Positions 1 to 64,000 of a stretch of 64,000 nt of DNA are shown in pieces. The notes beneath the pieces were generated by a model. That model searched no databases. It saw only the letters and a list, made by a program, of their open reading frames with translations, and was not told the DNA's origin. Positions within the stretch are counted from its first letter, which is position 1, and the number at the start of each line of letters is the position of its first letter. Location: contig JAGLRN010000017.1 in NCBI GenBank assembly GCA_023136265.1, positions 7,509 through 71,508 on the forward strand, read 5' to 3'. The DNA is from Thermoplasmata archaeon. GTDB lineage: Archaea; Thermoplasmatota; Thermoplasmata; RBG-16-68-12; JAGMCJ01. The position numbers were made by a program, and so were the translations under genes.

Positions 1-219
1 CTCGTTACCCGAGCGGGAGGAGAGGAAGACCCCCCTTGCCGCGGACCTGATCCTCTGGTTCTTGAGAAGCTCACCGAACCTCTCCGCAGAGGCCCCAGTC
101 CCGATGAGGAACCCCGCCTCCTTTCTGATGTCCAGGTCTGGAAAGACATTCTTCATCGCCCGCTCGACCTTCCGTGCGTCCTCCGTCGGATTGCAGGGAG
201 TCCTCACCTCAATCCTCAT
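1..219 (-). CDS. UPF0201/DUF54-like small protein, 5' part only (gene continues beyond window start)
   Basis: Minus-strand translation MRIEVRTPCNPTEDARKVERAMKNVFPDLDIRKE... has the 'M.IEV...PTED..KV..A..N.F' N-terminal pattern I associate with archaeal UPF0201 proteins. GC3 is high. ORF runs off the window edge. Confidence 0.4.
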   Translation of the reverse strand, partial: MRIEVRTPCNPTEDARKVERAMKNVFPDLDIRKEAGFLIGTGASAERFGELLKNQRIRSAARGVFLSSRSGNE

Positions 220-287
220 CGCGCGGAAGAACGCGAACATCGAGATAAGAGTTGCGAGGTGGAAAGATATTTAGATTTGTTCGGACA

Positions 288-1763
288 ATGAGCTATGGAA
301 TGCGGAGCAAGCTTTTGAGCTTAGTTCTCGACAAGGGAACCCTTCTTGAGCCCGAGGCTGCCAGCTACATCCTGGAGAAGGAGGACCCGATCTCTTATGT
401 CGAGGATCTGTTCACGCGCTTTCGGGACAAGCCCTTCGTGATCACGATGGAAGAGATTACCAGGGCGGAAGGGATTGCCGTCTTTGCGGCAGAGAAGGCA
501 AAGCGGATACCAGTGGCGGCACCGAGACCGCCCAGGCCGAGGACCCGCGACGTGGGGTCTTCCGCCAAGGACTGTGAGAGCGACATCCGCATCCTGAAGG
601 ACATCACGGGAGAATCGACATGCCAAGGCTCGATAGATGACTTCCACTGCCATTTCAGGAACAGGTTTCACCAGCTCTCAGGAATACTCAAACAAAGGAG
701 AGAGCTGAGGGGATGCGAGGACATCTCGAAGGCAAAGCGGCTGATGAGGGAGATCCGTTTTGTCTGCATGGTCCGCAAGGTGAACAGGACCCGCTCGGGT
801 CATCTCATTCTTGATGTGGAGGACGAGACAGACACAGTGTCGGTTCTGATACCCCCCGAGATGCACTCGGATGACTTCATCCCCGACGAGGTCCTCGGGA
901 TTGTGGGAAAGACAGGCAAGAACGATTTGATGATCGCCGAGAGGGTGTTCAGGCCCGACGTGCCACGAGGCAAGCGGTTCAACGAGGCCGATGTTCCCGT
1001 GTCCGTGGCCTTCCTCGGTGACATCCACGTGGGAAGCAAGACATTCCTTCCCGACCGCTGGGCGAAGCTCGTGGAGTGGCTTGGGAACTCGGACGACCTG
1101 GCGAGAAGGGTGAAGTACGTTGTCGTTCCGGGCGACGCCGTCGACGGGATAGGCGTCTATCCCGGTCAGGACAAGGACCTCGAGATCGATGACATCTACG
1201 GGCAGTACGAGGCTCTTGCGAACCTTCTCTCCCAGCTCCCCGATCACGTGGAGATAATCCTCCAACCCGGGAACCACGATGCCGTCCGACCCGCAGAGCC
1301 TCAGCCAGCTCTTCCCTCCGATGTGAGGAAGGTGTTTCAGGACAACGTGACTTTCGTGGGAAACCCGTGCCTGCTCAGCCTTCACGGTGTCGAGATTCTG
1401 GCCTATCACGGCAGGAGCCTCGATGACTTCGTCGGAGCCTTCCCCGAGGTGTCGTACGAGAGACCGCTGGCGGGGATGAGGGAGATGCTCATCCGGCGTC
1501 ATCTCGCACCCATATACGGCGGGAAGACCCCGATTGCCCCCGAGAGAGAGGACTATCTGGCGATCGACAGGGTTCCCGACGTCTTTGCCACGGGACACGT
1601 CCACTGGGCCGGTATCGAAGAATACAAGGGAGTTGTGATGATCAACTGCTCGACCTGGCAGTCACAGACGGCATTTCAGAGGATGCACAACATGAACCCC
1701 CTTGTCTGCCGCGTTCCGATAGTCAATCTCGAGAGCGGTGCGTACACGATGCTCGAGTTCTAG
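288..1763 (+). CDS. polB: DNA polymerase II (PolD) small subunit DP1, calcineurin-like phosphoesterase/exonuclease
   Basis: GDIHVGSK, VVVPGDAVDG and PGNHD metallophosphoesterase motifs, and DP1-type N-terminus MSYGMRSKLLSLVLDKGTLLEPEAASYIL. The track ORF starts at 252 (TTG); ATG at 288 or 300 is more likely. TATA-like gatatttagattt at 265-277. Confidence 0.9.
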   Translation: MSYGMRSKLLSLVLDKGTLLEPEAASYILEKEDPISYVEDLFTRFRDKPFVITMEEITRAEGIAVFAAEKAKRIPVAAPRPPRPRTRDVGSSAKDCESDIRILKDITGESTCQGSIDDFHCHFRNRFHQLSGILKQRRELRGCEDISKAKRLMREIRFVCMVRKVNRTRSGHLILDVEDETDTVSVLIPPEMHSDDFIPDEVLGIVGKTGKNDLMIAERVFRPDVPRGKRFNEADVPVSVAFLGDIHVGSKTFLPDRWAKLVEWLGNSDDLARRVKYVVVPGDAVDGIGVYPGQDKDLEIDDIYGQYEALANLLSQLPDHVEIILQPGNHDAVRPAEPQPALPSDVRKVFQDNVTFVGNPCLLSLHGVEILAYHGRSLDDFVGAFPEVSYERPLAGMREMLIRRHLAPIYGGKTPIAPEREDYLAIDRVPDVFATGHVHWAGIEEYKGVVMINCSTWQSQTAFQRMHNMNPLVCRVPIVNLESGAYTMLEF

Positions 1764-1766
1764 GCC

Positions 1767-1820
1767 GTGTTGTCCTGAAATCTCCAACAACGGAAGAGCA
1801 AGGACAGGCTCGTCTTCACC
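1767..1820. repeat. Copy A of a ~52-bp interspersed direct repeat (core tctccaacaacggaagagc)
   Basis: gtgttgtcctgaaatctccaacaacggaagagcaaggacaggctcgtcttcacc is ~80% identical to 3150-3206, and the 19-nt core is identical. It lies 4 nt after the polD-DP1 stop. Confidence 0.8.
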
Positions 1821-1868
1821 AAGGGAGCGCAGACCCGGAAGCACCTCGACCTGGCGTACTCACGCACG

Positions 1869-2078
1869 TCAACCCAGCAGTCTCTCTCCCCGATCCCGCA
1901 GGTGATACCTCACCCGCCTCCCGTCCCGCTCGCGCCTCACCGGACCGAGCTCCTGCATCCGCCCGAGAGCGCCCGCCCGCATGGTGTTCACGACCTTCAC
2001 GGACTTGGAATTCCCTACAAGCATCTTCTCCGTCAGCTTGTCAGCCGTGTCCTCCCCCATCGCGATCCAGTGAGCCAT
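1869..2078 (-). CDS. Hypothetical small protein (69 aa from ATG; the frame is open a further 28 codons upstream with no canonical start)
   Basis: High-GC3, protein-like translation MAHWIAMGEDTADKLTEKMLVGNSKSVKVVNTMRAGALGRMQELG... The overlapping + ORF 1902-2219 is Pro/Arg-rich junk. Confidence 0.35.
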   Translation of the reverse strand: MAHWIAMGEDTADKLTEKMLVGNSKSVKVVNTMRAGALGRMQELGPVRRERDGRRVRYHLRDRGERLLG

Positions 2079-2176
2079 CCTTCTGCAGAGCTCGTACTCG
2101 CCCTTGACCTCGTGCTCGAAGTACTCCAGCAGGAAGTCTATCTCTTCCCTGCTGAAGACCTCCGTCGAAATGCCGT

Positions 2177-2198
2177 CGAAACGATTTCATATGGGCGG
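2177..2198. repeat. 22-bp motif cgaaacgatttcatatgggcgg, copy 1 (contains the CATATG palindrome)
   Basis: Identical 22-mer at 2531-2552 and a partial copy (cgaaacgatcc) at 3136-3146. It sits just upstream of the minus small ORF, and copy 2 sits upstream of the + ORF at 2579. Confidence 0.8.
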
Positions 2199-2295
2199 TG
2201 TGCGCCCGCCAAGTCGTGACAGATTCCAGGGAAATCTCCAGGTTTGCGGTGGGTTTTCCGTAGGTCTTCCTCAGTCATTCTCTAGCTCGTCCTAT

Positions 2296-2506
2296 GGTTC
2301 CTCCTGGGTTCCCGCCTAGGTTTCTTGTGAGATCCTTGTGGAATCCTTGTGACATCCTAGGGACTTACCAGGGACCTACTTGCTACATCCTTGCAGGTTC
2401 CTTGCTTGGTCCTTGCAGGTCGCTTGCTGGTTCCTTGCCGAAACCTTGCTCCTCCCTTGCTATTCCTTGCAGGATCCTTGCTGTTCGCTGCTTGCTCCCG
2501 TGCTTG
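2296..2506. repeat. Degenerate tandem array of ~16-18 copies of a 10-12 bp unit (consensus about tccttgcagg)
   Basis: gatccttgtg gaatccttgtg acatcctaggg ... ttccttgcagg atccttgctg ttcgctgcttgc tcccgtgcttg. The only overlapping ORFs are low-complexity (CRSLAGSL...). The array is bounded by the two 22-bp motif copies. Confidence 0.8.
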
Positions 2507-2530
2507 AAAGCGCACGTTTTGCGAAGTTAC

Positions 2531-2552
2531 CGAAACGATTTCATATGGGCGG
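2531..2552. repeat. 22-bp motif cgaaacgatttcatatgggcgg, copy 2
   Basis: Identical to 2177-2198. It lies 27 nt upstream of the ATG at 2579, so it could be a promoter (BRE/TATA-like) element. Confidence 0.8.
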
Positions 2553-2578
2553 GTGGATTCTGACGAAGTGGTAGGGAC

Positions 2579-3121
2579 ATGACTGAGGACAAAGGGCGGC
2601 TTCTGCTTAGGGAAAGCAGGAAGTGGACAAGAAGGAGGAAGATAGAACTATTGTTCCTTCCTGTTATGCTTTGGTTCCCTGTAATATTCTTTCTCTACAT
2701 GATGATCCGGTATCCTTGGGTATTCTCCCATCTGCATCTGACCCTCTTTCTGATCTCCGTTCCATTCGTTTCTCTGAGTCTCTATGGGGTTTTCATGGCT
2801 GCGAAAGCGGGGCCTCTCAATCTGCACGAAACGGGCATCGATAATTTCCGCGCCGGCCTCCTGAAATGGAAGTTCACACACTTGAGAGAGATCGAAACCA
2901 TAGCGATTCAAGTATTCGGCTCCCAAGTCGTAATCCGCTTCTACGTAAGGAACCCTTGGGTGATACACGTCAATCCCCTCATCCCAGAGAAGGAAGACAG
3001 GCGAATGGACAAGCTTCGGGAGGTAGTTGAAATCATGAAGTCCAAAGGTGTCAGGGCGGGATTCGGAGGCAAGCGTGAGGATTTGGAGTTCTTGGAGAGG
3101 AGGCAAGACAGAAGAGCATAG
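2579..3121 (+). CDS. Hypothetical membrane protein (2 predicted TM helices plus a soluble C-terminal part) in a lower-GC segment
   Basis: ATG preceded by the 22-bp motif. Hydrophobic LFLPVMLWFPVIFFLYMMI and LTLFLISVPFVSLSLYGVF segments. GC3 is about 65%, higher than the overlapping antisense ORF 2648-3256, which also looks protein-like. The call is uncertain. Confidence 0.35.
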   Translation: MTEDKGRLLLRESRKWTRRRKIELLFLPVMLWFPVIFFLYMMIRYPWVFSHLHLTLFLISVPFVSLSLYGVFMAAKAGPLNLHETGIDNFRAGLLKWKFTHLREIETIAIQVFGSQVVIRFYVRNPWVIHVNPLIPEKEDRRMDKLREVVEIMKSKGVRAGFGGKREDLEFLERRQDRRA

Positions 3122-3149
3122 AGATGCCTTTTCTCCCGAAACGATCCAA

Positions 3150-3206
3150 TGTGTTATCCCAGAGTCTCCAACAACGGAAGAGCGGGGACAGGCGAGACGT
3201 CCACAG
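3150..3206. repeat. Copy B of the ~52-bp interspersed direct repeat
   Basis: gtgttatcccagagtctccaacaacggaagagcggggacaggcgagacgtccacagg. It lies ~30 nt after the stop of ORF 2579-3121. Confidence 0.8.
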
Positions 3207-3501
3207 GAAACAGAGGTTCTTCTCATGGACCATCCTCCCACAACCGCTGAGCCCATCCAAGAAGTCTCCTTGGGCCATTCTTGTACCAGAAAGCCTTCTG
3301 AGATGTGTCATGCCTCCTTGAATCCCATGAAGCTTGCTGTGCTCTCCACTCTCGATCCGTCTCACTATGAACCTTGTCTCATCATCATTGAGCTTGTGGG
3401 ACATCCCGGCAGGGGATGTCTCCGTTGTTAATGATCTCGGGATGGCACAGCTCGAGTTCTAGACAGAAAAGCTTATCTGCACTGGTCAGGGTCAAGATTT
3501 C

Positions 3502-4212
3502 GTGCGGATAGGTGCCGTGGGCGACATTCATGGAGAGAAGTTCAAGGGGCCTTTTCTTGAGAGTCTCGCGGAGACCAAGGACCTAGATATGTTCCTCATC
3601 GCGGGCGATCTGACGGATGGGAGCGAGGTAGAGGTCTTCAAGAACATCCTGTCACTGATCGAGGGGAGTCTCAGCTGTCCGATAGTCTGTGTCTTCGGCA
3701 ACGAGGAGTACGAGCAGGACAGGGCGTCAATGAGCGAGAACGATGGAACGGTCTTTCTCGATGACGAGAGCGTTCGGATGGAGATTGACGGCCTCGACGT
3801 GAAGGTAGTGGGAAGCACGGGATGTCTGGACCGCCCGACATGGTGGCAGAGGACCAACATCTCGGGGATCTTCCAGAGGTTCAACCGCAGGTTGTCGATG
3901 ATCGACGAGATGCTCAGTGACGACGCATTCACGATTCTGCTCCTGCACTATGCTCCCACCTACGAGACCTTGGTCGGCGAGGAGGAAAGGTACTGGCCTG
4001 AGATGGGCTGCAGGAAGCTGGAGAGGGTCCTGCTCGAGAGGAGGCCGAGCCTCGTGTTCCACGGTCACGCTCACCGCGGGACGCCTGTCGCGGAGTTGAG
4101 GAGGAAGCAGCTCACTCTTTCCGACTTCGAGGGCGAAGAAAGGACGGTCCCCGTCTATAACGTCGCGTTCCCGCTGGTCAAGCACATCACCGTCGTCGAG
4201 ATCGATGCGTAG
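3502..4212 (+). CDS. Metallophosphoesterase (calcineurin-like, MJ0936/YfcE family)
   Basis: GTG start. Motifs GDIHGE, AGDLTD, GNEEY and FHGHAHRG. Confidence 0.75.
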   Translation: MRIGAVGDIHGEKFKGPFLESLAETKDLDMFLIAGDLTDGSEVEVFKNILSLIEGSLSCPIVCVFGNEEYEQDRASMSENDGTVFLDDESVRMEIDGLDVKVVGSTGCLDRPTWWQRTNISGIFQRFNRRLSMIDEMLSDDAFTILLLHYAPTYETLVGEEERYWPEMGCRKLERVLLERRPSLVFHGHAHRGTPVAELRRKQLTLSDFEGEERTVPVYNVAFPLVKHITVVEIDA

Positions 4213-4283
4213 ACGTCCTTCCAGAGAGCGCTGCGAGAAAGGTTTAAGTGAAATCCCTGGTATCTTATCCGTTGAAGGTGCGC

Positions 4284-5387
4284 ATGGAGTCAGAACCCGA
4301 GGACAAGGAGAAGAAGGACCGGAAGAGGAAATGGATCCGTTCCATCCTCTTCCTGCTCCGGGACCTGGGCGTCGCTGCGCTGATCGTGGGGATCATTCTT
4401 CTCTCTCTGTTTCTCTACACGGGTAACTGGCCTCCCATGGTCGTCGTCGAGAGCAAGAGCATGCAGCACAGCGACACCGAGAGTTTCGTTGGAGTCATAG
4501 ACACTGGCGACCTTGTCCTCGTTCAGAATGCACCTTCAAGCTCGGACATAATCACGTACGTGGAGGGTCGAGCCTCGGGATACGGCACTTACGGCGAGTT
4601 CGGTGACGTCATCATTTACAAAGAGGGAGGGCACTTCGAAGCCAAGAGCATCATACATCGTGCACTAATCCGATTGGATTGGAACGAATCGAGCGGGACC
4701 ATTGACATCCCCGATCTGGACAGATTGGAACTCGGCCCGGACTGGTCCGGGAAGATGTCGGGTGGCGAGGACGTCACGTCGCCCTATGGACTTGACGGTA
4801 CGATTACGCTCTACGACGTTGGCTTTGACGATGTGACTGTCACCCTTTCGATAAATACGTACATCTCCCAATTCGGTCCAAGCAACCAGAACGGCAGTGC
4901 GTTTGTTGCCTTGGGAGACAACAACGGAGGCCGCACCGATCCCCATATAATCAGGCAGGAGTGGATTGAGGGAAGGGCGAGGGGCGAGATCCCCTGGTTC
5001 GGGTTGCTGAAGCTCACTCTTTTCAGGGACTCTGGAGCTCCGTGCTGCAGCGAGATATACGATTCTGCTGCCCCGCGGAACAGCTGGGACTCGCTTCTGA
5101 TTGCGATAGTACTGATAATCGCTGTTCCGATCGCTCTGGATTTCGGCATCAGCTATGCTCTGGAGTTCCGTAGGAAGCGCAGGGAAGCGGCGGAAGAAGC
5201 ACCTTCTGAGGCAACAGGTGAGACTACTGAACCGGAAGCGACCGAGCCCGAAACGCCGCTGGAAGAAGAGGCGGAGAAGGAAGAGACGCTCGACGAGCCC
5301 GAATCGCTCGATGCAGAGACCGAGGAACAGGTGGAAGAGCCTCGGAGCGTTCAGGAGCCCGGAACTGACGAGGGGGAGCCCGAGTAG
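4284..5387 (+). CDS. Signal peptidase I (archaeal Sec11/S26B type) with a long inserted region and an acidic C-terminal tail
   Basis: N-terminal TM, VVVESKSMQHS (Ser region), GDLVLVQN and GDNNGGRTDPH boxes. Second TM near the C-terminus followed by an E/T/P-rich tail. The track ORF starts at 4248 (GTG); ATG at 4284 lies ~40 nt after TATA-like aaaggtttaagtg. Confidence 0.65.
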   Translation: MESEPEDKEKKDRKRKWIRSILFLLRDLGVAALIVGIILLSLFLYTGNWPPMVVVESKSMQHSDTESFVGVIDTGDLVLVQNAPSSSDIITYVEGRASGYGTYGEFGDVIIYKEGGHFEAKSIIHRALIRLDWNESSGTIDIPDLDRLELGPDWSGKMSGGEDVTSPYGLDGTITLYDVGFDDVTVTLSINTYISQFGPSNQNGSAFVALGDNNGGRTDPHIIRQEWIEGRARGEIPWFGLLKLTLFRDSGAPCCSEIYDSAAPRNSWDSLLIAIVLIIAVPIALDFGISYALEFRRKRREAAEEAPSEATGETTEPEATEPETPLEEEAEKEETLDEPESLDAETEEQVEEPRSVQEPGTDEGEPE

Positions 5388-5390
5388 AGC

Positions 5391-6623
5391 TCATATGAGG
5401 GTCGTCTGGAACTTCAGTCGGAAGTTCTTGACATTCGAGAGGAGTTCATCCCTTTCCAGCACCCGTCTCGTCTCGAGCGCAGGGACGCTCGACTGGATCT
5501 CCTTCGTTCGACCTCCCCTTCCGAAGGATTTCACACGGGCACTCACGAGCCCGAGCATGTCGAGTTCGGATATGAGGTCCGTTATGCGTCTCTGCGTCAG
5601 GATGCTCATGCCCGTCCTCCGGCAGAGCTGCTTGTACATGCTGTACACATCGCCGGTCGTCATCCTCGTGGCCCCCATCTCCTCGTTCATGATTATGCCG
5701 AGAAGGATCAGCTTCGATTGCGTGGGAAGCGACTTGACGGCCTCGATGACGCAGTCGAGCTCGAGCTGGTTCTTCGCCCGAAGCACGTGCCTGTCCGTGA
5801 TCTTGTTCTCATTGTTCCTCTCGGCGATCTCGGCCGCGACCCTGAGAAGATCAAGGGCTCTCCGCGCGTCCCCGTGCTCCTGTGCCGCGAGGGCCGCGCA
5901 CAGCGATGTGACGCTTTCGTCGATGACGTCGTCGTCAAAGGCCAGATCTGCTCTCTGACCGAGTATGTCTTTCAGCTCCTCGGCGTTGTACGGAGGGAAG
6001 ACCATCTTCTCGTCGCTCAGTCTGCTTCTGACCCTGGGATCGAGGAACTCCGTGAACTTGAGATCGTTGGATATGCCCAGGATGCTGACCTTCGCCTTCT
6101 TCAGGTCCTCGTTTATCCTCGTCAGATGATAGAGTACGTCGTCCCCGCTCTTGTAGATGAGCTTGTCGATCTCATCGAGTACGACAACCACCACGCGCCT
6201 CTCCTCATCGAGCTTCTCCCTCAGCATGTTGTAGACCCTCTCCGTTGGCCAACCTGTGAAGGGGATCCTCTCGTCGAAGTCCTCGATGAACCTGTTTCCC
6301 AAGTTCTGGAGAACACTGTACTGCGTGTCGGTCACCTCGCAGTTCATGTAGAGGTAGTCGACCCGCGACCACTTCTTCGCCTTCTCCACCTCCTTCTGCA
6401 GGTACTTCACCGTCGCAGTCTTCCCTGTTCCAGTTTTCCCGAATATCAGGACGTTGGAAGGTCTCTCGCCCCTCAAGGCCATCGCAAGGATGGAAGCCAG
6501 CTGCTTGATTTGCCTCTCCCTATGGGGCAGGTTCTCTGGGATATAAGAAGGTCTAAGGATGTCCCTGTCCTTCTTGAAGATAGCCTTCATTGCCAGGTAC
6601 GGCTCGAATATGCTGTCTTCCAT
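5391..6623 (-). CDS. cdc6: Orc1/Cdc6 replication initiator (AAA+ with C-terminal winged helix)
   Basis: Walker A GKTGTGKTAT, Walker B VVLDEID, and typical archaeal Orc1 length and organisation. Confidence 0.9.
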   Translation of the reverse strand: MEDSIFEPYLAMKAIFKKDRDILRPSYIPENLPHRERQIKQLASILAMALRGERPSNVLIFGKTGTGKTATVKYLQKEVEKAKKWSRVDYLYMNCEVTDTQYSVLQNLGNRFIEDFDERIPFTGWPTERVYNMLREKLDEERRVVVVVLDEIDKLIYKSGDDVLYHLTRINEDLKKAKVSILGISNDLKFTEFLDPRVRSRLSDEKMVFPPYNAEELKDILGQRADLAFDDDVIDESVTSLCAALAAQEHGDARRALDLLRVAAEIAERNNENKITDRHVLRAKNQLELDCVIEAVKSLPTQSKLILLGIIMNEEMGATRMTTGDVYSMYKQLCRRTGMSILTQRRITDLISELDMLGLVSARVKSFGRGGRTKEIQSSVPALETRRVLERDELLSNVKNFRLKFQTTLI

Positions 6624-6801
6624 GCCTCTCCCCCTGAGAATGCGAAAATGCCCTTTCGCGCCGGATACGAGAAGGACGACAAGGTATTGCCGAGTCCCTA
6701 CAAATACCTTTTCTTAGCCCCGGAATCCGTCGTTGTCGGCTCTCTCGAACACGCAAGGCCGGGAAGTTTGATATACGTCCCAAAGATATTAATGAAGTGA
6801 C

Positions 6802-7374
6802 ATGGCTCTCAAGAGGAAGTTGGCCGTCTCCGGGACTGGAATCGTAGTCGGCATAATCCTCATCGTGATAGCCCTTGCGTATTTCGTGACCGAAACAGGT
6901 AGCGGCCGCGGTCATTGGATGACCGGGGAGGATTCTCTCACGAGCGTCGGATGGATTACGATCACGATCGGAGTCATGCTCATAATCCTCTCTCTAATCT
7001 ATCTTGTCATACCCACCAAGGCTGCGGAGACAAGGAGCGTGACCAAGCTCTACCCGGATCTTGCGGTCATAAGCATCAAGGGAAAGGAAGCACTCAGGAG
7101 CGACATCCCGTTGGAAACCCCTTCCCCGCCCGACGAGGAGCCCTCCGCGTCCTTTGAGCAGATGGCCCTGAGGTTGCTCGAGGGGGATGAAAGGAGAGTA
7201 TATCGCAAGGTCGTTGAGGCCGGAGGAGAAATCCTTCAGAAGGACATCGTTTCGGCGGTGCCGTTCTCCAAGGCCAAGGTCTCGAGGATCATCGATAAGT
7301 TGGAGGGAAGAGGGCTCATCTCGAAAGAAAGGCACGGTTATACTAACAAGATTGTGCTAGCTAAGATGCAGTAA
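6802..7374 (+). CDS. Membrane-anchored winged-helix (MarR/TrmB-like) putative transcription regulator
   Basis: Two N-terminal TM helices, then C-terminal VYRKVVEAGGEILQKDIVSAVPFSKAKVSRIIDKLEGRGLISKER, which is wHTH-like. Confidence 0.5.
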   Translation: MALKRKLAVSGTGIVVGIILIVIALAYFVTETGSGRGHWMTGEDSLTSVGWITITIGVMLIILSLIYLVIPTKAAETRSVTKLYPDLAVISIKGKEALRSDIPLETPSPPDEEPSASFEQMALRLLEGDERRVYRKVVEAGGEILQKDIVSAVPFSKAKVSRIIDKLEGRGLISKERHGYTNKIVLAKMQ

Positions 7375-7495
7375 TCTGCCCGATTTCACGAGCTTTTCAT
7401 TTTCCGAAACCGGTTTCACGAAGGTATGATAGGTCGTTTCAGCCGATAAAGAGGACAATGGTTGCGAGGAGGACCTCGAACCAGGAGGTGAAAGA

Positions 7496-7912
7496 ATGAA
7501 CGCAAGAATAATGGCGGCCTTTGTGGTAATCGCCCTGTTGGGAACAGTAGGGACGGCCTTTGCGCTCGATACCGCTTCGGTCACGAAGAGCAATGCAGAC
7601 GACCAGATGTCAGACACGGGGGAGCAGAACGCCTACACGAACGGCCACGAGTGGAAACACCAATACAAGCCGCAGTGCCAGCACAACGAGGACGGTGCCC
7701 AAGAATCGCAGAACCAGGACATGAGCCAGAACAGGTACCAGTACCAGTACAAGTACAACGAGACGTGCGACAACGACGGAAACCAGTTCAAGCATCAGTA
7801 TAAGAACGAGGGGGAGAATCCGAACGATCCGGACTGCGACCAGAGTCAGGATAGGTTCAGGCACCGCGATCAGGACCACGAGAGGCCAGGGCCAGGGCCT
7901 GATGGGCCGTAG
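7496..7912 (+). CDS. Secreted low-complexity Q/N/D/Y-rich small protein
   Basis: Signal peptide MNARIMAAFVVIALLGTVGTAFA. Repeated HQYK/YQYQYKY motifs, 4 Cys. Followed by a hairpin plus T-run. Confidence 0.5.
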   Translation: MNARIMAAFVVIALLGTVGTAFALDTASVTKSNADDQMSDTGEQNAYTNGHEWKHQYKPQCQHNEDGAQESQNQDMSQNRYQYQYKYNETCDNDGNQFKHQYKNEGENPNDPDCDQSQDRFRHRDQDHERPGPGPDGP

Positions 7913-7940
7913 AACAACGCAAGCTCACCCACTCTAGAAG

Positions 7941-7970
7941 GGGACGCAAGTCCCCACCTTTCCCTTTTTT
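7941..7970 (+). terminator. Hairpin ggggacgcaagtcccc followed by a T-rich tract (cccttttttcg)
   Basis: Perfect 6-bp stem with a 4-nt loop, then an oligo-T run downstream of the 7496-7912 CDS. Archaeal termination typically uses oligo-T. Confidence 0.5.
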
Positions 7971-8059
7971 CGACCTGGATTGCGAAGTCCACAACGGTCC
8001 AGGGGAAAACATTAATACTCAGCCAGGCTCATATAGTTAGAAAGCAGGGGGAGGGGAAC

Positions 8060-10432
8060 GTGCGTATTCCTTTGTATGAGAAAATCTTCGTTACAGCAAT
8101 AGGGGCTTTGTTCCTGACAGGGAGTCTGCTTGCATGTGTGGGAAACATCGCCGATAATAGCGCGGATGATGGAGTCATCATCCAGTCGGGTAGCTATGAA
8201 GGCATTCCATCAGCCGATCCCAATGATGGAAAGTTTGTCTTGATAGCGTCAGCCGTGCATGAAACAATTGAGTCAAAGGTCGTGGCCTATATCGGCATTC
8301 CCGCGAACGAGTCGACGTTCGAGGTGGGTATATTCGACGGCGATGTTGGGCAACATTGGGATTATGTTGGTGACTTGCCAACAAGCTTCACCCTTTACAT
8401 GGACCCGTTGAAGAATGGAACGACCGCCTTATTCGTCGAGAGTTGGAGTAGCAATAGCGGTGTTCTGCCAGATGATGATTGGTACACCGAGTCTTTCTCG
8501 GTCTCTCCCGACGCTCAGGCTCCCAGCGGGAACTACTTCTACAGGCTCGTTGCTGAGTGGGAAGGCGGGACGCCTTCAAGTGGGCTGAACGACTTCAAGG
8601 TCAGGACGACCGGTCAGATTAGCCTTGCAGCTGGTCACGAGTTCGGATTTGCTGGCGGTCCTCAGGCTGGTATCGATCCGGAGTTTGGAACATCGGACAA
8701 CACCTACGACGGCGAATGGTGCTACAACTTTTACGTTCCAATAGCGAAATCCAGAGTTTTCTTCCTCGACGGTGACGCTGACCACATTTACGATACCGAC
8801 GATCCCAACACTCCCAACACTCCCCCTTATGATGAAGGGCAGAATTGGGGGAAGCCTAAGGACGACAATCCGGATCAGAAGTATCGAATCAGTCCGAACA
8901 TACACGTTGTTGTCACAGATCCAGACGGCAACACTTACTTGAACTCCAACCCCTCCGGCAACCAGGAATGGGAAATCTTCAGCATAGGAGACCTCCCCGA
9001 TGATGACTACAGTGTCAACTACTCTTTGTCTCCTGGCCTCTGGAAGTATGAGGTCAAAGGGATGGATGCTCACAACGCCAATTTCCTGGAAACGACATAC
9101 GAGGTCTTCGTATGCGGTTCAACGCCTCCACTTCCTGTGAATCCTCCACCTGAGGTAGAGCCAGACCACGACGAAGACGTGCCTGGAGGCGCAACCTACC
9201 ATTACCCGCACACAGTTACTAACAGGGGTGTCACTCAGGCCTACGACCTCACGGGTGAATCTACTCTCGGATGGTTTGCTGGGATATATGAAGATTCCAA
9301 CGCAAATGGCGTCTACGACGCAGGTGAGCCCGAGGTCGGCATAACACCAGATTTGGACACAAACGGAACCTACTACGTCCTAGTTGCCGTGGACGTTCCT
9401 GGGGGTCCGCCGGGAACCACCGATACGATCTCACTTACGGCGTCTTCTAGAATAGAATGGGCTGTTCAGGACTCAGCCGGCGATGAGATAAGGATAAATC
9501 AACCGCCTGATCCGCATGCAGGAGGTCCCTACCTTGCGGACGAGGGCGATACGGTGACCTTCGACGCTAGTGGCTCGAATGATTCAGACGGAGATCCCCT
9601 GCAATACATGTGGGACATCGATGATGATGGGGTTTTCGAGACCAACTACTCGAGCAGTCCAACATACAGCCATGTATTCGGCGATGACTACAATGGTACA
9701 GCTAGATTGAGGGTAACTGATGGCACCTATGAGGTAGAAGCGTTGTCGAATGTGACGATAGTGAACGTCGCCCCGTCTGTGCTGGGCTACCTCGACTCGC
9801 GCATCCTTACCGGAATCACCTTCCGGATCGCAGGGGAGAAGTGGCACGACGTCGAGTTCTTCCTTTACGAGGACGGAACCGAGGTCGCGTACGCACAAGT
9901 CGTACGTTATCCAGGCAGTCCGGACGATCAGGCCGTCACCTTGTCCGGTCTCAACATATCCCTATCCAGCGAGTACTCCGTCCTCGCACTATACACGCCC
10001 ATGGACGATCCCATAAACGGACAGATATGGGGCTCCACTCCCGCTTGGGTAATCCTGGACTTCGATGACGGTAACGACACGAGGATACATCACACGTTCA
10101 ACGTCATGCACAACGAGACTTGGACGTGGGAGATAGAGAGGTTGAACGAGTACTTCGGGGGTCACAACCTCACGTTCCACGCATCCGCGTATGACCCAGG
10201 AAGCGATGACCTCACCTTCACGTGGGACTGGGACGACAACAGCACAGAGACGCGAACCTACTTCAACAACGGAATTGGTCCTGATCCGTATCCGTCCTCG
10301 GATGTGAATCCAGCCTCAGTAGATGATGTCGCGACTCACTCATTCCCGGGCGGAGGCACGTATGTAGTCACTCTCACAGTGGCCGACGATGATGGTGGCT
10401 CCACTGTCATCACATTTACTGTTAGCATCTGA
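8060..10432 (+). CDS. Large secreted PKD-domain protein, paralog 1 of 3
   Basis: GTG start after gggggagggg SD. Signal peptide with LLAC (possible lipobox). PKD-like segments YMWDIDDDGVFE...VTDG and FTWDWDDNS...TVADDDGGSTV. Long blocks homologous to the proteins at 35631-37624 and 42503-44803. Confidence 0.8.
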   Translation: MRIPLYEKIFVTAIGALFLTGSLLACVGNIADNSADDGVIIQSGSYEGIPSADPNDGKFVLIASAVHETIESKVVAYIGIPANESTFEVGIFDGDVGQHWDYVGDLPTSFTLYMDPLKNGTTALFVESWSSNSGVLPDDDWYTESFSVSPDAQAPSGNYFYRLVAEWEGGTPSSGLNDFKVRTTGQISLAAGHEFGFAGGPQAGIDPEFGTSDNTYDGEWCYNFYVPIAKSRVFFLDGDADHIYDTDDPNTPNTPPYDEGQNWGKPKDDNPDQKYRISPNIHVVVTDPDGNTYLNSNPSGNQEWEIFSIGDLPDDDYSVNYSLSPGLWKYEVKGMDAHNANFLETTYEVFVCGSTPPLPVNPPPEVEPDHDEDVPGGATYHYPHTVTNRGVTQAYDLTGESTLGWFAGIYEDSNANGVYDAGEPEVGITPDLDTNGTYYVLVAVDVPGGPPGTTDTISLTASSRIEWAVQDSAGDEIRINQPPDPHAGGPYLADEGDTVTFDASGSNDSDGDPLQYMWDIDDDGVFETNYSSSPTYSHVFGDDYNGTARLRVTDGTYEVEALSNVTIVNVAPSVLGYLDSRILTGITFRIAGEKWHDVEFFLYEDGTEVAYAQVVRYPGSPDDQAVTLSGLNISLSSEYSVLALYTPMDDPINGQIWGSTPAWVILDFDDGNDTRIHHTFNVMHNETWTWEIERLNEYFGGHNLTFHASAYDPGSDDLTFTWDWDDNSTETRTYFNNGIGPDPYPSSDVNPASVDDVATHSFPGGGTYVVTLTVADDDGGSTVITFTVSI

Positions 10433-10440
10433 TGTGGCGA

Positions 10441-11289
10441 TTACTTCCGGAAAATCAGCGTGGGCCTGATCGAGTGATGCATCACCTTGGAGGCCACCTC
10501 CCCTAGAAGCATGTCTGCAACGGCCGATGTCCCCCGGTAGCCCATCACGATCAGATCGAAGTCCTGCTTCCTCGCCTCGGCCAGTATCTCTTCGGCGGGC
10601 TTGCCGATTCTGACCATTTCTCCAGCGGCCACCCCGTGTTCCTTGAGTATCTCGACCCCCGCATGCGCGAACTCCCAGGCTTGGTTCACGGCTTCGCTCG
10701 ACTTCCACGGCGAGATGGAGAGTATGGTCACTTCCGCCCCCGCCGCCTTCGCTATGCTCGCCGAATACCTGATGGCCCTGAACGAGCATTTCGACCCCGC
10801 GGTGCACATCAGAATGTTGGCGACATCTCTCATCCTCTTGACGACGATGATGGGCTTCTTCGTATGATGGACTATCTGCGATGAGATGCCTCCGAGCAGG
10901 AACTCCATCACCGCCGAAGCGCCGTGGGAGCCGACAACGAGGAGGTCGTACTCCTCCTCGTGGAGTTCTCTGAGTATCTCTGCCGAGGCGGAGGTCCCCT
11001 CCCGGATTTTGACGCCGATGTCCATCTTCCATTTCTTTCGGTACTTCGAGATTTCTGTGTCCATTCTGTGCAGTTGCCTGTCGACCTCTCTCTTGGTCTT
11101 GGTGACTATGGCGCCCCAGCCCGGGTAGACAAGGGCGTCCTCCACAACGTGGATGACCTCGACCTTCGCCCCTAGGACGCGTGCGAGGTTAATCCCATAA
11201 TGGAGCGCGTTGTTCCCTTCTATGTTCTCATCAACAGCCACCAACATTCTCTCGATCTCATCTGTCATTTCTTCACCCTGCCCATCCAA
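10441..11289 (-). CDS. Universal stress protein, tandem UspA domains
   Basis: Two USP repeats, each ending in a VVGSHG...G(S)V-type motif (VVGSHGASAVMEFLLGGISSQIVHH and VMGYRGTSAVADMLLGEVASKVMHH). Confidence 0.8.
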   Translation of the reverse strand: MDGQGEEMTDEIERMLVAVDENIEGNNALHYGINLARVLGAKVEVIHVVEDALVYPGWGAIVTKTKREVDRQLHRMDTEISKYRKKWKMDIGVKIREGTSASAEILRELHEEEYDLLVVGSHGASAVMEFLLGGISSQIVHHTKKPIIVVKRMRDVANILMCTAGSKCSFRAIRYSASIAKAAGAEVTILSISPWKSSEAVNQAWEFAHAGVEILKEHGVAAGEMVRIGKPAEEILAEARKQDFDLIVMGYRGTSAVADMLLGEVASKVMHHSIRPTLIFRK

Positions 11290-12223
11290 ATGCCACCTTT
11301 GCGAGCGTCACGATTCCCAGGGCGCAGATGGCAATGCCAACCATGACCCTCAGGTTCCTTGCATGGATCTTCTTCACCGTGAATGCGGCTGCGGGTACGG
11401 AGACCAATCCACCAAGAAGGAGCCATGGTACCAGTCCCCATTGTGCAGCGGGTACAAAGAGGAAGAAAAGAACCGCCCCGACAGCAGAGGTCAGCCCCTC
11501 CGCCACGGAGGCTATGCCAATCGCGCTTTTGCTGTGGACACCCGACAGGATCTGCCCGCCCGTCGCGATCGGACCGTAGCCACCGCCGCTCAGACCCTTG
11601 TTGAAAGCCGCGAAAAGGCCGAGCCCCATGATCTTCTTCATGGTCAGGACGAACGTCCTCTCGAATGTGAGGAGAATGACGGCGCCGATACAGAGAACAA
11701 GGATTCCGATGTAGAGCTGGATGTACAGCTCGGGAACGCTGACGAAGGCGACCACCGAGATTGTCACACCGATGATGCTGAACAAGGTGAGGATGCCTGT
11801 AATCCTCAAATCTCTTGAACCGACGCTAAGGTCCACATTCCCGAAGTACTGATGGAACAACCCCCCCACCATCCCAGTTATGAATTGGCTGAGCAGGAGG
11901 GCGGGGACTATCTCGAACAGGCCGAAGCCGATGACCAACAGGAGTGGAGTGAGGCTGGTCCCGTAGCCCATGCCGAGAGACGCGTCCGTGTACTGGAATA
12001 CGAACGCCAGTATGGTTATGAGAACGATTGTCTCCAGTTCCAGGTCCACAGATTCCTCTCCATCATACGTGCGGTCGTCCCATCGATTCGTATCAGCCCT
12101 TCGTTCGGGGAAACACAGTGCAGATGGAACACCCCGATTTAATATGTATCTCTTTGAGTTGGCCGACTGACCTCTCACTGTCCTTCCCCCCTCCATGAAT
12201 GCTCTTAAATAACGACCGCGCAA
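11273..12223 (-). CDS. TauE/SafE (DUF81) family sulfite/anion exporter-like permease
   Basis: Multi-TM protein with GMGYGTSLTPLLLV and GGGYGPIATGG motifs typical of TauE/SafE. Confidence 0.7.
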   Translation of the reverse strand: MRGRYLRAFMEGGRTVRGQSANSKRYILNRGVPSALCFPERRADTNRWDDRTYDGEESVDLELETIVLITILAFVFQYTDASLGMGYGTSLTPLLLVIGFGLFEIVPALLLSQFITGMVGGLFHQYFGNVDLSVGSRDLRITGILTLFSIIGVTISVVAFVSVPELYIQLYIGILVLCIGAVILLTFERTFVLTMKKIMGLGLFAAFNKGLSGGGYGPIATGGQILSGVHSKSAIGIASVAEGLTSAVGAVLFFLFVPAAQWGLVPWLLLGGLVSVPAAAFTVKKIHARNLRVMVGIAICALGIVTLAKVAFGWAG

Positions 12224-12292
12224 TCGCTTGGCCGAGGGAGAGGAACGCCGGAGGACATAGTCGAAATCAACCCCTGCACCGAAGACGGATTC

Positions 12293-13201
12293 GTGACTCT
12301 CGAAGCTAGATTCGACCTGAGCAAGATATCAGGATGCACATTCGGCGAGTACATCGACCCGAAACAGATGTGCCATCTGATGCGTACGATTGAGTTCTTC
12401 GACCGCTTCACGTGCTCAGATGAGATGGGCTATGCCTACGGGGAATCCGGCGGCAGACGCATCCACGCCTTTCAGGGCGGGAAGATAATCGTGCGCAGAG
12501 CAGAGGATGAGGCGGACGCTCGACGGATTCTCAGAGCACTCGCGCGGGTTATGTGGGGGTCCGTGAAGTGCGATTGCGAGCACGCGATGGTCCACTGTCT
12601 CTCTGGTGCGTGCGATGACTGCCTGGATGATGTGTGCGGTTGTCAGCTCGAACCGCCTATGGAAAGCGGGAAGTCGAAAGGACGGCTCAGGGGATGGGAG
12701 GTTCTGGACTTCGCTCAATCGCTGGAACACGGCGACAAGTACCGCTCCGCCACTCACAATCTGAGACAGGCGGGGGGGAAGCTGGCAGAGCTCACCGAAA
12801 TGCTCTCCCGCGGGAAGGGCGGCCTGGCGAGGCTGGAGAACGAGGTCAGGGCTCACTGCGTCGAGGCCGGAAGGCTGGCAACATCCTTCATCATCGAGAC
12901 CGACAACGGCTTTCATGCAGGCTTGGGCTTCCTCCTCCACGGGGTAGCTCTCAACATACTCACTGGCCTAGAGGCGCTCATCGACCTGAGCGGGAAGAAT
13001 GGCCAGGAGACCCTCACGGGCATTCCCGAGTTCGTCTCCGCTTGTCTCACGACCTTCTTCGAATCCGAGCACGAGAACCTCGAGAGGCTCAAGCATGAGC
13101 GCGAGAAGATTCTGAGCGGCGTCTCTGATGAGGACGTGATCATGATCATGAACGCCGGCTACCACACGGCGAGGATCCTGGGAAAGAGCTTTCCCAAGTG
13201 A
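12293..13201 (+). CDS. Hypothetical Cys-rich protein (CDCEH...HCLSGACDDCLDDVCGC)
   Basis: GTG start with no upstream ATG in frame. Coding-like GC3. No family recognised. It sits between a TauE exporter and cysteine desulfurase. Confidence 0.5.
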   Translation: MTLEARFDLSKISGCTFGEYIDPKQMCHLMRTIEFFDRFTCSDEMGYAYGESGGRRIHAFQGGKIIVRRAEDEADARRILRALARVMWGSVKCDCEHAMVHCLSGACDDCLDDVCGCQLEPPMESGKSKGRLRGWEVLDFAQSLEHGDKYRSATHNLRQAGGKLAELTEMLSRGKGGLARLENEVRAHCVEAGRLATSFIIETDNGFHAGLGFLLHGVALNILTGLEALIDLSGKNGQETLTGIPEFVSACLTTFFESEHENLERLKHEREKILSGVSDEDVIMIMNAGYHTARILGKSFPK

Positions 13202-13245
13202 TAAATATCCCAGCGGTCGTTCCTGAACCTTGGCGGAGGTGTTGA

Positions 13246-14418
13246 ATGAGGCGAGTCTATCTGGATTATGCTGCCGCGTCTCCCGTCGATCCTCGCGTGA
13301 TGGAGGAGATGCTTCCCTACTTCACTGACAAATACGGTAATCCTTCCAGCGTCTACTCCCTCGGGTTCGAGGCGAACACGGCCGTCGAGGAGGCGCGCGA
13401 GCGGGTTGCGAAGTTAATCGGAGGAGAGCCAAAGGAGATCATCTTCACATCCTGTGGCACGGAGTCCATCAATCTCGCGATTAAGGGCCTGGTCCACAGG
13501 AGTAAGGACAAGGGGAACCACATCATAACCTCGACCGTCGAGCACCCATCCGTGCTCTCAGCGGTCGATGAGCTGGAAAGGGGCGGCTTCTCCGTCACCC
13601 GCCTGCCCGTGGACGGAGGGGGTCTCGTGGACGTCGAGAGCGTCACAGCGGCGATAACGGAGAAGACCATACTCATCTCAGTGATGTACGCGAACAACGA
13701 GGTGGGGTCCATCCAGCCGATCAAGGAGATTGGAGAGATTGCCAAGGACAGAGGGATTCCGTTCCACACGGATGCGGTCGCTGCGGCGGGGAAGATACAC
13801 ATCAGCGTGTCCGAGGACAACATCGACCTACTCTCCCTGGCATCGCAGGATATGTACGGGCCGAAGGGCGCCGCGGCTCTCTACCTGAGGAAGGGGACAT
13901 CCATCTCTCCGATTCTGCACGGCGGTCGCCAGGAGAGAAAGCTGCGACCCGGGACGGAGAGCGTCCCCCTCATCGTGGGCATGGGAAAGGCCGCCGACAT
14001 TGCGGCGCAGGAGATGGAAGCCGAATCGGAAACGCTGAGCAAGATGAGGGACAAGCTGGTGAGGGGATTGACAACGAGTGTGAAGGAGTGCTACCTCAAC
14101 GGGAACCTTGAGAGGAGGCTTCCGAACAACGCGAACGTTCGATTCAGCTACATCGAAGGGGAGTCCATCATCCTAAACCTGGACATGAAGGGGATTCAGG
14201 CCGCAACGGGCTCCGCGTGCACATCCGAGACGCTCGAGTCATCACACGTCCTCACCGCGATGGGGATCCCGCCAGAACACGCGCACGGGTCGATTGCGTT
14301 CACTCTGGGCAGATGGACGAAGGGGGATGACATCGACTACGTGATCGAGACGCTCCCGCCAATTGTGAAGGAACTGAGGTCAATCTCCCCGATGGTTCCC
14401 GAAGGCTGGACGGACTAG
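13246..14418 (+). CDS. iscS: Cysteine desulfurase (class V aminotransferase, NifS/IscS group I)
   Basis: N-terminus MRRVYLDYAAASPVDPRVMEEM, PLP region, and ATGSACTSE active-site Cys motif. Confidence 0.85.
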   Translation: MRRVYLDYAAASPVDPRVMEEMLPYFTDKYGNPSSVYSLGFEANTAVEEARERVAKLIGGEPKEIIFTSCGTESINLAIKGLVHRSKDKGNHIITSTVEHPSVLSAVDELERGGFSVTRLPVDGGGLVDVESVTAAITEKTILISVMYANNEVGSIQPIKEIGEIAKDRGIPFHTDAVAAAGKIHISVSEDNIDLLSLASQDMYGPKGAAALYLRKGTSISPILHGGRQERKLRPGTESVPLIVGMGKAADIAAQEMEAESETLSKMRDKLVRGLTTSVKECYLNGNLERRLPNNANVRFSYIEGESIILNLDMKGIQAATGSACTSETLESSHVLTAMGIPPEHAHGSIAFTLGRWTKGDDIDYVIETLPPIVKELRSISPMVPEGWTD

Positions 14419-15557
14419 CGTTTACCGCCAGAAATCGCCCGCTCAAGATCCTCGATGATGTCCTCGGAGTTCTCGATCCCGATCGACAGGCGGATCAGGT
14501 TGTCAGGGATTCCGGATTCTCTTCTCTCCTTCGCGCCGATGTACTTATGCGAGGTCTCTAGCGGGAGGGATGCGAGACTCTCCACTCCTCCCAAGCTCGA
14601 GGCCAGTTTTATAAGTTCGAACCTTCTGGAAACCCGCCTTGCGTCTTTCGCGGCCCGCCCGACCTCGAAGCTGACCATCCCGCCAAAGCCCTTCATCTGT
14701 CTCTTTGCCAGCGCGTGATGCCCGAAGGACGTGAGGCCAGGATAGTGGACTTTCCCGATGTGCTTCAGATTCTCTAGGGCTTCCGCCACGGCCATCCCGT
14801 TCCCGTTGTGGACCCTCATCCTCAGGTCCAGGGTCTTCATCCCTCTTGTGATGAGGAAGGCGGCCAGCGGGTCGGTCGACCCGCCAAAGAGCCTCCTTCT
14901 CTGCTCGATCTTCTCAATCCACTCCTCCGAGGACACGGCAAACCCCGCGACGACGTCACTGTGTCCGTTGAGGTACTTGGATGCGCTGTGAACGATTATG
15001 TCCGCACCGAGTTCCAGGGGTCTCTGGTTGATCGGCGTGGCGAACGTGTTGTCCACAACGAGCATGGCAGAGTTCTGGTGGGCCATCTCGGCAATCTTCT
15101 TCACGTCGAGGATCCTCAGTAGCGGGTTCGTCGGAGTCTCGATGAGGATGGCCCTCGTCTCAGGGTTGAGAGCGTCTTCAAGCGCAGAGAGATCCTCACA
15201 ATCCACGAGGCTCACCGCGATCCCGTGGCGGGGGAGCTCCTTGTCCAAGAGGACACGGGTCCCTCCATACAGGTCCGGGATCGAGACGAGGTGGTCCCCC
15301 TTCTCGAGAACGGAGAGAAGCGTGGCGGTTATGGCCGCCATGCCCGATGAGAAGACGAGACATCCGTCCCCGCCCTCGAGCGCAGCGAGCTTGCTCTCCG
15401 CGGCCTCGATAGTGGGATTGGACAGCCTCGTGTAGACGTATTCCTTCTGCCATTCGGGGTAGTAGAACGTGGACGTCTGGTATATCGGCGTGACAAGAGA
15501 CCCAGTCGCCTCCTTCGTCTCCCCCGCGTGCACACAAATCGTGGATCGACCTGACAT
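14415..15557 (-). CDS. PLP-dependent Cys/Met metabolism enzyme (cystathionine gamma-synthase/beta-lyase or O-acetylhomoserine sulfhydrylase family)
   Basis: SASKYLNGHSDVVAG (PLP-binding Lys) and N-terminus STICVHAGETKEATGSLVTPIYQTSTF. Confidence 0.8.
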   Translation of the reverse strand: MSGRSTICVHAGETKEATGSLVTPIYQTSTFYYPEWQKEYVYTRLSNPTIEAAESKLAALEGGDGCLVFSSGMAAITATLLSVLEKGDHLVSIPDLYGGTRVLLDKELPRHGIAVSLVDCEDLSALEDALNPETRAILIETPTNPLLRILDVKKIAEMAHQNSAMLVVDNTFATPINQRPLELGADIIVHSASKYLNGHSDVVAGFAVSSEEWIEKIEQRRRLFGGSTDPLAAFLITRGMKTLDLRMRVHNGNGMAVAEALENLKHIGKVHYPGLTSFGHHALAKRQMKGFGGMVSFEVGRAAKDARRVSRRFELIKLASSLGGVESLASLPLETSHKYIGAKERRESGIPDNLIRLSIGIENSEDIIEDLERAISGGKR

Positions 15558-15604
15558 AGTATCCCACGGACTCGAATGGGATGACGATAGAAAAACCTAG
15601 TGAA

Positions 15605-16069
15605 TCAGTCTAGGGCGCCCTCCAGCCTGAGGAGGAACCTCTTCAACCTCACTCCACCGCCGAAGTGGCCGATCGAACCGTCGCTCCTGATCACCCTGTG
15701 GCAGGGGATGACGATGGGCGTGCGGTTGTTCCCGACAGCATTCCCGACGGCTCTGTATGCCCTCGGTCTGCCCACCGCCTCAGCCACCTGCTTGTAGCTT
15801 CTCATCTCACCCGAAGGGATGCCCGCCACGGCCTCGAGCACATCTCTCTGGAACTCGGTGTAGCCGGAAAGATCCAGCTTCAGCCTGCCGAAATCGACGG
15901 AATCGCCGTTGAAGTAGTCCTTGAGAAGCCCCTTGGTCTCCTCCAGCAGCTCCGAGCTGGCTCCCTCGGCTAGAGGATCTCCGTCAAGCAGTATCTCGTA
16001 GAGGCCGTCATCGCTCTCGAAGATCTGGAGGCAACCGTTGGAAGTGAAGAACAGCTTCGTCTTCATCAT
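15605..16069 (-). CDS. ogt: O6-methylguanine-DNA methyltransferase (Ogt/MGMT)
   Basis: YRAVGNAVGNNRTPIVIPCHRVI with a canonical PCHRV Cys. The track ORF is extended to 16189; MMKTKLFF (ATG 16069/16066) is the likely start. Confidence 0.8.
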   Translation of the reverse strand: MMKTKLFFTSNGCLQIFESDDGLYEILLDGDPLAEGASSELLEETKGLLKDYFNGDSVDFGRLKLDLSGYTEFQRDVLEAVAGIPSGEMRSYKQVAEAVGRPRAYRAVGNAVGNNRTPIVIPCHRVIRSDGSIGHFGGGVRLKRFLLRLEGALD

Positions 16070-16172
16070 CAATGTCAACGCGGGGCCATACATAAGGAAT
16101 TCGCCACCGCCAGCCCGCAAAGACCAAAATTGTTTAAACGGGGAACGTCTATCAATGTAAGCCACCAGGACG

Positions 16173-17954
16173 GTGATATCGATACACAAATGGAGTCGTC
16201 ATCTTGCAGGAATCTCGTTGCTCTTAATCGGGGCCCTGATCTTCTCCCCTCTTCCTGCAAAGGCGGAACTCATTCTCGATGTGTCGCACTCACCAGAGGT
16301 TCCACTTCCTGGTGAGAAGGTCAATGTGACAGTAAGGGTGGCCGATCCTTCGAACATCTCCTTCGTGCAGATAGGATGGTGCAATAACGATTCGGGATCG
16401 TGTTATCTGAGCGATGTGTACTACGGAGGGAACGACACCTATTGGAGTGGTATCGGTGGAGTAGGGGACATCGTGAACGGTACGGTGATCAAGTACAACG
16501 TCACCGTTGAGAACACGACGGGGCACAGGGACTACTACCCAGGGGGGACCGATAATGTCTACATCACATATGTCGGCCCTTCCCCTCCAGCGAAACCCAC
16601 ACCTCCGCTGATTACTCTCGAACTCGTGCTTGTCGAAGCCCTTCTCATATGCATCACTGTGGCCCTGCTAGGCATCTTGGCCTGGAGGAAGATGAATGGC
16701 CTGGAGACGAGCAAGGTGGCTGCCATGGGGATAGTCATCCTCATCATCTTAGCCATTGTCTACGGAGCCGTGACCATCCTCACTCGGCCCACTGAGGTCG
16801 AGCTCGCCAAGGATTTCCAAGCCATCGATACAGACGGCCACTCCTTCAACCTCTCCGACTTCCGCGGGGAGGTCGTGATCCTCGATTTCATGTCAATCAG
16901 CTGTGGGGGCTGTGAGATCATCGCCGGGACGATTATGGACGACGTCCACTCCCATTTCGATGAATCGGAACTCGAGGTGATATCGATAGATGTGAGCGTT
17001 GCCGATGATCTTGATTCTCTTAGGACATTCAAAGAGGACAAGGCATATCCTTGGCGGATGGCCATGGATCCTGGCGGTCTCGTGAACGACTACGCCGTGA
17101 GTTCCCTTCCAACGCTAGTGATAATCGACAAAGAGGGGTACGCGGTCAAGGTGGTCACGGATGCCTACACCTCCGCGAGCAGCATGCGGAGCATAATCGA
17201 CGATGCTCTGGCGGGGAGATCGCAAGCCATAGGAATCCAGGCGGTGGGCGGTATCCTCCTCGCAGTCTTCGCAGGATTCGCCACCTTCTTCTCGCCGTGC
17301 TCTTTTCCGATGCTCCCGGGGTTCGTGGCATACTATCTGTCCGCAGAAGCGGAGCAGGAGAAAAAAAGCACACTCAAAGTGCTCGGCAGCGGGCTCGTCG
17401 CCGGCACAGGGATCATCCTCGTCTTCCTTGTCATCGGGTTTGCCTGGATAGCGGTGGGAACGGCTGCCAACGTGGAGGAGTACACGCCGATCCTGGGACC
17501 GATCGTCGGAGCGGTCCTGATAGTCCTGGGATTGCTGATGTTCACGAACCTTCAGTACCACGCTCTGTTGAGGCCGTTCACCCGGCTCAAAGAGGCGATA
17601 ACGAAGGGGAAGAGCAAGGAGACTGGAGGCTACTACCCGAAGCTCTTCGGCTACGGCGTCGGGTACGGGGCCGCCGCGTCAGCCTGCACCGCCCCCCTCT
17701 TCATAGCCGTGCTCGCGCAGTCATCCATAACAGGGGGTCCGACCGAGAGCCTGTTCATCCTCCTCGTGTTCTCCCTCGTGATCGTCCTCCTGATGGTCGC
17801 CATCACGTTCATGCTCTCCGCCTTCGGTCAGGAGAGCGTAAGGAAGCTGAGCCAGTACACGGACCTCATCAAGAAGGTGAGCGCCGTCGTGCTCATAGTC
17901 GTGGGCGTCTACCTAATCTACTACTACATCACGACCCACATCACTTGGGTCTGA
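16173..17954 (+). CDS. Fusion: signal peptide, extracellular glycosylated Ig-like domain, TM, TlpA-like thioredoxin (CGGC), and CcdA/DsbD transmembrane electron-transfer domain
   Basis: GTG start. Signal peptide ...PLPAKA. FMSISCGGCE thioredoxin motif. FFSPCSFPMLPGF and AASACTAPLF CcdA motifs. Confidence 0.75.
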   Translation: MISIHKWSRHLAGISLLLIGALIFSPLPAKAELILDVSHSPEVPLPGEKVNVTVRVADPSNISFVQIGWCNNDSGSCYLSDVYYGGNDTYWSGIGGVGDIVNGTVIKYNVTVENTTGHRDYYPGGTDNVYITYVGPSPPAKPTPPLITLELVLVEALLICITVALLGILAWRKMNGLETSKVAAMGIVILIILAIVYGAVTILTRPTEVELAKDFQAIDTDGHSFNLSDFRGEVVILDFMSISCGGCEIIAGTIMDDVHSHFDESELEVISIDVSVADDLDSLRTFKEDKAYPWRMAMDPGGLVNDYAVSSLPTLVIIDKEGYAVKVVTDAYTSASSMRSIIDDALAGRSQAIGIQAVGGILLAVFAGFATFFSPCSFPMLPGFVAYYLSAEAEQEKKSTLKVLGSGLVAGTGIILVFLVIGFAWIAVGTAANVEEYTPILGPIVGAVLIVLGLLMFTNLQYHALLRPFTRLKEAITKGKSKETGGYYPKLFGYGVGYGAAASACTAPLFIAVLAQSSITGGPTESLFILLVFSLVIVLLMVAITFMLSAFGQESVRKLSQYTDLIKKVSAVVLIVVGVYLIYYYITTHITWV

Positions 17955-20061
17955 CACTCTCCCCGATCGTCATCCTCGCATCCACTATCTTCGCGCCCTT
18001 CTTCTTGCCGAAGACCATCATCGGATTGATGTCGAGCTCCTCGATCCGGTAGAAATCATTCACCAGCTGAGAGATCCGCTGGAGATGGTCCACGATGATG
18101 TTGACGTCGGAGGCCTTCTCCCCCCGGACGCCCGTGAGGAGCGGATATACCCTTATCGACTTGATCATCCTGTCAGCCTCCGCGTCCGTGAGAGGCGTCA
18201 GCCTGAAGGCCACGTCCTTCAGTATCTCGACGTAAATCCCCCCCAGACCGAACATGATCAAAGGTCCGAACTTCGGGTCGTTCTTCATCCCGAGGATAAC
18301 CTCCTTCCCACCCGTGACGAACTCTTGTATGAGATAGCCCGAGATGGAGAATCCAGACCGCTTGATCCTTCTCGTGATCTTCTTCAGCCTCCGAGCGAGG
18401 TCTCTCTCGTCCTCGATGTCCAGGGCTATCCCACCAAAGTCGGACTTGTGGACTATCTGAGGGGACATTGCCTTCAGCGCAACGGGATACTCGATCTCTG
18501 CCGCGAGCTTCTTCGCCTCTTCGAGGTCCTTTGCCACACCGTACTTGGCCAGAGAGAAGCCGTAGGCCTCGAGAACCTGCAGGACCTCGACCTCGTTGAG
18601 CCTGCATCTATCGTCCTGATTGCACGCATCGAATATCCGGGCCACGCTCTTGCGGTCGACCTTGAACTCCTTCACGGTCCCCCTGTCCCTCTGCAGGTAT
18701 CGGCCGTAGGCATACATCGAGGTCAGCGCCTTTGCGGCGGACTCTGGGAAAATGTAAGCGGGAACGCCGTTCGTCGTGAGCGCAACGAACCCCGGCGACT
18801 CCTCCGTGCTCCCGAGGAAGCAGGACAGTATCGTCTTCTTCTTGTGCCTTTTTGCCACTTTCAGGATGGCATTCGCGACCGCCAGCTCGTCCACCATCGC
18901 GGGCGGGACGAATATCACAAGGACGGAATCCACCCTCGAATCGTTCAGCACCGCTCGGAGGGCCGCTTCGTATCCTTTCGGGTCGCCGTGCGCGGTCATG
19001 TCGACAGGATTGGTCGTTGTCGCTTCATCCATCAGAGCAGCTCTCAGCTTTTCTTGGGTCTTCCGCCCGAGCGTTGGGACGTCAAGACCGACGCTCACGA
19101 GGGCGTCCGTCGCCATGATTGCGGGACCGCCAGCGTTCGTCACTATGCCAACTTGCCGGCCTTTTGGTGTAGGCTGCATGGAGAAAGCCGTCGCAAGGTC
19201 GAAGAGCTCCTCGATCGATCCCACCCGTAATACTCCACACTGCTCGAAAAGGGCGTCTGTCGCTTCGTCCAATCCCGCTAGGGAGCCAGTGTGACTTGCG
19301 GCAGCTCTCTTCCCCGCTTCCGTCCGTCCCGATTTCAGCGCAATGACAGGCTTTCGCGGGGTCACTTCCCTGGCTATCCTCACGAAGTTGCGCGGATTAC
19401 CGAAGCTCTCTATGTACATCAGTATGACATCCGTCTCAGGGTCCCTCCCCCAGTACTCGAGCAGGTCGTTGCCGGAGATGTCCATCTTGTTGCCCATGCT
19501 CACGAACTTGGAGAAGCCGATGTTTATCTTCCTGGCATGGTCGAGGACCGCAACGCCAAGAGCCCCGCTCTGGGACATGAAGGCGGTCCTTCCGTGGAGC
19601 GGGTAGGTGGGCGCGAAGGTCGAGTCCATAATCACCCCCGGGCACGTGTTTATGATGCCCATGCAGTTCGGCCCTATGGTCGCGATGTCGTGCTTTCTGA
19701 CGAACCGCAGGAGCTCCTCCTCGCGATTGGTTCCCTCCCCGCCGATTTCCTTGAATCCAGCCGTTATCACGACGGCCCCGTGAATGCCCTTCTCAGCGCA
19801 CTCCTCCATCGTGCTCATGACGTGTTCGGACGGTACGACAACGATTGCCAGGTCCACATCGTCTGGAATCTCGAGGACGGATGGATAAGCCCGTATCGAG
19901 TGGACATTCTTTGCCTTTCTGTTCACCGGATAGAGCGTTCCCTGGAAGCCGTACGTTATCAGCTTGTGCGTTATCTGGGCGCCCAACTTCTTCGGGTTTC
20001 TGGACGCGCCAATGACTGCTATCGACCTTGGATTGAAGACAGGATTGAGTCTGTGCCTCAT
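17941..20061 (-). CDS. acd: Acetyl-CoA synthetase (ADP-forming), fused alpha-beta NDP-forming acyl-CoA synthetase
   Basis: N-terminal CoA-binding region RSIAVIGASRNPKKLG, a succinyl-CoA-synthetase-like flavodoxin domain, and a C-terminal ATP-grasp domain. 706 aa. Confidence 0.85.
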   Translation of the reverse strand: MRHRLNPVFNPRSIAVIGASRNPKKLGAQITHKLITYGFQGTLYPVNRKAKNVHSIRAYPSVLEIPDDVDLAIVVVPSEHVMSTMEECAEKGIHGAVVITAGFKEIGGEGTNREEELLRFVRKHDIATIGPNCMGIINTCPGVIMDSTFAPTYPLHGRTAFMSQSGALGVAVLDHARKINIGFSKFVSMGNKMDISGNDLLEYWGRDPETDVILMYIESFGNPRNFVRIAREVTPRKPVIALKSGRTEAGKRAAASHTGSLAGLDEATDALFEQCGVLRVGSIEELFDLATAFSMQPTPKGRQVGIVTNAGGPAIMATDALVSVGLDVPTLGRKTQEKLRAALMDEATTTNPVDMTAHGDPKGYEAALRAVLNDSRVDSVLVIFVPPAMVDELAVANAILKVAKRHKKKTILSCFLGSTEESPGFVALTTNGVPAYIFPESAAKALTSMYAYGRYLQRDRGTVKEFKVDRKSVARIFDACNQDDRCRLNEVEVLQVLEAYGFSLAKYGVAKDLEEAKKLAAEIEYPVALKAMSPQIVHKSDFGGIALDIEDERDLARRLKKITRRIKRSGFSISGYLIQEFVTGGKEVILGMKNDPKFGPLIMFGLGGIYVEILKDVAFRLTPLTDAEADRMIKSIRVYPLLTGVRGEKASDVNIIVDHLQRISQLVNDFYRIEELDINPMMVFGKKKGAKIVDARMTIGESVRPK

Positions 20062-20169
20062 TCTTCCCCTCCGTTTGGAGAAGTGATAGACGATATAAAA
20101 CCGTGGCGTTGCTAACGGTTAAATATCGTCCACCTAATCGCTTTCCTAACTCACAAGGGAGGAGGTTAG

Positions 20170-21321
20170 TTGACTGTAAAGACGGGATTCGTGTACTCCG
20201 AGGAGTTCATGAAATACGATTTCGGACCCTTCCATCCGATGAACCAAATCAGAATTAAACTCACCTACGAACTGATGAAGGAGCTGGGGATTTTCGACCG
20301 AGAAGAGGTCATCCTCTCCGAACCCGAGGTCGCAACTCCAGAGCAGATCCAGCTGATCCACAGCAAGGACTACGTCGAGATGGTCAGGAACGTCAGCGAC
20401 GGGAAGTCCAAGCAGGGCGCCTTTCTGTTCGGTCTGGGTTCCGGGGACAACCCGATCTTCGAGGACATGTACTACGCCAGTGCCGTACACACCGGTGCGG
20501 TGATACACGCCGTGGACCTCGTCATGGACGGACAGGTCAATCACGCCTTCACGCCGGCGGGAGGGCTTCACCACGCCTCGCGGTCGAGAGCATCCGGGTT
20601 CTGCGTTTTTAACGACCCAGCAATCGCGATCAAGAAGCTTCTCGTCGAGGGCAAGGTGAAGAGAGCCGCCTATGTGGATATAGACGCGCATCATGGTGAT
20701 GGCGTTCAGGCGCTCTTCTATGACAGCCCTGAAGTTCTGACGATATCCCTCCACGAGAGTGGTAGGTACCTCTTCCCTGGTACTGGGTTCGAGAACGAAG
20801 TGGGGACTGGCGACGGCAAAGGGTTCTCCGTGAACGTCCCGCTCCCAACGTACACGAGGCACTCGTCGTACATCTTCGCCTTCAAGGAGATCGTCCCGCC
20901 TCTCCTGGAATCCTTCAAACCCGATCTGATACTCACCCAGCTGGGAGCTGACGCCCATCAGTCGGATCCACTGACGCATCTCATGATCGGCACGGAGACG
21001 TACGAACGGATTGCGGGAATCATCCATGACCTCGCCCACGGGATTTGCGATGGCAAGTGGGTCGGAGTGGGAGGTGGAGGCTACGACCCGGCTGTAGTGC
21101 CCAGGGTATGGACCGTGATCTTCAGCAAGATGGCCGGGATAGAGCTCCCCGACGAGGTCCCCGACAGCTGGAAGTTACTGTGCAAGAAGATGGCCGGAGA
21201 GGTCCCTTCAGACAAACTCCACGATGAGCTGGAGGAAACGGAGGTCGCGAGGGACATTCAGATTGTCGTGGAAGATGTGAAGAAATCCGTGTTCCCCTAT
21301 CATGGATTAGATTTTAATTAG
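20170..21321 (+). CDS. Histone deacetylase superfamily protein (AcuC/acetoin utilisation type)
   Basis: TTG start after gggaggagg SD. DIDAHHGDGVQ and PAGGLHHA HDAC motifs. Confidence 0.85.
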   Translation: MTVKTGFVYSEEFMKYDFGPFHPMNQIRIKLTYELMKELGIFDREEVILSEPEVATPEQIQLIHSKDYVEMVRNVSDGKSKQGAFLFGLGSGDNPIFEDMYYASAVHTGAVIHAVDLVMDGQVNHAFTPAGGLHHASRSRASGFCVFNDPAIAIKKLLVEGKVKRAAYVDIDAHHGDGVQALFYDSPEVLTISLHESGRYLFPGTGFENEVGTGDGKGFSVNVPLPTYTRHSSYIFAFKEIVPPLLESFKPDLILTQLGADAHQSDPLTHLMIGTETYERIAGIIHDLAHGICDGKWVGVGGGGYDPAVVPRVWTVIFSKMAGIELPDEVPDSWKLLCKKMAGEVPSDKLHDELEETEVARDIQIVVEDVKKSVFPYHGLDFN

Positions 21322-21342
21322 GAATCCCCTATTCGTATCGGG

Positions 21343-22068
21343 ATGGAGGACTACGTCGTCGAGGCAAGAGGCCTTGTCCGAAGATATGGCAATCTCGTGG
21401 CAGTGGACGGCCTGGATTTCATAGTCGAGAAGGGAGAGGTCTACGGTCTCATCGGTCCGAACGGTTCAGGCAAGACGACCACGATTAAGCTGGTCTGCGG
21501 GCTCCTCAAGCCTCACGCGGGAAATGTGCGAGTTCTGGGGATGCAGGTCCCTGATCCCAAGATCTCTCCTCAGATCGGCTACATGCCCCAAGGGGTCGCG
21601 ATATATCCAGACCTCACTGTCCACGACAATGTCAGGTTCTTCGGCGAGGTCTACGGCCTCTCGAAGAAGGAGATCGAGAAGAGGGAAGAGGAGCTCTTGG
21701 ATTTCGCGGGCCTCACGGAGAAGAGGAATGCACTGGCCTCCACCCTGAGCGGGGGGCTCAAGCACAGATTGTCCTTCGCATGCACTCTTGTTCATACGCC
21801 CAAAGTGTTGTTCCTCGACGAACCCACCGTTGGTGTGGATCCGGAACTCAGGTTTTCCTTCTGGGAGTACTTCTACGACCTCCGCAAGAAGGGCGTGACG
21901 ACGATAATTACCACGCACTATATGGACGAGGCACGCAAATGCACTCGCGTAGGTCTCATCAGGCAGGGGAAAATGGTCGCCGAGGACCATCCCAAGAAGC
22001 TGATGGAGCAGACAGGCACAGATTCCCTCGAGGATACCTTCCTTGCCTTTTGTAGAGGTGAGGCCTAG
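21343..22068 (+). CDS. ABC transporter ATP-binding protein
   Basis: Walker A GPNGSGKTT, signature LSGGLKHRL, Walker B LFLDEPT. Confidence 0.85.
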   Translation: MEDYVVEARGLVRRYGNLVAVDGLDFIVEKGEVYGLIGPNGSGKTTTIKLVCGLLKPHAGNVRVLGMQVPDPKISPQIGYMPQGVAIYPDLTVHDNVRFFGEVYGLSKKEIEKREEELLDFAGLTEKRNALASTLSGGLKHRLSFACTLVHTPKVLFLDEPTVGVDPELRFSFWEYFYDLRKKGVTTIITTHYMDEARKCTRVGLIRQGKMVAEDHPKKLMEQTGTDSLEDTFLAFCRGEA

Positions 22069-23309
22069 TGGGGGCCACTAGAATCCTGGCGATGGCGAGG
22101 AACATCCTGCTCAGACTGGTGCATGACCGAAGGACCCTCGGGATGATATTCGTCATGCCGATAATCTTCATCGGACTCTTCGGCTTCGCATTTGCCGGCG
22201 AGCCAGAAGACATAGGTACTATCGTGGTCAACCTCGATACTGGCATCGCCGTGGTTCCTGTGAAGGAGCCTGTGGGGAACATAACTATCCCGGGTTTGAG
22301 TCTAGCGGAAGGGATCATCGACGGCTTTGACACGAAGACGCTCATCCTGCACTTCTCGGACGATGCAGATGAAGCCCTCAAGAAGGTTGAAAACGGAGAG
22401 GCGTGGGCGGTCGTCTACTTCCCGGAGAACTTCACATCGCACCTTTTCGGGAAGTTGCTGAAGATAGCGAAGACCGAGACCATACCGGATCTCATTGGCG
22501 GGCAGAATTACAGCGTTGACCTGCAGAACATATCGACGTCCGATGCGAGGATTGACCTCCGCATCGACGGCTCGAACACGCAGGTCGCGGCGGCGATCAT
22601 CCAATCGATCTCAGAGACACTCTTGAAGAGCGTGGAAGAGAGCCATCCCGATCTCAGCTTCTCTGATGTGCTCAACATACACTACGTGTACGGCGAGAAC
22701 GCCAGGTTCATCGATTTCTTTGCTCCGGGAATAATGGCCCTTGTCGTGACCAACATCACGATAATGCTCACCATCGTATCGTTCGTCCGCGAGAAAACCA
22801 ATGGAACACTGGACAGGCTGTTCGTTTCTCCAATGAGGTCAACCGACATCGTCCTGGGCTATACACTGACCTTCAGTCTCGTTGCCCTGTTCCAGTCCGT
22901 GGAGATAATCGCCGTCGGCGTGCTCCTCTTCGACATTCGTATAGCGGGGAGTATCGCCCTAGCGCTTATGATCATAGTCCTCTACGCGATTGGTCTCCTT
23001 GGGCTAGGGTTCCTGCTCTCCACGATTGCGAGGAACGAATTCCAAGCGATTCAGTTCATTCCGATGATAGTCCTCCCGTCGATCATACTGGCGGGTGTTA
23101 TCTGGCCGATTGAATCCATGCCACTGATCATCCGCCCCGTTTCCTATGTCATCCCACTCACCTACGCGGCCGAGGCGCTGAGATCTGTGATGATTCGAGG
23201 ATGGGGACCCCTCGAAATCGGCGCGGACATACTGGCGCTCGTCATATTCGCGGTGATCACATTCTCTCTGAGCATACTGATTATGAGAAAGAAGGCCCAC
23301 CAGAGCTAG
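22068..23309 (+). CDS. ABC-2 type transporter permease
   Basis: Overlaps the ATPase stop. N-terminal TM, large extracytoplasmic loop, and 5 C-terminal TM helices (ABC-2 architecture). Confidence 0.75.
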   Translation: MGATRILAMARNILLRLVHDRRTLGMIFVMPIIFIGLFGFAFAGEPEDIGTIVVNLDTGIAVVPVKEPVGNITIPGLSLAEGIIDGFDTKTLILHFSDDADEALKKVENGEAWAVVYFPENFTSHLFGKLLKIAKTETIPDLIGGQNYSVDLQNISTSDARIDLRIDGSNTQVAAAIIQSISETLLKSVEESHPDLSFSDVLNIHYVYGENARFIDFFAPGIMALVVTNITIMLTIVSFVREKTNGTLDRLFVSPMRSTDIVLGYTLTFSLVALFQSVEIIAVGVLLFDIRIAGSIALALMIIVLYAIGLLGLGFLLSTIARNEFQAIQFIPMIVLPSIILAGVIWPIESMPLIIRPVSYVIPLTYAAEALRSVMIRGWGPLEIGADILALVIFAVITFSLSILIMRKKAHQS

Positions 23310-23752
23310 GATTCCTGAAGCTCGACCCTGCCGACCTCCACGCCCGCCTGCGTCAGCAGGTCCCTCCCCATGCTCTCAGGGTATTCGTCCAGGTAGACGA
23401 CCCGCATGATTCCCGCGTTGATGATCATCTTGGCACAGGTGTTGCACGGGATGATCGTGGAATACAAGGTCCCGCCCTTCGCGCCCTTTCCCGCCTGAAG
23501 TAGGGCGTTCATCTCCGCGTGGACGCCAGTACAGACCTCCATCCTCTCTCCGGAAGGTATGTTTTCCTGGTCCCTTATGCAGCCGATCTCATCGCAGTGC
23601 GGGAGCCCCCTCGGGTTTCCGTTGTACCCGCTGCTCTTTATCTCGTCTCCGGTCACGACTATCGCGCCGATCTTGTGTCGCGTGCACGTGCTTCTCTTGG
23701 AGACGTCCACAGCGATGTTCATGTAGTAGTGGTCCCTGGATATCCTGGACAT
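23306..23752 (-). CDS. dCMP/CMP deaminase (zinc-dependent)
   Basis: HAEMNAL and PCNTCAK zinc-binding motifs. The likely start is MSRISRDHYYMNIA; the track ORF is extended to 23794. Confidence 0.8.
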   Translation of the reverse strand: MSRISRDHYYMNIAVDVSKRSTCTRHKIGAIVVTGDEIKSSGYNGNPRGLPHCDEIGCIRDQENIPSGERMEVCTGVHAEMNALLQAGKGAKGGTLYSTIIPCNTCAKMIINAGIMRVVYLDEYPESMGRDLLTQAGVEVGRVELQES

Positions 23753-23838
23753 TGGCACACAAAGATAAGAAATGCCGAATATAAAAAGATTCATTCAGGG
23801 GAGGTCCATCTCTCCTCCCGCCAGAAAGGTGACTTGAT

Positions 23839-24682
23839 GGGTTCCAGCGTGGTAAGGATTAACGATCGGGCCATCGAACACGAAGTCAGGGGCAGCGGGC
23901 CTCCGTGCCTCTTGGCCCCGGTTGGCTGGGGAATCGATTACACCCTGTGGGCCCACTATCTCGCGGACTTGGAGAAGAAGCTCACGATGATATACTTCAA
24001 CCCGAGGGGGATAGGCGATTCATCCAAGATCACGTCACCATCCGACTGCTCCGTGGATTCCATCGTGTCGGACATGGAGCGGCTGAGGAAGCACCTGGGA
24101 TTCGAGAAGATTGCGGTCATGGGACATTCGGCAGGCGGTTTCTCCGCACTCAAGTACGCCATCAGGAGGCCGGAGAACGTCAGCGCCCTTGTTCTGATCG
24201 GAACCGCGGCGAACACGGAATACGAGGCGGACTTCGACGAGCTTCTCAGGACGGACAAGAGGATTGCTAGCATCCACGAGGAGATGGCGAAACCCGGGAA
24301 GGAGGAGATGACGAAGGAAGAGCTGATGAGACGGAACCTCATCCTTATGTTCTCTGTTTACTTCAAGGACTACGAGCCCTTCAGAGGGGAGTTCGAGGAG
24401 CTTCTCTCGGCCTCCAAGGTATCGCCCGACCACCTCAGATATCATCAGCAGGCTGACCTGCCCAGATATGACGTCCTCGACGATCTCCCGAAGATATCTT
24501 GTCCCACTCTGATTCTGGCGGGTGAACACGATCCCATCTGCCCGCCAAAGTTCTCCAAGGTGATGGACGACGCCATCCCAGGATCGAAGCTGATGGTGTT
24601 CGAAGACAGTGGACACTGGCCCCTCATCGAGGAGAGGGATGAGTTCGTGCGGAGCGTCGTCGATTTCCTCGAGGGGACCTGA
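23839..24682 (+). CDS. Alpha/beta hydrolase (proline iminopeptidase-like)
   Basis: GHSAGG nucleophile elbow. The true start is ATG 23839 (MGSSVVRIN); the 5' part of track ORF 23519-24682 is antisense to the deaminase. Confidence 0.7.
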
Positions 24683-25443
24683 TGCCTCTCGTCCGAATCA
24701 GCTCCGGGGACATCTACTACACAGCGCACGGGGAGGGCCATCCACTGATCGCTCTGCACGCTGGTCTAGGGACGGGCATGGGGGACTTCAGGAAGTACAT
24801 CCCGCTCTTGTCCGCCAGGTACAGGTTCATTCTCCCGGACAGGATTGGCTATGGAAGGTCGACCCACGTCGAGAGTTTCCCCGAGCCGTTCTTTCTGAAG
24901 CAGGTGGACGATCTTATCGAGTTCATGGACATGCTGGGGATCGAGAAGACCGCCTTCTGGGGATGGAGCGATGGCACGGTCATAGCCCTCAACCTTGCTC
25001 TCAGGCGACCCGATCTCGTTTCGGCCATCGTGGCGGAGGCAGGGCATTACTGTCCGGTAAAGGAGACGAATGCCCTGTTCGAGAGATTCCTACGACTCGG
25101 CGAGCTGACCGAGCAGGAGATTGGGTCCTTCTCGAGACAGCATAGCGATCCGTACTGGAAGACGCTTCTGCGGATCTGGGCCGAGCGGTGGCTGGCGCTC
25201 AATCGTTCGACGGACGACTTCTACGACAATAGGCTCGGTGAGACTCGCTGTCCTGTCATTTTCCTGATAGGCGACGGAGACGAGCACGTCCGCATCTGGG
25301 AGTTCGAGAAGATGCACGAGCTAGTGGAGGGATCAGAACTCATCGTTTTTGAGGGGGCGGGCCATGCGGCTCATCTAGGTCACAGCGAGAAGGCCTTCTC
25401 GCGAGCGATGTCGAGGTTTCTTGAGGAGCATTCCCTCTGCTAG
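24682..25443 (+). CDS. Alpha/beta hydrolase, second tandem copy
   Basis: GWSDGT nucleophile motif, HAGLGTG. Start overlaps the previous stop (ATGA). Confidence 0.7.
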   Translation: MPLVRISSGDIYYTAHGEGHPLIALHAGLGTGMGDFRKYIPLLSARYRFILPDRIGYGRSTHVESFPEPFFLKQVDDLIEFMDMLGIEKTAFWGWSDGTVIALNLALRRPDLVSAIVAEAGHYCPVKETNALFERFLRLGELTEQEIGSFSRQHSDPYWKTLLRIWAERWLALNRSTDDFYDNRLGETRCPVIFLIGDGDEHVRIWEFEKMHELVEGSELIVFEGAGHAAHLGHSEKAFSRAMSRFLEEHSLC

Positions 25444-25518
25444 AAGTAGATCCCTGTTCTTGATTCCCCTGCTGTTTCGAGGCTACTGTTTTTAAACCCA
25501 CAAGTCGTATCAAGACCA

Positions 25519-27105
25519 GTGGAGACCCCTTTCTCCGAGCTCGTTCAGGTGTGCAAGGCTCTCGAGTCCACGACCAAGAGGTTGGAGAAGAGGAGAGTCT
25601 TGGGGGAGTTTCTTCAGGGAGTCAACCCCGATGAGATCTCCCCAGCGGTACTGCTCGTCATAGGCAGGATCTTCCCGGAGGCGGAGTCAAAAGCCCTTCA
25701 CGTCGGATGGAGAACCGTCAAGAAGGCCCTCGGTCCGGGGAAGCAGGCCACACTTTTCGAGAAGCCTCTCAGCATTCTGGACGTCCGGAGGTCATTCGAT
25801 GAAATCGCCAAGGTCTCTGGTGGGGGCTCCATTAGCCGAAAGACGAACCTGATGAAGGCCCTGCTCGGTCGGGCGAGTGACGACGAGCGGGAGACGATCC
25901 TGAAGAATCTGTTCCGAGAGATGAGGCACGGTGTGAGTGAGGGCATCATGCTCGAGGCGATCGCCGACGCATCCGGCGCGGACGTCAACCTCGTCAGGCG
26001 GGCCCATATGTTGAGCGGGGACGTTGGCGGCGTAGCTCAGGTCGCGCTCACCTCAGGTCCTTCGGGACTCGAGAGGTTCGGACTGAGCCTCCTGAAACCC
26101 GTCAAGCCCATGCTCGGTGAGTTGGCGGAGAGCCTCGAGGACGTCTTCGAGGAGCATTCGACGGGAACCGCGCTAGAGTTCAAGTACGACGGCGCAAGAA
26201 TCCAGATACACCGCAAGGGGGACGAGGTCGGAATATTCACCCGCCGATTAATAGACGTGACGGCATCGCTCCCTGAGATACGGGAGACCGCCCTGAGCTT
26301 TCCCGCGAAGGAGTTCCTCTCGGACGGCGAGGTCGTCGCCGTGGATGGCGAAGGGAAGCCGCTGCCATTCCAGGACCTGATGAGGAGGTTCAGGCGGGTC
26401 CACGATGTGGATGAAGTGAGGAAGCAGATGCCACTCAAGCTCTACCTCTTCGACGTTCTGTATGTCGATGGGGAGATGTTGATTGACGAGCCATATGAAT
26501 CGAGGTGGCTTAGGCTGTCCGAACTCGCGCCAGACTATCTCGCGGAACGCATCGTATCATCTGAGTTAGGGGAAGCGACTGAATTCCTGGAAAGGGCGCT
26601 GGAGGCGGGGCACGAGGGCTTGATGGCAAAGGCTCTGGACAGCCCCTATCGCCCGGGTCACAGGGGAAAGAGGTGGTTCAAGGTCAAGCCCGCGGAAAGG
26701 CTAGACCTCGTCATCGTAGCGGCCGAGTGGGGCTACGGGCGAAGGGAAGGCTGGCTGAGCAACTACCATCTTGCTGTGAGGAACGAGGAGAGGGGCGGGT
26801 TCGAGATGATCGGGAAGACGTTCAAGGGGCTGACGGACGAGGAGTTCCAGTGGATGACGGACCGCCTCCTTTCGCTGAAGACGTCGGAAGACGGATACAC
26901 GGTTCTTGTCCGCCCGGAGGCCGTTGTCGAGGTCGCTTACAACGAGATCCAGAAGAGCACTCACTATGACTCGGGCTTTGCCCTCCGCTTCGCCAGGATA
27001 AAGCGCATCAGGGAGGACAAATCGCCCGAGGACGTTGATACGTTCTCCACGTTGAAAAGCCTCTATGAGAAGCAGTTCGAGCGGAAAGGCAGGTTGTCAG
27101 ACTGA
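25519..27105 (+). CDS. lig: ATP-dependent DNA ligase
   Basis: EFKYDGARIQIH (KxDG adenylation motif), OB domain, conserved C-terminal FPR..R motif. Confidence 0.9.
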   Translation: METPFSELVQVCKALESTTKRLEKRRVLGEFLQGVNPDEISPAVLLVIGRIFPEAESKALHVGWRTVKKALGPGKQATLFEKPLSILDVRRSFDEIAKVSGGGSISRKTNLMKALLGRASDDERETILKNLFREMRHGVSEGIMLEAIADASGADVNLVRRAHMLSGDVGGVAQVALTSGPSGLERFGLSLLKPVKPMLGELAESLEDVFEEHSTGTALEFKYDGARIQIHRKGDEVGIFTRRLIDVTASLPEIRETALSFPAKEFLSDGEVVAVDGEGKPLPFQDLMRRFRRVHDVDEVRKQMPLKLYLFDVLYVDGEMLIDEPYESRWLRLSELAPDYLAERIVSSELGEATEFLERALEAGHEGLMAKALDSPYRPGHRGKRWFKVKPAERLDLVIVAAEWGYGRREGWLSNYHLAVRNEERGGFEMIGKTFKGLTDEEFQWMTDRLLSLKTSEDGYTVLVRPEAVVEVAYNEIQKSTHYDSGFALRFARIKRIREDKSPEDVDTFSTLKSLYEKQFERKGRLSD

Positions 27106-27179
27106 GCGTCGCGGCTCCCGCCAAGTTCTTATTCTCGGATTCTTTTATCTTCCAGGTCCAGTGTCCCGGGAGGAATCTG

Positions 27180-28298
27180 ATGTCGAAATTCGTGGAATCC
27201 ATCGCCTACGACGAAGAACTCAAACGGGCCGCCAAGGTGGCCATTGAGGATGTCATGGCTGTGAAGGAGGGGGAGACCGTTCTCATCGTCTCGAATCCAG
27301 ATGATGAAGTTCGGAGGATATCCGAGGCCGTCTTCAACGCGTCGGTCGACTCCGGCGGGAAGACGTCAGTGGTCTTCCAAGAGCCTAAGACGCAGGTGGA
27401 CTTCGCCGAGGACGCCGTAATCAGGGCGATCGAATCGAATCCAGACGTTTTCATATCCATTAGCCGCCACAAGCTCGGAAAGGACAGGTTCAGGATGAAG
27501 GACCCCATCAGCGAGGTTGGGAAGGAGTTCGATCACATCTTCACGTACCTCTGGAAGACGAAGAAGCTGAGGTCGTTCTGGTCCCCCAGCATCACCACCA
27601 AGATGTTCAGCGAGACGGTCCCCATAGATTACGGGGAACTCAGGAGCAACGCCCGGAAGTTGAAGGAAATCCTGGACAAGGCCGATGCCGTCCACGTAAC
27701 CGCCAAGGCCGGAACGGACATGAGGATCGGGCTGAAGGGCAGGACGACCCACTTGGATGACGGGAACTTCACGGAGCCAGGCACGGGCGGGAACCTCCCC
27801 GCAGGCGAGGTCTACATATCACCCGAGCTGGAGTCCTCCGAGGGGACGATTGTCTACGATGGCAGTATATCCGCCCACAAGGGCGTGATCATAATCCGCA
27901 ATCCAATCAAGGTGAAGGTCGAGAGCAACTCCGTGACCAGCATTGAGGGCGGAGACGAGGCGAAGGCGCTAGAGAACGCCCTCGAAGTGAGCAAGGAGAC
28001 CGCACTTGAGATGGTCGAGAAAGGCTCGCTGACCCAAGAGCAGTCGGAGGAGTACGTCAATGGAGCCAGATGTCTCGGGGAGCTCGGGATCGGGCTGAAC
28101 AAGAATGCCAAGATAGTGGGCAACATGCTGGAGGACGAGAAGGTGTACGGGACCTGCCACATAGCCATCGGGTCCAACTACGACGAGGACGTGAAGTCGT
28201 TCACACATCTCGACGGGCTGGTCTGGTACCCGACCATAACCGCGATCTATCCTGACAACACAGAAGTGACGATAATGAAGGACGGAAAAATCGTCTAG
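27180..28298 (+). CDS. Aminopeptidase, M29 (aminopeptidase T/PepS) family
   Basis: N-terminus YDEELKRAAKVAIEDVMAVKEGETVLI and overall M29 architecture. Confidence 0.7.
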   Translation: MSKFVESIAYDEELKRAAKVAIEDVMAVKEGETVLIVSNPDDEVRRISEAVFNASVDSGGKTSVVFQEPKTQVDFAEDAVIRAIESNPDVFISISRHKLGKDRFRMKDPISEVGKEFDHIFTYLWKTKKLRSFWSPSITTKMFSETVPIDYGELRSNARKLKEILDKADAVHVTAKAGTDMRIGLKGRTTHLDDGNFTEPGTGGNLPAGEVYISPELESSEGTIVYDGSISAHKGVIIIRNPIKVKVESNSVTSIEGGDEAKALENALEVSKETALEMVEKGSLTQEQSEEYVNGARCLGELGIGLNKNAKIVGNMLEDEKVYGTCHIAIGSNYDEDVKSFTHLDGLVWYPTITAIYPDNTEVTIMKDGKIV

Positions 28299-28461
28299 AC
28301 CGCGCCCTCGAACTCTTCCTGTAAGTCGATTATGACCTGCTCCAAAACCTCTTCGAAAGTGGGACTCCTGTACTCTCTCACTCCCCCTAGCTCGCTTTGA
28401 ACACGAGCCAGATACGTGGAAGCGTCCTTGAGGAACTCAACATTACAGAGCGATTCTTCCA
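28297..28461 (-). CDS. Possible 55-aa acidic helical small protein (MEESLCNVEFLKDASTYLARVQSELGGVREYRSPTFEEVLEQVIIDLQEEFEGAV)
   Basis: ATG preceded by gaggacagaag. It fills the 375-bp gap between the peptidase and rps17e. Below the track's 60-aa cutoff. Speculative. Confidence 0.2.
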
Positions 28462-28674
28462 TCTTCTGTCCTCTTTCAGAAATGGCGTAAACAGATTTTG
28501 TATTTGAATCTTCCGCAGTGAGAACCGGTATGGAATGACCTTCTGAGGACCAAACTGGAGGAAATATGGATTCATCGATGTTCCTAGAAGGGCGCCGAAG
28601 TCAGAACAGCCAGGACAACATTTATTAATGATGGTCACATTGAAAGCTGAACGCCGAGATGAAATCACCTTGGA

Positions 28675-28875
28675 GTGAAACGCTTGGGTAACATAAGACC
28701 GACGTACATCAAGAGGATTGCCGTGGAACTCATCAAGAGATATCCGGAAGAATTCACCGACGACTTCGAGCACAACAAGAAGAAAGTCCAGGAGCTGACG
28801 GACGTGACTACGGCAACCTTGAGAAACAGAATCGCGGGATACCTCACAACGTTCAGGAAGCACTACGAGGCCTGA
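28675..28875 (+). CDS. rps17e: Ribosomal protein S17e
   Basis: [22 protein letters not shown] matches the S17e N-terminus. GTG start ~45 nt after TATA-like tttattaatg. Confidence 0.85.
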
Positions 28876-28905
28876 TCCCGGGCAAGTTTTTTGGCTTGCC
28901 GGGGA
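28876..28905 (+). terminator. Imperfect hairpin cccgggcaag...gcttgccgggg with an internal T6 run
   Basis: Inverted repeat flanking ttttttgg, immediately after the rps17e stop. Confidence 0.35.
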
Positions 28906-29004
28906 AAACCCGTGGCAAGCGTCCAACCTTCATCAACCCCCTGCCGTTAGGCTTATAGCCTGCGAAGTAGGAACGAGGTGGGCATCTCAACCTGGTGGCG
29001 AGAG

Positions 29005-30006
29005 ATGAACTACGCTGTCGAGACAAAAGATCTGACGAGGATCTTCCGCGTGAAGAAGCGGAGGAGAAGGCGCAGCGGAAGCAAGGGAGCGGAGCAAGAC
29101 GTCACAGCGCTGAAGGACGTGAACCTGCGCATCGAAGAGGGTGAGCTCTTCGGTCTCTTGGGTCCCAACGGTGCTGGAAAGACAACCCTGATAAAGATCC
29201 TCTGCACGCTTCTTCTTCCCACTTCTGGAAAGGCGTATGTCGCCGGGAACGACGTCGAGAAGGACCCATATCCGATCAGAAGGATCATCAACATGGTCTC
29301 GGGTGGGGAGACATCTGGCTACGGACTTCTCACGACCCGCGAGAATCTCTGGATGTTCTCCCAGTTCTACGGGATCCCCTCCAAGGAGGCCAAGAAACGG
29401 ATAGATGAGATGCTGGAGGCCTTCGGGATCTGGGACAAGAGGAACGCGAAGGTCAGGACGCTCTCGACGGGCGAGAGGCAGAAGGCGAACGTGATAAGGG
29501 GATTCATGACGGATCCGAGCATAATCTTCCTCGATGAGCCTACTCTGGGTCTTGACGTGAACGCGAGTCGAATAATCAGGAAGTTCATCAGCGACTGGGT
29601 GAGGGAGACGAGCGGGAGGACCGTTCTCCTCACTACCCACTATATGATGGAGGCGGACGAGCTCTGTGACAGGCTGGCAATCATAGACGAAGGTGGAATA
29701 GTCGCATGCGACACGCCTCGGAATCTGAAGAGGACGGTCAGCAAGGCCTCATCGCTCATGTTCGAGGTAGACTACCTCAGGGATCCTGACAAGCTCAAGG
29801 GAATCGAAGGCATTCAGAACTTTACCTACAAGCACAACGGTCAGATGAACAGGACGTTGCTCACCTTCATAGTACAGGACGAATCCGCAGTTGCGGACAT
29901 CGTCTCCAGAATCGTGGACCAGGGCGCGAAGATCCACTCGTTGGAGAAGAGGGAGCCCACGCTCGAGGATGTCTTCGTCTCTCTCGTGGGCAAGGGGCTG
30001 GCATGA
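29005..30006 (+). CDS. ABC transporter ATP-binding protein (ABC-2/DrrA-like with C-terminal extension)
   Basis: Walker A GPNGAGKTT, LSTGERQK signature, IFLDEPT. ATG at 29005; the track GTG start at 28978 is less likely. Confidence 0.85.
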   Translation: MNYAVETKDLTRIFRVKKRRRRRSGSKGAEQDVTALKDVNLRIEEGELFGLLGPNGAGKTTLIKILCTLLLPTSGKAYVAGNDVEKDPYPIRRIINMVSGGETSGYGLLTTRENLWMFSQFYGIPSKEAKKRIDEMLEAFGIWDKRNAKVRTLSTGERQKANVIRGFMTDPSIIFLDEPTLGLDVNASRIIRKFISDWVRETSGRTVLLTTHYMMEADELCDRLAIIDEGGIVACDTPRNLKRTVSKASSLMFEVDYLRDPDKLKGIEGIQNFTYKHNGQMNRTLLTFIVQDESAVADIVSRIVDQGAKIHSLEKREPTLEDVFVSLVGKGLA

Positions 30007-30848
30007 AGGAATACTTGCTGCTCAACCTGAGGGCCCTGAAGGGCCGAGCGTACCCAAGAGTAGTGGGAGGCACCCGGGAACTCAGCTGGATCTTCTTCGA
30101 CACGGTTCTCCCTCTTCTCACCGTAGCAGCGTATGTCTTCGTCTATAAGTATCTCGGAACCTTTGAGGGACCGCAGCAGGAGTACATCGCTCAGTTCATT
30201 GGGTACGTCATTCTCGGAGGTGCCATGACAGCCTACTGGATGAATGTCCTGTGGAGCATGGCGGCTCAGTTCTACTGGGAGAAGGAGATAGGCAACCTTC
30301 AGCTCTATATGATCGCTCCGATGTCGAGGATGGCGGTTCTCGGAGGCATGGCGCTCGGCGGGATGTTCTACACATCGGTGCGAGCGATATCCACGATAGT
30401 AATAGGTGTGCTCATATTCGGAGTGACCTTCTCCCTCGGCCCGCCGATATACTTGGTCCTCGTGTTCATCCTCACTCTGATAGCTCTGTACGGGATGGGG
30501 ATGCTCTTCGCATCGCTCTACATGATCTACGGAAGAGAAGCTTGGCACATGTCCAGTCTTCTCACCGAGCCCATCTATCTCGTCTCGGGGTTCTATTTCC
30601 CTGTGAGGTACCTAGGATCCATTGTCGCCCTTTCAGCATCGATAATCCCAATCACGCTCGGACTCGACGCTCTCAGGCAGCTCATGTTTACCGAAACCGC
30701 CGGCATCCACGGCTTCCTTCCTGTGGAAGTGGAGCTGGTCGCACTTGCGGTCCTGTCCGTTCTCTTCCTTTTCCTTGCCAGACACTCTCTTCGCTTCATG
30801 GAGAACCTGGGCCGAAAGACCGGGAGGTTGACGATGAGATGGCAATGA
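30003..30848 (+). CDS. ABC-2 transporter permease
   Basis: Six TM helices. Start overlaps the ATPase stop. Confidence 0.75.
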   Translation: MKEYLLLNLRALKGRAYPRVVGGTRELSWIFFDTVLPLLTVAAYVFVYKYLGTFEGPQQEYIAQFIGYVILGGAMTAYWMNVLWSMAAQFYWEKEIGNLQLYMIAPMSRMAVLGGMALGGMFYTSVRAISTIVIGVLIFGVTFSLGPPIYLVLVFILTLIALYGMGMLFASLYMIYGREAWHMSSLLTEPIYLVSGFYFPVRYLGSIVALSASIIPITLGLDALRQLMFTETAGIHGFLPVEVELVALAVLSVLFLFLARHSLRFMENLGRKTGRLTMRWQ

Positions 30849-31696
30849 AGGAGAACCTCAGGACCCTTCTTGGGGCCGGTTGGCTCGGCTGGCAGATGGA
30901 AGCCAACTGGACCGATCCGTTTCTGTTCTTGGTTTACTCTGTAGCGAAGCCTGTCTCTGGTGCCTTGATCCTTGTCTTCATGTACATCGTCATACTCGGC
31001 GGTGTCGCTGCTCAAAGCACGGCATTCGCCTACATATTCCTGGGCAACGCCTTCTTCATCTATGTAGGGCAGGTGCTCTTCGGTGTGACCTGGGTCATCC
31101 ACGAGGACAGGGAGCACTTCCAGACTCTGAAGTTGATATACATCTCACCGATCAGCTTCTACTACTACATCATAGGTCGAGCGGGAAGCAAAATCCTCAT
31201 CGCGACGATAGCTGTCGTGGTCACACTGCTCTTCGGTGTCTTTGCCCTGGGCATTCCCGTGGACGCGTTCACGATGGACTGGGGCCTTCTTATCCTCTGC
31301 TTGACTGTGGGCATGGCATGTTTGGTCTCTATCGGTATCGCTCTGGCGGGGATAACCTTCCTGACCGCCAAGCACAGTGGGGGAATCAACGAAGGCATCG
31401 CGGGTCTATTCTACGTCTTCTGCGGCGTCGTTTTCCCCATAACTCAACTCCCCGCGTGGGGCCAATCCCTCGGATATGCCATTCCAGTGACATACTGGCT
31501 GGAAGCGATGAGGAAGGCCCTGCTCCCAGCACAACAGTTGCAGGGCACAGGGCTCCAGGGCATCGAGAACATCTGGCTGGTCGCGCTGCTGGCCGTCTCA
31601 GCCCTATTCTTCTACTTCCTGTCAATACTCATTTTCAGACTGGGCGACTACCTCGCCAGGCGGGCGGGAAAAATCGATATGACTACCGCCTACTAG
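30839..31696 (+). CDS. ABC-2 transporter permease, second subunit
   Basis: MAMKENLRTLLGAGWLGW... multi-TM. ATGA start/stop overlap with the previous permease. The track ORF 30251-31696 is over-extended. Confidence 0.7.
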   Translation: MAMKENLRTLLGAGWLGWQMEANWTDPFLFLVYSVAKPVSGALILVFMYIVILGGVAAQSTAFAYIFLGNAFFIYVGQVLFGVTWVIHEDREHFQTLKLIYISPISFYYYIIGRAGSKILIATIAVVVTLLFGVFALGIPVDAFTMDWGLLILCLTVGMACLVSIGIALAGITFLTAKHSGGINEGIAGLFYVFCGVVFPITQLPAWGQSLGYAIPVTYWLEAMRKALLPAQQLQGTGLQGIENIWLVALLAVSALFFYFLSILIFRLGDYLARRAGKIDMTTAY

Positions 31697-32012
31697 ACTT
31701 CTCTCTCAAATAGGGCATCCTCATTACGTGACCGCATTCCCCGCAGGTTATCGTTATCCTTGAACTCCGGAGCCGCACCCTGCTGTTCTCAGACGGGAGC
31801 AGGAAGGAGCCACACTTGCGGCAGAACCTTCTCTTCAGGGCCGAAGGGAAGGGCGTGTTGTACCTCATGCCGATGCGCCTTGCCAGGTGGATATATCTAT
31901 TCGACCTCCTCAAGTTGCCCCGGAGGGCCTCCTTCTCGGCCTGCTGGAACAGAATCAGAATCCGCTCCCGCGCGATTCTCCTCTCGAGACCCTTCCTCCT
32001 CCTTTTTGCCAT
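31683..32012 (-). CDS. rnp4: RNase P protein component 4 (Rpp21/Rpr2)
   Basis: Zinc ribbon CRKCGSFL...CGECGH and ILFQQAEKEA N-terminal helix, as in archaeal Rpp21. Confidence 0.75.
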   Translation of the reverse strand: MAKRRRKGLERRIARERILILFQQAEKEALRGNLRRSNRYIHLARRIGMRYNTPFPSALKRRFCRKCGSFLLPSENSRVRLRSSRITITCGECGHVMRMPYLREKSSRR

Positions 32013-32073
32013 GGTCAGCTAGGGATGAAGACTTACTAGCAAATATGATTTAGGCTATGAGATATTACGGACC

Positions 32074-33165
32074 ATGACGAAATCGAGAGTGGGGAAGATA
32101 TTCCGACATGCTGAGAAGGGCATCGACTGCATCATATTCATGAACGGAACCGAGCCGCTTCTCGACATGACGTTCTTCTACGTTACAGGTTTCACATCGG
32201 GGCTCTTCGAGGGCAGCGCCGTTTTCACACATCCAGATAAATCGATGAGATTGGTGACATCGCTCCTTGAGCGGGAGAGCGCGAGAAGGGCGGACTTCCC
32301 CGTGAGGATATTCAAGAGCATCCAGGAGAGGGAGAAGAAGTTCAAGTCCTCGCTTCGAGGCTGCAAGAGAATCGGCGTGAACTCGCCGGAGCTCACGTAT
32401 CGGAACTACATGTTGCTCAAGAAGCTCGTTCCCAAAGCGGAGCTCATTGACGTATCCGAAGCTGTGATGAAAGCCAGGGTCGTGAAGGACAGGAAGGAGA
32501 TCGCGACGATAAGGAGAGCGTGCGAAATCTCATCCGAGGTCGCCAAGGAAATCATTCCCTACATAGACGTCGGAGTGAAGGAGTACGAACTCGCGGCGAG
32601 GATAAACTTCCTGATGCAGAAGAAGGGAGCGTCTGAACCCGCGTTCGAGACGATACCCGCCTCGGGGCCGAACTCGGCGGAGGCACACTACACGGCGGCG
32701 GACAGAACGCTTCAGAAGCGGGATTTCGTCCTCTTCGATTTCGGGGCCCGCTACAAGAAATACGTCTCGGACCTGACCAGGACCTACGTCCTGGGAAAGG
32801 CGAAGAAGAAGCAGAGGGAGATGTACGAAATCGTTCTGAAGACCCAGAGAAGCGCCATGAGGAGAATCCGACCGGGAGTGAAGGCATCAACGGTCCACAA
32901 TGCAGCCGCGAGGATGATAGACAAGACGAAGTACAGGGGCAAGTTCACCCACGGGCTCGGACATAGCATTGGGTTGTCGGTCCATGATGGAATGGGCTTG
33001 GGACCGTTCTCGGATTTCAAGCTCGAGAAGGGAATGGTCTTCACCGTCGAACCGGGGATATACGTTCGCGGATATGGTGGCGTTAGGATCGAAGACGATA
33101 TCGTCGTAACGAAGGGCGGCTGCGAGTCTCTGACGACAGCCGACCGCGACCTCATCGAGATCTAG
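32074..33165 (+). CDS. Xaa-Pro aminopeptidase/prolidase (M24 family)
   Basis: HGLGHSIGLSVHDG and FTVEPGIY metal-binding pita-bread motifs. Confidence 0.85.
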   Translation: MTKSRVGKIFRHAEKGIDCIIFMNGTEPLLDMTFFYVTGFTSGLFEGSAVFTHPDKSMRLVTSLLERESARRADFPVRIFKSIQEREKKFKSSLRGCKRIGVNSPELTYRNYMLLKKLVPKAELIDVSEAVMKARVVKDRKEIATIRRACEISSEVAKEIIPYIDVGVKEYELAARINFLMQKKGASEPAFETIPASGPNSAEAHYTAADRTLQKRDFVLFDFGARYKKYVSDLTRTYVLGKAKKKQREMYEIVLKTQRSAMRRIRPGVKASTVHNAAARMIDKTKYRGKFTHGLGHSIGLSVHDGMGLGPFSDFKLEKGMVFTVEPGIYVRGYGGVRIEDDIVVTKGGCESLTTADRDLIEI

Positions 33166-33665
33166 GACTGGAACTCTCGCACGATCTTTGGCGGGAAGCG
33201 CCCGGTCTCGATGTCCTTGATTATTCGGGCGACGGTCTCCCTTGCTAGCGACACTTGCTCTTCAGTTATCCAACCCTTCTCGATGGCTTCTTGAAACTCG
33301 TCCTCATCGAGTATCTCGTACCGCATGTCAGGCAGGACAAACACGTCGAGGTAGAGATCGATGATCTCATACCCTCCCTCGACGCGAGAAGGCTCAGTGT
33401 TCACGTTGCAGAAGTAACCCGTGAGGTTCCCATCCTTGTCTGTGACTACGATGATTTCAAGTGGAGGGTTGAAGAACTCGAACAACAGTGCACGATAGCC
33501 CTCTGCCACGACTTCCTGACCGTGTATGATCAACGGCCTTCTGAAATCGATGAAGTCGAACCGCGTTATGACAAGGTCCCCTCGGTCCTCAACCAATTCC
33601 TGCTCGTAGTCGAACGTCTCGCCGTGTGGCCTAATCACCCTGACAAGCACGACCCACAAACGCAT
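33162..33665 (-). CDS. Hypothetical protein, DUF402-like
   Basis: IDLYLDVFVLPDMRYEILDEDEF resembles the DUF402 acidic motif. Weak. Confidence 0.45.
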   Translation of the reverse strand: MRLWVVLVRVIRPHGETFDYEQELVEDRGDLVITRFDFIDFRRPLIIHGQEVVAEGYRALLFEFFNPPLEIIVVTDKDGNLTGYFCNVNTEPSRVEGGYEIIDLYLDVFVLPDMRYEILDEDEFQEAIEKGWITEEQVSLARETVARIIKDIETGRFPPKIVREFQS

Positions 33666-33677
33666 TCTCGCTTATAA

Positions 33678-35561
33678 CTACTCAACCGGTGGTTCTTCCT
33701 TCTTCCTGCGCTTGATGAGCACGAGCACAACCACGAGGGCCGCAACCACCATGAGCGCTATCGCCGCATACAAGACGTAGTCGAATCCCTTGTCATCTCC
33801 TTCATCATCCACGGGCGGATGGCTGTGCGGATCGTCGGGATCGGTCCCGTTCTGATACTCGACGAGGTTGGAGAACCCATCCCCATCTAGATCTTCATCG
33901 GCATCGGAGGGATCCAAGGGATCAAGAGAATTCGAGTGCTCCCAACCATCCGGCATCGTGTCCTCATCGGTGTCGTTGGACAGCGGATTCGTCCCAAGTC
34001 CATCCTCCGTCTCATCGGACAACCCATCACCGTCATCATCCAGGTCGCTGAAGTCTGGCTCACCGTCTCCGTCAGTGTCCAGGATGTCTCCCTCAAAGAT
34101 CTCCGTATGTGAGAGGTTCATGTCGACGCTCCTGTTGTGGTATGCGAAGAACAGAGTGGGGTGAGTAACCGTCACCATCGTGGTATTATGCACTCTCACA
34201 CCGTCTTCGTAGGTCTCGTGGGCAACCGTGACGTCTCGCACGTATCCCTGGACGTTGGTGACGTTGGAGAAAACGGATACACCGTTGTCTGTGATTTCAA
34301 CCGTGACATTATCGACTGGGTCCGACGTCTGGTGCTCGATGGTGTGGACGGTCAAGTAGTTCTTAACGAGGAGATGACAGGCTGGACAACCAGATCCTGC
34401 GGAGACCTTCCCGCCAAAAGTGGAGTTGACCACGACCAGAGCAGAACCTGACTCGAGGAAGAAATCCCTCAACGCCCCACTTATCGTCGAGTTGTAGAAA
34501 GTCGCGTCACCTTCGTAGGCGTACACGCCATCATCCACACCCGATATGTTTGCACCTTCGATGGTGCCAAACGAAGATCCGAGTCTCAGGCCAACAATGC
34601 TGCCTTCCGAGACATCGCCTAGGGACTGAACATTGGTGAAATCCAGGTGGAAGCCCACCTGCTCGTTTCCCCGGGCTACATTCATCCTGCTGATTAAGAG
34701 GCCGCTGCCCCAGGAATAGAAGCCAGCTACGTTATTGATGGCGGTGTTCGCAATCAGGACGGGTTGCGAAACAAAGGACCGCAGTCCATAAGTGTTGCCC
34801 TCCATCGTGTTGTTGCAGATAAGCGAAGTTGAGGATTCTAGTCGTATCCCGTGAGTGTTACTCATGAAAGTGCTGTTCTGGATTGTAACGTTCGTGTTTC
34901 GGACGTATGCACCGTTTTCCGTGTACGCGACCCTCACGTAGTTGAATACTGACGACTCACTGCCTGTGTCGAAGTACACGCCGTCCCAGTCCCCCTTCTG
35001 GGGCTCTGAGGAGTTCGAGGTGAAAATTATCATTTGGTTCCATGACCCCTGAGCGACCAAGGTTCCTGCAACAGAGAGCCTGGTTCCATTGTCAAACGCG
35101 ATAGTCGCTCCCGGATCGATGGTGAGTGTCGCATTAGCACCGACGACCAAATCCCCCTTGACAACCCTCGTGGAAGAGTCCCAGTGGTCGTCCACGACCT
35201 CGAAGGACACATTGTGGTAGAATACGTCAGGAAGCTGTGTATAGCTCGCGTTGACCCACCATGTCCCCGTCTGGTTAGCGGTGTAATTGCTTCTTGCGAG
35301 TCCGCCGTCGTCAGGATCGGATGCCACAGTGTGGACGAGCGAACCGGTAGGGTCGTACCACTGGAAATCCACATCGTTAAGCTCAGATGGCGGCGAGCCC
35401 GTGAAGTTCAGTAGCGCACCCGCCACGACCTTGGATTCGTTCACATAATCCGAGACCACTGTCACGATGTCGCTCACAGTAACAGCTGCTCTCACGTTGA
35501 CGCCGGCGAACGTGCTCGTGACAAGGATTGCCATGATGGTGATGGCAAGGCGGCTTTTCAT
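33678..35561 (-). CDS. Cell-surface right-handed beta-helix glycoprotein with TSP3-like Ca-binding D-rich repeats and a C-terminal TM anchor
   Basis: Signal peptide MKSRLAITIMAILVTSTFAG. More than 25 N-x-S/T sequons. PbH1-like repeats (NNTMEGNTYGLR, ANTAINNVAGF). DTDGDGEPDFSDLDDDGDGLSD repeats. C-terminal LYAAIALMVVAALVVVLVLIKRRKKEE. Confidence 0.75.
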   Translation of the reverse strand: MKSRLAITIMAILVTSTFAGVNVRAAVTVSDIVTVVSDYVNESKVVAGALLNFTGSPPSELNDVDFQWYDPTGSLVHTVASDPDDGGLARSNYTANQTGTWWVNASYTQLPDVFYHNVSFEVVDDHWDSSTRVVKGDLVVGANATLTIDPGATIAFDNGTRLSVAGTLVAQGSWNQMIIFTSNSSEPQKGDWDGVYFDTGSESSVFNYVRVAYTENGAYVRNTNVTIQNSTFMSNTHGIRLESSTSLICNNTMEGNTYGLRSFVSQPVLIANTAINNVAGFYSWGSGLLISRMNVARGNEQVGFHLDFTNVQSLGDVSEGSIVGLRLGSSFGTIEGANISGVDDGVYAYEGDATFYNSTISGALRDFFLESGSALVVVNSTFGGKVSAGSGCPACHLLVKNYLTVHTIEHQTSDPVDNVTVEITDNGVSVFSNVTNVQGYVRDVTVAHETYEDGVRVHNTTMVTVTHPTLFFAYHNRSVDMNLSHTEIFEGDILDTDGDGEPDFSDLDDDGDGLSDETEDGLGTNPLSNDTDEDTMPDGWEHSNSLDPLDPSDADEDLDGDGFSNLVEYQNGTDPDDPHSHPPVDDEGDDKGFDYVLYAAIALMVVAALVVVLVLIKRRKKEEPPVE

Positions 35562-35630
35562 GTGACCAAGACCATGGTTTGCACTATATATTCGTTTCCT
35601 GAATGGCTGGCAAACGGTAGAAGTCCTGGC

Positions 35631-37624
35631 CTACTTGCGGCCAGGGACGAGTCCCCAGTAACCTATGCTGTGCCCATACTCGTTGTTCAGGTGGTCAGCT
35701 ATCTCCGTCGCAGTCGCGTACTCGCCATTATCGTACAGGTCCATCAGGTGGTCCAGCGCTTCCGAGGCCGTCATCTCAGTTCCGTCGGGGAAGGTAACAA
35801 CATCATCGGAACCTACAGTCCCGCTGCCGACGTTGTATTCCCAAGCTGTGATCTGAAGCAGGGCCAACTCCCCCTGGTTGGCGCCTCTGCCTCCCCCTCC
35901 TCCCCCCGTGGGACAGATATCTCCTTCCCCGACCGTAATCGTGGTCGTAACGGTGGCCGAGCCACCATCATCATCGGTTACAGTGAGAGTGACTACATAC
36001 GTTCCAGGTGAGCTGTAAGTATGAGTCTGAGTGTCCTGGACATTGAGCGGCGGAGTAGTTCCGCCGAAGTAGGGCTCGTACGGACTCGAATCGGGATCGT
36101 TAGGCGGCACTCTGGAGGGGTCATAGTAGTAGGTCGTGGTCGTGACGTTGCTACCGTCTCCCCAATTCCATGTGAATGTCAGGTCATCGCTGCCTGGGTC
36201 TGTTGCCGATCCAACGAAGGTCAAAGGCGCACCTACGAGTGCCCCGATGTTGATATCAACGATCCAAGGCTCCACGTGAATGAAGTGCTCGCTGTCCCTC
36301 TCGATGGACTGCTGCACGTTGAAGGTGTGTTTTATCTTGCACTGTCCACCCTCCGCGAAGTCCAGGATTATCCAGACGGGATTGGCTCCCCACAGCTGTC
36401 CGTTGATGGGCTGATCGCCCATTATCGCGTCGTTGAGGTCCTCGTACGGATCGTATGTGACCACCGCGGTATAGTTGACGGAGTCACCCGCATCCAGGCG
36501 AATCGTGATACCCTGGTCCCCAGAGCTTGGATTGAGCATCGGGTCCCCAGGCCACCTCTCTACCTCGATGTTGGCGGCTATGTCATCGTACTGGCCGGTC
36601 TCCCTATCGTAGTTCTCGTAGAGAGTGAGCTCCACATTGTGCCATTTCTCTCCAGTGACTCTCAAGAAAACCGTGACCTCGACGTACGCTCCCTCTATCG
36701 TTGCAGTCGGATCCACATTCAGTACGTCCACATAGCCGAAAGCCGTCCCCGTCAGGCCATCATCATCCGTCACGGTGAGTTTCACTTCGGTGTAGTAGTC
36801 ATCGTACCAGATGAACGTCACGATCGGGCCCGTCGCGTCGACATCGTTGTCGTAGATGCCATCGCCATCACTGTCGACAAACACGTCAAGGTCCCATTCG
36901 TAGCTGACTATCGTGCCGTCAGGGTCGGAAGAACCGGAACCGTCAAGTGTGACCAGATCGCCCTCGTGGATTGTTTCCGGGGTTATGACGATATCAGGCA
37001 CCGGCGGCTCCTCATCCTCGGGTATCATTGCCGAGGAAATGAATGTCAGGTCATGACCGTTCGGGGTCTTGTAACCCGTAACGGGGTCGAACGCGTCGAA
37101 GTGGATCTCGAAGTACTCATCTGGATCTGGGCCCAGCGTCACTGTCGTGTCGAGTCTCACGGTAGTCTTGCCAGGAAGTACCTCAGGCTCGTAGAAGTAT
37201 ATGTCCCAGATTGCTTCGTCTCCTGAGTATACATGATGCTTCCCTCCCCAGGCCTCATCAAACGGATTGAACTCCGTGTTCCCGAAGTCAGGGAGGTATG
37301 ACGCTTCACCCTCAATGTCTATGCTCACAAAGTCATCCGATGTCGTCCAGTTGTGAATCGCAATGGCGATTCTCAAATCGGTGAGATCATCATTTCCTCT
37401 GTTCTCGACAATCATCTCAAAAGTGCAGACAACATCTGGGCCAAAGTCACAATAGGTAACCCACCCACCAGCTTTCCAACCTCCGCCTTTCGCTCTTTCG
37501 CCAGGATCAGCGTTCAGCCAGATGTGGGCACCACCCCCACCGCCTGCAAGAACTGCCGGGAGTAGGGCAAGCATCATCATAGAAGCGCAGGCTAGAGCTA
37601 CGGTTCTCTTCACGTTCTCTCGCA
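35631..37624 (-). CDS. Large secreted PKD-domain protein, paralog 2 of 3, with a distinct C-terminal domain after a GGGGGG linker
   Basis: Start MRENVKRTVALACASMMMLALLPAVLA (ATG about 37624 after a ggaggaaggtg SD); the track ORF is extended to 37919. PKD segments (YEWDLD..., FTWNWGDGS...TVTDDDGGSATV). GEKWHNVELTLYEN block shared with paralog 1. Confidence 0.75.
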
Positions 37625-37650
37625 TGTCTTTCACCTTCCTCCAAACCCCA

Positions 37651-37740
37651 AGAGGCTGTGTCCGCGCCGAGTTGGAGCGTGCGTGTGGGCGAAAAGACGC
37701 CCCTCCTCGACGCCTCGTTGGACAGCCTCCCCCTTTTTTT
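37651..37740 (-). promoter_or_regulatory. GC-rich nested stem-loop element plus A8/T8 tract in the leader region of PKD paralog 2 (possible structured 5' UTR or small ncRNA)
   Basis: gaggctgtgtcc pairs with ggacagcctc, enclosing gggcg-aaaaga-cgccc and gcgccgag/ctcgacgc. It is followed by cccccttttttttg and lies between a TATA-like tatataaaag (37772) and the minus-strand ATG. Confidence 0.35.
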
Positions 37741-37928
37741 GGAAGCTTATGCACTCCACAAATGAGTCTGGGGAGTATATAAAAGCGGACTGGAAACCAT
37801 CCTGAATGATACCACATACCAGGCCATGTACCACGCGGTTGAAATCTGGATTGAGGCATAAAAGCCCAGCCTCGCTCTTCCGGCAATGCGAAAGTAATAT
37901 ATTCGGCGTAGTCAATCATTAGACAAGT

Positions 37929-40460
37929 GTGGGCATGAAATTTCGAGCACTTCTAGTCCTGACGGTCATCATCATTCTGTCCTGTTTTGCGAAGGACGTC
38001 TCGGCAGCCCTGACTGTGACCAACGTCACAGTGACCATGGATCGCTCCACTTTCTATGCCAACCAGTCAACTGCTACTGCAACAGCTGTCATAGAGTACA
38101 CGGCGGGCGCAGCGAAGGATATCGGTGATGTTAGTTTCACTTGGTTCAGACCAGATTGGAGCATAGCCGCCATCAGGATAGACACGGGAAAGGATGATGC
38201 GAACGCCACAAGCGCCATAACGGTCGACATGGGCGGCACATGGCACGTGAACGCCACTTACGTGAACCAAACAGACCAGTTCGACAACGTATCATTTGAA
38301 GTGGTGAGCGCTGGGGTCGTCGTTGTTTCTGACATGGTTCTAGTGGTGAACGCCCCCTATTTCGAATTGGGTGAAACGGTTGTCGCAACTTCGGCTCTTG
38401 ATTACGCAGGGAATGTCAGTCTCTTCGTGGCAGTCGATTTCACATGGATCGACTCCTCGAGCGCAGTTGTGAGGTCGATGAATGTTGTTCCCAATTCAAC
38501 TGGTGTCGCGATAGACACCTGGGGATCCGACAGCGTGGGCCCTTTCCTCATGTATGCGAACTACACGGGAGACGCACCGGTTTCCAGGTCGGTCAGCTTC
38601 GAGGTTTTCCCCACGAGGGTGAGGACCTGGCATAATCTCAGTGTCGTCGTGGATGAGGTCTGGGACTTGGCTGGAGAGCCGTACGGTGTCTGTGAAAACA
38701 TCACAATCGAGGCGGGATCAACGCTCACAATTGAAGCGGGCGTCACCGTGAGATTCTGCGAAGACACTCACATGACCGTGGACGGCGCGCTGGTCTCCGA
38801 TGGATCTCTGGATTCTTTCGTGAACTTCACCGCATTCGGCTTCTTCCCGCCAAAGGGTTACTGGGGTGGCATCATCGTGAACCCCTCCAGCGGTAGCTCC
38901 AGTAGCATCACCCACTCCCGGGTGAGCTTCGCATCAATCGGCATGCTGATAACCTCTGCAAGCCCAACCATCGAGAGAAGCTCGTTCGAGAATATAAGCA
39001 TCGCGGCCATCCAGTTCGATAATGCCACTGCGAATGCTGAGTTCAACTCGTTCGACGATGTCGGCAGAGGGATCTCCGCATCGGCTTCGGACATCGGGAT
39101 GAGGTTCAACACCTTCTCCAACGTCATGATGGGATTGGCCCTGATCGATTCCAACGCCACGCTACACGGAGACACCATCTTCAATTCGACGTCATTCGGA
39201 ATCCACGCATTCAACAGCTCCATTTCCGCTTCCCAGATCAACATCTCGCTCTCCGGCGGTAGCGCGATCAGACTGCAGTCCCAATCGCTTGCGATCATCG
39301 AATCATCTGTCATTGAGAACAGCTGGTACGGTGTCGATGCCTTCTCATCGACCTTCCACGTGAACGAGAGCAGCCTACTCACGAACGACAACGCTGTCAG
39401 GGCGAACGACGGGCAGGGAGACCTGGTTAACACGAGCATCCTCAACTCCGTGGACTTCGACTTCACGTTGGAAGGTGGAAGCTCAGTGATCGCACTCAAC
39501 TGCACGCTCAATGACAGCAAGGTCCAGGTGCTTCCAGCTTCGCGGCTCACCGTGAAGTACTTCTTGGATGTGCAGGTTGCAGACGAGGGTACCGGTGATC
39601 CAATCGGGAACGCCTTTGTGGAGATTCTGGATGATGGCTCCAGTATCTTCTCTTCGAGGACACCTTCGAGCGGCAGGGTGAGATGGATTCCCGTCACTGA
39701 CAGGATATTTGACGGAGCCGACACGCCAACAAAGCACAATATAACGATCAAGATCAGAAAGGATGGATATGACATCGTGGAGCCCGAGAGGACTGTCGAT
39801 ATGTACACATCCCGTCTGGAGGTCTTCCTCGCTACGGAGGCCATTCAAGACATATGGGAGGAGGTTCTCGATCCATTTCTCCTAATGATCCTCTTGATTG
39901 TCATCGCAATTGTGGTCGCCGCCGCCATCATGGTTCGAAGGAGGACAAGGGAGGAAGAGGAGATTGTCCCTGAGAAGAAGGTCCGCAAACCTACTGACTA
40001 CACCCTTAAGAAGGGCACGAGCTATCTTGTCGCTGGGGAGAAACCCGATCTCGCTTTCGGGATATTCTCGAATGCCATCAAAGGCGGAGCTAGCGGACTG
40101 TGCATCACAAGGACGTATCCCGACGAGGTCTCCGAAGAATACGACGTGGGAGATGCCCCGATTCTATGGCTCTCACGAGACTCCAGGCGGGCCAACATTA
40201 GTCCCACGAATTTGGGCGCGATAATCCTTGAGGCGCAGAGGTTCCTCAAGAAGGAGGAGGGCAAGGAGACGATTGTGATGCTCGATGGCATCGAGTACCT
40301 CATCGTCCAGAACGATTTCTCCAAGGTCATCAAGTTCGTTCAGACCTTGAAGGATACGATTTCCGTGGCCGGGTCCAAGCTCCTCATCCCGTTCAACTTG
40401 GCCGCATTGGAGGAATCGAGGCGGGCGTTGCTGACCCGCGACTTGGAGCTATTGGAGTGA
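37929..40460 (+). CDS. Cell-surface beta-helix glycoprotein with a TM segment and a C-terminal cytoplasmic DUF835-like domain
   Basis: Signal peptide MGMKFRALLVLTVIIILSCFAKDVSA. N-terminal domain paralogous to the 33678-35561 protein (TWHVNATY...NVSFEVV). Many PbH1-like repeats. TM LLMILLIVIAIVVAAAIMV. Tail with GLCITRTYP...WLSRD...LDGIEYLIVQNDF...LIPFNLAAL...LLTRDLELLE, matching my recollection of DUF835. Confidence 0.75.
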   Translation: MGMKFRALLVLTVIIILSCFAKDVSAALTVTNVTVTMDRSTFYANQSTATATAVIEYTAGAAKDIGDVSFTWFRPDWSIAAIRIDTGKDDANATSAITVDMGGTWHVNATYVNQTDQFDNVSFEVVSAGVVVVSDMVLVVNAPYFELGETVVATSALDYAGNVSLFVAVDFTWIDSSSAVVRSMNVVPNSTGVAIDTWGSDSVGPFLMYANYTGDAPVSRSVSFEVFPTRVRTWHNLSVVVDEVWDLAGEPYGVCENITIEAGSTLTIEAGVTVRFCEDTHMTVDGALVSDGSLDSFVNFTAFGFFPPKGYWGGIIVNPSSGSSSSITHSRVSFASIGMLITSASPTIERSSFENISIAAIQFDNATANAEFNSFDDVGRGISASASDIGMRFNTFSNVMMGLALIDSNATLHGDTIFNSTSFGIHAFNSSISASQINISLSGGSAIRLQSQSLAIIESSVIENSWYGVDAFSSTFHVNESSLLTNDNAVRANDGQGDLVNTSILNSVDFDFTLEGGSSVIALNCTLNDSKVQVLPASRLTVKYFLDVQVADEGTGDPIGNAFVEILDDGSSIFSSRTPSSGRVRWIPVTDRIFDGADTPTKHNITIKIRKDGYDIVEPERTVDMYTSRLEVFLATEAIQDIWEEVLDPFLLMILLIVIAIVVAAAIMVRRRTREEEEIVPEKKVRKPTDYTLKKGTSYLVAGEKPDLAFGIFSNAIKGGASGLCITRTYPDEVSEEYDVGDAPILWLSRDSRRANISPTNLGAIILEAQRFLKKEEGKETIVMLDGIEYLIVQNDFSKVIKFVQTLKDTISVAGSKLLIPFNLAALEESRRALLTRDLELLE

Positions 40461-40489
40461 AGGGTTTAATATCCGCACACAATTGACCG

Positions 40490-41215
40490 ATGGAAGGCAT
40501 GAAATCATACAGAACCTTCGTCAAAGGCCTCGATGAGGAAATCGAAGGGGGCATCCCCCAGGGTCATGTTGTTCTTATCGCGGGTCCTCCAGGGACGATG
40601 AAGTCGAGCTTGGCGTACAGCATGCTCTACCACAACGCCGCCAAGAAGAAGATTCGCGGCATGTACTTCACGCTCGAGCAGAGCAGGAAGAGTCTAGAGT
40701 TCCAGATGTCTCGTCTGAAAATGGATCCGAAGCTGGTCATGGACACTCTCAGGGTACAGGACCTGTCGAGGATAAGAAAAGGAATAGACGAGGTCAGGGG
40801 AAGACCCAGGTTCGGCAGGGAGGTCGAACGCCCCTGGTTGGAGGTTCTGAAGAAGATTCTCGAGGACATGAGAGATACTGAGAAGTACGAACTCCTCGCG
40901 ATAGACTCTCTGCCCATCCTCGAGATAATCTCAAAGCTCAAAGACAGAAGGATTCAGCTCTTCCACTTCTTCGAGTGGCTCAGGGACCTCGGGCTGACCA
41001 CGTTGATCATCACAGAGACATCACCTCAGATAGGTGAGGTCCACGACGAGGACTTCCTCGCCGACGGAGTCATTAATATACTCATGGAGAAGGTCGGAGA
41101 CATAGATGTCTACCGACGGATAAGGATCGTGAAGCTCAGGGGAGTGAACCACAACACTGGGTTCTTCACGCTCGAGTACAAGCAGGACCGGTTCCAGGTC
41201 TCTCAGGTGATCTAG
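40490..41215 (+). CDS. KaiC-like/RecA-superfamily ATPase with a non-canonical P-loop (AGPPGTMKSS)
   Basis: KaiC-domain layout: GGIPQGHVVLIAGPPGTMKS, FTLEQS, Walker B LLAIDSL. The Gly preceding the P-loop Lys is replaced by Met. Confidence 0.8.
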   Translation: MEGMKSYRTFVKGLDEEIEGGIPQGHVVLIAGPPGTMKSSLAYSMLYHNAAKKKIRGMYFTLEQSRKSLEFQMSRLKMDPKLVMDTLRVQDLSRIRKGIDEVRGRPRFGREVERPWLEVLKKILEDMRDTEKYELLAIDSLPILEIISKLKDRRIQLFHFFEWLRDLGLTTLIITETSPQIGEVHDEDFLADGVINILMEKVGDIDVYRRIRIVKLRGVNHNTGFFTLEYKQDRFQVSQVI

Positions 41216-42444
41216 GGCTCCTCGAAGAGATTCATGTATTTTATCACGGCAAGCTCTTCAGGCGTGTAGTCCTTCCTCTTTTCGAGCCCTTCTAGACCCT
41301 TTGTCGAGATCAGCTTGAACGACAGCGGGTGCCCCTCCGTCAAGCTGAAAATCCTCTCAAACTCCTTCTTCTCGATCTTCCTTTTGAGGAGCTTCTTGCA
41401 GCTCCTCTTGTCAAGCCCATCAAGGATGACCTCGCTAAGCGCCCCCCTCGCGAGCAGTTCCCTTTCCTTCGGTATGTCCCCGTTCTCGGAGATTAATACA
41501 ACCTTGGCCTCCGAGCTCCTCTCGACAACCTGGAGGACGTGATAGAATACCGTCGCCAGTTCAGGGGACATCTCCGCAAGGTCGTCGAAGAACAGCATGG
41601 CACGCGTGTCCTTGAGTCTCGTTGCGAGCGCGCCCAAAGCACTCCTCAGGTCTCTTCCCCCGCCTTCGAGATAGTCGCCCAATCCGGGCTTTCCAAGTTG
41701 CCCGAGGAAGGAAGAGAATGCGCCCAGAAGTGTCTCGGGGGTGTCCCACTGCCTGAAGGAGTACCAGAACAGGTTCAATCGGTTCTTGGACGCCGCATAG
41801 ACACGAGCCGCAAGCGATGACTTGCCCATCCCCTCAGCCCCGCGGATAGCCAGTATCTTGCCCTCAGATGCTTTCGTCCAGTCCTCGATCTCCTCCATCT
41901 CCTTCTCTCTTCCGTAGAACGGTTCCGTGAGAACCAGACCCTCCGCGAAGGACAGGAATCTCTCCTTCTTCTCGGAAGGCCTCATCTCCAGGTCCTCTAT
42001 GTTCAGTATGCCGCTGTCGTCCGTCCTACAGATGACCTCCGTTAGCGTGTGGCGAACCCCGACGTGCTTGTCGATGTCGAGGAGAGAGACCTCCTTGATG
42101 GAATCATCGTCCTTCCGTATCTTCACCCTCTTCTTCAGGACCTCCTCTTTGACTCGCTCGGCGAGACTGTATCCGTCCTCCGTGTAACCGTAGACCTTTC
42201 GCTTCCTCAGCTGTCCTCTCACCCTTCCCATGGCCTCGGTGACCAGGTCCTCCTTCTTCAGCTGAGAGATGGCCCTCGAAACGTGATTGACACGGATGCC
42301 CGTGGAGCCAGCGATGCCCTCCTGGGTGAGCCCAGAATGCACGTCCAGGAGATCCCTCGGCTGAGGAGTCTCCCGCAGATGAAGGATTATCTTCTCCTTG
42401 GCGGTCAGGTCATTCCTAGTGAGCCATTCTCCCCTTTTGACCAT
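41212..42444 (-). CDS. wHTH plus archaeal AAA ATPase (Arch_ATPase/PF01637-like) putative regulator
   Basis: N-terminal HTH (LTQEGIAGSTGIRVNHVSRAISQLKKEDLV), Walker A IRGAEGMGKSSLA, Walker B MLFFDDL. Confidence 0.7.
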   Translation of the reverse strand: MVKRGEWLTRNDLTAKEKIILHLRETPQPRDLLDVHSGLTQEGIAGSTGIRVNHVSRAISQLKKEDLVTEAMGRVRGQLRKRKVYGYTEDGYSLAERVKEEVLKKRVKIRKDDDSIKEVSLLDIDKHVGVRHTLTEVICRTDDSGILNIEDLEMRPSEKKERFLSFAEGLVLTEPFYGREKEMEEIEDWTKASEGKILAIRGAEGMGKSSLAARVYAASKNRLNLFWYSFRQWDTPETLLGAFSSFLGQLGKPGLGDYLEGGGRDLRSALGALATRLKDTRAMLFFDDLAEMSPELATVFYHVLQVVERSSEAKVVLISENGDIPKERELLARGALSEVILDGLDKRSCKKLLKRKIEKKEFERIFSLTEGHPLSFKLISTKGLEGLEKRKDYTPEELAVIKYMNLFEEP

Positions 42445-42502
42445 AATATTCCGAAATCGGATTGGTCACGCCCATTAAAAACCTAACGCTGGTTCCGCGA
42501 GG

Positions 42503-44803
42503 CTAGGGTGCATAGAGGTCCACGGTGACGCTGATGAGCGTCTCACCACCGTCATCGTCAGCGACCGTGATGACCAAGCTGTACGATCCCTCGGCCCAGT
42601 AGGAGTGACTGGCGCTTATCCGTACGTCGAATGGGTAGTTGCCATATGGGCTGTTTGGCGGGTCTGGTGCCAGGCCGTCATTGAAGTACGTCTCAACGTC
42701 GCTTGATCCATCGCCCCAGTCAATGGAGACGATTATGTCGTCACTTCCAGGATCGTGAATGTCAGTAGACAGAGAGACCTCGCCAATCGCGATGTTGTTC
42801 CCGTTGTTGATATCGTCAGCCACCGTCTTCACGTCCTCGAACTCGCTCTCGTTCGTCGAGGTCATGAGGATGTCTTCCGCCCACACAAGGATGTCCCCAA
42901 GGGTCGTTTCGTTCTGTCCGGGAGGCCTTGCCTGCGTCGTGAAGTTCAGCTTCCCGGACGCTACGTTCAACCACAGGGCCATCAACTGACCCTGGGCCCT
43001 GGAGTGCACCTCCTCTCCGGACGCCCATTCGAGCACAGTGCAGACATCATCCTCCGTGCTGACGTACGCGAAGAGGTCGGAGTTCGAGCTTATGAAGAGT
43101 ATCAGGTCATCGGTGATGCCCGTGTGGTTGCCGTAGGGTTCTGTGACGGTGCACTGATGGTTCCAGAAACCCTGCGTCCTGGGCTCGAGTACCGTGACAG
43201 AATAGACGAAGTTCCCTACAGTCGGATCCACGTTCTGCACCAGCAGAGGCACGTCCACGGTTTCCGAGTCCCCGTCATCGTCCACGACCGTGACCTGGAT
43301 TCCGAGGTTGAAGTCATCCCCATAGACATGGGAATCTGCGAAGTCGCCCGTTGCATCAGGTTCCTGGTTCTCTTCGGCGACGAGCGGTGCGCTGGTCTGA
43401 CCGTCGTTCCAGTCAATAAGGGCCGTGTGCGTGTCAAGCCATCCAGGGTCGTAGAAGGTCACGTGGACAGTGAACGATTGCCCCTCATCGATGGTCGACG
43501 GCTGGACGGTGATGGTGTCTATTGTCGGTGCGACATTGAAGCACCGGTAGTGCGTGGTTGTCATATCGCTCATCTCGTCATCGGAGACCTCCACGGTGAC
43601 ATCCGTCTCGTAAGGGCCGTCCCCGCAGGTCAGCTGAACAATTGGAAGAGAGGACCAGCTCGTGTCCCAAGCACCGTCGTGATCAAGGTCCCAGCGGTAC
43701 TTGAGCAGGTCGCCGTTCGGGTCGGAGCTACCGCCCGCATCGAGTAGGATGTCCGCCCCTTCATCCACCTCATACGGACCTCCGGCGTTGGCGACAGGCG
43801 GCTTGTTCACTCTGTACACCTCGATCAGCGGTTTCGCTGAATGGGAGTCATTCGACCCATCGTGGTCCACGTCCGCATATGCCCGCGGCAGGAAGTACCT
43901 TCCAGCCAACAACTTGGGAGTAACGAGCGTGTAGCTCAGCAACACCGTGTGGTATGGCGTGGGAGTCAAGTCATCATGGAAGCTAACGTCCGCCGCGGAC
44001 ACATTGACCTTCCATCTGATCGTCTGCGATCCGTCTGGATTGCCCACAACGGCATCAGGTGCCGGAACGATGGACCCCGGAACGTAGGAGTAGCCCATTG
44101 GAATAGTGTCCTCGATCACCGAGTTCACCGCGTGTGGGGGATTCGTGACACCCGGCCCGTAGATGGCCAGATTGGTGACAGTGAGCGTGATGGTGATGTT
44201 GTGGTTTATGGCATCCTCGACGTTCTTCCACAGAGGGGTCTTGCCCACAACGAGCGTAGGATGCAGGTCGAGGTAGTCCCATATCTCGTCGTTCGTGGGG
44301 TTTGGACCCTGAGCGATCTCCTGAAGTGCATAGGGCATTATCTCTCCCCCGAGGAAGATCGTAGCGCCATATTGGGTCCACTGCCTGTGTTCTGTGCACC
44401 ACCACACGATCGACCCTGGAGGCGCACCATCGCCGTACTCGTAGTCTAGGTAAGAATACGGGTCTACGACGGCACTCGTCAGAGCTCCATCCTGAGTCGT
44501 CTGAGGATTCCAAGATTCCAGGGGATGAGGACTCAAGAGCATCATCATCTCGTTTATGTTGACCTTGATGCTTCCGGAATTGGTCACCCTGAACACCGAC
44601 GGATAGCCGTACTGATTGACCTCCGACGTGATTTGGGCCCATCCTTTGGCGTAAGCTTCCCAGATCTTGATCATGTCAGGCATAGGCTGAGGTCCCAATG
44701 GGTCCTCCAGTCTCGCACTCGGTTCGGTTGCGGGTTCCGACACTGCGATCGCGGACGAAAGTAGCAGTATCGCGAACACCGACATCGTGGCGATTTTCTT
44801 CAC
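42503..44803 (-). CDS. Large secreted PKD-domain protein, paralog 3 of 3
   Basis: Signal peptide MKKIATMSVFAILLLSSAIAVSEP. PKD segments (KYRWDLDHDGAWD..., IDWGDGSSDVETYFNDG...ITVADDDGGETL). C-terminal block homologous to paralog 1. Confidence 0.8.
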   Translation of the reverse strand: MKKIATMSVFAILLLSSAIAVSEPATEPSARLEDPLGPQPMPDMIKIWEAYAKGWAQITSEVNQYGYPSVFRVTNSGSIKVNINEMMMLLSPHPLESWNPQTTQDGALTSAVVDPYSYLDYEYGDGAPPGSIVWWCTEHRQWTQYGATIFLGGEIMPYALQEIAQGPNPTNDEIWDYLDLHPTLVVGKTPLWKNVEDAINHNITITLTVTNLAIYGPGVTNPPHAVNSVIEDTIPMGYSYVPGSIVPAPDAVVGNPDGSQTIRWKVNVSAADVSFHDDLTPTPYHTVLLSYTLVTPKLLAGRYFLPRAYADVDHDGSNDSHSAKPLIEVYRVNKPPVANAGGPYEVDEGADILLDAGGSSDPNGDLLKYRWDLDHDGAWDTSWSSLPIVQLTCGDGPYETDVTVEVSDDEMSDMTTTHYRCFNVAPTIDTITVQPSTIDEGQSFTVHVTFYDPGWLDTHTALIDWNDGQTSAPLVAEENQEPDATGDFADSHVYGDDFNLGIQVTVVDDDGDSETVDVPLLVQNVDPTVGNFVYSVTVLEPRTQGFWNHQCTVTEPYGNHTGITDDLILFISSNSDLFAYVSTEDDVCTVLEWASGEEVHSRAQGQLMALWLNVASGKLNFTTQARPPGQNETTLGDILVWAEDILMTSTNESEFEDVKTVADDINNGNNIAIGEVSLSTDIHDPGSDDIIVSIDWGDGSSDVETYFNDGLAPDPPNSPYGNYPFDVRISASHSYWAEGSYSLVITVADDDGGETLISVTVDLYAP

Positions 44804-44873
44804 GTGGCTCCCCCAGTACCCATTTTACTTATTGGATTCGTAAGTGATAAGCTTTTCCACAGAATACCGCGGG

Positions 44874-45248
44874 TCAGACCGCCCTCATGAGGACGCGATC
44901 CCCGCTCAAGACTTTTCCTAGCGATAGGGCATCACCCTCCGGTTTGCCGAAGACATTGACGTTCTCGTACGCTCGGGGCTTGTCCGAGACGCTGACCGGG
45001 GTCCTTCCGAAGAACACGGCTATCGCCTTTCCAGCGGGCCAGAAGGCGACCTCTCCCACCTCGATGTCCTGACGACCATGCTCCTCCGGAATCTCCAAGG
45101 CCGTGGCGAAATAGAACTCGTCCCCCCACCTGACCGCCTCTCCCTCGATTGGCATGTTGTCGATGACGATCTCCGCTGTCCGGGGGTTTTCGTCCGTGAT
45201 TTCTCCCTCCAGCGTGATGTCCCCCGCCACCAGCTCGAAGCGGCTCAT
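44874..45248 (-). CDS. Cyclophilin-like superfamily protein (TM1367/DUF369-like)
   Basis: MSRFELVAGDITLEGEI...AVRWGDEFYF...GEVAFWPAGKAIAVFFGRTP...NVFGK pattern. The track ORF is extended to 45362. Confidence 0.5.
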   Translation of the reverse strand: MSRFELVAGDITLEGEITDENPRTAEIVIDNMPIEGEAVRWGDEFYFATALEIPEEHGRQDIEVGEVAFWPAGKAIAVFFGRTPVSVSDKPRAYENVNVFGKPEGDALSLGKVLSGDRVLMRAV

Positions 45249-45250
45249 CG

Positions 45251-45667
45251 TCAAACACCGATGTCGATGAAGGGCGATATTCCCAAGACTTTCACAAGGA
45301 CCAGGTTGAAGATGTACACAAACAGGATGATCAGGAATGTGACTATGAACGATTCCAGCCACTCGTCACCCAGGCTTGCTTCCGAGATTATGAGGAACCT
45401 AACGGTAATCATCAGTGCAAGAAAGGCGACGAGAATCCCTATGACCGCGTCCGTTAGGAGACCGGCGAGTAGCGGGACGATCACGACCGCCATTGCTGCC
45501 GTGATGAAAAGCCTGAGCGCATAGCTCGCGGTCACAACCTCCTCCCTCGTCACGAGCCTTGTCGCGATGTACAGGAACAGCATCACGATGAGCACCGTGA
45601 CGATGAAGAGGACCACGCTCACAATATCCATCGATATCGAGATATCCGCCATGCAGTCCGTAATCAA
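45251..45667 (-). CDS. Hypothetical membrane protein (4 predicted TM helices)
   Basis: Hydrophobic segments throughout. No recognised family. Confidence 0.5.
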   Translation of the reverse strand: MITDCMADISISMDIVSVVLFIVTVLIVMLFLYIATRLVTREEVVTASYALRLFITAAMAVVIVPLLAGLLTDAVIGILVAFLALMITVRFLIISEASLGDEWLESFIVTFLIILFVYIFNLVLVKVLGISPFIDIGV

Positions 45668-45691
45668 CCCGCGACTATTAACGTGTTTTTC

Positions 45692-46837
45692 TCAGAGTCT
45701 GCGGGAGCGCTTCCTCGTATCCAACCGTCTTTCCTTGTCCTCTCTGACGAAATCCTCGATCTGGTCCATCAGACCATCCAGTGCCTTGTGTATGTTCCAG
45801 TCGAAGTGCCGCGCGTAGAACAGTCCCCTGTCGGTCGCCAGTCTTGCCCTCATCGTGTACTTGCTCGTGTCCCCTTTCGAGTGATGCTGCGCGACGTGTA
45901 TATTCAGGATCTTAGGCGAGAGAATCTCGCCTGTCTTGTCTATCGTCTTCTGGATGCGCTCGTACATGGCGTCATAGATCTCGGGCTCCTCCTCAAGCCC
46001 CGTGATCTGGACGAAGACCTCCTCGGCCTTCCCAAATGAGGCGATGAGCTCTATGATGTCCACCTGAGTGACTATGCCTACTGGCTCCCTGTTTTCTGCA
46101 ACAAGGATGCTCGATACGTCCTTCTCTATCATCAGGTCGATCGCCTCGGACAGCCTGGCATCTGGCGGGACAGTGATGGGAGGCGTCCTCATCAGGCTCC
46201 CCACCTCAATCTCGAGGGCCTCCTTCTCGCCGACGACCTCACCTCTCGTCTCGCTCTCCCTCTCTCGGGCGAAGTAGTCCGCTAGGTCCCTTATGCCAAC
46301 GACACCAATGAGGTGCCCGCTGCTCTCGCAGACCGGAACTGACCTCTCATCCAAGTCCTTCATCAGGGCGCGGGCATCGTGCAGGGTGTGCGTCTCCAAC
46401 ACGCACTGCGGTGAGTGGGACATTATGCTGCTCACATCGACCTCGGACAGCATCTTCATCCCGCGCACGGACTCTATCAGGTCGATTCTCGAGATAAAGC
46501 CAAGGAGCTTCCTCTTCGACGTGACTGGAATGCCCCTCGATCCCGTCGACATCATCATCTCCGCGACTTCGGGAACGGAGTCCGTCTCCCCAATCCTGGG
46601 CGGGGCGACCATTATCCTCTCGACCTTCGTGCTCATCGGCAGACTCCTTCTCTTCGTGAGCGTGTTGTAGCTGACGATCCCGACAAGCTTCTTCCTTTCG
46701 ACGACAGGAACCTCGTGAACGCCGTGCCTCTTCATCTTGCCCAGGACCTCGGAGAGGCTGTCCTCTGGAGCGGCCACGACCGGCTCCTTTGACATGACGT
46801 CCTTTGCTTTGAGATCGTTGATATCGGTGTCCTTCAT
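45692..46837 (-). CDS. Four CBS domains fused to a C-terminal ribosome hibernation factor (HPF/RaiA/YfiA)-like domain
   Basis: Four CBS motifs (for example GVHEVPVVERKKLVGIVS, GIPVTSKRKLLGFISRIDL). The C-terminus VQITGLEEEPEIYDAMYERIQKTIDKTGEILSPKILNIHVAQHH...YTMRARLATDRGLFYARHFDWNIHKALDGLMDQIEDFV aligns position by position with E. coli HPF (LNITGNNVEITEAL...LHVNGGEIHASAEGQDMYAAIDGLIDKLARQL). Confidence 0.7.
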   Translation of the reverse strand: MKDTDINDLKAKDVMSKEPVVAAPEDSLSEVLGKMKRHGVHEVPVVERKKLVGIVSYNTLTKRRSLPMSTKVERIMVAPPRIGETDSVPEVAEMMMSTGSRGIPVTSKRKLLGFISRIDLIESVRGMKMLSEVDVSSIMSHSPQCVLETHTLHDARALMKDLDERSVPVCESSGHLIGVVGIRDLADYFARERESETRGEVVGEKEALEIEVGSLMRTPPITVPPDARLSEAIDLMIEKDVSSILVAENREPVGIVTQVDIIELIASFGKAEEVFVQITGLEEEPEIYDAMYERIQKTIDKTGEILSPKILNIHVAQHHSKGDTSKYTMRARLATDRGLFYARHFDWNIHKALDGLMDQIEDFVREDKERRLDTRKRSRRL

Positions 46838-46916
46838 CGTGCTCTCGAGGATAAGGTCTGCCCTCGTTAAAAGGTTTTAGTAAATGGAAGTTATTGTGGT
46901 CTGGAATGGTGATGGC

Positions 46917-47198
46917 ATGGCTGACGAAGCGAGGGCTCACGTAATCTTTCGCGGGAAAGTCCAAGGTGTGTTTTTCCGAGCGAACACGGAGGGCAGGGCT
47001 CGCGAGCTCGGTCTCAAGGGGTGGGTGAGGAACCTTCCTGACGGCTCGGTCGAGTCAGTTTTCGAAGGGCCTCGGGAGGCGGTCAAAAAGGCAATCGAAT
47101 GGTGCAAGAGCTCCCAGCCCCATGCAAGAGTGACCGATGCCGACATTGACTGGGAGGACTACAGGGGAGAGTTCTCCTCCTTCGAGGTCACGTACTAG
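46917..47198 (+). CDS. acyP: Acylphosphatase
   Basis: VIFRGKVQGVFFRANTEGRARELGLKGWVRNLPDGSVE has the canonical VQGVFFR and GWVRN motifs. Confidence 0.8.
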   Translation: MADEARAHVIFRGKVQGVFFRANTEGRARELGLKGWVRNLPDGSVESVFEGPREAVKKAIEWCKSSQPHARVTDADIDWEDYRGEFSSFEVTY

Positions 47199-48028
47199 TC
47201 GAACCTCTCGCCGTAGACGAGCTCTGGGTTGTCCTTGTGAATCTTGAGAACGTCCTCTTTGGAGAATGTGCCGTTCGCGAGGAAGGCCTTCATCCTCTTC
47301 GGGACCGTCGCTGGACCCAACACCGCACCCGGCCTCTTGGGGTCATCCAGGTAGTCCGTCTCCATCAGGAACCTGTTGCCCTGGGAGATCGCCTCCGTGA
47401 TGTTCCTGCGGCTCGAGACGATGGAGGGGAACAGCCCCGAGTTCCTTTCCGTGTCCACGATTGGCGTCGAGAAGTGCTTGACGACCTTCCCCCTCTCCAA
47501 GCCCGACGCGTCCGCCATCAGAGCGAGCTCCTTGAACACCCTGGGCGTGGCGCTCTCGGTGTGCAGGACGACCGGACATCCCACATCCGCGGCGAGCTTC
47601 ATCCCGTAGCTCAGAATCTCGTTCGAAGCATCCAGGATCCCCGAGTCAACCGGGAAGTGCGGTCTCCCGATCTCCCCTATGGCGATGGTCTTCCTCTCCT
47701 CGACCAGATTGGCGGCTGTCTCCATCCCGCTCTTCATTATCTCAATGGCATCGGGCAGAGGCATATGCTCCACAAGACGTAGCAGCTCCACCGGGTAGGG
47801 TCCAACCGTGACGAAGACTCTCAGCCCCGTCCCCCGCCTGACCTTCTCCGCCAAGGACAGGGTCAGCTCGAAGGCGGGTCCATGATCCCTCTCCTTCTCA
47901 ATCCTGTGCTCCTTGTGGGGAAGATGGGCGACGATCAGGTGCGTTCCACCGGCCCGCTCAAAATCCTTCGCCGCCTCTACGTTCCTCCCAGCCGACCTGA
48001 TGTGGAAATGATTGTCCAGAATCTGCAT
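47195..48028 (-). CDS. TatD-family metal-dependent hydrolase
   Basis: MQILDNHFHIRSAG N-terminus with a TIM-barrel hydrolase pattern. Confidence 0.7.
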   Translation of the reverse strand: MQILDNHFHIRSAGRNVEAAKDFERAGGTHLIVAHLPHKEHRIEKERDHGPAFELTLSLAEKVRRGTGLRVFVTVGPYPVELLRLVEHMPLPDAIEIMKSGMETAANLVEERKTIAIGEIGRPHFPVDSGILDASNEILSYGMKLAADVGCPVVLHTESATPRVFKELALMADASGLERGKVVKHFSTPIVDTERNSGLFPSIVSSRRNITEAISQGNRFLMETDYLDDPKRPGAVLGPATVPKRMKAFLANGTFSKEDVLKIHKDNPELVYGERFD

Positions 48029-48040
48029 TCTCTCACTAAG

Positions 48041-48535
48041 TTAGTGAAGAAGGCCGGCCGCGCCGAGCTCCTCGGTGATCTTCTCCACCGCTCTTTCCAC
48101 GTCCTCCGGCTTTCTCGCCCCGGTACAGACGAGCTTGCCAGACCCGAAAAGAAGAACTACCACCTTCGGGTCGTCGATCCTGTACACGAGTCCTGGGAAC
48201 TGTTCGGGCTCATATTCCACCTTCTCCAGTCCGAGGCTGATCGCGATTGCGTTGAGGTTGATCTTCGTCTCAAGATCAGAAGAGGCCACGATGTTCTGGA
48301 CCTCAACGTCCGGATCCGTGTTCACCTTGATTCCAGCGTCCTCGATCTGCTTTGCGACTTTCCTTATGGCCTTGTGAACATCGTCCAGGCTCTTCGCTCC
48401 AGTGCACACAACCTTACCGCTACGGAACAGCAGGGTAGCGGTCTTGGGCTCCTTCAACCTATAGATTAGACCCGGGAACTGCTCGGGCTCGTACTCGGAA
48501 CCGGTGAGCGCCAGAGCAATCGCCTGCAGGTCCAA
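48041..48535 (-). CDS. tbp: TATA-box binding protein. The annotated TTG start truncates the conserved N-terminal strand, so the true start is probably a few codons upstream.
   Basis: Two repeats of [11 protein letters not shown]...P....LLF.SGK.VCTGA. The open frame upstream encodes ...[18 protein letters not shown], the canonical TBP N-terminus, but contains no ATG, GTG or TTG. Confidence 0.85.
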
Positions 48536-48639
48536 CTCCTCTCCAAGAGAAGTCGATGCAACAACATTCTCGATTTTTATTTTTGCCAGTAGAATTCCTC
48601 CCTCTACCCAGACAGCGAAAAACTGCCTCTCTTCTCTGA

Positions 48640-48660
48640 TGGTATTTATATACCCCCTTA
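48640..48660 (-). promoter_or_regulatory. TATA box (minus-strand tatataaata) for tbp
   Basis: The plus strand reads ggtatttatataccc. A GGGAGG SD-like site follows ~45 nt downstream on the minus strand. Confidence 0.45.
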
Positions 48661-48685
48661 TAAAGCTATCGCGGTCGAAAACGTG

Positions 48686-49591
48686 CTAGACGCCGTACGA
48701 GTTCTCCATACCTTTGACCACGGCCAGCAGTGCGGAATTGAGGGGAGTCGGAACGCCTCTGTCGTTCCCCTGGCGGACGATCTCGCCCGTGATGGAATCG
48801 ATCTCCGTTTTTCTCCTCCTCACGACGTCCTGCAGCATGCTCGACATGTTCTGAGCAGTCATCCTCGCGACCCTCTTCGTCCTCTCCACCAAGTCATCCT
48901 TAGGGAGCGGGATCTCACACGTCGTCGCCACCTCAATCGCCTCAAGGCAGACATCTTCCAGCATCCCAGTGACTTCAGGGTTTCCCAGAAGATAACCGTT
49001 CCTTGCTCCGAGGATGGCGGTTAGCGGATTGATGCCAGCGTTCACTATCGCCTTCGCCCATACCTCCCCGCTAAGGTTCTCCGTGACGTCCGTCCTCATC
49101 CCGCAGGCGGTCAGCTCTCCTGCGAGGGAATCGAGGGACTCCCGTGAGACGCCCTTGTAGATGCCCGCAACGGTGTCTCCCATTCCCGCGTGAACGACGT
49201 CTCCTGGCCCCCTCAGCGTGGCCCCGTGACTCGTCGTCCCGCCGATAACGTTGTTCGCGTATCCCCCGATTGTCTCGAGATTGCCGAGGCCGTTCTGCAT
49301 CGTCACGACCGTGCTCAATCCTGGCAGTTTGGCCAACGACTTCATCGCGCTCCTCGTGTCGTAGAACTTCACTGTCAGGAAGACGTAGTCATAGCCCGAG
49401 AGGTCCTCTACCCTCTCCACGGCACTCGGTCTGGCCAGCATCTCAGTGTGACCAGAAATCCTGAGCCCTTCCGCTTGGATGCTGGACATGTGCTCCCTCC
49501 TTCCAACGAGGGTGACCTCATTCCGCTTTGAAAGGAGTGCTCCTATCAGGCTACCGAGTGCTCCCGCCCCGAAGATGAGGACTCTCATCAC
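48686..49591 (-). CDS. panE: 2-dehydropantoate 2-reductase (ketopantoate reductase)
   Basis: GTG start. Rossmann motif VLIFGAGALGSLIGALL. ApbA/PanE family length. Confidence 0.8.
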   Translation of the reverse strand: MMRVLIFGAGALGSLIGALLSKRNEVTLVGRREHMSSIQAEGLRISGHTEMLARPSAVERVEDLSGYDYVFLTVKFYDTRSAMKSLAKLPGLSTVVTMQNGLGNLETIGGYANNVIGGTTSHGATLRGPGDVVHAGMGDTVAGIYKGVSRESLDSLAGELTACGMRTDVTENLSGEVWAKAIVNAGINPLTAILGARNGYLLGNPEVTGMLEDVCLEAIEVATTCEIPLPKDDLVERTKRVARMTAQNMSSMLQDVVRRRKTEIDSITGEIVRQGNDRGVPTPLNSALLAVVKGMENSYGV

Positions 49592-49619
49592 AGCGAGAAT
49601 CGCCTCCAGATTCTTATGT

Positions 49620-50528
49620 TTATCCTCCCTTTCCCGCTGTCGCGGCCAGGTGCGCCTGCCTCAGTGGCTCTGGGATTCTGGTCTTGCACAGGCTCTTCAC
49701 GATTCGCACGGACGACTCAAAGGAGACAAGATGGCCCGGTGATATATAGATCGGTCTCTTGGAGGTCGAACTCCTCAGCGCGTATCCGATAGTCTCGTCA
49801 TTGTGCAGCACCCGCTCGGAATCGCCCACTCTGGAGGGGGTCCTGGTCTTTCCCACGAGGAGGCTCTTGGCCACGCCTATCGTCGGCTTCCCCAGCTTCA
49901 CGCCGACATGGCAGCCAATCCCCGCCCTTCGTGGATGCGAGTACCCATGTCCGTCAATCAGAAGGACGTCCACATCGTTCCTCACCCTCTCGTATGCGGT
50001 TCTGATCGCCGGGTACTCTCTGTAGGTCAGATAGCTGGGGATGTAGGGGAAGTCGATTTCCTTGACCACCACGTCCTTCTCGATGACGTCCAGGTTCTTG
50101 ACGTCGACCACTGCGAATGCACACACGGCACGGTCATCCTCGTACGCGAGGTCGAACCCGCAGACGTTCTTGACATCCTCGAAGTCGTCTTCGAGCACCA
50201 CAACATCCGCAACCTCTCTCTGCTCTTCGCGAAGGAGCTTGAGCGGGCATTCGGCCCGGAGATCGCGGAAGAGCACGTGGTCCAGGTCGCGGATCCTCCC
50301 ATCAATAACAGCGATACCCTCGTTCCTGAGGGACTCGATCTGCCACGGTCTCGCCTTCCCTTGGGCGTTGACAACGCGGTGGGATCGTTGGCGGCTCCTC
50401 GCCAGGAAGTCGGAGACCGCCCTCGAGGCCCTCACGTCCCCAAGGGCTTTCGCCACCTCACCGAACGTTGTCACGCGGCCTTCAGGAATCTGGGAGAGGA
50501 CTTTCTCCAGTTCGTGACTGAACATCAT
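49620..50528 (-). CDS. nfi: Fusion of an alkyltransferase-like (ATL; MGMT fold with Cys replaced by Ser) N-terminal domain and endonuclease V
   Basis: N-terminus IPEGRVTTFGEVAKALGDVRASRAVSDFLARSRQRSHRVVNAQGK follows the Ogt C-domain pattern but has SHRV instead of PCHRV. The C-terminus DVLLIDGHGYSHPRRAGIGCHVGVKLGKPTIGVAKS is EndoV. The start is taken at MMFSHE; the track ORF is extended to 50627. Confidence 0.7.
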   Translation of the reverse strand: MMFSHELEKVLSQIPEGRVTTFGEVAKALGDVRASRAVSDFLARSRQRSHRVVNAQGKARPWQIESLRNEGIAVIDGRIRDLDHVLFRDLRAECPLKLLREEQREVADVVVLEDDFEDVKNVCGFDLAYEDDRAVCAFAVVDVKNLDVIEKDVVVKEIDFPYIPSYLTYREYPAIRTAYERVRNDVDVLLIDGHGYSHPRRAGIGCHVGVKLGKPTIGVAKSLLVGKTRTPSRVGDSERVLHNDETIGYALRSSTSKRPIYISPGHLVSFESSVRIVKSLCKTRIPEPLRQAHLAATAGKGG

Positions 50529-50619
50529 GGAACCGCTGCCCCTGTTGTTTGATATTGGCGGGGCGGTTAAGAAGCTTATCAATAAAATGAAATAGCGACA
50601 CCTCCTTCCCGCGAATTGG

Positions 50620-51915
50620 ATGTCCATACTGCTGAGGGGCGGCTATGTTCTCACACAGAATGATGAGCGGGAGATACTCGCGGGCGATGTCCTCATCGAT
50701 GACGACAGGATAGCCGAGGTCGGGAAGGTCACCGCCGAGGCGGACCGCGAGATCGACTGCAGCGGCTCCGTGGTCATGCCCGGGCTGATAAACAACCACA
50801 ACCACGTGGCGAACACGATCATGAGGGGCTACGCGGACGACGTCCATCTCGAGCAGATGTTGGAGAAGGCCTTCACGGTGGACGACAAGATCACCACCAG
50901 GGACGTGCAGGTCGCCAGTCTGGCGGGTTGCGTAGAGATGATAAGGACAGGCACGACCTCCTTCCTAGACATGTTCTACTGGGAGAACGAGGTCGCCCGG
51001 GCGGTCAGGCAGACCGGGATGAGAGGCTTCCTCGGATGGGTGGTCCTCGACAGGGAGATCTCGACGCAGAAGGGGGACCCGCTCAAGAACTGCGCGGGCT
51101 TCATGCGCGACCTAAAGGGCGAGGAGCTGGTCAGCCCCCTCGTGGCGGTTCACGGCGTGTACACGTGCTCTGAGGAGACGTTCCTCGGTGCCAGGGACCT
51201 AGCCGAGCGGGAGGACGTCCCCGTCCACTTCCATCTCTCTGAGACGAGGAAGGAGGTCTACGGCCACGTCGAGAAGTATGGTCTGCGCCCGCCGGAGTGG
51301 CTGGAGAAGATAGGATTCCTCTGCGAAAGGGGCATCGCCGCGCACTGCGTCTGGCTCACGACAAACGAGATCAGGACGCTCGCCAAGAGAGGGGTCAGCG
51401 CGGTCCACTGTCCCGTGTCCAACATGAAGCTCGCATCGGGCGGGTTCGCCCCGCTCCCCGAGATGTTCGAGAACGGAATGACCGTCTGCCTCGGGACGGA
51501 CAGCCCCCTGTCGAACAACAGCCTCGACATGTTCGAGGAGATGAAGTTCTGCTCGCTCATGCACAAGGCGTCCCGCTGGGATGCCACGGTCGTGCCCGCT
51601 CAGAAGGCCCTTGACATGGCCACCATCGAGGGCGCCCGTGCCCTGGGAATGGAAGAATCGCTCGGGTCGATCGAAATCGGGAAGAAGGCCGACATCATAG
51701 TCGTGGACATGAAGAAGGCCAAGTCAACTCCGCTGTTCAAGTCGAGAATCCCGTCACATCTGGTCTACTCCTGCAACGGGGGCGATGTGTCCCATACAAT
51801 CGTCAACGGGAGGATCGTCATGGAGGGCTCGCGACCTACGAACGTTGACGAGGACGAGGTTGTCAGGAGTCTTCAGGAGCACGCGGACGAGATCTTCGGT
51901 GAGGGCAATGACTAG
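50620..51915 (+). CDS. Amidohydrolase, MTA/SAH/5'-deoxyadenosine deaminase (MtaD/DadD) family
   Basis: MPGLINNHNHVA metal-binding HxH, chlorohydrolase family length. Confidence 0.8.
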   Translation: MSILLRGGYVLTQNDEREILAGDVLIDDDRIAEVGKVTAEADREIDCSGSVVMPGLINNHNHVANTIMRGYADDVHLEQMLEKAFTVDDKITTRDVQVASLAGCVEMIRTGTTSFLDMFYWENEVARAVRQTGMRGFLGWVVLDREISTQKGDPLKNCAGFMRDLKGEELVSPLVAVHGVYTCSEETFLGARDLAEREDVPVHFHLSETRKEVYGHVEKYGLRPPEWLEKIGFLCERGIAAHCVWLTTNEIRTLAKRGVSAVHCPVSNMKLASGGFAPLPEMFENGMTVCLGTDSPLSNNSLDMFEEMKFCSLMHKASRWDATVVPAQKALDMATIEGARALGMEESLGSIEIGKKADIIVVDMKKAKSTPLFKSRIPSHLVYSCNGGDVSHTIVNGRIVMEGSRPTNVDEDEVVRSLQEHADEIFGEGND

Positions 51916-52558
51916 AATCTGCGGGGTGGACGAGGCGGGTCGAGGGCCGGTGATCGGACCGCTCGTCGTCGCTGGCGTCCTCGTGGAGAACGACGAGAGC
52001 CTTCGCGAGATGCGGGTGAGGGACTCCAAGAAGTTGTCCGCGAAAAGGCGGGAGGAGCTCGCCGGAAAGATTCTGGAGATAGCGGAGTGCGAGATCCAGG
52101 TCGTCCCCGCCGAGGACATCGATGAGATGCGGAAGCTGATGACGATCAATGAGCTTGAGGCGAGGGTGTTCGCCTCCGTGGTCAGGAAGCTGAGGCCCGA
52201 AATCGCGTACTTGGACTCCGCGGACGCGAACTGCGAGACGTTCGAACGCCTTGTGAGGAATGAGTTGGATTTCGATCTCAAGATCGTCAGCGAGCACAAG
52301 GCGGATGAGGTCTATCCGGTTGTGAGCGCGGCGTCCGTGATTGCGAAGGAGAGGAGGGAGGAGGAGGTGCGGAGAATCCGGGAGGAGCTGGGCGAGGAGA
52401 TCGGGAGCGGCTATCCTGCGGACCCCATCACGGTCGAGTTCATGAAAAAGTGGATAAGCGAGAAAGGGGGTTTGCCGCCATATACCCGGAGGAGCTGGGA
52501 GACCGCACGAAGAATGCTCGCCGAATCGAAGGTGAAGAAACTCGATGAATTCCAGTGA
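51908..52558 (+). CDS. rnhB: Ribonuclease HII
   Basis: MTRICGVDEAGRGPVIGPLVVAG has the RNase HII DEAGRGP motif. The ATG overlaps the preceding stop. Confidence 0.85.
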   Translation: MTRICGVDEAGRGPVIGPLVVAGVLVENDESLREMRVRDSKKLSAKRREELAGKILEIAECEIQVVPAEDIDEMRKLMTINELEARVFASVVRKLRPEIAYLDSADANCETFERLVRNELDFDLKIVSEHKADEVYPVVSAASVIAKERREEEVRRIREELGEEIGSGYPADPITVEFMKKWISEKGGLPPYTRRSWETARRMLAESKVKKLDEFQ

Positions 52559-52567
52559 GGTTGTACG

Positions 52568-52897
52568 ATGAAGATGCTTCTTATGGATGCGATAAGGAAG
52601 TTCAACGAGAAGGCAGAGACCGATGACAAACTCAAGAAGGAGCTGGAAGGAATCACAAGAAAGATTCAGGTCGATGTGACCGACGGCGAGGGCTACAACT
52701 TCGTCCTCGAGGACACGCGCGTCTCGGATCTTCGTGAAGGCGAGATCGAATCTCCCGACATCGTAATCACCGCGAGCACCGAGACGTTCACGGCGCTTCT
52801 GACAAAGGAGATGGGTCCGATGAAGGCCATCGCCACGAGGAAGTTGAAGATGAAGGCGTCCCTAGAGGATATGTTCAGGCTGCGGAAATTCTTCTAA
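52568..52897 (+). CDS. SCP2 sterol-carrier-like domain protein
   Basis: 109 aa with the C-terminal MGPMKAIATRKLKMKASLEDMFRL motif typical of SCP-2. Confidence 0.55.
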   Translation: MKMLLMDAIRKFNEKAETDDKLKKELEGITRKIQVDVTDGEGYNFVLEDTRVSDLREGEIESPDIVITASTETFTALLTKEMGPMKAIATRKLKMKASLEDMFRLRKFF

Positions 52898-52944
52898 CAC
52901 AAGACGATAGCTTTATTTCTCTCGAATGTTTCCTATCCTTTGAT

Positions 52945-53053
52945 AGCGGGGTGGGGTAGCTAGGAAATCCCGTCGGGCTCATAACCCGGAGATCCCTGGT
53001 TCAAAGGCGCTCGGTGTCGCAGGGCACGAGCACTGAAAATCCAGGCCCCGCTA
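52945..53053 (+). tRNA. Initiator tRNA-Met (CAT) with a ~34-nt intron inside the T-loop
   Basis: Acceptor agcgggg/ccccgct (A1:U72). Anticodon arm cggg-ctCATaa-cccg (three G:C pairs). T-arm cctgg-ttcaaa[intron ggcgctcggtgtcgcagggcacgagcactgaaaa]t-ccagg. Discriminator A. The intron carries an internal gctcg/cgagc hairpin. Confidence 0.6.
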
Positions 53054-53071
53054 TTCTATCGATTAGGAATC

Positions 53072-53968
53072 GTGCGGAAGGCCCGCCGACTTCTGCAGGC
53101 CTTGGGGGAGAGAATGACACGTCTGAATGACACCAGCGTCAGATCAGTCCAACAGTGCGGGAAGCCACAGGTCCTCAGGACGGACGCAGAGGAGATCATC
53201 ATCTGCAGCGCCTGCCTGGGTCACCTGAAGCAGGGTCTGGCGTCTACTGAGTGCGATTGCGGGAAGGTCTTCCACGTGAGCTGCGCCTCGAGGCTGGAGG
53301 ACTGCCCGAACTGCGGGGTTCGAATCGAGGACCGCATGATGGTCCCAGGGGTCAGGTCCGAGGAGGAGCCCGAGGTTGACTTCGAGAGCATCCCCATCCC
53401 AAAGCTCAGGCTGACATCCGAGGAGAAGCTCGAACTGCTCGAGGAGAGGCTTCTGTTGGGGGAGATATCCGAGGGGACCTTCCGAGAGCTGAGGGAGAAG
53501 CTCGTGACCGAGCTGGAGGCCGTCAGATATCAGTGCCCCTGCTGCGATCGCTTCATCGATAGAGAGGACGAATCGTGCGAGTGCGGGGCAATCTTCTCTG
53601 ATAAGGAAATCGGCAATGCCCTAGTCTGTCCGGAATGCAGCTCGCTTGTCCCAAAGGACGCCCAGTTCTGCGAGTCCTGCGGTGTCAGGTTCGTCGAGGA
53701 CGGGACATTCGTCTGCCCCGTCTGCTCGAGGGAGCTCGATCTGGATGCGGGAACGTGCGAGTGCGGGGCGAAGTTCTCGGACGAGGCCGTGCTCGGGTTC
53801 TACTGCCCACAGTGCGGGGAGTTCCAGGTGCAGGACAACGACCGATGCACGTCCTGCGGCGTTCGATTCGTCGAGGAGGAGGAAGTGCTCTATCAATGCG
53901 CGAGCTGCGGTGAGACCTTCCGCGAGGATATTGCGGACTGCCCGGCGTGCGGTGCGAGCTTCTCGTGA
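53072..53968 (+). CDS. Multi-zinc-ribbon protein (at least six CxxC...CxxC ribbons)
   Basis: Repeats such as CSAC...CDCG, CPNCG, CPCCDRF...CECG, CPECS...CESCG, CPVCS...CECG, CPQCG...CTSCG, CASCG...CPACG. GTG start 19 nt after the tRNA. Immediately upstream of ftsZ. Confidence 0.6.
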   Translation: MRKARRLLQALGERMTRLNDTSVRSVQQCGKPQVLRTDAEEIIICSACLGHLKQGLASTECDCGKVFHVSCASRLEDCPNCGVRIEDRMMVPGVRSEEEPEVDFESIPIPKLRLTSEEKLELLEERLLLGEISEGTFRELREKLVTELEAVRYQCPCCDRFIDREDESCECGAIFSDKEIGNALVCPECSSLVPKDAQFCESCGVRFVEDGTFVCPVCSRELDLDAGTCECGAKFSDEAVLGFYCPQCGEFQVQDNDRCTSCGVRFVEEEEVLYQCASCGETFREDIADCPACGASFS

Positions 53969-54016
53969 GGACTCGGACCGATTGCTCGAAGGACGGCATA
54001 TTCCGAGCCATCCACA

Positions 54017-54029
54017 TACTTTAAATATC
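54017..54029 (+). promoter_or_regulatory. TATA-like box actttaaatatcc upstream of ftsZ
   Basis: A/T-rich box ~40 nt upstream of the ftsZ ATG. Confidence 0.35.
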
Positions 54030-54066
54030 CATAATCATATTCACCCAGAGCAGGATGGGATGAAAA

Positions 54067-55191
54067 ATGAAGTCGATAGTAGATACCGCTTTGTCTAGAC
54101 ACGAAGAGGAGAAGAAGCGCGAGGAAGAATTGCCGGAGGAGATCGTAGCACCGGTCCCTTTGGGAGAGGACAAAGAGCTTGAAGAGATAGTGAAGTCCCT
54201 TCATGTAAGCATCAAGATCCTTGGTTGCGGAGGTGGAGGGTCCAATACCATCAACAGGCTCAACGAGGCTGGCGTTGTTGGGGCTCAGCTGATGGCTCTG
54301 AACACGGACGCGAAGCATCTTCTCTCGATTCACGCGCCTAAGAAGCTGCTCATAGGAAAGAGACTGACCAAAGGCCTTGGCGCTGGCGCCATCCCAGAGG
54401 TCGGTGAGCAGGCCGCGGCAGAGAACGAGGAAGAGTTGCGAGAGTTCCTTAGAGGAGCGCACATATGCTTCATCACCGCAGGAATGGGCGGAGGCACAGG
54501 CACCGGATCGGCGCACTATGTGGCAAGACTCGCAAGAACCCAGGGCTGCTTGACGCTGGGTATTGTGACGATGCCCTTCCAGGCCGAGGGGAAGCAGAGA
54601 TTGGAAGTGGCCAGGAGAGGTCTCGACAGGCTCAGAAGGCACTGCGATACGACCATCGTGATATACAACGACAGGCTCCTTGAACTCGTTCCGAGGCTGC
54701 CCATCGATGCGGCCTTCAAGGTCGCCGATGAGGTCCTCATGGAGTCCATCAAGGGGATGACGGAGATAATCACGAAGCCCGGGCTCGTCAACCTGGACTA
54801 CAGCGACCTGATGACCATCATGAAGAACGGCGGCGTGGCGATGATCGGAATCGGTGAGAACGACGAGGACAGGGACAGAGTAGCGCTCGCGATGGGCGAA
54901 GCTCTCGAGTCCCCGCTTCTTGGCGAGGTCGACCTTACGCATGCAAGGGGCGCCCTTGTGCGGATCATCGGCAGCCCGGACATGACGGTGTCCGAGGCCG
55001 AGAGCGCCGCGAGGATAATCGGTGAGAAGGTCAACCCGAACGCCCAGATAATCTGGGGATGTTCCATCGATCCGTCGCTTCAGAAGACGGTGAGAGTGCT
55101 GGTCGTCATCACGGGCGTGAAGTCCGAGCAGATCCTGAGCAGGGAAGGTCCCCAGGCCGTCGAGGAGCACGACATAGACGTGGTCCAGTAG
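54067..55191 (+). CDS. ftsZ: Cell division GTPase FtsZ
   Basis: Tubulin signature ITAGMGGGTGTGSA, plus GCGGGGSNTINRL and T7-loop region. Confidence 0.9.
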   Translation: MKSIVDTALSRHEEEKKREEELPEEIVAPVPLGEDKELEEIVKSLHVSIKILGCGGGGSNTINRLNEAGVVGAQLMALNTDAKHLLSIHAPKKLLIGKRLTKGLGAGAIPEVGEQAAAENEEELREFLRGAHICFITAGMGGGTGTGSAHYVARLARTQGCLTLGIVTMPFQAEGKQRLEVARRGLDRLRRHCDTTIVIYNDRLLELVPRLPIDAAFKVADEVLMESIKGMTEIITKPGLVNLDYSDLMTIMKNGGVAMIGIGENDEDRDRVALAMGEALESPLLGEVDLTHARGALVRIIGSPDMTVSEAESAARIIGEKVNPNAQIIWGCSIDPSLQKTVRVLVVITGVKSEQILSREGPQAVEEHDIDVVQ

Positions 55192-55208
55192 AGGGTCATT
55201 GACAGCCG

Positions 55209-55541
55209 GTGCGCATGGTCGTCCGCGATAAGGTCGGAAGGAAGAGGTATATCGTCTTCTCTGTCACTACTGAGAGTGCGCCATCTCATGACGATTTCGA
55301 GCGGGCAGCCGTCTCGTTGCTCAGGGAGAAGGGGGTTCTTCGCTCGGTCCGACCCAAGCTCATTGACTTCGACGGGCGAGTGGGCATACTGAGATGCGCT
55401 CACACGGGAAAGGACGAGGCGATTGACGTCCTGAACTCGATGACCGATGTGATGGGGGCGAAGGTGCGAGTCGAGACGGTCAAGACATCCGGGACTCTGC
55501 GCAAGGTAAGAGAGGTCGCGAAAGGCCTGGCCAGCGGTTGA
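55209..55541 (+). CDS. rnp2: RNase P protein component 2 (Pop5)
   Basis: RDKVGRKRYIVFSV...VGILRCAHTG...GTLRKV parallels archaeal Pop5 (KKRYIAFKV...IVRCDR...SGTIKRL). First gene of the conserved superoperon. Confidence 0.7.
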   Translation: MRMVVRDKVGRKRYIVFSVTTESAPSHDDFERAAVSLLREKGVLRSVRPKLIDFDGRVGILRCAHTGKDEAIDVLNSMTDVMGAKVRVETVKTSGTLRKVREVAKGLASG

Positions 55542-55598
55542 GAACAATCTCACAAAGTTTATAACACATACTAGCATTAACCGTAAAAAGGTGGATTT

Positions 55599-56321
55599 AT
55601 GCAACCAGGACAGATGGCTTATGATCGAGCAATCACGGTCTTTTCTCCCGATGGGAGATTGTTTCAGGTAGAGTACGCAAGAGTGGCAGTCACTCGTGGA
55701 ACGACGACCGCGGGACTCAAGTTCAAGGATGGAATCGTGCTGATGGCCGACAAGAAGATCGCGAGCAAGTTGATGGAGGCCTCATCCGTTGAGAAGATAT
55801 TCCAGATCGACGAGCACGTGGGCTGTGCCACGTCGGGACTGGTCGCCGATGCAAGGGTCCTCGTCGACTACGCGAGGATAGTGTCCCAGATAAACAAGGT
55901 GACCTATGACGAGAAGATATCCATCGACCTCCTTGTCAAGAAGATCTGCGACTACAAGCAGAACTACACTCAATACGGAGGCGTCAGACCGTTCGGCACG
56001 GCGCTTCTCGTGGCGGGAGTGGACAGTCAGGGAAATCATCTCTTCGAGACGGACCCCAGCGGCGCTCTCGTCTCCTACAAAGCGGGCAGCATAGGCTCTG
56101 GCCGCAACACTGTCATGGAGCTCTTCGAGGAGAGGTTCGAAGTGGACATGCCCATGGAGACGGCCATCCTTCTCGGATTGGAGGGACTGTCGAAGTCCAC
56201 CGAGAATAAGCTCGACGAAGAGGCCGTCGAGATAGGCATCGTCAGGAAGGGCGAGAAGTTCAAGAGGTTCACCAACGAAGAGGTCGCCAGCTATCTCGAA
56301 AAGGTCCCGAAGGCGTCCTAG
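55599..56321 (+). CDS. psmA: Proteasome alpha subunit
   Basis: MQPGQMAYDRAITVFSPDGRLFQVEYA canonical alpha-subunit N-terminus. TATA aaagtttataac and SD aaaggtgg upstream. Confidence 0.9.
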   Translation: MQPGQMAYDRAITVFSPDGRLFQVEYARVAVTRGTTTAGLKFKDGIVLMADKKIASKLMEASSVEKIFQIDEHVGCATSGLVADARVLVDYARIVSQINKVTYDEKISIDLLVKKICDYKQNYTQYGGVRPFGTALLVAGVDSQGNHLFETDPSGALVSYKAGSIGSGRNTVMELFEERFEVDMPMETAILLGLEGLSKSTENKLDEEAVEIGIVRKGEKFKRFTNEEVASYLEKVPKAS

Positions 56322-56328
56322 GAGTGGA

Positions 56329-57066
56329 GTGATGGGAAAGAGGGATTATCAGAAGGAACATACCACTGACATCCTCAAGGAAATGGTTATCGCCCGATTG
56401 GAGAAGGGCGGGGAGACGTTCGAGATCCTCATCGACCCGAACTGCGTGGACGAGATCAGGAGCAACCCCGAGGCGAGCGTTTCCGAATACATCGCCATAG
56501 ACAAGATCTTCCGGGACGTGAAGAAGGGAGAGCGGGCCTCCGAGGAGAAGATGATGGAGCTCTTCGGAACCGAGGACCCCGAAGAGGTCGCAGGCACGAT
56601 AGTGCGAAAGGGCGATATCCAGGTCACGACGGACCAGCGAAGGGCCATGACCGAGGAGAAGAGGAAGGCGATCGTCAGCCACATCTCGCGCAACGCGATA
56701 AATCCTCAAACGGGAACGCCACACCCTCCGCAAAGGATCGAGAACGCCATGGCAGAGGCGGGAGTGCACGTCGACCCGTTCAAGAGCGTCGATGGTCAGC
56801 TGAAGAGCGTCCTCGATGCTATTAGGCCCATCATCCCGATAAGCATCGAGAAGGTCAAGGTCGCGGTGAAGCTCCTTGCCGAGGATTGTCCCCGCTGCTA
56901 CGGCGACATAAAGGCCTTCGGCGACATCATTCAAGAGGAGTATCAGAAGGACGGGTCTTGGATAGGCGTTGTCGAGATGCCCGCCGGTATGCAGACGGAG
57001 TTCCTTGAGCGGATGAACCAGCGCACTCACGGGAACGTCGAGGTGAAGATACTCAAGGATGGGTAG
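56329..57066 (+). CDS. Ribosome maturation protein SBDS/Sdo1
   Basis: VIARLEKGGETFEILIDP FYSH domain and C-terminal domains. Conserved position after psmA. Confidence 0.85.
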   Translation: MMGKRDYQKEHTTDILKEMVIARLEKGGETFEILIDPNCVDEIRSNPEASVSEYIAIDKIFRDVKKGERASEEKMMELFGTEDPEEVAGTIVRKGDIQVTTDQRRAMTEEKRKAIVSHISRNAINPQTGTPHPPQRIENAMAEAGVHVDPFKSVDGQLKSVLDAIRPIIPISIEKVKVAVKLLAEDCPRCYGDIKAFGDIIQEEYQKDGSWIGVVEMPAGMQTEFLERMNQRTHGNVEVKILKDG

Positions 57067-57222
57067 CTGGAACGCAAAAGCTTTATAACCGAGTTGTTGA
57101 TTGTGAGGGCGGACTAGCGAAAAAGGATTTGATTCAGGAAGCCCTGAGGAAACTTGTTGAAAGATTCCTGGGATTGAATATTTCAAATCCCTCAGGCTAA
57201 GTAAGGAGAAGGACCTGATAAT

Positions 57223-57906
57223 TTGAGAGGAGATGGACCTCCAAAACGGGAGGTAGTTGTACCAGGAGACCTTTTGGGCACCGGGCTCAAGCCGGGCCTG
57301 GGCACGTTCAGCGTGGGAGGGAAGACATACGCTTCCCAGCTCGGAATAAAGAGGGTGAGAGGGGACTACGTCAACATAATCCCTCTGAGCGGGAGGTACA
57401 TGCCGCGACAAGGCGATACCGTTATCGGTGAGATCACCGACATTGCGGCCTCATACTGGCTGGTGGATATAAACGCCCCTTACCCAGCGCCGCTTCACGC
57501 CTCGGAAGTCCCGTGGAAGGTCGATTTCGGGGACACTTCCCGCTTCCTCAACGTCGAGGACGTCGTTCTTCTCAAAGTGCTCTCCGTCGACGAGGCGAAA
57601 CGAATCCAGGTGACGATGAAGGAACGGGATCTAGGAAGGCTCAGGGGCGGGCGGACGATAGATGTTTCGAACTCCAAAGTTCCGAGGATCATAGGAAGAA
57701 AAGGAAGCATGATTGGCTTGATCAAGGAGTACACAGAGTGCAGAATGTTTGTTGGTCAAAATGGAAGGATTTGGTTGGATGGATCTATGGATGGAATGTA
57801 TCTCGCCGTGAAGGCGATTAGGAGAATAGAAGAAGACGCACAGGTACTTGGTCTCACGGAGTCGATCGAAGTTATGCTCCGTGAAGCAACCGCCAAGAAG
57901 GCCTAG
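57223..57906 (+). CDS. rrp4: Exosome complex RNA-binding subunit Rrp4 (S1 plus KH)
   Basis: TTG start. GDTVIGEITDIAASYWLVDINAPY S1 domain, KH domain GRKGSMIGLIKE. Confidence 0.85.
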   Translation: MRGDGPPKREVVVPGDLLGTGLKPGLGTFSVGGKTYASQLGIKRVRGDYVNIIPLSGRYMPRQGDTVIGEITDIAASYWLVDINAPYPAPLHASEVPWKVDFGDTSRFLNVEDVVLLKVLSVDEAKRIQVTMKERDLGRLRGGRTIDVSNSKVPRIIGRKGSMIGLIKEYTECRMFVGQNGRIWLDGSMDGMYLAVKAIRRIEEDAQVLGLTESIEVMLREATAKKA

Positions 57907-57933
57907 GTGCAGTTTGTAAGGAGGATTTTGATG

Positions 57934-58686
57934 GAAGAAGGTAAATTGGTGAATGACAAGGGTATCAGGGTCGACGGAAGAAGAGTCGACGAACTAAGGC
58001 CCATCAAGCTGGAGGCTGGAGTCCTCAACCGCGCTGATGGGAGTGCATATATCGAATGGGGGAAGAACAAGGTTCTCGCTGCGGTTTACGGGCCGAGAGA
58101 GGCCCACCCCAGGCACAGACAGGACCCCGCAAGGGCGCTTGTCCAGTGCAGGTACAACATGGCCCCGTTCTCTGTCTCCGACAGGAAGAGGCCCGGACCG
58201 GACCGAAGATCGGTCGAGATATCGAAGGTGATCTCCGAGGCCTTTTCTCATGTGGTTCTCAGAGAGCAGTTCCCTCGGGCGACTGTCGATGTCTTCATGG
58301 AGGTCCTGCAGGCGAGCGCCGGCACTCGATGCACCGCGCTCACCGTTGCCGCGGTGGCCCTGGCCGACGCTGGGATACCCATGAGAGACATAATCTCGTC
58401 TTGTGCTTTCGGCAAGGCGGACGGACAGGTGATTCTCGACCTGGACAAGGCAGAGGACAATGAAGGCCAGGCGGACGTGCCGATTGCGATCGTCCCGCGA
58501 ACGAACGAGATCGTTCTGCTGCAGATGGACGGGCACATCACGAAAGAGGAGTTCGACAGTGGTCTGAAGATGGCCGTCGACGCATGCCACAGGATCAATG
58601 AAATGCAGAGGGACGCCCTCAGGAGAAGGTACTCCGTCACGGCCGACACGCACGAGGCCGTCAAGGCGATCTCGGAGGGGGTGTGA
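57934..58686 (+). CDS. rrp41: Exosome complex exonuclease Rrp41 (RNase PH)
   Basis: [48 protein letters not shown] 8 nt after gtaaggagg; the track GTG at 57907 is less likely. Confidence 0.85.
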
Positions 58687-58688
58687 CT

Positions 58689-59459
58689 ATGAAAGACGTA
58701 GTCTCAGAGCTACTCAGGGATCACATCTACAAGATGGCCGCCAGCGGCAAGAGAGTCGACGGAAGGGCACCCGAGGAGTACAGAGAGATCAAGGTTCGGA
58801 AGGGCTACGCTGGGAACGCGGAAGGCTCTGCCCGCGTCGATTTGGGCGAGACAGAAGTGCTCGTGGGCGTGAAGATGATCCTTGGTGAACCCTACCCGGA
58901 CAGGCCCAAGGAGGGCTCTATCGTGACAACTATGGAGCTCATACCGATGGCGAGCCCCACGTTCGAGGCGGGGCCCCCAAGAGAGAAGGCGATCGAGCTC
59001 GCTCGGGTCGTCGACCGAGGGATACGGGAGTCCAAGGCGATTGATCTGGGCAAGCTGTGCATAATCGAGGGTGAGAAAGTCTGGATCGTATTCATCGACG
59101 TCCACGTGCTCGACTACGGTGGCAACCTTTTCGATGCCAGCTCATTCGGAGCTCTGGCGGCGCTCACGAACGCTGTCGTTCCAGCGTCCAAGATCAACGG
59201 GGAGGACTACCCGCTCGAGGTCGAGCACCATCCGATATCGATCACCGCTACCAAGATCAAGGACGTGATTGTCTTCGACGCGTCCCTCGACGAGGACAGG
59301 GTCGCGGATGCGCGCTTGACGATCGCCACGGATGAGAATGGCCATATCAGAGCCATGCAAAAAGGTTTAAAGGGCAGTTTCACTTTGGATGAAGTCGACT
59401 ACGTGGTCAAGACAGCAAGAAAGCTGGCAGATGAGATCAGGCCCAAAGTTGTGGGATGA
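58689..59459 (+). CDS. rrp42: Exosome complex subunit Rrp42 (inactive RNase PH-like)
   Basis: KRVDGRAPEEYREIKVRKGYAGNAEGSARVDLGETEVLVGVK has the Rrp42 pattern. Overlaps the rrp41 stop. Confidence 0.85.
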   Translation: MKDVVSELLRDHIYKMAASGKRVDGRAPEEYREIKVRKGYAGNAEGSARVDLGETEVLVGVKMILGEPYPDRPKEGSIVTTMELIPMASPTFEAGPPREKAIELARVVDRGIRESKAIDLGKLCIIEGEKVWIVFIDVHVLDYGGNLFDASSFGALAALTNAVVPASKINGEDYPLEVEHHPISITATKIKDVIVFDASLDEDRVADARLTIATDENGHIRAMQKGLKGSFTLDEVDYVVKTARKLADEIRPKVVG

Positions 59460-59749
59460 TGGCGCGAAAGACGAAGAAAATCGGCATCTCGGGAAGGTTC
59501 GGAGCCCGCTACGGAGTCACGATAAGGAAGAGGATACGGGACATCGAGCGGGAGAAGGTGAAGAAGCACCTGTGCCCGAACTGCAACCACAAGGCCGTCA
59601 AGCGGGTCGATACCGGCATCTGGCGGTGCCGGAAGTGCGGTACGACGTTCGCTGGCGGGGCGTACAGGCCCATGGGGTCTCGCAACTTCCGAAGGACCAC
59701 GCAGGAGCCGGTGTTCAGGGAGCCTGATGAGGAAGCAGAAGAGGAGTGA
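59456..59749 (+). CDS. rpl37ae: Ribosomal protein L37Ae with an acidic C-terminal extension
   Basis: CPNCNHKAVKRVDTGIWRCRKCGTTFAGGAY zinc ribbon. Tail ...PDEEAEEE. Confidence 0.85.
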   Translation: MMARKTKKIGISGRFGARYGVTIRKRIRDIEREKVKKHLCPNCNHKAVKRVDTGIWRCRKCGTTFAGGAYRPMGSRNFRRTTQEPVFREPDEEAEEE

Positions 59750-59751
59750 TG

Positions 59752-59886
59752 ATGTACAAGTGCGCTCGATGCAAGGAGCCCATCCGCTCGAACGTGAGCA
59801 CGATCGGGATCCAGTGTGAGAAGTGCGGGTCCAGGATCTTCTACAAGGAGAGACCGAACGTCAAGAAGGTCATAGAGGCGAGATAG
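59752..59886 (+). CDS. rpoP: DNA-directed RNA polymerase subunit P (Rpo12/RpoP)
   Basis: MMYKCARCKEPIRSNVSTIGIQCEKCGSRIFYKERP, 44 aa, C4 zinc ribbon. Below the track cutoff. Start overlaps the L37Ae stop. Confidence 0.7.
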   Translation: MYKCARCKEPIRSNVSTIGIQCEKCGSRIFYKERPNVKKVIEAR

Positions 59887-59887
59887 C

Positions 59888-60118
59888 ATGAGGTCCGCCA
59901 GGATCACGCTATGCGGGCCTAAGGCGTCGATGATCAGGGAGGCGCTGCTCCCTGAAGCCTCGAAGGAGATCCCGAGGGCGAGGGTCAAGCTCGAAGGCGA
60001 CGACGATACACTCGAGATAATCATCGAGGCCGACGACACCGGGGCTCTCAGAGCAGCCATGAACGCCTATCTGAGATGGGTGGCGATTTCGGAGAGCATA
60101 GGAGAAGAGGTTGGTTAG
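59888..60118 (+). CDS. pcc1: KEOPS complex subunit Pcc1
   Basis: ALLPEASKEIPRARVKLEG...LEIIIEADDTGALRAAMNAYLRW closely parallels archaeal Pcc1 (ALLPE...LLEIEAED...LRA.LNSYLRW). Confidence 0.75.
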   Translation: MRSARITLCGPKASMIREALLPEASKEIPRARVKLEGDDDTLEIIIEADDTGALRAAMNAYLRWVAISESIGEEVG

Positions 60119-60119
60119 G

Positions 60120-60473
60120 ATGGCGCAGGAGATATCACCAGAGCTGCAGAATCAGATGGTCCAGTTCCAGCAGATTCAGCAGCAGTTGCAGATCCATGCC
60201 GGGCAAAGGGTCCAGTATGAGGCTAAGCTTCGCGAGATCGACGTCACCCTCGAGGAGCTGAAGAACGCAAAGGAGGACGCGACGATTTTCAAGAGCATCG
60301 GCACGCTCCTGGTGGAGGCCGATGACAGAGGGGCCATCGCGAAGGAGCTGGAGGAGCACAAGGAGACCCTCGGCATCCGGCTGGAGGGGCTGAAGAAGCA
60401 GGAGAAGTCCCTGCAGGACAGGTTCCAGGAGCTCCAGAAGGCGATAAGCGAGGCCATCACGCGTTCCGGATAG
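60120..60473 (+). CDS. pfdB: Prefoldin beta subunit
   Basis: Coiled-coil protein MAQEISPELQNQMVQFQQIQQQLQ... At the conserved position at the end of the superoperon. Confidence 0.8.
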   Translation: MAQEISPELQNQMVQFQQIQQQLQIHAGQRVQYEAKLREIDVTLEELKNAKEDATIFKSIGTLLVEADDRGAIAKELEEHKETLGIRLEGLKKQEKSLQDRFQELQKAISEAITRSG

Positions 60474-60518
60474 GCCGCACGAAAACCCTTAAATCCCTGG
60501 CTTCTTTCTGATGGTTGC

Positions 60519-61202
60519 ATGGCGGACGATGAATGTTCCGGTGGCAGCAGCATAAAGAGGTCATTGCTGATCATGGTCGTAATCCTCCTCATCATGATTA
60601 TGCTTCAGCCCAGTCTGAGGATGGCCTTCGGGGACATGGTGGGGTTGGCTCTCGAGCCGCTCATCGGATTCAACGGACAGTTGGCCGTCGTGTCGATGAT
60701 GTTCGCCGGATTCATAACAGGAACGATATCCATACTGATCAGGCATTTCACGACGGACTGGATAGCAGTGGCGAAGTCCCAGAAGGCCATGAGCGAGTTC
60801 AACAAGGTCTATCGGGAGACGGTGATGTCCGGCAACCGCGATAAGGTCGAGAAGCTCCAGAAGGTCCGCCAGGAGACCATGGCGGAGTTCAGCGGCATAC
60901 AGATGTCTCAGCTCAAGACACTCGCCGTCACGATGTTCGCCGTCATAATCATCTTCGCGTGGCTCATGAGTTTCATCAGCTCTGGGGTCGTCAGTTCGAA
61001 GTTCTCGGTCCCGTGGAGCCACGATGCGGACATGAAGGCCGTGGTGATATTCATACCGCAATGGGTCCTCCTCTACGCCGTGTTGTCCTCTCCTCTCACG
61101 CTCCTCCTGCCGAGGATCTTGAAGTACTACTCCTACAAGAAGAAGCTAGAGGCCGAGGAGTATGAGGACGAGGGGTGGGAGGACGAATCAGCGGTGGATT
61201 GA
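60519..61202 (+). CDS. DUF106 family membrane protein (archaeal Oxa1/YidC/EMC3-like insertase homolog)
   Basis: Three TM helices with a cytoplasmic coiled-coil loop (KAMSEFNKVYRETVMSGNRDKVEKLQKVRQETMAEF). The position next to pfdB/cmk is typical. Confidence 0.65.
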   Translation: MADDECSGGSSIKRSLLIMVVILLIMIMLQPSLRMAFGDMVGLALEPLIGFNGQLAVVSMMFAGFITGTISILIRHFTTDWIAVAKSQKAMSEFNKVYRETVMSGNRDKVEKLQKVRQETMAEFSGIQMSQLKTLAVTMFAVIIIFAWLMSFISSGVVSSKFSVPWSHDADMKAVVIFIPQWVLLYAVLSSPLTLLLPRILKYYSYKKKLEAEEYEDEGWEDESAVD

Positions 61203-61753
61203 TGATCGTAACTATCGGCGGAAGACCGGGGAGCGGCAAGACAACAGTTGCACGAAGGGTCGCCGAGAAGCTGGGTTTTGAGCTGGTTTGCGCCGGTGAG
61301 GTCTTCCGAAGCCAGGCAAGGAAGATGGGCGTGGACCTCGAGGAGTACGGCAGGCGGGCGCTCGAGGACGACAGCATCGACAAGACGCTCGACTCGTTGG
61401 TCCTTGACAGGATCCGGGCGACGTCCTCTCAGGGGATGAACGTCGTCGCGGACGGTCGACTTACAGGTCAGATGCTCTCAAGGGAAGGCGTCCAGGCGTT
61501 CAAGGTCTGGATCGATGCCGACATCGGCGTCAGGTCCCAACGGATTGCGGGGCGGGACCGCATCGGCGCGGACGTGGCCCTGCGCCGCATTGAGAAGCGG
61601 GAAGAGGTCGAGAGGAAGCGGTACTCCTCGATCTACGGTATCGACCTCGACGACCTTTCGGCGTACGATCTCGTGATAGACTCTTCCGACCTGAGGCCGG
61701 GGGAGGTCTTGGAGCGAATTGTGGACGGTCTGAAGAAATGCGCGGGAATATGA
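61202..61753 (+). CDS. cmk: Cytidylate kinase (archaeal type)
   Basis: MIVTIGGRPGSGKTTVARRVAEKLGF P-loop. The track ORF is extended to 61175. Confidence 0.8.
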   Translation: MIVTIGGRPGSGKTTVARRVAEKLGFELVCAGEVFRSQARKMGVDLEEYGRRALEDDSIDKTLDSLVLDRIRATSSQGMNVVADGRLTGQMLSREGVQAFKVWIDADIGVRSQRIAGRDRIGADVALRRIEKREEVERKRYSSIYGIDLDDLSAYDLVIDSSDLRPGEVLERIVDGLKKCAGI

Positions 61754-62667
61754 GCGAAGAGGACCCCGCCGAGGAAGTGGAGCGGCTCTTGGGTTCCGGG
61801 GTCATCAATGTGGACAAGCCGCAGGGACCGACGTCGCATCAGGTGTCCGCTTGGGCCAGGAAGATGCTGGACGCTGAGCGGGCAGGACACGGCGGGACGC
61901 TCGATCCCCGCGTGACCGGAGTCCTGCCAATCGCACTCAACCGCGCGACAAAGGCCCTCGGCGCGTTGCTGTACGGCGACAAGGAGTACGTGGGCGTCCT
62001 TCACCTCCATCAGGACGTCAAGGAGGAGAGGGTCAGAGGCGTCATGAAGGATTTCGTGGGAGAGATATACCAGGTTCCGCCGGTGCGGGCGGCCGTGAAG
62101 AGGAGGAGGCGGACGAGGTGGATATACGAGCTCGAGCCGCTCGAGTTCCAGGGAAGGAATGCTCTCTTCAGGGTCCGGAGCGAGTCGGGGACATACATCC
62201 GCACTCTCTGCGTGGACATCGGTGAAGCCCTCGGCGTGGGGGCCCACATGGCCGACCTGAGGAGGACGAGGTCCGCGGGATTCTCCGAAGATGAGAGCGT
62301 CACGCTGCAGGACGTTCTCGATGCTTACGTATTCTGGAAGGAGGACCGGGATCCCTCGCATCTGAGAGAAGTGATACTTCCCATGGAGAGCCTTCTCTCA
62401 CATCTCGCACGCGTCACTGTCAAGGATTCGGCCGTGGACGCACTGTGCCACGGTGCGGACCTTGCTGTCCCCGGGGTCTCGAGACTGGATTCAACATTCG
62501 TGTCCGGGGATGTCGTTGCGATGTTCACGCGGAAAGGAGAAGGCATCGCTATCGGGAAGGCAAGGCTGAAATCGAGCAAGATAGTCGAGAAGGACCGCGG
62601 AGTCGCTGTCAACGTGCAGCGAGTCTTCATGTCGCCGGGGACGTATCCGAAGATGTGGAAGAGCTGA
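61738..62667 (+). CDS. cbf5: tRNA/rRNA pseudouridine synthase Cbf5 (H/ACA RNP catalytic subunit, TruB family with PUA)
   Basis: VINVDKPQGPTSHQV and GTLDPRVTGVL catalytic Asp motif. C-terminal PUA domain. Confidence 0.9.
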   Translation: MRGNMSEEDPAEEVERLLGSGVINVDKPQGPTSHQVSAWARKMLDAERAGHGGTLDPRVTGVLPIALNRATKALGALLYGDKEYVGVLHLHQDVKEERVRGVMKDFVGEIYQVPPVRAAVKRRRRTRWIYELEPLEFQGRNALFRVRSESGTYIRTLCVDIGEALGVGAHMADLRRTRSAGFSEDESVTLQDVLDAYVFWKEDRDPSHLREVILPMESLLSHLARVTVKDSAVDALCHGADLAVPGVSRLDSTFVSGDVVAMFTRKGEGIAIGKARLKSSKIVEKDRGVAVNVQRVFMSPGTYPKMWKS

Positions 62668-62727
62668 GCGGGCAAATCAGTTATCTTTTTATTCCCGCTT
62701 CGAATAGGTGGACTGGCGGAGCCCGAT

Positions 62728-62812
62728 GCCGAGGTGGCCCAGTCTGGTAAGGCGCGAGCCTGGAGAGCTCGTGGTGCTTTGCACCTCGGGAGTTCGAATC
62801 TCCCCCTCGGCG
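62728..62812 (+). tRNA. tRNA-Ser (GGA)
   Basis: Acceptor gccgagg/cctcggc. Anticodon arm cgagc-ctGGAga-gctcg. Long variable arm ggtgc/gcacc. T-arm gggag-ttcgaat-ctccc. Confidence 0.7.
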
Positions 62813-62865
62813 CTTTTCTACTAGTAAATATCAAATACGGGTAATACGATAGGCCTTCGATAAGA

Positions 62866-63390
62866 ATGGGCAAAACGGACACCATCAAGAAGCGAGCAAT
62901 CTACGTCTATCTTCCCTCTTTGGAGATGGTGCACCATTGGAAGGAGCTTGCCTCTCGTCAGGACTTATCAGTGTCGAAGTTCGTGACCGAACACGTCGAG
63001 GATTCTCTTCGTCAGGAGGAGGGAGAAGAAGGCTTCATGTCTCGAGCGGAACTGATGAAGAAGGCGACAGAACTCGAGTCACAAGTGGGCGAGTTGTCCA
63101 GGGAACGGAGGATGTTGCGGACAGTGGTGGGGAAGCTCGAAAGGGACCTCAAGGTCCAGTCCACTAGGGATTTTCTGGACGAAGAGTTCGAGGGAACAAG
63201 GAGCTTCGACAGAGAACTGGTGGAACTGCTCAGAGTCGGTAGATCCCTCATGGACGATGAGCTGTTGGAGGGACTGGGTTTGGAATGCGATGATATGGAA
63301 GCCAGAAAAACCGTCGGCAAGCAGCTGGAATCACTCGAGTCCTACGGACTGGTGAAAGCAACCAGCAATGGATGGGTTTGGAGGGAGTGA
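62866..63390 (+). CDS. Ribbon-helix-helix (CopG-like) protein with coiled-coil C-terminal part, integrated-element associated
   Basis: N-terminus KKRAIYVYLPSLEMVHHWKELA (beta-strand then helices) is RHH-like. Located between tRNA-Ser and the integrase. Confidence 0.5.
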   Translation: MGKTDTIKKRAIYVYLPSLEMVHHWKELASRQDLSVSKFVTEHVEDSLRQEEGEEGFMSRAELMKKATELESQVGELSRERRMLRTVVGKLERDLKVQSTRDFLDEEFEGTRSFDRELVELLRVGRSLMDDELLEGLGLECDDMEARKTVGKQLESLESYGLVKATSNGWVWRE

Positions 63391-63394
63391 TCGG

Positions 63395-64000
63395 ATGGAG
63401 TCTGTTCCTGCAGGGAAAGGAGAGGAAATATCGGGTGAATCGCTTCTTCAGGATTTCATCGAGGACTGCGCTCTCAGGGGCATGGCGAAGGCAACGGTTA
63501 GAAGCTACAGGTCAAATGTTGGGAAGTTCCTGCGGTTTCTTGAACGAGAGAATGGAAGCATTCATGACCTCGACCAAGAACATCTCAAGGGCCTCTTCGC
63601 TCTTCTCAGGAAAAGGAGATTCTCTGCCAACACGATCCTGAACTACTTCAGCTCAATATCAAGCTTCTACGACTTCCTCATATCGGAGGGACTTGTTCCG
63701 ACCAATCCCGTCGTCCCTTTCAGAAGGCGCTACCTACGGAGGGTAAGCCGCGAAAGGGAGAAGAGCAGGGCGAACTCCCCCAGAAAGCTCCTTTCCGCCC
63801 GCGAAATGTCCATACTTGCGAACTCCATCCTTAGCGTCAGGGACAGGGCAATAGTGGTTCTTCTGGCCAAGACCGGAAACAGGAGGGGAGAACTTGTGAG
63901 AATCGATGTTGACGACATCGATTGGGATGAGATGTCGATACGATTGAAGGAGCACCCGAAAGGGAGCAACACAACAGTTTTCTTTGACTCTGAGACCGCG
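63395..64000 (+). CDS. int: Tyrosine recombinase/integrase (XerC/D or phage-integrase family), 3'-truncated by window end
   Basis: N-terminal SAM-like core-binding domain (VRSYRSNVGKFLRF...NTILNYFSSISSFYDF). Start of the catalytic domain RAIVVLLAKTGNRRGELVRIDVDDID (box I Arg). The frame is open to the window end. Confidence 0.8.
   Translation, partial: MESVPAGKGEEISGESLLQDFIEDCALRGMAKATVRSYRSNVGKFLRFLERENGSIHDLDQEHLKGLFALLRKRRFSANTILNYFSSISSFYDFLISEGLVPTNPVVPFRRRYLRRVSREREKSRANSPRKLLSAREMSILANSILSVRDRAIVVLLAKTGNRRGELVRIDVDDIDWDEMSIRLKEHPKGSNTTVFFDSETA

Follow-up and report, generated by a model that had tools for sequence, protein, structure and literature searches.

Archaeal replication origins (oriC) lie next to orc1/cdc6 and are built from pairs of ORB or mini-ORB elements, usually inverted, with an AT-rich unwinding element between them. 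Partition centromeres are another kind of repeated DNA: ParR recognises ten 11-bp repeats in R1 parC, the winged-helix (wHTH) protein TubR binds to tubC, and AspA is the partition centromere binder of pNOB8. Further points of comparison are strain-variable (flexible) genomic islets, hotspots of insertion that adjoin conserved genes, elements integrated at the 3' end of genes, and variable-number tandem repeats, i.e., minisatellites.

We analysed a window of 64,000 nucleotides from a Thermoplasmata archaeon, in which a repeat-rich block (1764-3449, Table 1) separates the polD DP1 gene from a metallophosphoesterase (MPE) gene. This block resembles an archaeal oriC by its nearness to orc1/cdc6 and polD, its repeats and its locally lower GC. 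However, it contains no match to the ORB consensus and no duplex unwinding element (DUE), its repeats are direct and not inverted, and it is conserved neither in relatives nor even among strains. Like partition centromeres, it has tandem repeats with a period close to a helical turn, their core conserved, and next to them a gene for a winged-helix protein of about 100 aa. Unlike them, it lies on a chromosome, lacks a ParA, ParM or TubZ partner, and has an array that is dispensable and varies far more; the would-be binding protein has lost its start codon in this strain, and the structural similarity is generic. The likeness to flexible islets lies in the empty site found in relatives, in a GC lower than that of the flanks, and in a content that varies among conspecific strains and includes surface-protein and orphan genes. 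As in elements integrated at 3' ends, the direct repeat that bounds the block falls on the end of its target, here the 3' end of DP1. Unlike such islets and integrated elements, the block is only 1.7 kb long, has no integrase, transposase or tRNA target, is bounded by a repeat of merely 13 bp, and was found neither free nor at a second site. Finally, its array shows, as minisatellites do, whole-unit length polymorphism between near-identical strains, but its core positions are far better conserved than its spacer. We consider it likely that 1764-3449 entered this lineage alone, by insertion at the DP1 stop, and is now a decaying, recombination-prone variable region.

Table 1. Features of the block between DP1 and MPE and of its borders (window positions)
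Feature	Position	Strand	Description
Left 13-bp direct repeat, GCTCGAGTTCTAG	1751-1763	+	Last codons and stop of DP1; left insertion boundary
R1	1767-1809	+	First copy of the 43-bp repeat; begins 3 nt past the DP1 stop, 3' of the convergent winged-helix ORF
wHTH ORF	1872-2165	-	98 codons; annotated only from an internal ATG at 2078 (69 aa)
Possible ancestral-gene remnant	2166-2258	-	Family homology crosses an in-frame TGA (2188-2190); tblastn alignments reach 2195-2258
M1	2177-2198	+	22-bp motif, BRE/TATA-like (CGAAAC + GATTTCAT), oriented into the array
Tandem array	2291-2505 (approx.)	none	About 18 units of 11 bp, consensus TCCTTGCAGGT
Small hairpin + TTTT	2499-2520	+	CGTGC/GCACG stem, 8-nt loop, end of the array unit; read from sequence
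M2	2531-2552	+	Exact second M copy; 27-48 nt upstream of the ATG (2579) of the 180-aa ORF
180-aa ORF	2579-3121	+	Two predicted transmembrane helices (by eye) and a soluble tail
M3	3137-3150	+	Degenerate third M copy, CGAAACGATCCAAT; immediately upstream of R2
R2	3151-3193	+	Second copy of the 43-bp repeat
Right-hand insertion segment	3194-3449	none	No reading frame clearly maintained; hairpin with a 10-bp stem at 3398-3422
Right 13-bp direct repeat, GCTCGAGTTCTAG	3450-3462	+	Ancestral sequence picks up again here
Context	3463-4212	+	Ancestral DP1-MPE spacer (39 bp), which itself carries a BRE/TATA-like element, then the MPE gene (3502-4212)

An insertion at the DP1 stop and its variation among strains

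We demonstrated that 1764-3449 is an insertion and that it varies among strains. In 22 related Thermoplasmata loci, which span 43-77% DP1 identity, the DP1 stop is separated from MPE by 35-45 bp, vs. 1384-4099 bp in the present lineage, the only one with a kb-scale gap. The gene order DP1-MPE-peptidase-cdc6 is kept without the block in the nearest outgroup (L023) and in 21 more distant relatives. L023 presents the empty site: window position 1763 is there joined directly to 3450, with a 13-bp overlap, and the 13-bp repeat is found as a single copy (GCTCGAGTTCAAG). All members of the lineage share one and the same left junction (TTCTAGGC[C/T]GTGTT), and likewise that of R1. We infer that the block was inserted in a single event and that recombination accounts for its later remodelling. 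Among the proposals of an earlier, sequence-only reading of this DNA, that of a decayed inserted element was borne out: the outgroup has an empty site, 13-bp direct repeats flank the block, a gene within it survives as a truncated remnant, start codons have been lost, and deletions and insertions are nested in it. The drop in GC that it had described is present as well, but it is modest (0.513 over 2177-3449 vs. a window mean of 0.564): no other 1.27-kb stretch of the window is lower in GC, yet this one is not AT-rich.

The block was found only at the present locus and is therefore at most a candidate mobile element. Pfam and PHROG scans detected no integrase, transposase or other mobility gene in the insert or in the ORFs of the variant cassettes, and plasmid and phage collections held no match to the element. 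The 20 loci returned by a metagenome scan for the core of the R repeat were all chance matches, and the same holds for the matches in viral contigs. In a second context (L077), only the 3' part of the wHTH ORF recurs. In the right-hand segment, where the frame was judged from the substitution pattern, L033-35 carry a 1-bp indel, and homology searches gave lineage-specific matches only. A reading of the right end (3300-3449) as a diverged DP1 3' end, by comparison with integrative elements that restore their target gene, was rejected: the alignment score, 17 with the 13-bp core excluded, was reached by 242 of 2000 shuffles.

Strains that are 97-99% identical differ in the presence and in the length of the array. 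L043 lacks 2201-2530 and is otherwise unchanged; its 354-bp deletion is consistent with a recombination between M1 and M2. In L033-35 and L036, 2548-3133 is missing and NosD-type beta-helix genes are found at differing positions. A 2236-bp deletion (1933-4168), located at a CCCGCT microhomology, removed most of the block together with MPE in L003 and L004; in L076, 3418 is joined to 2519; and additional inserted genes are present in L002 and L075 (one MAG). The variant content includes genes for surface proteins, i.e., NosD-type beta-helix proteins and a beta-propeller-like secreted repeat protein, plus orphan genes.

Repeat families and promoter-like modules

The three repeat families that had been claimed are all real, located where they had been placed and above chance level, although two of their dimensions had to be corrected. 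The direct repeat R, which had been given as 52 bp, is 43 nt long without gaps, and its copies are 84% identical. Its exact 19-nt core (TCTCCAACAACGGAAGAGC) has two occurrences in 64 kb at up to 3 mismatches, vs. 0 expected. Within genomes, R1 and R2 share strain-specific changes and thus evolve in concert; the R alignment displays no compensatory pairs and no structural covariation. The 22-bp motif M (CGAAACGATTTCATATGGGCGG) occurs, as claimed, in two exact copies where none is expected, and we added to them a degenerate third copy, M3, which reads CGAAACGATTTAAT in L033 and L038. The period of the tandem array is 11 bp and not about 10 bp, and the pattern formed by two of its units was found 7 times, always within the array, vs. 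0.05 expected. The arrangement of R, M and array is found again in at least 5 independent assemblies and is therefore not an assembly artefact.

The array counts from 13 to 24 units depending on the strain, with length differences that follow a step of about 11 bp rather than 3, and its variant in L036 carries an internal duplication. We showed that it is non-coding: the 89-aa ORF that it contains (2294-2563) is excluded as a gene by length differences of 11 and 22 bp among strains. Its 7-bp core (TCCTTGC) is conserved and its spacer variable (0.7-1.7 vs. 0.2-0.4 bits per position), a contrast that hints at a constraint or at the recent amplification of a mixed unit. The small hairpin at its end, conserved in L033, L036 and L076, is possibly a terminator, as a candidate scoring under the threshold of the scanning tool.

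M fits, in the plus orientation only, a pattern made of GAAA and an A/T-rich 8-mer, which is found upstream of 5 of 25 genes vs. 1.4% of random windows. M2 has the build of a BRE/TATA element (purine-rich BRE, A/T-rich box, spacing and orientation to the 180-aa ORF), and it is probably the promoter of this ORF. In L033 and L036, a similar module precedes the NosD ATG by about 45 nt. A point against is that M1 overlaps with what remains of the ancestral gene's coding frame. By its pattern, M may act as a promoter, and to this extent the idea of a regulatory region is partly supported.

The 180-aa ORF is an orphan confined to the present strain cluster, and its segment is missing in L033-36, L075 and L076. 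It varies by 6 synonymous and 11 non-synonymous changes without any stop, while the overlapping minus-strand ORF gains a stop in L043; between the two strands, both of which had been noted for protein-like translations at 2579-3256, the plus-strand frame is thus better supported. Neither the 180-aa ORF nor the ORF at 3051-3404 had a match in the libraries run. The description of the region as gene-poor thus has to be qualified, as it must be for the wHTH ORF, which is under purifying selection.

The winged-helix ORF and its parent family

Among the locus variants, the dN/dS of the wHTH ORF is 0.17-0.28. This purifying selection indicates that the region is not purely junk. The ORF matches the C-terminal domains of proteins of about 340 aa, with profile E-values down to 1e-12; by tblastn, the similarity covers the C-terminal 85-100 residues or so, at 33-44% identity, and these alignments show its homology to the family at the sequence level. 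In the window, the start position is occupied by ACG (2163-2165), with no ATG, GTG or TTG there, vs. ATG in L076. Most strains, the window included, have no start codon for the first helices. Moreover, the in-frame TGA upstream of the ORF is TGG in L076, and the homology to the family ends by about 2258.

The parent family (P0010-P0063) is uncharacterised and has an RHH-wHTH-wHTH architecture. Genes for its full-length members come first in an operon of three, with type II restriction-modification genes as neighbours (an Eco57I-type methylase and a PstI-like nuclease). By contrast, the window ORF is a stand-alone fragment: the N-terminal RHH and the middle domain (WGQYNR and PRGERLS motifs) are missing from it, as are both partner genes from its locus. 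For this ORF and for the family, Pfam, PHROG, NCBIfam and PADLOC gave only weak winged-helix matches, and the PDB, searched by sequence and by fold, yielded wHTH and RHH matches of a generic kind only. The fold matches of the parent-family domains include the centromere binders AspA and TubR amid many generic wHTH regulators, all with E > 0.04, and the structure model of the single domain is poor (pLDDT 55).

Competing readings of the block

The sequence-only reading had proposed a candidate replication origin. In such an origin, the 43-bp repeats would be divergent ORBs for Orc1/Cdc6, and the array with the low-GC zone a region of binding or unwinding. Indeed, orc1/cdc6 is 1.9 kb away, polD DP1 adjoins the block, and the block contains repeats and the window's lowest GC. 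Against this stands the comparison with relatives: the block is missing from L023 and from the 21 more distant relatives with the same gene order, and what these relatives present instead is a simple coding region, an outcome that the sequence-only reading had itself named as a refutation. Moreover, strains that are nearly identical differ in the array, which L043 dispenses with, and L003 and L004 have lost most of the block. The ORB consensus is CTTCCAGTGGAAACGAAAGGGGT in archaea and GTTCCAGTGGAAATGGAGGGGTA in Methanomassiliicoccales (PMC4153887). The likeness to it that had been seen in the R core (TCCA-N5-GGAA) has a wrong spacing and found no support; R copies are direct, not inverted, and their dyad spacing is wrong. 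Nine published Methanomassiliicoccales ORBs served to build a scoring matrix, on which the best score in the window was 13.9, vs. self-scores of 30-35 and shuffle maxima of 10.6-23.3; nothing in the window exceeded the shuffle level, and nothing in the locus of any relative reached 15. A lone partial ORB-like string (TCCACAGGAAACAGAGG) follows R2 at 3200-3216, but it scores below 8 on this matrix, and mini-ORB matches are at chance level (5 vs. 3.5 expected). No canonical ORB was found within 10 kb of the present cdc6 in any relative, and no AT-rich, DUE-like tract in the region: the most AT-rich 80 nt (36% GC) lie in the 180-aa ORF, whose hydrophobic part they encode, and are equalled at many places of the window. 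At the scale of the window, GC skew tracks gene orientation and locates no origin. Some other candidates were dismissed, i.e., a 9-mer (AACAACGGA) present 5 times in the first 10.3 kb vs. 0.37 expected from shuffles (534 other 9-mers occur at least 5 times in the window), and an inverted repeat (6726-6747 / 7759-7780) and an R-like string upstream of cdc6, neither of which is conserved in L023. The origin is thus already largely refuted by comparative data, and we regard it as very improbable.

On the other hand, the block could be maintained and not decaying, as a DNA-binding module whose array would be occupied cooperatively by the wHTH protein, with one core for each turn of the helix, in the manner of an autoregulatory operator or of a centromere. 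The 11-bp period, the conserved 7-bp core and the free spacer would suit such a module, and the wHTH gene, with its purifying selection, adjoins the array in the window, L036 and L076, but in L033 and L075 a NosD gene lies between them. AspA and TubR figure among the fold matches of the parent family, and short 11-bp iteron runs of like style exist in unrelated viral contigs; these fold matches are generic, however, and neither the window neighbourhood nor any variant has a gene for a motor NTPase (ParA, ParM or TubZ). The loci of full-length family members have no such array, the protein has in most strains no start codon for its first helices, and L043 lost the array without other change. 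We consider this module unlikely, and to see in the cores at helical-turn spacing a putative binding array for the adjacent protein is speculative. Distinctly unlikely, in our view, is its most far-reaching form, i.e., that the freed wHTH domain of a defence-island operon regulator, kept under selection, makes up with the array a new chromosomal protein-iteron module between polD-DP1 and orc1/cdc6. The array could also be the body of a non-coding RNA of about 300 nt, made of UCCUUGC repeats and extending from M1 to the hairpin with its U4, which might, e.g., sequester an RNA-binding factor as a sponge. The promoter-like M1 does face the array, which cannot be coding and ends on a hairpin and TTTT; but on both strands its folding is indistinguishable from that of shuffled sequence (z = -1.8 and -0.9), no Rfam match was found at gathering or E-value thresholds, and L043 does without it, which leaves this RNA improbable. 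As to the polarity of the event, the 13-bp direct repeat could equally mediate a precise deletion, by which an ancestral block would have been lost in L023 and in all other relatives. This requires a loss in 22 of 22 relatives, spread over the whole range of DP1 identity and each ending at the same short spacer, and is hardly credible.

The preferred reading remains that of a decaying insertion. The element would have entered once, exactly at the DP1 stop, in the ancestor of a species-level Thermoplasmata group, leaving the 13-bp direct repeat behind. Afterwards, it would have become a decaying variable region with one minus-strand gene and three plus-strand units. The former would encode a small DNA-binding protein of winged-helix type, in which the C-terminal domain of the ~340-aa family survives, and each of the latter would be headed by a copy of one BRE/TATA-type promoter module, the 22-bp motif: M1 would lead into the 11-bp array and the small hairpin with its T4; M2 into the orphan 180-aa membrane ORF; and M3 into R2, about 250 nt without maintained frame, and a hairpin. 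The M and R repeats would be the substrates of homologous recombination, cassettes being gained and lost, and the array would change its length by slippage, in 11-bp steps.

In conclusion, a false oriC candidate is removed for an uncultured Thermoplasmata lineage. The proximity of orc1/cdc6 and polD, even together with repeats, does not make an origin, and one comparison with relatives settles the question here. This comparison also brought to light a conserved DP1-metallophosphoesterase gene pair. The uncharacterised three-gene operon found beside restriction-modification genes may merit study as a defence system. If the protein-iteron module were true, it would be centromere-like or a dosage-tunable operator array, with array length as a strain-level tuning knob. 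The locus itself provides a record, at the base-pair level, of a small insertion remodelled among strains via a duplicated promoter module and a 43-bp repeat.

A lineage-specific insertion between DP1 and the phosphoesterase gene

The DNA under study matches metagenome scaffold ENA ERZ23498471; among public relatives, Thermoplasmata MAGs come closest to it. A scan for relatives of the polD small subunit DP1 yielded 31 loci. At 22 of these loci, where DP1 identity is 43-77%, the metallophosphoesterase (MPE) gene starts 35-45 bp past the DP1 stop; the lineage to which the window belongs has a gap of 1384-4099 bp. L023, the nearest outgroup, matches 15-1763 of the window and then passes straight to 3450-7978. 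At this junction, L023 has a single copy of the 13-bp GCTCGAGTTCTAG, which ends DP1, and the window has two; the 39 bp preceding MPE are the ancestral spacer and carry a promoter-like element of their own. The left junction is identical in all lineage members, which suggests one ancestral insertion event. We searched for a diverged DP1 3' end at the right end of the insert, and it could not be shown. No integrase or transposase was found in any variant, and plasmid and phage collections gave no match to the block; we thus speak of an insertion rather than of a demonstrated mobile element. The empty site, the 13-bp direct repeat and the strain variants bear out the decayed inserted element that was one of the alternatives of the sequence-only reading: the insertion is real, has clear limits, is specific to this lineage, and is decaying and recombining.

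Features of the insertion and its neighbourhood
Feature	Position	Strand
polD small subunit DP1	252/288-1763	plus
13-bp direct repeat	1751-1763; 3450-3462	
Direct repeat R1	1767-1809	
Winged-helix ORF	1872-2165	minus
Motif M1	2177-2198	plus
11-bp tandem array	~2291 to ~2505	
Small hairpin and TTTT	2499-2520	
Motif M2	2531-2552	plus
Motif M3 (degenerate)	3137-3150	
Direct repeat R2	3151-3193	
Strong hairpin	3398-3422	
Ancestral spacer	3463-3501	
MPE	3502-4212	plus
Membrane protein	4248-5387	plus
orc1/cdc6	5391-6623	minus
MarR-like protein, membrane-anchored	6802-7374	plus
138-aa ORF	7496-7912	
PF01637-type ATPase	41212-42444	minus

Across the Thermoplasmata relatives L005-L031, DP1 and the 236-aa MPE form a tight pair, which suggests that PolD and the phosphoesterase are functionally connected; the MPE gene is nevertheless lost in the lineage loci L003 and L004. 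Downstream of the MarR-like gene, the 138-aa ORF is rich in Gln, Asn, Asp and His, contains short 6-nt tandem repeats (7731-7758) and has no family match.

Repeats, predicted promoter modules and the origin reading

The three repeat families reported in this zone all exist, in an arrangement that recurs in at least five independent assemblies. The direct repeat, put at 52 bp, is 43 nt long without gaps (84% identity), and contains an exact 19-nt core absent elsewhere in the 64 kb. The 22-nt motif M, CGAAACGATTTCATATGGGCGG, has two exact copies, and the degenerate M3 lies immediately 5' of R2. The ~220-bp array is also real, with ~18 units and a period of 11 bp instead of ~10. The GC drop holds in so far as 2177-3449 is the window's minimum for a stretch of that size (0.513 vs a mean of 0.564), yet it is not AT-rich. 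In each array unit, 7 bp form a conserved core and 4 bp a free spacer, and the array ends in a small hairpin followed by TTTT. It cannot be coding, forms no significant RNA structure, and is best described as an unstable, iteron-like 11-bp array. A pattern scan, and nothing else, brought up short intergenic 11-bp iteron runs of 3-5 units with TCCTTGC on viral contigs unrelated to the window in sequence (L070:5433-5461, L072:3150-3178, L073:564-592). Separately, a strong hairpin (10-bp stem, 6 G-C pairs, T-rich tail) is located within the insertion, ~30 bp from its right end; the reverse complement of the hairpin's 3' stem part and tail contains AACAACGGAGA, resembling the R core.

A regulatory role and a replication origin had both been proposed here. 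Upstream regions of the window's genes commonly carry GAAA(G/A/C) and then, 25-50 nt ahead of the start codon, a box rich in A/T; a crude form of this pattern is enriched 14-fold in regions upstream of genes. M1 and M2 fit it in the plus orientation only; M2 lies 27-48 nt 5' of the ATG of a 180-aa ORF, and an M-like module precedes the NosD genes of the variants L033 and L036. We infer that M is a duplicated BRE/TATA promoter module, so that the regulatory proposal stands as a prediction for this motif. The 180-aa ORF, an orphan in homolog searches, shows 6 synonymous and 11 non-synonymous differences and no stop between strains, while the minus-strand ORF overlapping it acquires a stop in strain variant L043; we regard the 180-aa ORF as an orphan membrane gene. 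In 3194-3449, no clearly maintained frame was found, and relatives are lineage-specific only. On the origin side, Methanomassiliicoccales, also Thermoplasmata, have ORBs fitting GTTCCAGTGGAAATGG-AGGGGTA beside orc1/cdc6 (PMC4153887). A matrix built from these nine published sites gave window scores no higher than those of shuffled sequence, and none of at least 15 bits in the relatives' loci; mini-ORB matches are at chance level, and a partial ORB match past R2 (3200-3216) is single and low-scoring. No DUE-like tract was found in the region, and GC skew at window scale tracks gene orientation. Since, moreover, the block is variable between strains and missing in relatives, whose simple DP1-MPE junction is the outcome that the sequence-only reading had itself set against its proposal, an origin finds no support here, and the insertion remains our reading of the block.

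In the distant relatives L005-L031, a strongly conserved non-coding block lies ~230 bp upstream of orc1/cdc6 (e.g., L015:14572-14800; CGTATCAGGGG..CCCACAAAAAGGTTTGCGA..CGATTTTTATTC..ATGATAG..TTGAAAGTTCA). Canonical ORBs are absent from it, and it may harbour origin or regulatory elements that are lineage-specific; the cdc6 spacer of the window lineage is shorter (178 bp) and different. A 410-aa ORF of orc1/cdc6 length was rejected as a second cdc6, being an archaeal PF01637-type ATPase with an N-terminal HTH.

The winged-helix ORF and its parent family

The minus-strand ORF is open over 98 codons, and annotation starts only at ATG 2078. When 1.8 billion representatives were searched with its profile, it turned up as a small protein in this lineage only; elsewhere, its domain makes up the last ~85 residues, at the C-terminus, of proteins of ~330-400 aa (59 matches, E down to 1e-12) that belong to no Pfam, NCBIfam or PADLOC family. 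The parent model is confident (pLDDT 91), with helical and winged-helix domains. Its N-terminal region has a weak CopG/Arc/MetJ-type match in a PDB sequence search, and a fold search returned generic matches only. In the window, homology runs past an in-frame TGA to ~2195-2258; the variant L076 has TGG for this TGA and ATG for the ACG at 2163-2165. The dN/dS of 0.17-0.28 among locus variants argues that the domain is maintained as a protein, this strain cluster having no canonical start for the first helices. The fragment would be either domesticated or dying, and together with the array it is a candidate for a mildly novel working module. A second fragment (L077, 82% identical) adjoins an NPPY methylase.

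Two full-length members lead a three-gene operon (L068:8001-12076, L069:418-4561) encoding proteins of ~340, ~680 and ~310 aa. The first has the helical and winged-helix domains and the weak RHH-type N-terminal match; the second has an N-terminus that looks GHKL-type ATPase-like by eye (EAIQNAVDA ... DYGTTGM) and no Pfam match. The operon adjoins an Eco57I-type methylase and a PstI-like nuclease, which makes it a candidate defence-island system; a PADLOC scan of ~340-aa family members gave no match.

Strain-to-strain reshuffling

Variants were read from contigs carrying the small winged-helix ORF or its relatives. L043 (99% identical) lacks 2201-2530 and keeps a single M copy, the outcome that recombination of M1 with M2 would give. 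Arrays are longer by 11 and 22 bp in L038 and L040, and count 13, 17 and 24 units in L075, L076 and L036. In L076, 3418 is joined to 2519, and in L003/L004, 1933-4168, including MPE, is deleted at a CCCGCT microhomology. The segment 2548-3133, with the 180-aa ORF, is missing in L033-35 and L075, and compared with L033 it is flanked on both sides by CGAAACGAT. Differences common to R1 and R2 are strain-specific (TCTCT and a 6-nt insertion in L033-35, TCTCC in the window), which indicates gene conversion between the two copies.

L002 and L075, from one MAG, hold additional genes and suggest a larger insertion split between two contigs. In L002:5322-6130 (MAG RS_17_1), the sequence diverges past R1 into unrelated DNA with a short fragment resembling an HdrA-like N-terminus by eye, and with the 115-aa end of an ORF that has no family match. 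L075:3971-5166 encodes a secreted repeat protein with WTS[IL]ALD..PHISY repeats (DUF7253). NosD-type beta-helix proteins occupy differing positions of the hotspot: a 586-aa gene lies between the small ORF and M1 in L033-35 and L075 (L033:2969-4729, L075:1833-3593), and an 878-aa gene has inserted into a duplicate of the small ORF in L036 (2078-4714). The NosD-type and DUF7253 genes point to surface-protein turnover at this locus.

Follow-up and report, generated by a model that had tools for sequence, protein, structure and literature searches.

Six neighboring genes in a 64,000-nucleotide stretch of Thermoplasmata archaeal DNA (the window) encode predicted surface proteins and two regulators, a block that is kept across uncultured Thermoplasmata archaea. 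Together with a further paralog elsewhere in the window, its features are as follows.

33678–35561, minus strand: A1, a 627-aa surface glycoprotein candidate
35631–37625, minus strand: P2, a 664-aa secreted PKD protein; A1 follows it on this strand
35634–35903, minus strand: C-terminal ~90-aa domain of P2, after a GGGGGG linker; a truncated copy of the GYW domain
36225–36725, minus strand: GEKWH domain of P2 (residues 301–467), between two PKD domains
37626–37934, no strand: divergent P2/A2 promoter region, with conserved blocks in a nine-locus alignment
37935–40460, plus strand: A2, 841 aa, or 843 aa counted from the GTG at 37929
40490–41215, plus strand: single-domain KaiC-like ATPase, following A2 on this strand
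41212–42444, minus strand: wHTH-ATPase, 410 aa, a candidate regulator that joins an N-terminal winged HTH to a STAND-like P-loop ATPase (PF01637/AAA_16)
42503–44803, minus strand: P3, a 766-aa secreted PKD protein
42767–43240, minus strand: helical "GYW" domain of P3 (residues 522–679)
8060–10432, plus strand: P1, a 790-aa PKD paralog outside the locus, with a C-terminal PKD–GEKWH–PKD cassette as in P2

All seven open reading frames named in a preliminary description of this DNA are present, and its coordinates for A1, A2, P3 and P1 are borne out; the start it gave for P2, 37624, is out of frame and should be 37625. Public gene calls give P2 664 aa, and extending its frame to 37919 would overlap conserved promoter blocks. 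P2 and A1 are separated by 69 nt; A2 and the KaiC-like ATPase, 30 nt apart, form a predicted co-transcribed operon; and the wHTH-ATPase gene follows P3 in the same orientation and converges on the KaiC gene, with a 4-nt overlap between the two. The description was right to see a cell-surface locus with paralog families, and the two regulators it mentioned correspond, by Pfam, to the KaiC-like ATPase and the wHTH/PF01637 ATPase.

A1 begins with a signal peptide and a single ~100-aa N-terminal module, after which come a right-handed beta-helix, a beta-rich region toward the C-terminus, TSP3-like Ca-binding repeats of acidic character and a single TM helix with its KRRKK tail. Pfam returns NosD (5.8e-07; score 29.6 bits, cut-off 23.6), with a weak TSP3_bac match alongside; the hydrophobic segments are residues 5–23 and 592–620, and the pI is 4.2. 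A2 is its paralog, as had been proposed (BLASTP 5e-33, 28% identity over 494 aa). The two share the N-terminal module (BLASTP 4e-15), which A2 carries in two copies and which includes the motif originally quoted for both (GTWWVNASY..HNVSFEVV and GTWHVNATY..DNVSFEVV), as well as a beta-helix, for which Pfam matches exceed the cut-offs in each (Beta_helix in A2, 37 bits against 25.9). Their anchors differ in the manner first described: A1 has one C-terminal TM helix, and A2 has one TM helix and then DUF835 (Pfam 1.7e-29; 102.8 bits against 33.1). Both beta-helix ectodomains are indeed dense in N-glycosylation sequons, with roughly three-fold enrichment over shuffled sequences (22 versus 7.4 ± 2.5 in A1; 24 versus 7.5 ± 2.4 in A2, 23 of them in the ectodomain), and 17 of the 24 positions in A2 are retained in at least 80% of 13 orthologs. 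Judged from its sequence, A1 is probably N-glycosylated.

Although A2 had been described as an 843-aa anchor, it is better read as a predicted type-I transmembrane receptor. Its signal peptide, two N-terminal modules, beta-helix and beta-rich stalk are followed by a TM segment (residues 640–671) and a cytoplasmic DUF835, the most conserved part of the protein; the exact 841-aa product occurs on 8 public contigs. DUF835 is listed as iKaiC (inactivated KaiC) in Table 2 of Galperin et al. 2018 (PMC5847659). Almost all of the Foldseek matches listed for a model of the A2 domain (pLDDT 60) belong to the RecA superfamily (RecA, Rho, KaiC, FlaH), with TMq values of 0.50–0.55 for KaiC and 0.49 for archaeal FlaH (4yds); profile–profile comparison with KaiC is weak (hhalign probability 11%). 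The P-loop position reads AGEKPDLAF and therefore cannot be a Walker A motif. Because A2 combines a cytoplasmic DUF835/iKaiC, a RecA/KaiC-like model fold and a KaiC-like ATPase encoded next in the operon, its layout is that of a receptor. One of the two supposed anchors is thus probably a sensor, and most likely signals through the KaiC-like ATPase.

That ATPase matches KaiC in Pfam (7.3e-35) and in the PDB (3.4e-21, with the P-loop aligned). Its Walker A motif is GPPGTMKS, with Met replacing the usual Gly, a variant that is kept in every KaiC following A2's DUF835 subfamily and that could reflect altered or lost ATPase activity. The wHTH-ATPase matches ATPase_2 (37.9 bits against 33.2), AAA_16 and HTH_Crp_2 (1.3e-05), and its orthologs (28–35% identity) adjoin KaiC in four other loci (L021, L022, L091 and L093).

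P2, which matches PKD_4 (1.2e-19), consists of a signal peptide, an N-terminal beta-rich domain, a PKD domain, the GEKWH domain, a terminal PKD domain, a poly-Gly linker and a truncated helical domain. Pairwise alignment bears out its paralogy with P1, which also has Pfam PKD matches (BLASTP 2e-52, 37% over 375 aa, the GEKWHxVExxLYE block included). The paralogy claimed for P3 stands in part: P3 matches P1 and P2 through PKD domains only (2e-17 and 2e-16), and the GEKWH block, said to run through all three proteins, is absent from it. All three share the SDD..W.D.S..TV.DDDGG block in their terminal PKD domain. P3, which matches PKD_4 (2e-13), has a signal peptide, an N-terminal region that is DUF11-like over one stretch, a pair of PKD-like domains, the helical GYW domain in the place that the GEKWH domain occupies in P1 and P2, and a terminal PKD domain. 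Both P2 and P3 lack TM anchors, as noted earlier; the signal peptide is their sole hydrophobic segment. The N-terminus of P1 contains a lipobox-like SLLAC, so P1 may be lipid-anchored; its upstream neighbor (6802–7374) encodes a two-TM wHTH (DUF7343) protein.

In more than 100 protein clusters, whose N-terminal heads vary, the GEKWH domain lies ~90–100 residues short of the C-terminus; GH43, GH32, PQQ, Kelch and VWA are among the heads on cassette-bearing relatives. No relatives of the domain were found in Pfam, or in the PDB by profile search. The GYW domain (consensus PRTxGYWxHQC…DHxGI…S.VF…VC…QLMALWLNVxSGKL…ELERAKDIADxINNG) defines a family for which an exhaustive phmmer search yields 185 clusters at E≤1e-3 and, at the stricter E≤1e-10, 62; it sits at the C-terminus or one PKD domain before it. 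Foldseek found nothing in the PDB to match its AF2 model of six helices (best E 1.2; model pLDDT 94.3), and the domain has no Pfam match. The C-terminal domain of P2, which had been called unique, is homologous to the P3 GYW domain and so belongs to this wider archaeal family (BLASTP E 0.007 against P3 residues 584–674; hhalign between ortholog profiles, probability 76%, E 2.2e-5 over 92 columns). It is found only in a close clade (P0015–P0021), and P2 orthologs of 575–600 aa (46–62% identity) lack it.

An anchor-and-cargo arrangement would be compatible with the P2→A1 pair, since all contexts examined place the gene for a secreted protein directly upstream of one whose product is anchored C-terminally, and docking of P2 onto A1 is possible. 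An A1-like gene comes after the P2-like gene in L012, L013, L018, L091, L092 and L093. In the two-component S-layer of Sulfolobales, SlaA docks on SlaB, and the slaA–slaB operon encodes an anchorless secreted protein and then a C-terminal TM anchor protein, an order that P2 and A1 share, again with a probably glycosylated anchor. By analogy, A1 and A2 might both be passive anchors like S-layer stalks, onto which P2, P3 and perhaps P1 dock non-covalently. The anchorless, signal peptide-bearing P2 and P3 would fit this scheme, as would the position of P2 directly upstream of A1 wherever a P2 ortholog exists, the resemblance of A1 to archaeal surface glycoproteins (acidic pI, C-terminal TM with basic tail, three-fold sequon enrichment) and the recurrence of PKD–X–PKD as a shared module at the C-termini of over 100 proteins whose heads vary, a pattern that a docking tag would be expected to show. 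We nevertheless consider it unlikely. A passive anchor has no need of the conserved signaling-type cytoplasmic domain and KaiC partner of A2. P2 and P3 show no sequon enrichment (3 versus 3.9 and 7 versus 6.1), in contrast to the usual canopy proteins of S-layers, which argues against all of these proteins forming one glycosylated S-layer-like coat; sequon enrichment and conservation are confined to the two beta-helix ectodomains, P1 being only mildly enriched (13 versus 6.7). Moreover, no similarity to known S-layer families was found for the locus proteins. P2 is much smaller than SlaA, to which it has no sequence similarity; here, in contrast to slaA–slaB, a sensor paralog and regulators are attached, and a lattice is not in evidence. 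Dockerin–cohesin pairs and T9SS CTDs offer a looser analogy, in that PKD–X–PKD is C-terminal on many heads within one phylum; however, it lacks homology to them, and no cognate receptor or secretion machinery was identified.

Weak Pect-lyase_RHGA_epim and NosD matches in Pfam, the heads on cassette-bearing relatives and nearby peptidase genes (M24; TldD) could instead point to substrate acquisition, with beta-helix depolymerases or binders, PKD accessory exoproteins and A2 as substrate sensor, analogous to a polysaccharide-utilization locus with a hybrid sensor. In sediment Thermoprofundales, PKD proteins rank near the top for transcription among predicted extracellular "peptidases" (PMC6461988), which would agree with such a role. 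Yet none of A1, A2, P1, P2 and P3 showed an identifiable catalytic domain or motif, the contexts compared have no transporter or catabolic genes that consistently accompany the block, and the neighboring ABC-2 and M24 genes do not go with it in L091, L015 or L018. We regard this explanation as somewhat less probable still than passive anchoring.

Gene order among relatives bears on whether the genes act together at all. The six-gene order is retained where A2 identity is 47–72%, and also in L093 and L091, where ectodomain identity is only 26–29% and, in L091, the flanks differ. P2, A1 and A2 stay together in another genomic context in L015 and L018, with no adjacent KaiC, wHTH-ATPase or P3; L021 and L022 keep DUF835–KaiC–wHTH-ATPase–PKD without the ectodomain; and one MAG carries a P2–A1 pair (L092) and a DUF835–KaiC block (L022) on separate contigs. 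The block splits into two sub-modules, P2→A1 and DUF835–KaiC/wHTH-ATPase–PKD, whose side-by-side position is therefore not obligatory. Inherited synteny alone, with surface proteins and regulators functionally unconnected, would accommodate this separation, and housekeeping flanks are equally conserved in close relatives, so much of the conservation there is ordinary synteny. This explanation is nonetheless very improbable: the order persists in distant relatives, at 26–30% ectodomain identity and with other flanks in L091, which indicates that the genes belong together, and the genes are tightly spaced or overlapping. Among 80 DUF835 loci compared, none of the other 60-odd has PKD-cassette neighbors, making the PKD link specific to A2's DUF835 subfamily.

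Blocks in the P2/A2 promoter region are conserved to the deepest relatives among the nine loci aligned, even where A2 is only ~30% identical. They are a GC-rich GCCCCTCCTCG, TATATAA, a direct repeat TACCAcaTACCA at 37810–37821 and GAAAGTAATATAT, which precedes the start of A2 by ~35 nt. The window contains a single occurrence of the TACCA repeat, which is absent from the P3 and P1 promoters; thus, a common operator was not found. RNAalifold gave no convincing structure for the P2 leader.

Two known groups resemble parts of the locus. NosD/CASH-type archaeal beta-helix surface proteins share the NosD/Beta_helix matches, signal peptide, acidic sequon-rich ectodomain and C-terminal TM; however, no copper or N2O-reductase maturation genes or enzymatic motifs are in evidence here, and one paralog, A2, is fused to a cytoplasmic signaling domain. 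Archaeal signaling modules of KaiC-like ATPases and iKaiC (DUF835, MEDS) were reportedly proposed by Makarova, Galperin and Koonin in mBio in 2017. As in these modules, which are common in Thermoplasmata, a DUF835 output or adapter domain with an N-terminal sensor adjoins a single-domain KaiC-like ATPase. Distinctions are the input of A2, a large, probably glycosylated extracellular beta-helix ectodomain rather than REC/PAS; the conserved GTMKS P-loop of the KaiC partner; and the fixed position beside PKD-cassette proteins, a non-signaling ectodomain paralog and a wHTH–PF01637 ATPase.

Building on these architectures, paralogies, predicted topologies, sequon enrichment and conserved gene order, we lean modestly toward a conserved Thermoplasmata cell-envelope module of three transcription units, in which sensing by A2 and KaiC would adjust surface-protein production. 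Unit 1 (P2→A1) would supply a secreted protein bearing the PKD cassette and a probably N-glycosylated beta-helix protein held in the membrane by its C-terminus; unit 2 (A2→KaiC), an ectodomain paralogous to that of A1 and joined through one TM helix to cytoplasmic DUF835, with its single-domain ATPase; and unit 3 (P3→wHTH-ATPase), another secreted PKD protein together with a STAND-like ATPase that would bind DNA. As for binding partners and the direction of signaling, we infer that the A2 ectodomain would bind the same kind of extracellular partner as A1, perhaps a glycan or polymer, or the PKD proteins themselves. Binding would alter how DUF835 engages the KaiC-like ATPase, and the signal would reach transcription most simply via the adjacent wHTH-ATPase, so that surface-protein production is adjusted. 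The best reading of the locus is a surface-protein module under KaiC-type signaling.

Six genes in the region form three units:

37625→35631 then 35561→33678, minus strand: P2, a 664-aa PKD-domain exoprotein, followed by A1, a 627-aa membrane-anchored beta-helix protein
37935→40460 then 40490→41215, plus strand: A2, a beta-helix protein with a transmembrane (TM) helix and a DUF835 domain, followed by a gene for a KaiC-like protein
44803→42503 then 42444→41212, minus strand: P3, a 766-aa PKD-domain exoprotein, followed by a gene for a 410-aa winged helix-turn-helix (wHTH) and PF01637 protein (wHTH-ATPase)

The KaiC-like gene starts 30 nt downstream of A2 and converges on the wHTH-ATPase gene, with which it overlaps by 4 nt. 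The P2 start proposed in the preliminary description (37624) misses the reading frame by one base; P2 begins at 37625, and its start in public gene calls is the Met preceding the signal peptide. A longer P2 ORF, reaching 37919, would cross conserved promoter blocks. By exact look-up, the ATG-start form of A2 (841 aa) occurs in identical copies on eight public MAG or metagenome contigs, where TBP, ribosomal protein S17e and Rpr2 are among its neighbors; the 843-aa GTG-start form had no exact match in this look-up. Relatives of the source, an uncultured Thermoplasmata archaeon, carry the name "Thermoplasmata archaeon".

Close to the window start lie a PolD small-subunit-like gene (252-1763, plus strand) and an Orc1/Cdc6 gene (5391-6623, minus strand), and a replication origin may therefore be nearby. 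Over 44000-64000, GC skew moves from about -0.1 (44-50 kb) to between +0.13 and +0.17 (52-64 kb), with a cumulative minimum near 50 kb. Either a shift in the strand bias of the genes or a replication landmark could underlie this switch.

A1 and A2 had been described as paralogs, a relationship borne out by BLASTP both across the beta-helix and stalk (5e-33) and across the N-terminal module (4e-15), which is present twice in A2 and once in A1. Each exceeds a Pfam beta-helix cut-off (A1, NosD, 29.6 versus 23.6; A2, Beta_helix, 37 versus 25.9), and the NCBIfam para_beta_helix model is matched at 19.6 against a cut-off of 19.45. The anchors attributed to them also hold: hydropathy assigns A1 a signal peptide and a C-terminal TM helix, and hydropathy together with Pfam assigns A2 a signal peptide and a single TM helix followed by DUF835. 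Likewise, the N-glycosylation sequons with which both were said to be decorated occur at approximately three times the shuffled expectation (A1, 22 versus 7.4±2.5; A2, 24 versus 7.5±2.4), and 17 of the 24 positions in A2 are kept in at least 80% of 13 orthologs. The suggested S-layer likeness fared less well, as no S-layer family is found among the Pfam or NCBIfam matches, and the features of A1 are generic ones only (signal peptide, C-terminal TM helix, sequon enrichment and acidic pI). An A2 profile searched against PDB sequences returned no match. At L091, a related locus from another genome, the A2-type receptor (4704-7694, minus strand; 996 aa) carries extra PKD domains as well as an acidic TSP3-like stretch sharing 55% identity with residues 527-582 of A1; this points to shuffling of domains between the lineages of A1 and A2.

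The most conserved part of A2 is its cytoplasmic DUF835 domain (PF05763; 102.8 bits versus a gathering threshold of 33.1, residues 708-838 of the 843-aa form), which is also precomputed on A2 orthologs. DUF835 was classed as an inactivated KaiC in a census of archaeal signal transduction (PMC5847659). Our own tests of a KaiC-type fold are supportive, not strong. The AlphaFold2 (AF2) model, derived from a shallow alignment, is of low confidence (pLDDT 60); almost all of the PDB matches listed by Foldseek for it belong to the RecA superfamily (Rho, RecA, KaiC and FlaH), and the highest TM-scores among those listed are for KaiC chains (TMq 0.50-0.55), with archaeal FlaH also present. Alignment to the partner KaiC family by hhalign is weak (probability 11%, E 0.003), although it places the P-loops in register. 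At the Walker A position A2 reads VAGEKPDLAF, a degenerate form that lacks GK[ST] and is shared by 13 orthologs. We predict that the DUF835 of A2 is an inactivated nucleotide-binding domain, and A2 looks more like a receptor than an anchor.

The product of the gene following A2 belongs to the KaiC family (PF06745, 120.8 bits versus 26.6; 3.4e-21 against KaiC structures), with Walker B (LLAIDS) and a TLEQS motif present. Its Walker A (residues 31-38; gene 40490-41215) is a non-canonical GPPGTMKS, in which Met replaces the Gly preceding the catalytic Lys. This change is found in every KaiC downstream of the DUF835 subfamily of A2 (loci L007-L023, L091 and L093) and is absent from KaiCs adjoining other DUF835 proteins (L031, L032 and L035), which have GxGK[ST]. 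The protein is not a bona fide circadian KaiC: it is a single domain of 241 aa that scores far under the circadian equivalog cut-offs (89 versus 408; 44 versus 546), and the neighborhood tables contain no kaiB-like gene. The wHTH-ATPase resembles STAND-like regulators (ATPase_2, 37.9 versus 33.2; AAA_16, 33.9 versus 32.6), falls slightly under the HTH_Crp_2 cut-off (25.5 versus 27), and contains Walker A (GAEGMGKS) and Walker B (LFFDD) motifs. We rejected a role in anti-phage defense, for which PADLOC gave only two P-loop-level matches to mad8 (E 2e-4 and 7e-4).

All six genes are retained at orthologous loci where the identity of A2 is 47-72%; flanking housekeeping genes are also conserved there, so that conservation among close loci alone tells little. 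We scanned GTDB species genomes with an A2 alignment, screened the resulting 80 loci by tblastn and added three via distant P2 orthologs. The whole block is present at L093, where identity falls to 29% for the A2 ectodomain, 57% for KaiC and 35% for the wHTH-ATPase, and at L091, which has other flanks and two inserted genes. We rejected a DUF402 gene (33162-33665) and a cyclophilin-like gene (44874-45362) as module members because both are missing from these two versions. P2 (56%), A1 (33-35%) and A2 (30%) are kept in a different context at L015 and L018, without KaiC, the wHTH-ATPase or P3. L021 and L022 contain a truncated DUF835, KaiC (60%), the wHTH-ATPase (28%) and a fused PKD protein resembling P3 and the 790-aa exoprotein P1, whose gene lies at 8060-10432 of the window (plus strand); in the L022 MAG, the P2–A1 pair is on a separate contig (L092). 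At L017, a P1-like gene lies immediately upstream of the A2-like gene. Among the approximately 60 remaining DUF835 loci, the tblastn screen found no PKD-cassette neighbor, and KaiC adjoins only five. The block recurs across loci and at none of the other DUF835 loci; it is therefore real and specific. By gene content, it consists of two separable sub-modules, P2→A1 and DUF835–KaiC / wHTH-ATPase–PKD, which the A2 fusion joins in the lineage of the window.

Several distant versions have features of their own. The fused PKD protein of L021 (7017-10343, minus strand; 1108 aa) combines P3-like and P1-like parts, and its DUF835 protein (3918-4988, plus strand), whose annotated N-terminus overlaps a TldD gene, has lost the ectodomain and retains only a TM-like remnant and DUF835. 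Giant ORFs of 1546 and 1618 aa lie between the P2-like and A1-like genes of L015 (1158-5798, minus strand) and L091 (9857-14713, plus strand), respectively, and contain no significant Pfam domain. Adjoining the distant A1-like gene of L018 is a 640-aa protein (1298-3220, plus strand) with extracellular DUF11 repeats and C-terminal HTH domains (HVO_0163-type and HTH_24), which looks like a one-component transmembrane transcription regulator.

The three exoproteins all contain PKD domains (PKD_4, cut-off 27; P2 70.5, P3 50.6 and P1 63.5 bits), and their proposed paralogy is upheld in part. P1 and P2 align over PKD–GEKWH–PKD (2e-52), GEKWH being the domain between their PKD domains; P3 shares the PKD domains only and lacks the GEKWH block. 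As proposed, P2 and P3 have no TM anchor by hydropathy, only signal peptides, and their sequons are not enriched over the shuffled expectation. The N-terminus of P1 (window 8060-8160, …FLTGSLLACVGN…) is lipobox-like, and P1 may thus be lipid-anchored, unlike P2 and P3. Directly upstream of P1, a gene at 6802-7374 (plus strand) specifies a protein with two TM segments and a wHTH on the cytoplasmic side (DUF7343/MarR-like), putatively another membrane-tethered regulator adjoining a PKD-cassette gene.

P2 has more than 1000 relatives. Approximately 60 clusters comprise P2 orthologs without the C-terminal extension, 575-600 aa long; in more than 100 further clusters GEKWH and a terminal PKD domain lie approximately 90-100 residues from the C-terminus, behind heads that vary (PQQ and other beta-propellers, Kelch, VWA, FG-GAP and GH43). 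Sequence searches found no Pfam or PDB relative of GEKWH. Its identity with DUF7359 was rejected: the weak DUF7359 matches fall elsewhere in the proteins, and no GEKWH sequence matches.

The C-terminal ~90 residues of P2, previously called unique, are homologous to the domain between the PKD domains of P3, which we term GYW (BLASTP E 0.007; hhalign of ortholog profiles, 76% probability, E 2.2e-5). With the P3 domain as query, exhaustive phmmer gave a GYW family of 185 clusters at E≤1e-3, where a word-index search gave one protein only; all members with names are archaeal. Of the 147 copies that we extracted, 45 stop at most 10 residues short of the C-terminus; behind 66 others there are 60-130 residues, as many as make up one PKD domain. 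No Pfam family covers GYW in ten full-length members scanned, and its AF2 model, from a 31-sequence alignment, has six helices (pLDDT 94.3). The copy in P2 is missing the N-terminal segment PRTxGYWxxQC, and its last residues are IGYWGL; a permutation could account for this. The P3 equivalent of L093 has a GEKWH cassette in place of GYW; GEKWH and GYW therefore fill the same slot.

The spacer between the divergent P2 and A2 genes contains blocks that are conserved where A2 is only ~30% identical and that persist in the deepest relatives:

37660-37830: conserved spacer blocks GCCCCTCCTCG, TATATAA, CTGGAAAcCAcC and a TACCAcaTACCA direct repeat

The TACCAcaTACCA direct repeat occurs once in the window. 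These blocks are candidate operator sites. We found no motif common to the spacer and the P3 promoter; AAGCTTAT..CACT, considered as an operator shared by the P3 upstream region and the spacer, was rejected as poorly conserved and not above chance. If the TATA box serves P2, the P2 leader is ~125 nt. A structured RNA in this leader is unsupported (RNAalifold -12.8 kcal/mol with a positive covariation term), and Rfam gave no match in it.

The reading with the best support makes the locus a module of surface proteins subject to KaiC-type control. A2 would sense an extracellular partner of the kind bound by its paralog A1, the signal would pass via a DUF835–KaiC contact, and the wHTH-ATPase next door would provide the simplest route to transcription. 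The earlier picture of a cell-surface locus is partly confirmed as an observation; as an interpretation, with PKD proteins docked on beta-helix anchors, it is partly supported, and P2 may dock on A1. Such docking is the basis of a broader scheme that we regard as improbable, in which PKD–X–PKD (X being GEKWH or GYW) would be a Thermoplasmatota-wide non-covalent display tag whose receptor is the N-terminal-module and beta-helix ectodomain of A1 and A2. A1 would then hold coat proteins on the membrane, and A2 would report coat occupancy to the cytoplasm via inactivated KaiC–KaiC and the wHTH-ATPase; if true, this would amount to feedback-controlled exoprotein display in archaea without a cell wall. 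The parts themselves are of known kinds (beta-helix and PKD surface proteins, DUF835/KaiC signaling); what appears to be new is the conserved way in which they are combined, together with the P-loop variant of KaiC and the pair of unannotated cassette domains.

KaiC-like ATPases are regarded as major hubs of archaeal signaling; to our knowledge, almost none of their inputs or outputs has been linked to a specific process in the cell. DUF835 is mentioned by a single paper in the literature we searched. The block provides a defined and conserved case: a predicted extracellular sensor domain with a non-signaling paralog is accompanied by a dedicated KaiC variant, by a DNA-binding ATPase and by adjacent candidate targets. 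Its two uncharacterized domains recur at the C-terminal ends of many Thermoplasmatota exoproteins, and one has a confidently predicted fold with no solved relative. The proteins belong to uncultured sediment archaea that are abundant and transcribe PKD exoproteins at high levels (PMC6461988), and the display and regulation of such proteins bears on how these archaea interact with particles and polymers.

Follow-up and report, generated by a model that had tools for sequence, protein, structure and literature searches.

Three genes form a conserved core in this archaeal locus: a gene for a DUF835 protein, the gene for a KaiC-like ATPase that follows it and, convergent with the latter, a gene for a predicted wHTH-STAND regulator without a sensor arm. 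Here the DUF835 domain is the cytoplasmic tail of a large predicted surface glycoprotein (hereafter the receptor), and our preferred reading, to which we attach about even probability, is that the receptor serves as membrane-bound input to an archaeal signalling cassette of KaiC type. A putatively glycosylated surface protein, a KaiC-like ATPase and a predicted DNA-binding switch would together offer archaea a plausible candidate route for sensing their own surface. In public databases these genes are already auto-annotated, and we found no experimental or descriptive study of them in the literature.

Organization of the locus

Coordinates are those of the window, the whole stretch of 64,000 nucleotides that was analysed. 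The block runs in the order anchor paralogue, PKD-A, receptor, KaiC-like ATPase, wHTH-STAND regulator and PKD-B:

33678..35561, minus strand: TM-anchored surface paralogue of the receptor (signal peptide, Ig-like, beta-helix, beta-sandwich, TSP3, C-terminal TM)
35631..37625, minus strand: PKD-A, secreted or surface protein, about 664 aa (Pfam PKD_4 70.7 bits, PKD 51.2 bits)
37935..40460, plus strand: receptor-like type-I membrane glycoprotein, 841 aa from ATG 37935 (843 aa from GTG 37929)
40490..41215, plus strand: single-domain KaiC-family ATPase, 241 aa (Pfam KaiC)
41212..42444, minus strand: predicted regulator joining a wHTH to a STAND-type NTPase (NOD), lacking a sensor-repeat arm, 410 aa
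42503..44803, minus strand: PKD-B, secreted protein (Pfam PKD_4 50.6 bits)

Every feature that a first-pass annotation had named here is present in the sequence, including the flanking beta-helix anchor (33678-35561, minus strand), both PKD proteins and the HTH + ATPase_2/AAA_16 protein, and the Pfam searches that it had proposed (DUF835 PF05763, KaiC PF06745 and Beta_helix) all scored above GA. Its interpretation, a receptor joining the cell surface to KaiC signalling, agrees with our results on the DUF835 tail, the KaiC-family neighbour, the topology and the co-conservation; it needs revision on the nature of the DUF835 family, the novelty of the fusion and the orientation of the regulator.

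The receptor and its surface-protein neighbours

Reading from its N-terminus, the receptor starts with a signal peptide and a pair of Ig-like domains, continues with a right-handed beta-helix and a beta-sandwich, and crosses the membrane by one TM helix before ending in a cytoplasmic DUF835 domain:

37929..38006, plus strand: signal peptide, aa 1-26 (843-aa numbering), from hydrophobicity and a DVSA/A motif; model helix 4-19
38016..38609, plus strand: two tandem Ig/MG-like beta-sandwich domains, aa 30-126 and 132-227 (AF2 pLDDT about 80-88)
38646..39533, plus strand: right-handed parallel beta-helix, aa about 240-535, confident core 360-535
39543..39839, plus strand: membrane-proximal beta-sandwich, aa 539-637 (AF2 pLDDT about 80-85), aligning to the paralogue
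39873..39944, plus strand: single TM helix, aa 649-672, hydrophobic core 650-669; model helix 649-672
40014..40457, plus strand: cytoplasmic DUF835 domain, a KaiC/RecA-fold pseudo-ATPase without Walker A

The gene had been described as an 843-aa ORF; gene and domains stand, the start does not, as the conserved ATG 37935 (M3 in 843-aa numbering, invariant across orthologues) gives 841 aa, the length of NCBI record MCJ2669965.1. Hydropathy predicts the expected signal peptide from a hydrophobic N-terminal sequence (MGMKFRALLVLTVIIILSCFAKDVSA, then A) with a cleavage-like motif. The annotated outside-TM-inside topology with one TM helix is supported by hydropathy, charge and the model helix: the TM segment has a Kyte-Doolittle peak of 3.45 and is directly followed by RRRTREEEE, a positive-inside arrangement. 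The ectodomain had rightly been called sequon-rich, with 23 N-X-S/T sequons (7.4 ± 2.3 in shuffles), whereas the tail has a single one. Of 13 orthologues, 10-13 retain most of the sequons. From its sequence, we class the receptor as a type-I membrane protein with a predicted N-glycosylated ectodomain. Mean ectodomain identity among orthologues is 72-77%, which, with the conserved sequons, argues against a hypervariable antigen.

The tandem Ig/MG-like domains are an internal duplication. Each copy aligns to aa 26-125 of the anchor paralogue, and Foldseek matched them to tandem Ig/MG/FnIII domains (PECAM-1, C3 MG, intimin; E 1e-7 to 1e-5). The proposed beta-helix was recovered both by Pfam Beta_helix PF13229 (PbH1/CASH type; 37 bits on aa 360-503, GA 25.9) and in the AF2 model, which has a regular strand ladder over aa 360-535 (pLDDT 75-93), low confidence at aa 278-359 and poorly modelled first helix turns; a NosD match was sub-threshold. 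Many polar residues of the helix are invariant (for example, D415, H426 and D494).

The anchor paralogue shares 29% identity over 515 aa with the receptor ectodomain (BLASTP, E 1e-35). It has TSP3-type Asp-rich (Ca-binding-like) repeats and no DUF835 (Pfam NosD 29.6 bits, TSP3_bac), and its place beside PKD-A is conserved in related loci L001-L005, L010, L014 and L020. PKD-A most likely starts at ATG 37625, preceded by GGAGG/GGTGA, the ORF 35631-37919 being over-extended; it carries a signal-peptide-like MRENVKRTVALACASMMMLALLPAVLA, its orthologues are 649-707 aa long in the comparison bearing on the start and 583-707 aa in the wider set, and it stays divergent from the receptor gene, also in a clade without KaiC. 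PKD-B lies upstream of the regulator on the same strand after a 58-bp gap and is kept beside it in L001-L005, L016, L017 and L018 (there 1,100 aa, with a 4-bp overlap with the regulator gene).

The cytoplasmic tail as a predicted inactivated KaiC-like domain

Pfam DUF835 (PF05763) matched receptor aa 708-838 at E 1.7e-29 (102.8 bits, GA 33.1), spanning profile positions 7-135 of 136, in line with the first-pass assignment. The domain has a RecA/KaiC-like fold. The loop after strand 1 reads AGEKPDLAF, GK[ST] occurs nowhere in the domain among 18 relatives, and a Walker-B-like LDG (D786) is kept; as a KaiC/RecA-fold domain that has lost its P-loop, we regard it as a pseudo-ATPase. DUF835 had been described as a KaiC-partner family, which fits the adjacent KaiC-family ATPase but understates the case, since the domain itself has the KaiC/RecA fold without a P-loop. 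Table 2 of PMC5847659 already terms DUF835 'iKaiC' (inactivated KaiC-like domain) and reports REC-DUF835 response regulators. An hhalign comparison of the tail alignment with that of the KaiC-like partner, both shallow, was not significant (probability 0.6%, E 0.1), and phmmer of the tail against the PDB gave nothing below E 0.6, so it is the fold that carries the DUF835-KaiC relationship here.

Relatives of the tail at E ≤ 1e-3 comprised 2,527 representative clusters. Many sensor-type N-termini (HisKA_7TM, NHL propeller, PKD, MAM, PQQ/PEGA) are followed by a C-terminal DUF835 module, and in 23 of 175 relatives the domain is in tandem, echoing double-domain KaiC. The 80 sampled loci include 45 in which DUF835 is fused to IleRS-like proteins (IleRS-like-HhH-DUF835) and KaiC is absent from the vicinity; the domain thus need not signal via an adjacent KaiC. 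None of nine non-C-terminal DUF835 architectures was a fusion with PF06745. Residues specific to KaiC-linked tails are nearly all common to a sister clade without KaiC, the exceptions being A709 and F803, and therefore give no clear interface signature.

The KaiC-like ATPase and the regulator

The KaiC-like ATPase lies downstream on the same strand, as annotated, after a gap of 29-38 nt; its conserved start is probably ATG 40499 (238 aa). Pfam KaiC (PF06745) covers aa 8-231 as a full single domain (120.8 bits, cutoff 26.6), phmmer aligned the protein to the whole CI domain of KaiC in the PDB (3.4e-21), and it also aligns to PH0186/PH0284. Its P-loop, GPPGTMKS (40583-40606), keeps Lys and Ser and has Met at the Gly position, departing from canonical GxxxxGK[ST]; the catalytic-site motif TLEQ has a single Glu where KaiC CI has EE; and Walker B LLAIDS and VKLRG (K-x-R-G, arginine finger region) align to KaiC motifs. 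With the Walker B Asp, one catalytic-site Glu and K-x-R-G retained, the enzyme looks live, as judged from these motifs. Replacement of the P-loop Gly by Met may impair nucleotide binding, and we count this against the signalling-cassette reading. GPPGTMKS and TLEQ are invariant in all cassette-linked orthologues; KaiC genes adjoining other short DUF835 genes retain GxGK[ST], and more distant GxPGTMKS relatives have no DUF835 neighbours. The ATPase falls below every NCBIfam equivalog cutoff. It is not a circadian clock KaiC (NF006799 89.1 vs 408 bits, TIGR02655 44.4 vs 546; single rather than double domain), nor is it ArlH (NF052589 45.4 vs 215 bits).

The regulator matched ATPase_2 (PF01637; 37.9 vs 33.2 bits) and AAA_16 (PF13191; 33.9 vs 32.6), with HTH_Crp_2 just under its cutoff (25.5 vs 27 bits). 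Its NOD (aa 173-381) matched the STAND protein PH0952 (6mfv) at 6.5e-11 by phmmer, and no sensor repeats or TPR arm were found in its 410 aa. It had been described as divergent; it is in fact convergent with the KaiC gene, their stop codons overlapping in CTAG at 41212-41215, and this overlap is conserved. A predicted DNA-binding STAND regulator as an integral, overlapping member of the cassette argues for a transcriptional output.

A two-component system was rejected, HisKA/HATPase_c and REC domains being absent from all six block proteins, and no sigma or anti-sigma domains were detected in them. PADLOC models for anti-phage defence gave just two marginal mad8 P-loop matches (17-19 bits).

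Conserved intergenic elements

Alignments of related loci revealed conserved blocks in the divergent promoter region between the receptor gene and PKD-A, and a TATA-like element in the receptor-KaiC spacer:

37626..37934, no strand: divergent promoter region with conserved blocks
about 37695-37735: conserved blocks GCGCCCCTCCTCGACGCC / GGACAGCCTCCCCC
37776-37784: conserved block TATATAAAA
37810-37821: direct repeats TACCAnnTACCA, plus a third TACCA at 37829-37833
37888-37904: BRE/TATA-like GCGAAAGTAATATATTC
40461..40498, plus strand: receptor-KaiC spacer, with TATA-like TTTAATAT at 40465-40472

Of the first 90 related loci, 15, from three clades, carry a single plus-strand copy of TACCAnnTACCA ahead of the DUF835 gene, and the other 75 carry none; variants with 3-nt spacing lie at about -90 in L096 and L108. 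The promoter region gave no Rfam match and no conserved RNA fold. TATA-like TTTAATAT is conserved in this locus, L002, L003, L005 and L014. It suggests that the KaiC gene could have its own promoter, so that co-transcription with the receptor gene is not assured, and this too counts against the cassette reading. In short-form loci, the DUF835 stop abuts the KaiC start (TAAATG).

Conservation among relatives

From the KaiC side, the sample comprised 20 metagenome loci whose KaiC had ≥51% identity. Upstream sequence was usable in 19, and all 19 of these have a same-strand DUF835 gene at -9 to +194 bp from KaiC; the convergent overlapping regulator was present in 13 loci. From the DUF835 side, just 13 of 80 loci had a KaiC gene within 2 kb. 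L010 keeps the anchor, PKD-A, beta-helix-DUF835, KaiC and HTH-ATPase block intact between entirely different outer flanks, and in L007, L008, L017 and L018 the DUF835, KaiC and HTH-ATPase genes stand among other neighbours, the DUF835 protein being of the short form. The expected co-conservation of the DUF835-KaiC pair in related genomes thus goes well beyond background synteny, on the evidence of L010 and the reciprocal KaiC-side sampling.

The beta-helix-DUF835 fusion, which had looked undescribed, is no one-off and recurs in at least seven 50%-identity clusters from several Thermoplasmata clades, auto-annotated in databases as 'DUF835 domain-containing protein'. The suggested census of DUF835 neighbourhoods showed recurrent beta-helix ectodomains. 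In one beta-helix clade, L009 and L019-L022, no KaiC or regulator was found within the locus sequence examined. This sister clade keeps PKD-A/anchor and the TACCA element, and its downstream gene encodes a weak TiaS_TCKD-like protein. Conversely, ectodomain-less DUF835 cassettes occur (L007, L008, L017, L018 and L093 among others), so ectodomain and KaiC link are separable.

A model for signalling and its alternatives

The analysis establishes which domains are present, their predicted topology and fold, the state of their motifs, co-conservation in both directions and the conserved cis-elements; the physical contact, direction of signalling, ligand and regulator targets in what follows are inferred, and a receptor role in outside-in signalling is plausible but proposed. 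The receptor is genetically locked to two partners, the GPPGTMKS KaiC-like ATPase and the wHTH-STAND NTPase lacking sensor repeats. A change in ectodomain state, possibly triggered when the ectodomain binds a glycan or ligand, or else the paralogous anchor and the PKD proteins encoded alongside, would shift clustering of the cytoplasmic DUF835 domains. Their assembly, as a KaiC paralogue, would dock on or co-assemble with the ATPase, like a split two-ring KaiC, and alter, in an ArlH-like manner, its oligomeric state and its nucleotide or autophosphorylation state. The ATPase would then give the STAND regulator its missing sensor input, and the wHTH would act on promoters; the conserved TACCA repeats in the promoter region from which the receptor gene and the PKD-A/anchor genes diverge are a candidate target. 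ArlH offers a precedent as a KaiC-like protein described as binding ATP without hydrolysis and signalling by autophosphorylation-dependent oligomerisation (PMC8978795; reference list of PMC10983859). This precedent, the two-way co-conservation, fixed GPPGTMKS/TLEQ, arm-less regulator, DUF835 on sensor-type N-termini, tandem DUF835, conserved ectodomain and TACCA repeat support the signalling cassette; the KaiC-less sister clade, the IleRS-like fusions, the lack of DUF835 + PF06745 fusions and of an interface signature, and the non-significant tail-partner comparison weaken it.

The same proteins could instead work inside-out, the anchor, two PKD proteins and receptor forming one surface complex, with the DUF835 tail and ATPase acting on its assembly, turnover or anchoring from the cytoplasm, like ArlH-ArlI in the archaellum motor, with no relay to transcription. 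The receptor ectodomain and the neighbouring anchor are paralogues, the receptor's N-terminal Ig/MG-like domains resemble adhesion and assembly modules, and the linkage of the receptor gene to anchor and PKD-A is no less conserved than that to KaiC and persists in the KaiC-less clade. However, cassettes exist with ectodomain-less DUF835 and without anchor or PKD-A (L007, L008, L093, L100 and L103), the overlapping predicted DNA-binding regulator is integral to the cassette, and the block has no ArlI/PilB-type secretion or assembly ATPase; we consider this explanation unlikely. It is decidedly unlikely that the adjacency is historical rather than functional, with DUF835 a general oligomerisation or scaffold domain, the KaiC-like/HTH-STAND pair regulating something else and the beta-helix-DUF835 protein acting alone, for example as an adhesin or glycocalyx component merely clustered by its tail. 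The 19/19 co-occurrence within the GPPGTMKS clade holds for long and short DUF835 forms and varied flanks, the genes abut or nearly so in short-form loci, and the special fixed P-loop is found only in linked ATPases; the KaiC-less clade, the IleRS-like fusions, the 13/80 DUF835-side count and the distant GxPGTMKS relatives speak for it.

We hold it very improbable that the ectodomain serves mainly in catalysis, as a CASH/pectate-lyase-like beta-helix with surface or environmental glycans as substrates, the cytoplasmic module tuning activity or reporting substrate availability; the protein would then be a glycan-processing enzyme bound to the membrane rather than a pure receptor. The Beta_helix/NosD matches, a weak Pect-lyase_RHGA_epim match in the paralogue and relatives, and the invariant polar helix residues point that way, but no specific glycoside hydrolase or lyase family scored above threshold, NCBIfam gave no match, a fold search with the whole model returned Ig/MG-type matches only, and the first helix turns are poorly modelled. 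Such an activity would also be compatible with signalling.

Comparison with known systems

The preferred reading, a signalling cassette, shares its logic with ToxR-like, anti-sigma/ECF and two-component systems (extracytoplasmic domain, one TM, cytoplasmic transmitter and DNA-binding output), whereas the transmitter here would be a RecA-fold pseudo-ATPase and the relay a KaiC-like ATPase, with no HisKA/HATPase/REC. The regulator has a NOD/ATPase_2 module homologous to those of MalT-type STAND regulators and the TPR-sensor protein PH0952 (6mfv), and a predicted MalT-like HTH effector; unlike them, it is only 410 aa long with an N-terminal HTH and no TPR or WD40 arm, and it would receive its inducer input from a partner protein. 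Compared with ArlH (FlaH), the KaiC-like protein of the archaellum motor, the ATPase scores 45 vs 215 bits, no ArlI/ArlJ genes are present, and docking is proposed to a surface protein's pseudo-ATPase tail instead of a secretion-type ATPase. With cyanobacterial KaiC, the ATPase gives an alignment that spans the entire CI domain (E 3.4e-21), and pairing with DUF835 would mimic its two stacked RecA-like rings, DUF835x2 proteins also existing; in contrast to KaiC, it has a single domain, no KaiA or KaiB, EQ for EE, and Met for the P-loop Gly.

The closest counterparts are the iKaiC/DUF835 networks of archaeal KaiC-like ATPases (Makarova, Galperin & Koonin 2017, mBio 8:e01959-17, as cited in PMC5847659), which likewise have a KaiC-family ATPase beside a DUF835 protein, DUF835 C-terminal to sensor-type domains, and a predicted signalling role. 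This locus differs in its extracellular Ig-like/beta-helix part of ~650 aa, a predicted glycoprotein domain with a single TM helix, its ATPase with the fixed GPPGTMKS P-loop, and its third member, an overlapping sensor-less regulator of predicted wHTH-STAND type.

A candidate beta-helix receptor with a DUF835 tail

The locus consists of the following genes, whose open reading frames (ORFs) were borne out as proposed in the first-pass annotation, with starts adjusted as described below.

33678-35561 (-), anchor, a 627-aa paralogue of the receptor ectodomain
35631-37625 (-), PKD-A, a PKD protein
37935-40460 (+), receptor, a beta-helix-DUF835 membrane protein
40490-41215 (+), partner ATPase, a KaiC-like ORF
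41212-42444 (-), regulator, a 410-aa wHTH-STAND protein
42503-44803 (-), PKD-B, a PKD protein

Pfam identified the cytoplasmic tail of the receptor as DUF835 (PF05763; aa 708-838 of the 843-aa product of 37929-40460, 102.8 bits versus a cutoff of 33.1) and recovered the expected Beta_helix at aa 360-503 (37 bits versus 25.9). Hydropathy and charge analysis agreed with the topology first suggested: an N-terminal signal sequence ending DVSA/A and a single strong transmembrane (TM) segment (aa 650-669) that runs into RRRTREEEE. The ectodomain is indeed sequon-rich, with 23 N-X-S/T sites where shuffled sequences have 7.4 ± 2.3; the tail has one. Most receptor sequons are kept in 10-13 of 13 orthologues. 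The conserved start is ATG 37935 (M3 is invariant, and the identical NCBI protein MCJ2669965.1 has 841 aa). An AlphaFold2 model of the full-length receptor was moderate overall (pLDDT 67), with well-resolved domains.

aa 30-126 and 132-227, two N-terminal beta-sandwiches (pLDDT about 80-88)
aa about 240-535, beta-helix, confident over 360-535 (pLDDT 75-93)
aa 539-637, membrane-proximal beta-sandwich (pLDDT about 80-85)
aa 649-672, TM helix

By Foldseek, the N-terminal sandwich pair resembles tandem Ig/MG/FnIII modules, as in PECAM-1, the MG domains of complement C3 and intimin. The neighbouring anchor aligns with the receptor ectodomain over 515 aa (29% identity, E 1e-35); relative to it, the first Ig-like domain is duplicated in the receptor. 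The anchor carries TSP3-type Asp-rich repeats and a TM helix at its C-terminus, the place at which the receptor has TM plus DUF835.

The tail is a pseudo-ATPase with a KaiC fold

The tail had been proposed to belong to a KaiC-partner family, and it turned out to be more than that. Its best matches were KaiC-like ATPases, scored as follows.

PH0284, archaeal single-domain KaiC-like RecA ATPase, 15.2 (146/160 residues aligned)
SSO2452, 13.6
FlaH/ArlH, 13.2-13.3
KaiC, 12.6-12.9
Twinkle and Rad51 paralogues, lower

Strand 1 is followed by a loop with the sequence AGEKPDLAF, without GK[ST], and a Walker-B-like LDG is retained. Given these best matches and the missing GK[ST], the tail is a KaiC-fold pseudo-ATPase paralogue of the adjacent KaiC-like protein. 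The lost P-loop agrees with the label 'DUF835 (iKaiC)' used by Galperin et al. 2018 (PMC5847659), the only full-text mention of DUF835/PF05763 found in the literature. Kinship to KaiC at the sequence level was set aside, since neither hhalign (probability 0.6%) nor a PDB sequence search of the tail, which returned no matches, was significant. A search for KaiC-interface residues through specificity-determining positions was not discriminating (only A709 and F803 were specific to KaiC-linked tails), and none of nine architectures tested fused DUF835 to a true KaiC domain in Rosetta-stone fashion.

The partner ATPase and the regulator

The ORF at 40490-41215 belongs to the KaiC family, as proposed (PF06745, single domain, 120.8 bits versus a cutoff of 26.6). 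It probably starts at ATG 40499, giving 238 aa, and aligns over the whole domain with KaiC CI (E 3.4e-21). It reached none of the NCBIfam equivalog cutoffs, so that identity with clock KaiC (89 versus 408 bits) or ArlH (45 versus 215 bits) was rejected. Its P-loop (40583-40606) reads GPPGTMKS, with Met replacing the canonical second Gly, and its catalytic pair is EQ where EE is expected; the Walker B Asp and the VK-x-RG motif are retained. These states are invariant across all cassette-linked orthologues, and KaiC-like genes beside other short DUF835 genes (L041, L049, L068) have a normal GxGK[ST].

More broadly, GxPGTMKS is shared by a large KaiC subfamily (L001-L018, L023, L054, L091-L169), in which TLEQ usually takes the place of the EE pair. 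Linkage to DUF835 is confined to its GPPGTMKS branch, and some remote members sit in groups of two or three KaiC paralogues (L125, L139).

The regulator has a weak N-terminal wHTH (HTH_Crp_2, 25.5 bits versus a cutoff of 27) and an ATPase_2/AAA_16 NTPase match above threshold. The NTPase is homologous to the STAND protein PH0952 (6mfv, E 6.5e-11), but the regulator lacks the TPR sensor arm of PH0952. Described initially as divergent, the regulator gene is instead convergent with the KaiC-like gene, the two stop codons overlapping in a CTAG palindrome (41212-41215). A 4-8 bp convergent overlap is kept in most cassette loci; because the stop codons share CTAG within this conserved overlap, the 3' transcript ends of the two genes are implied to overlap, leaving no space for a terminator.

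The DUF835-KaiC pair is conserved beyond shared synteny

Receptor orthologues at 47-93% identity all come from Thermoplasmata MAGs and keep the whole neighbourhood. This synteny was rejected as proof of coupling, as the flanking housekeeping genes (ABC transporter, Rpr2, M24 peptidase, TBP) stay in synteny just as well, even at 47% identity, and we therefore relied on loci with different flanks. Such loci supported the predicted co-conservation of the pair. In L010, the block of anchor, PKD-A, beta-helix-DUF835, KaiC and HTH-ATPase is intact between completely different outer flanks. The short-form loci L007, L008, L017 and L018 keep DUF835, KaiC and HTH-ATPase among other neighbours, with a DUF835 protein of about 190-240 aa without ectodomain whose stop codon abuts the KaiC start (TAAATG).

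A second, independent sample, drawn from the KaiC side, comprised 79 metagenome loci, whose P-loop representation is biased because one search pattern included GTMK. Among the 20 with KaiC at least 51% identical, a same-strand DUF835 gene lay at -9 to +194 bp in all 19 with usable upstream sequence, and the regulator overlapped convergently in 13. The DUF835 proteins in the KaiC-sampled loci were long (802-996 aa) or short, L108 combining beta-helix, PKD and DUF835. The remaining 59, more distant GxPGTMKS loci had neither a DUF835 nor a regulator neighbour.

The short DUF835 proteins (L007 6001-6717, L017, L018, L093, L100, L103; P0019-P0030) begin MRVPP and retain no more than a short hydrophobic stretch and basic cluster (for example, IFGILKLMIFGKRKK) that align with the end of the receptor TM and its RRR stop-transfer. 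Judged from this alignment, the short form looks like a remnant of ectodomain deletion rather than an ancestral soluble form.

In a sister clade (L009, L019-L022), the beta-helix-DUF835 proteins have 851-864 aa and PKD-A is kept, as is the anchor where sequence reaches, with neither KaiC nor regulator nearby. The locus is thus two separable modules joined at the DUF835 gene:

Module 1, anchor and PKD-A, divergent from beta-helix-DUF835
Module 2, DUF835 followed by KaiC, convergent with the HTH-STAND regulator and PKD-B

Downstream of the sister-clade receptor, on the same strand, lies a gene for a 224-242-aa protein with a sub-threshold match to the TiaS TCKD kinase-like domain (24.9 bits versus a cutoff of 27; L021 6505-7179 (+), L020 6449-7177, L022 2729-3403, L009 3401-3649), which might encode an alternative tail partner.

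Short DUF835 genes directly followed by a KaiC-like gene with a canonical P-loop also occur outside Thermoplasmata, in Candidatus Hodarchaeum (Asgard; L041) and Altiarchaeota (L049, L068). Because the pairs reach these lineages, the DUF835-KaiC gene pair is older and broader than the present cassette.

The beta-helix is one of several DUF835 ectodomains

An exhaustive search with the tail returned 2,527 representative clusters (150-2,329 aa), in which DUF835 is almost always C-terminal. The fusion of beta-helix and tail, first noted as apparently undescribed, recurs among the best 150 of the 2,527 in six clusters (P0034, P0035, P0041, P0047, P0048, P0080). In the same 150, the plan of signal peptide, ectodomain, TM and DUF835 also appears with MAM-like, PKD, PQQ plus PEGA or 14 NHL-repeat ectodomains, and further architectures include HisKA_7TM or Zn-ribbon with two DUF835 domains. 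As all these ectodomains carry DUF835, the beta-helix fusion is one ectodomain variant of a general module. Tandem DUF835 was found in 23 of 175 relatives.

The census of DUF835 loci used alignment A1, which is close to the tail and so biased towards its relatives. A class-I aaRS-like (IleRS-type) protein with HhH and DUF835 occupied 45 of 80 genome loci (including L027, L029-L031, L033-L037, L044 and L045), none with a KaiC neighbour. These proteins (for example, P0099 and P0134), widespread in Thermoplasmata, have about 1,300-1,800 aa, with an IleRS-like core of tRNA-synt_1, Anticodon_1 and DUF5915, then HhH repeats and C-terminal DUF835. They may be degenerate synthetase paralogues, since P0099 reads HVGT at the HIGH motif and a pattern search found no KMSKS-like motif.

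Public databases name the proteins of the locus 'DUF835 domain-containing protein', 'AAA family ATPase / circadian clock protein KaiC' and 'ATP-binding protein'. Our literature search, with Makarova et al. 2017 outside its scope, found no description of this architecture or cassette.

A conserved candidate operator in the divergent promoter

Several blocks in the divergent promoter (roughly 300 bp) are conserved in long-form loci, short-form loci and the sister clade alike.

37776-37784, conserved block TATATAAAA
37810-37821, direct repeats TACCAnnTACCA
37829-37833, third TACCA, 8-9 nt beyond the TACCAnnTACCA repeats
37888-37904, BRE/TATA-like GCGAAAGTAATATATTC, about 30 nt upstream of the receptor start codon
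about 37695-37735, blocks GCGCCC(C/T)TCCTCGACGCC and AGGCA(A/G)CCTC.CCCC, upstream of the DUF835 gene

The PKD-A ORF (35631-37919 (-)) is about 98 codons over-long and its extension traverses this promoter; translation probably begins at ATG 37625, which is preceded by GGAGG/GGTGA and leads straight into a signal peptide. The gene for a third PKD-A-like protein (phmmer E 5e-48 to PKD-A) lies at 8060-10432 (+), about 27 kb upstream of the locus.

Fifteen loci, spanning KaiC-linked, KaiC-less and ectodomain-less clades, each have a single exact TACCAnnTACCA repeat, which lies upstream of the DUF835 gene and in its orientation (for example, L001 4985-4996, L003 7877-7888, L010 5913-5924, L017 4208-4219 and L020 3785-3796); the other 75 DUF835 loci have none. 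TACCA spacing variants lie at about -90 in L096 and L108; among the KaiC-sampled loci, strict TACCAnnTACC was confined to L093, more distant loci having altered spacing. In the window alone the motif is not significant (1 match versus 0.84 expected), so it is conservation between loci alone that lends it weight. The simplest reading of the TACCA repeat is a candidate DNA operator, as the conserved upstream blocks gave neither an Rfam match nor a consensus RNA fold on either strand. The GCGCCC(C/T)TCCTCGACGCC and AGGCA(A/G)CCTC.CCCC blocks, aligned across L007, L017, L094, L100, L096 and L098 (alignment A5), persist where PmbA/TldD replaces PKD-A upstream.

The gap between the DUF835 and KaiC-like genes contains a TATA-like TTTAATAT, about 30 nt ahead of ATG 40499. 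The KaiC-like gene may therefore have an internal promoter of its own, and co-transcription of the pair cannot be assumed.

A candidate receptor-to-regulator pathway

The observation behind the first-pass annotation was confirmed, and its interpretation as receptor-KaiC signalling was supported in part. The best-supported reading, to which we give an even chance, makes this membrane protein the receptor-type input of a KaiC-based cassette. Ectodomain state would control how the DUF835 pseudo-ATPase domains cluster, and these would dock on the GPPGTMKS KaiC-like protein to give a split two-ring KaiC; the partner ATPase would supply the input missing from the sensor-less STAND regulator, and the regulator would control surface-protein genes, possibly through the TACCA operator. 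More tentatively, and with the odds against it, this 'split KaiC' could form a complete, self-contained transmembrane pathway, in which a receptor-borne DUF835 ring at the membrane would stack on the ATPase ring, whose nucleotide or phosphorylation state would serve as the sensor input of the regulator; acting on the TACCA operator, the regulator would place the receptor, anchor and PKD proteins under autoregulation.

Other readings have lower probability. The receptor might act inside-out in surface assembly, which we consider unlikely. Functional independence of the neighbours, against which stands the co-conservation of the DUF835-KaiC pair at loci with different flanks, is somewhat less likely again, and a primarily enzymatic role of the ectodomain is improbable. 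A defence system had no support from PADLOC, and a two-component system was likewise without support.

The view of KaiC-like ATPases as the native hubs of archaeal signalling is based almost wholly on comparative genomics, and to our knowledge few concrete KaiC-like pathways that could be reconstituted from input to output have been proposed. The value of the locus is as a well-delimited, testable example. Beyond the features first noted, it offers a pseudo-ATPase tail, a fixed GTMKS P-loop, an overlapping STAND regulator, natural ectodomain-less and KaiC-less variants and a conserved candidate operator. Its parts are clearly separable (extracellular sensing domain, pseudo-ATPase transmitter, P-loop-substituted ATPase, STAND output and candidate operator), and the variants without ectodomain or adjacent KaiC are built-in controls. 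Because the cytoplasmic parts are small and should express, in vitro tests are feasible despite the Thermoplasmata being uncultured. If the reading is right, RecA/KaiC-fold pseudo-enzymes would be seen in use as receptor tails, and STAND regulators drawing input from a partner ATPase.

A precedent is ArlH, in which signalling relies on nucleotide binding and on oligomerisation that depends on autophosphorylation (PMC8978795; PMC10983859 for CirA). A split KaiC would be a type of archaeal transmembrane signalling not yet demonstrated, and the locus itself is a new architectural variant within already predicted archaeal KaiC/iKaiC signalling.
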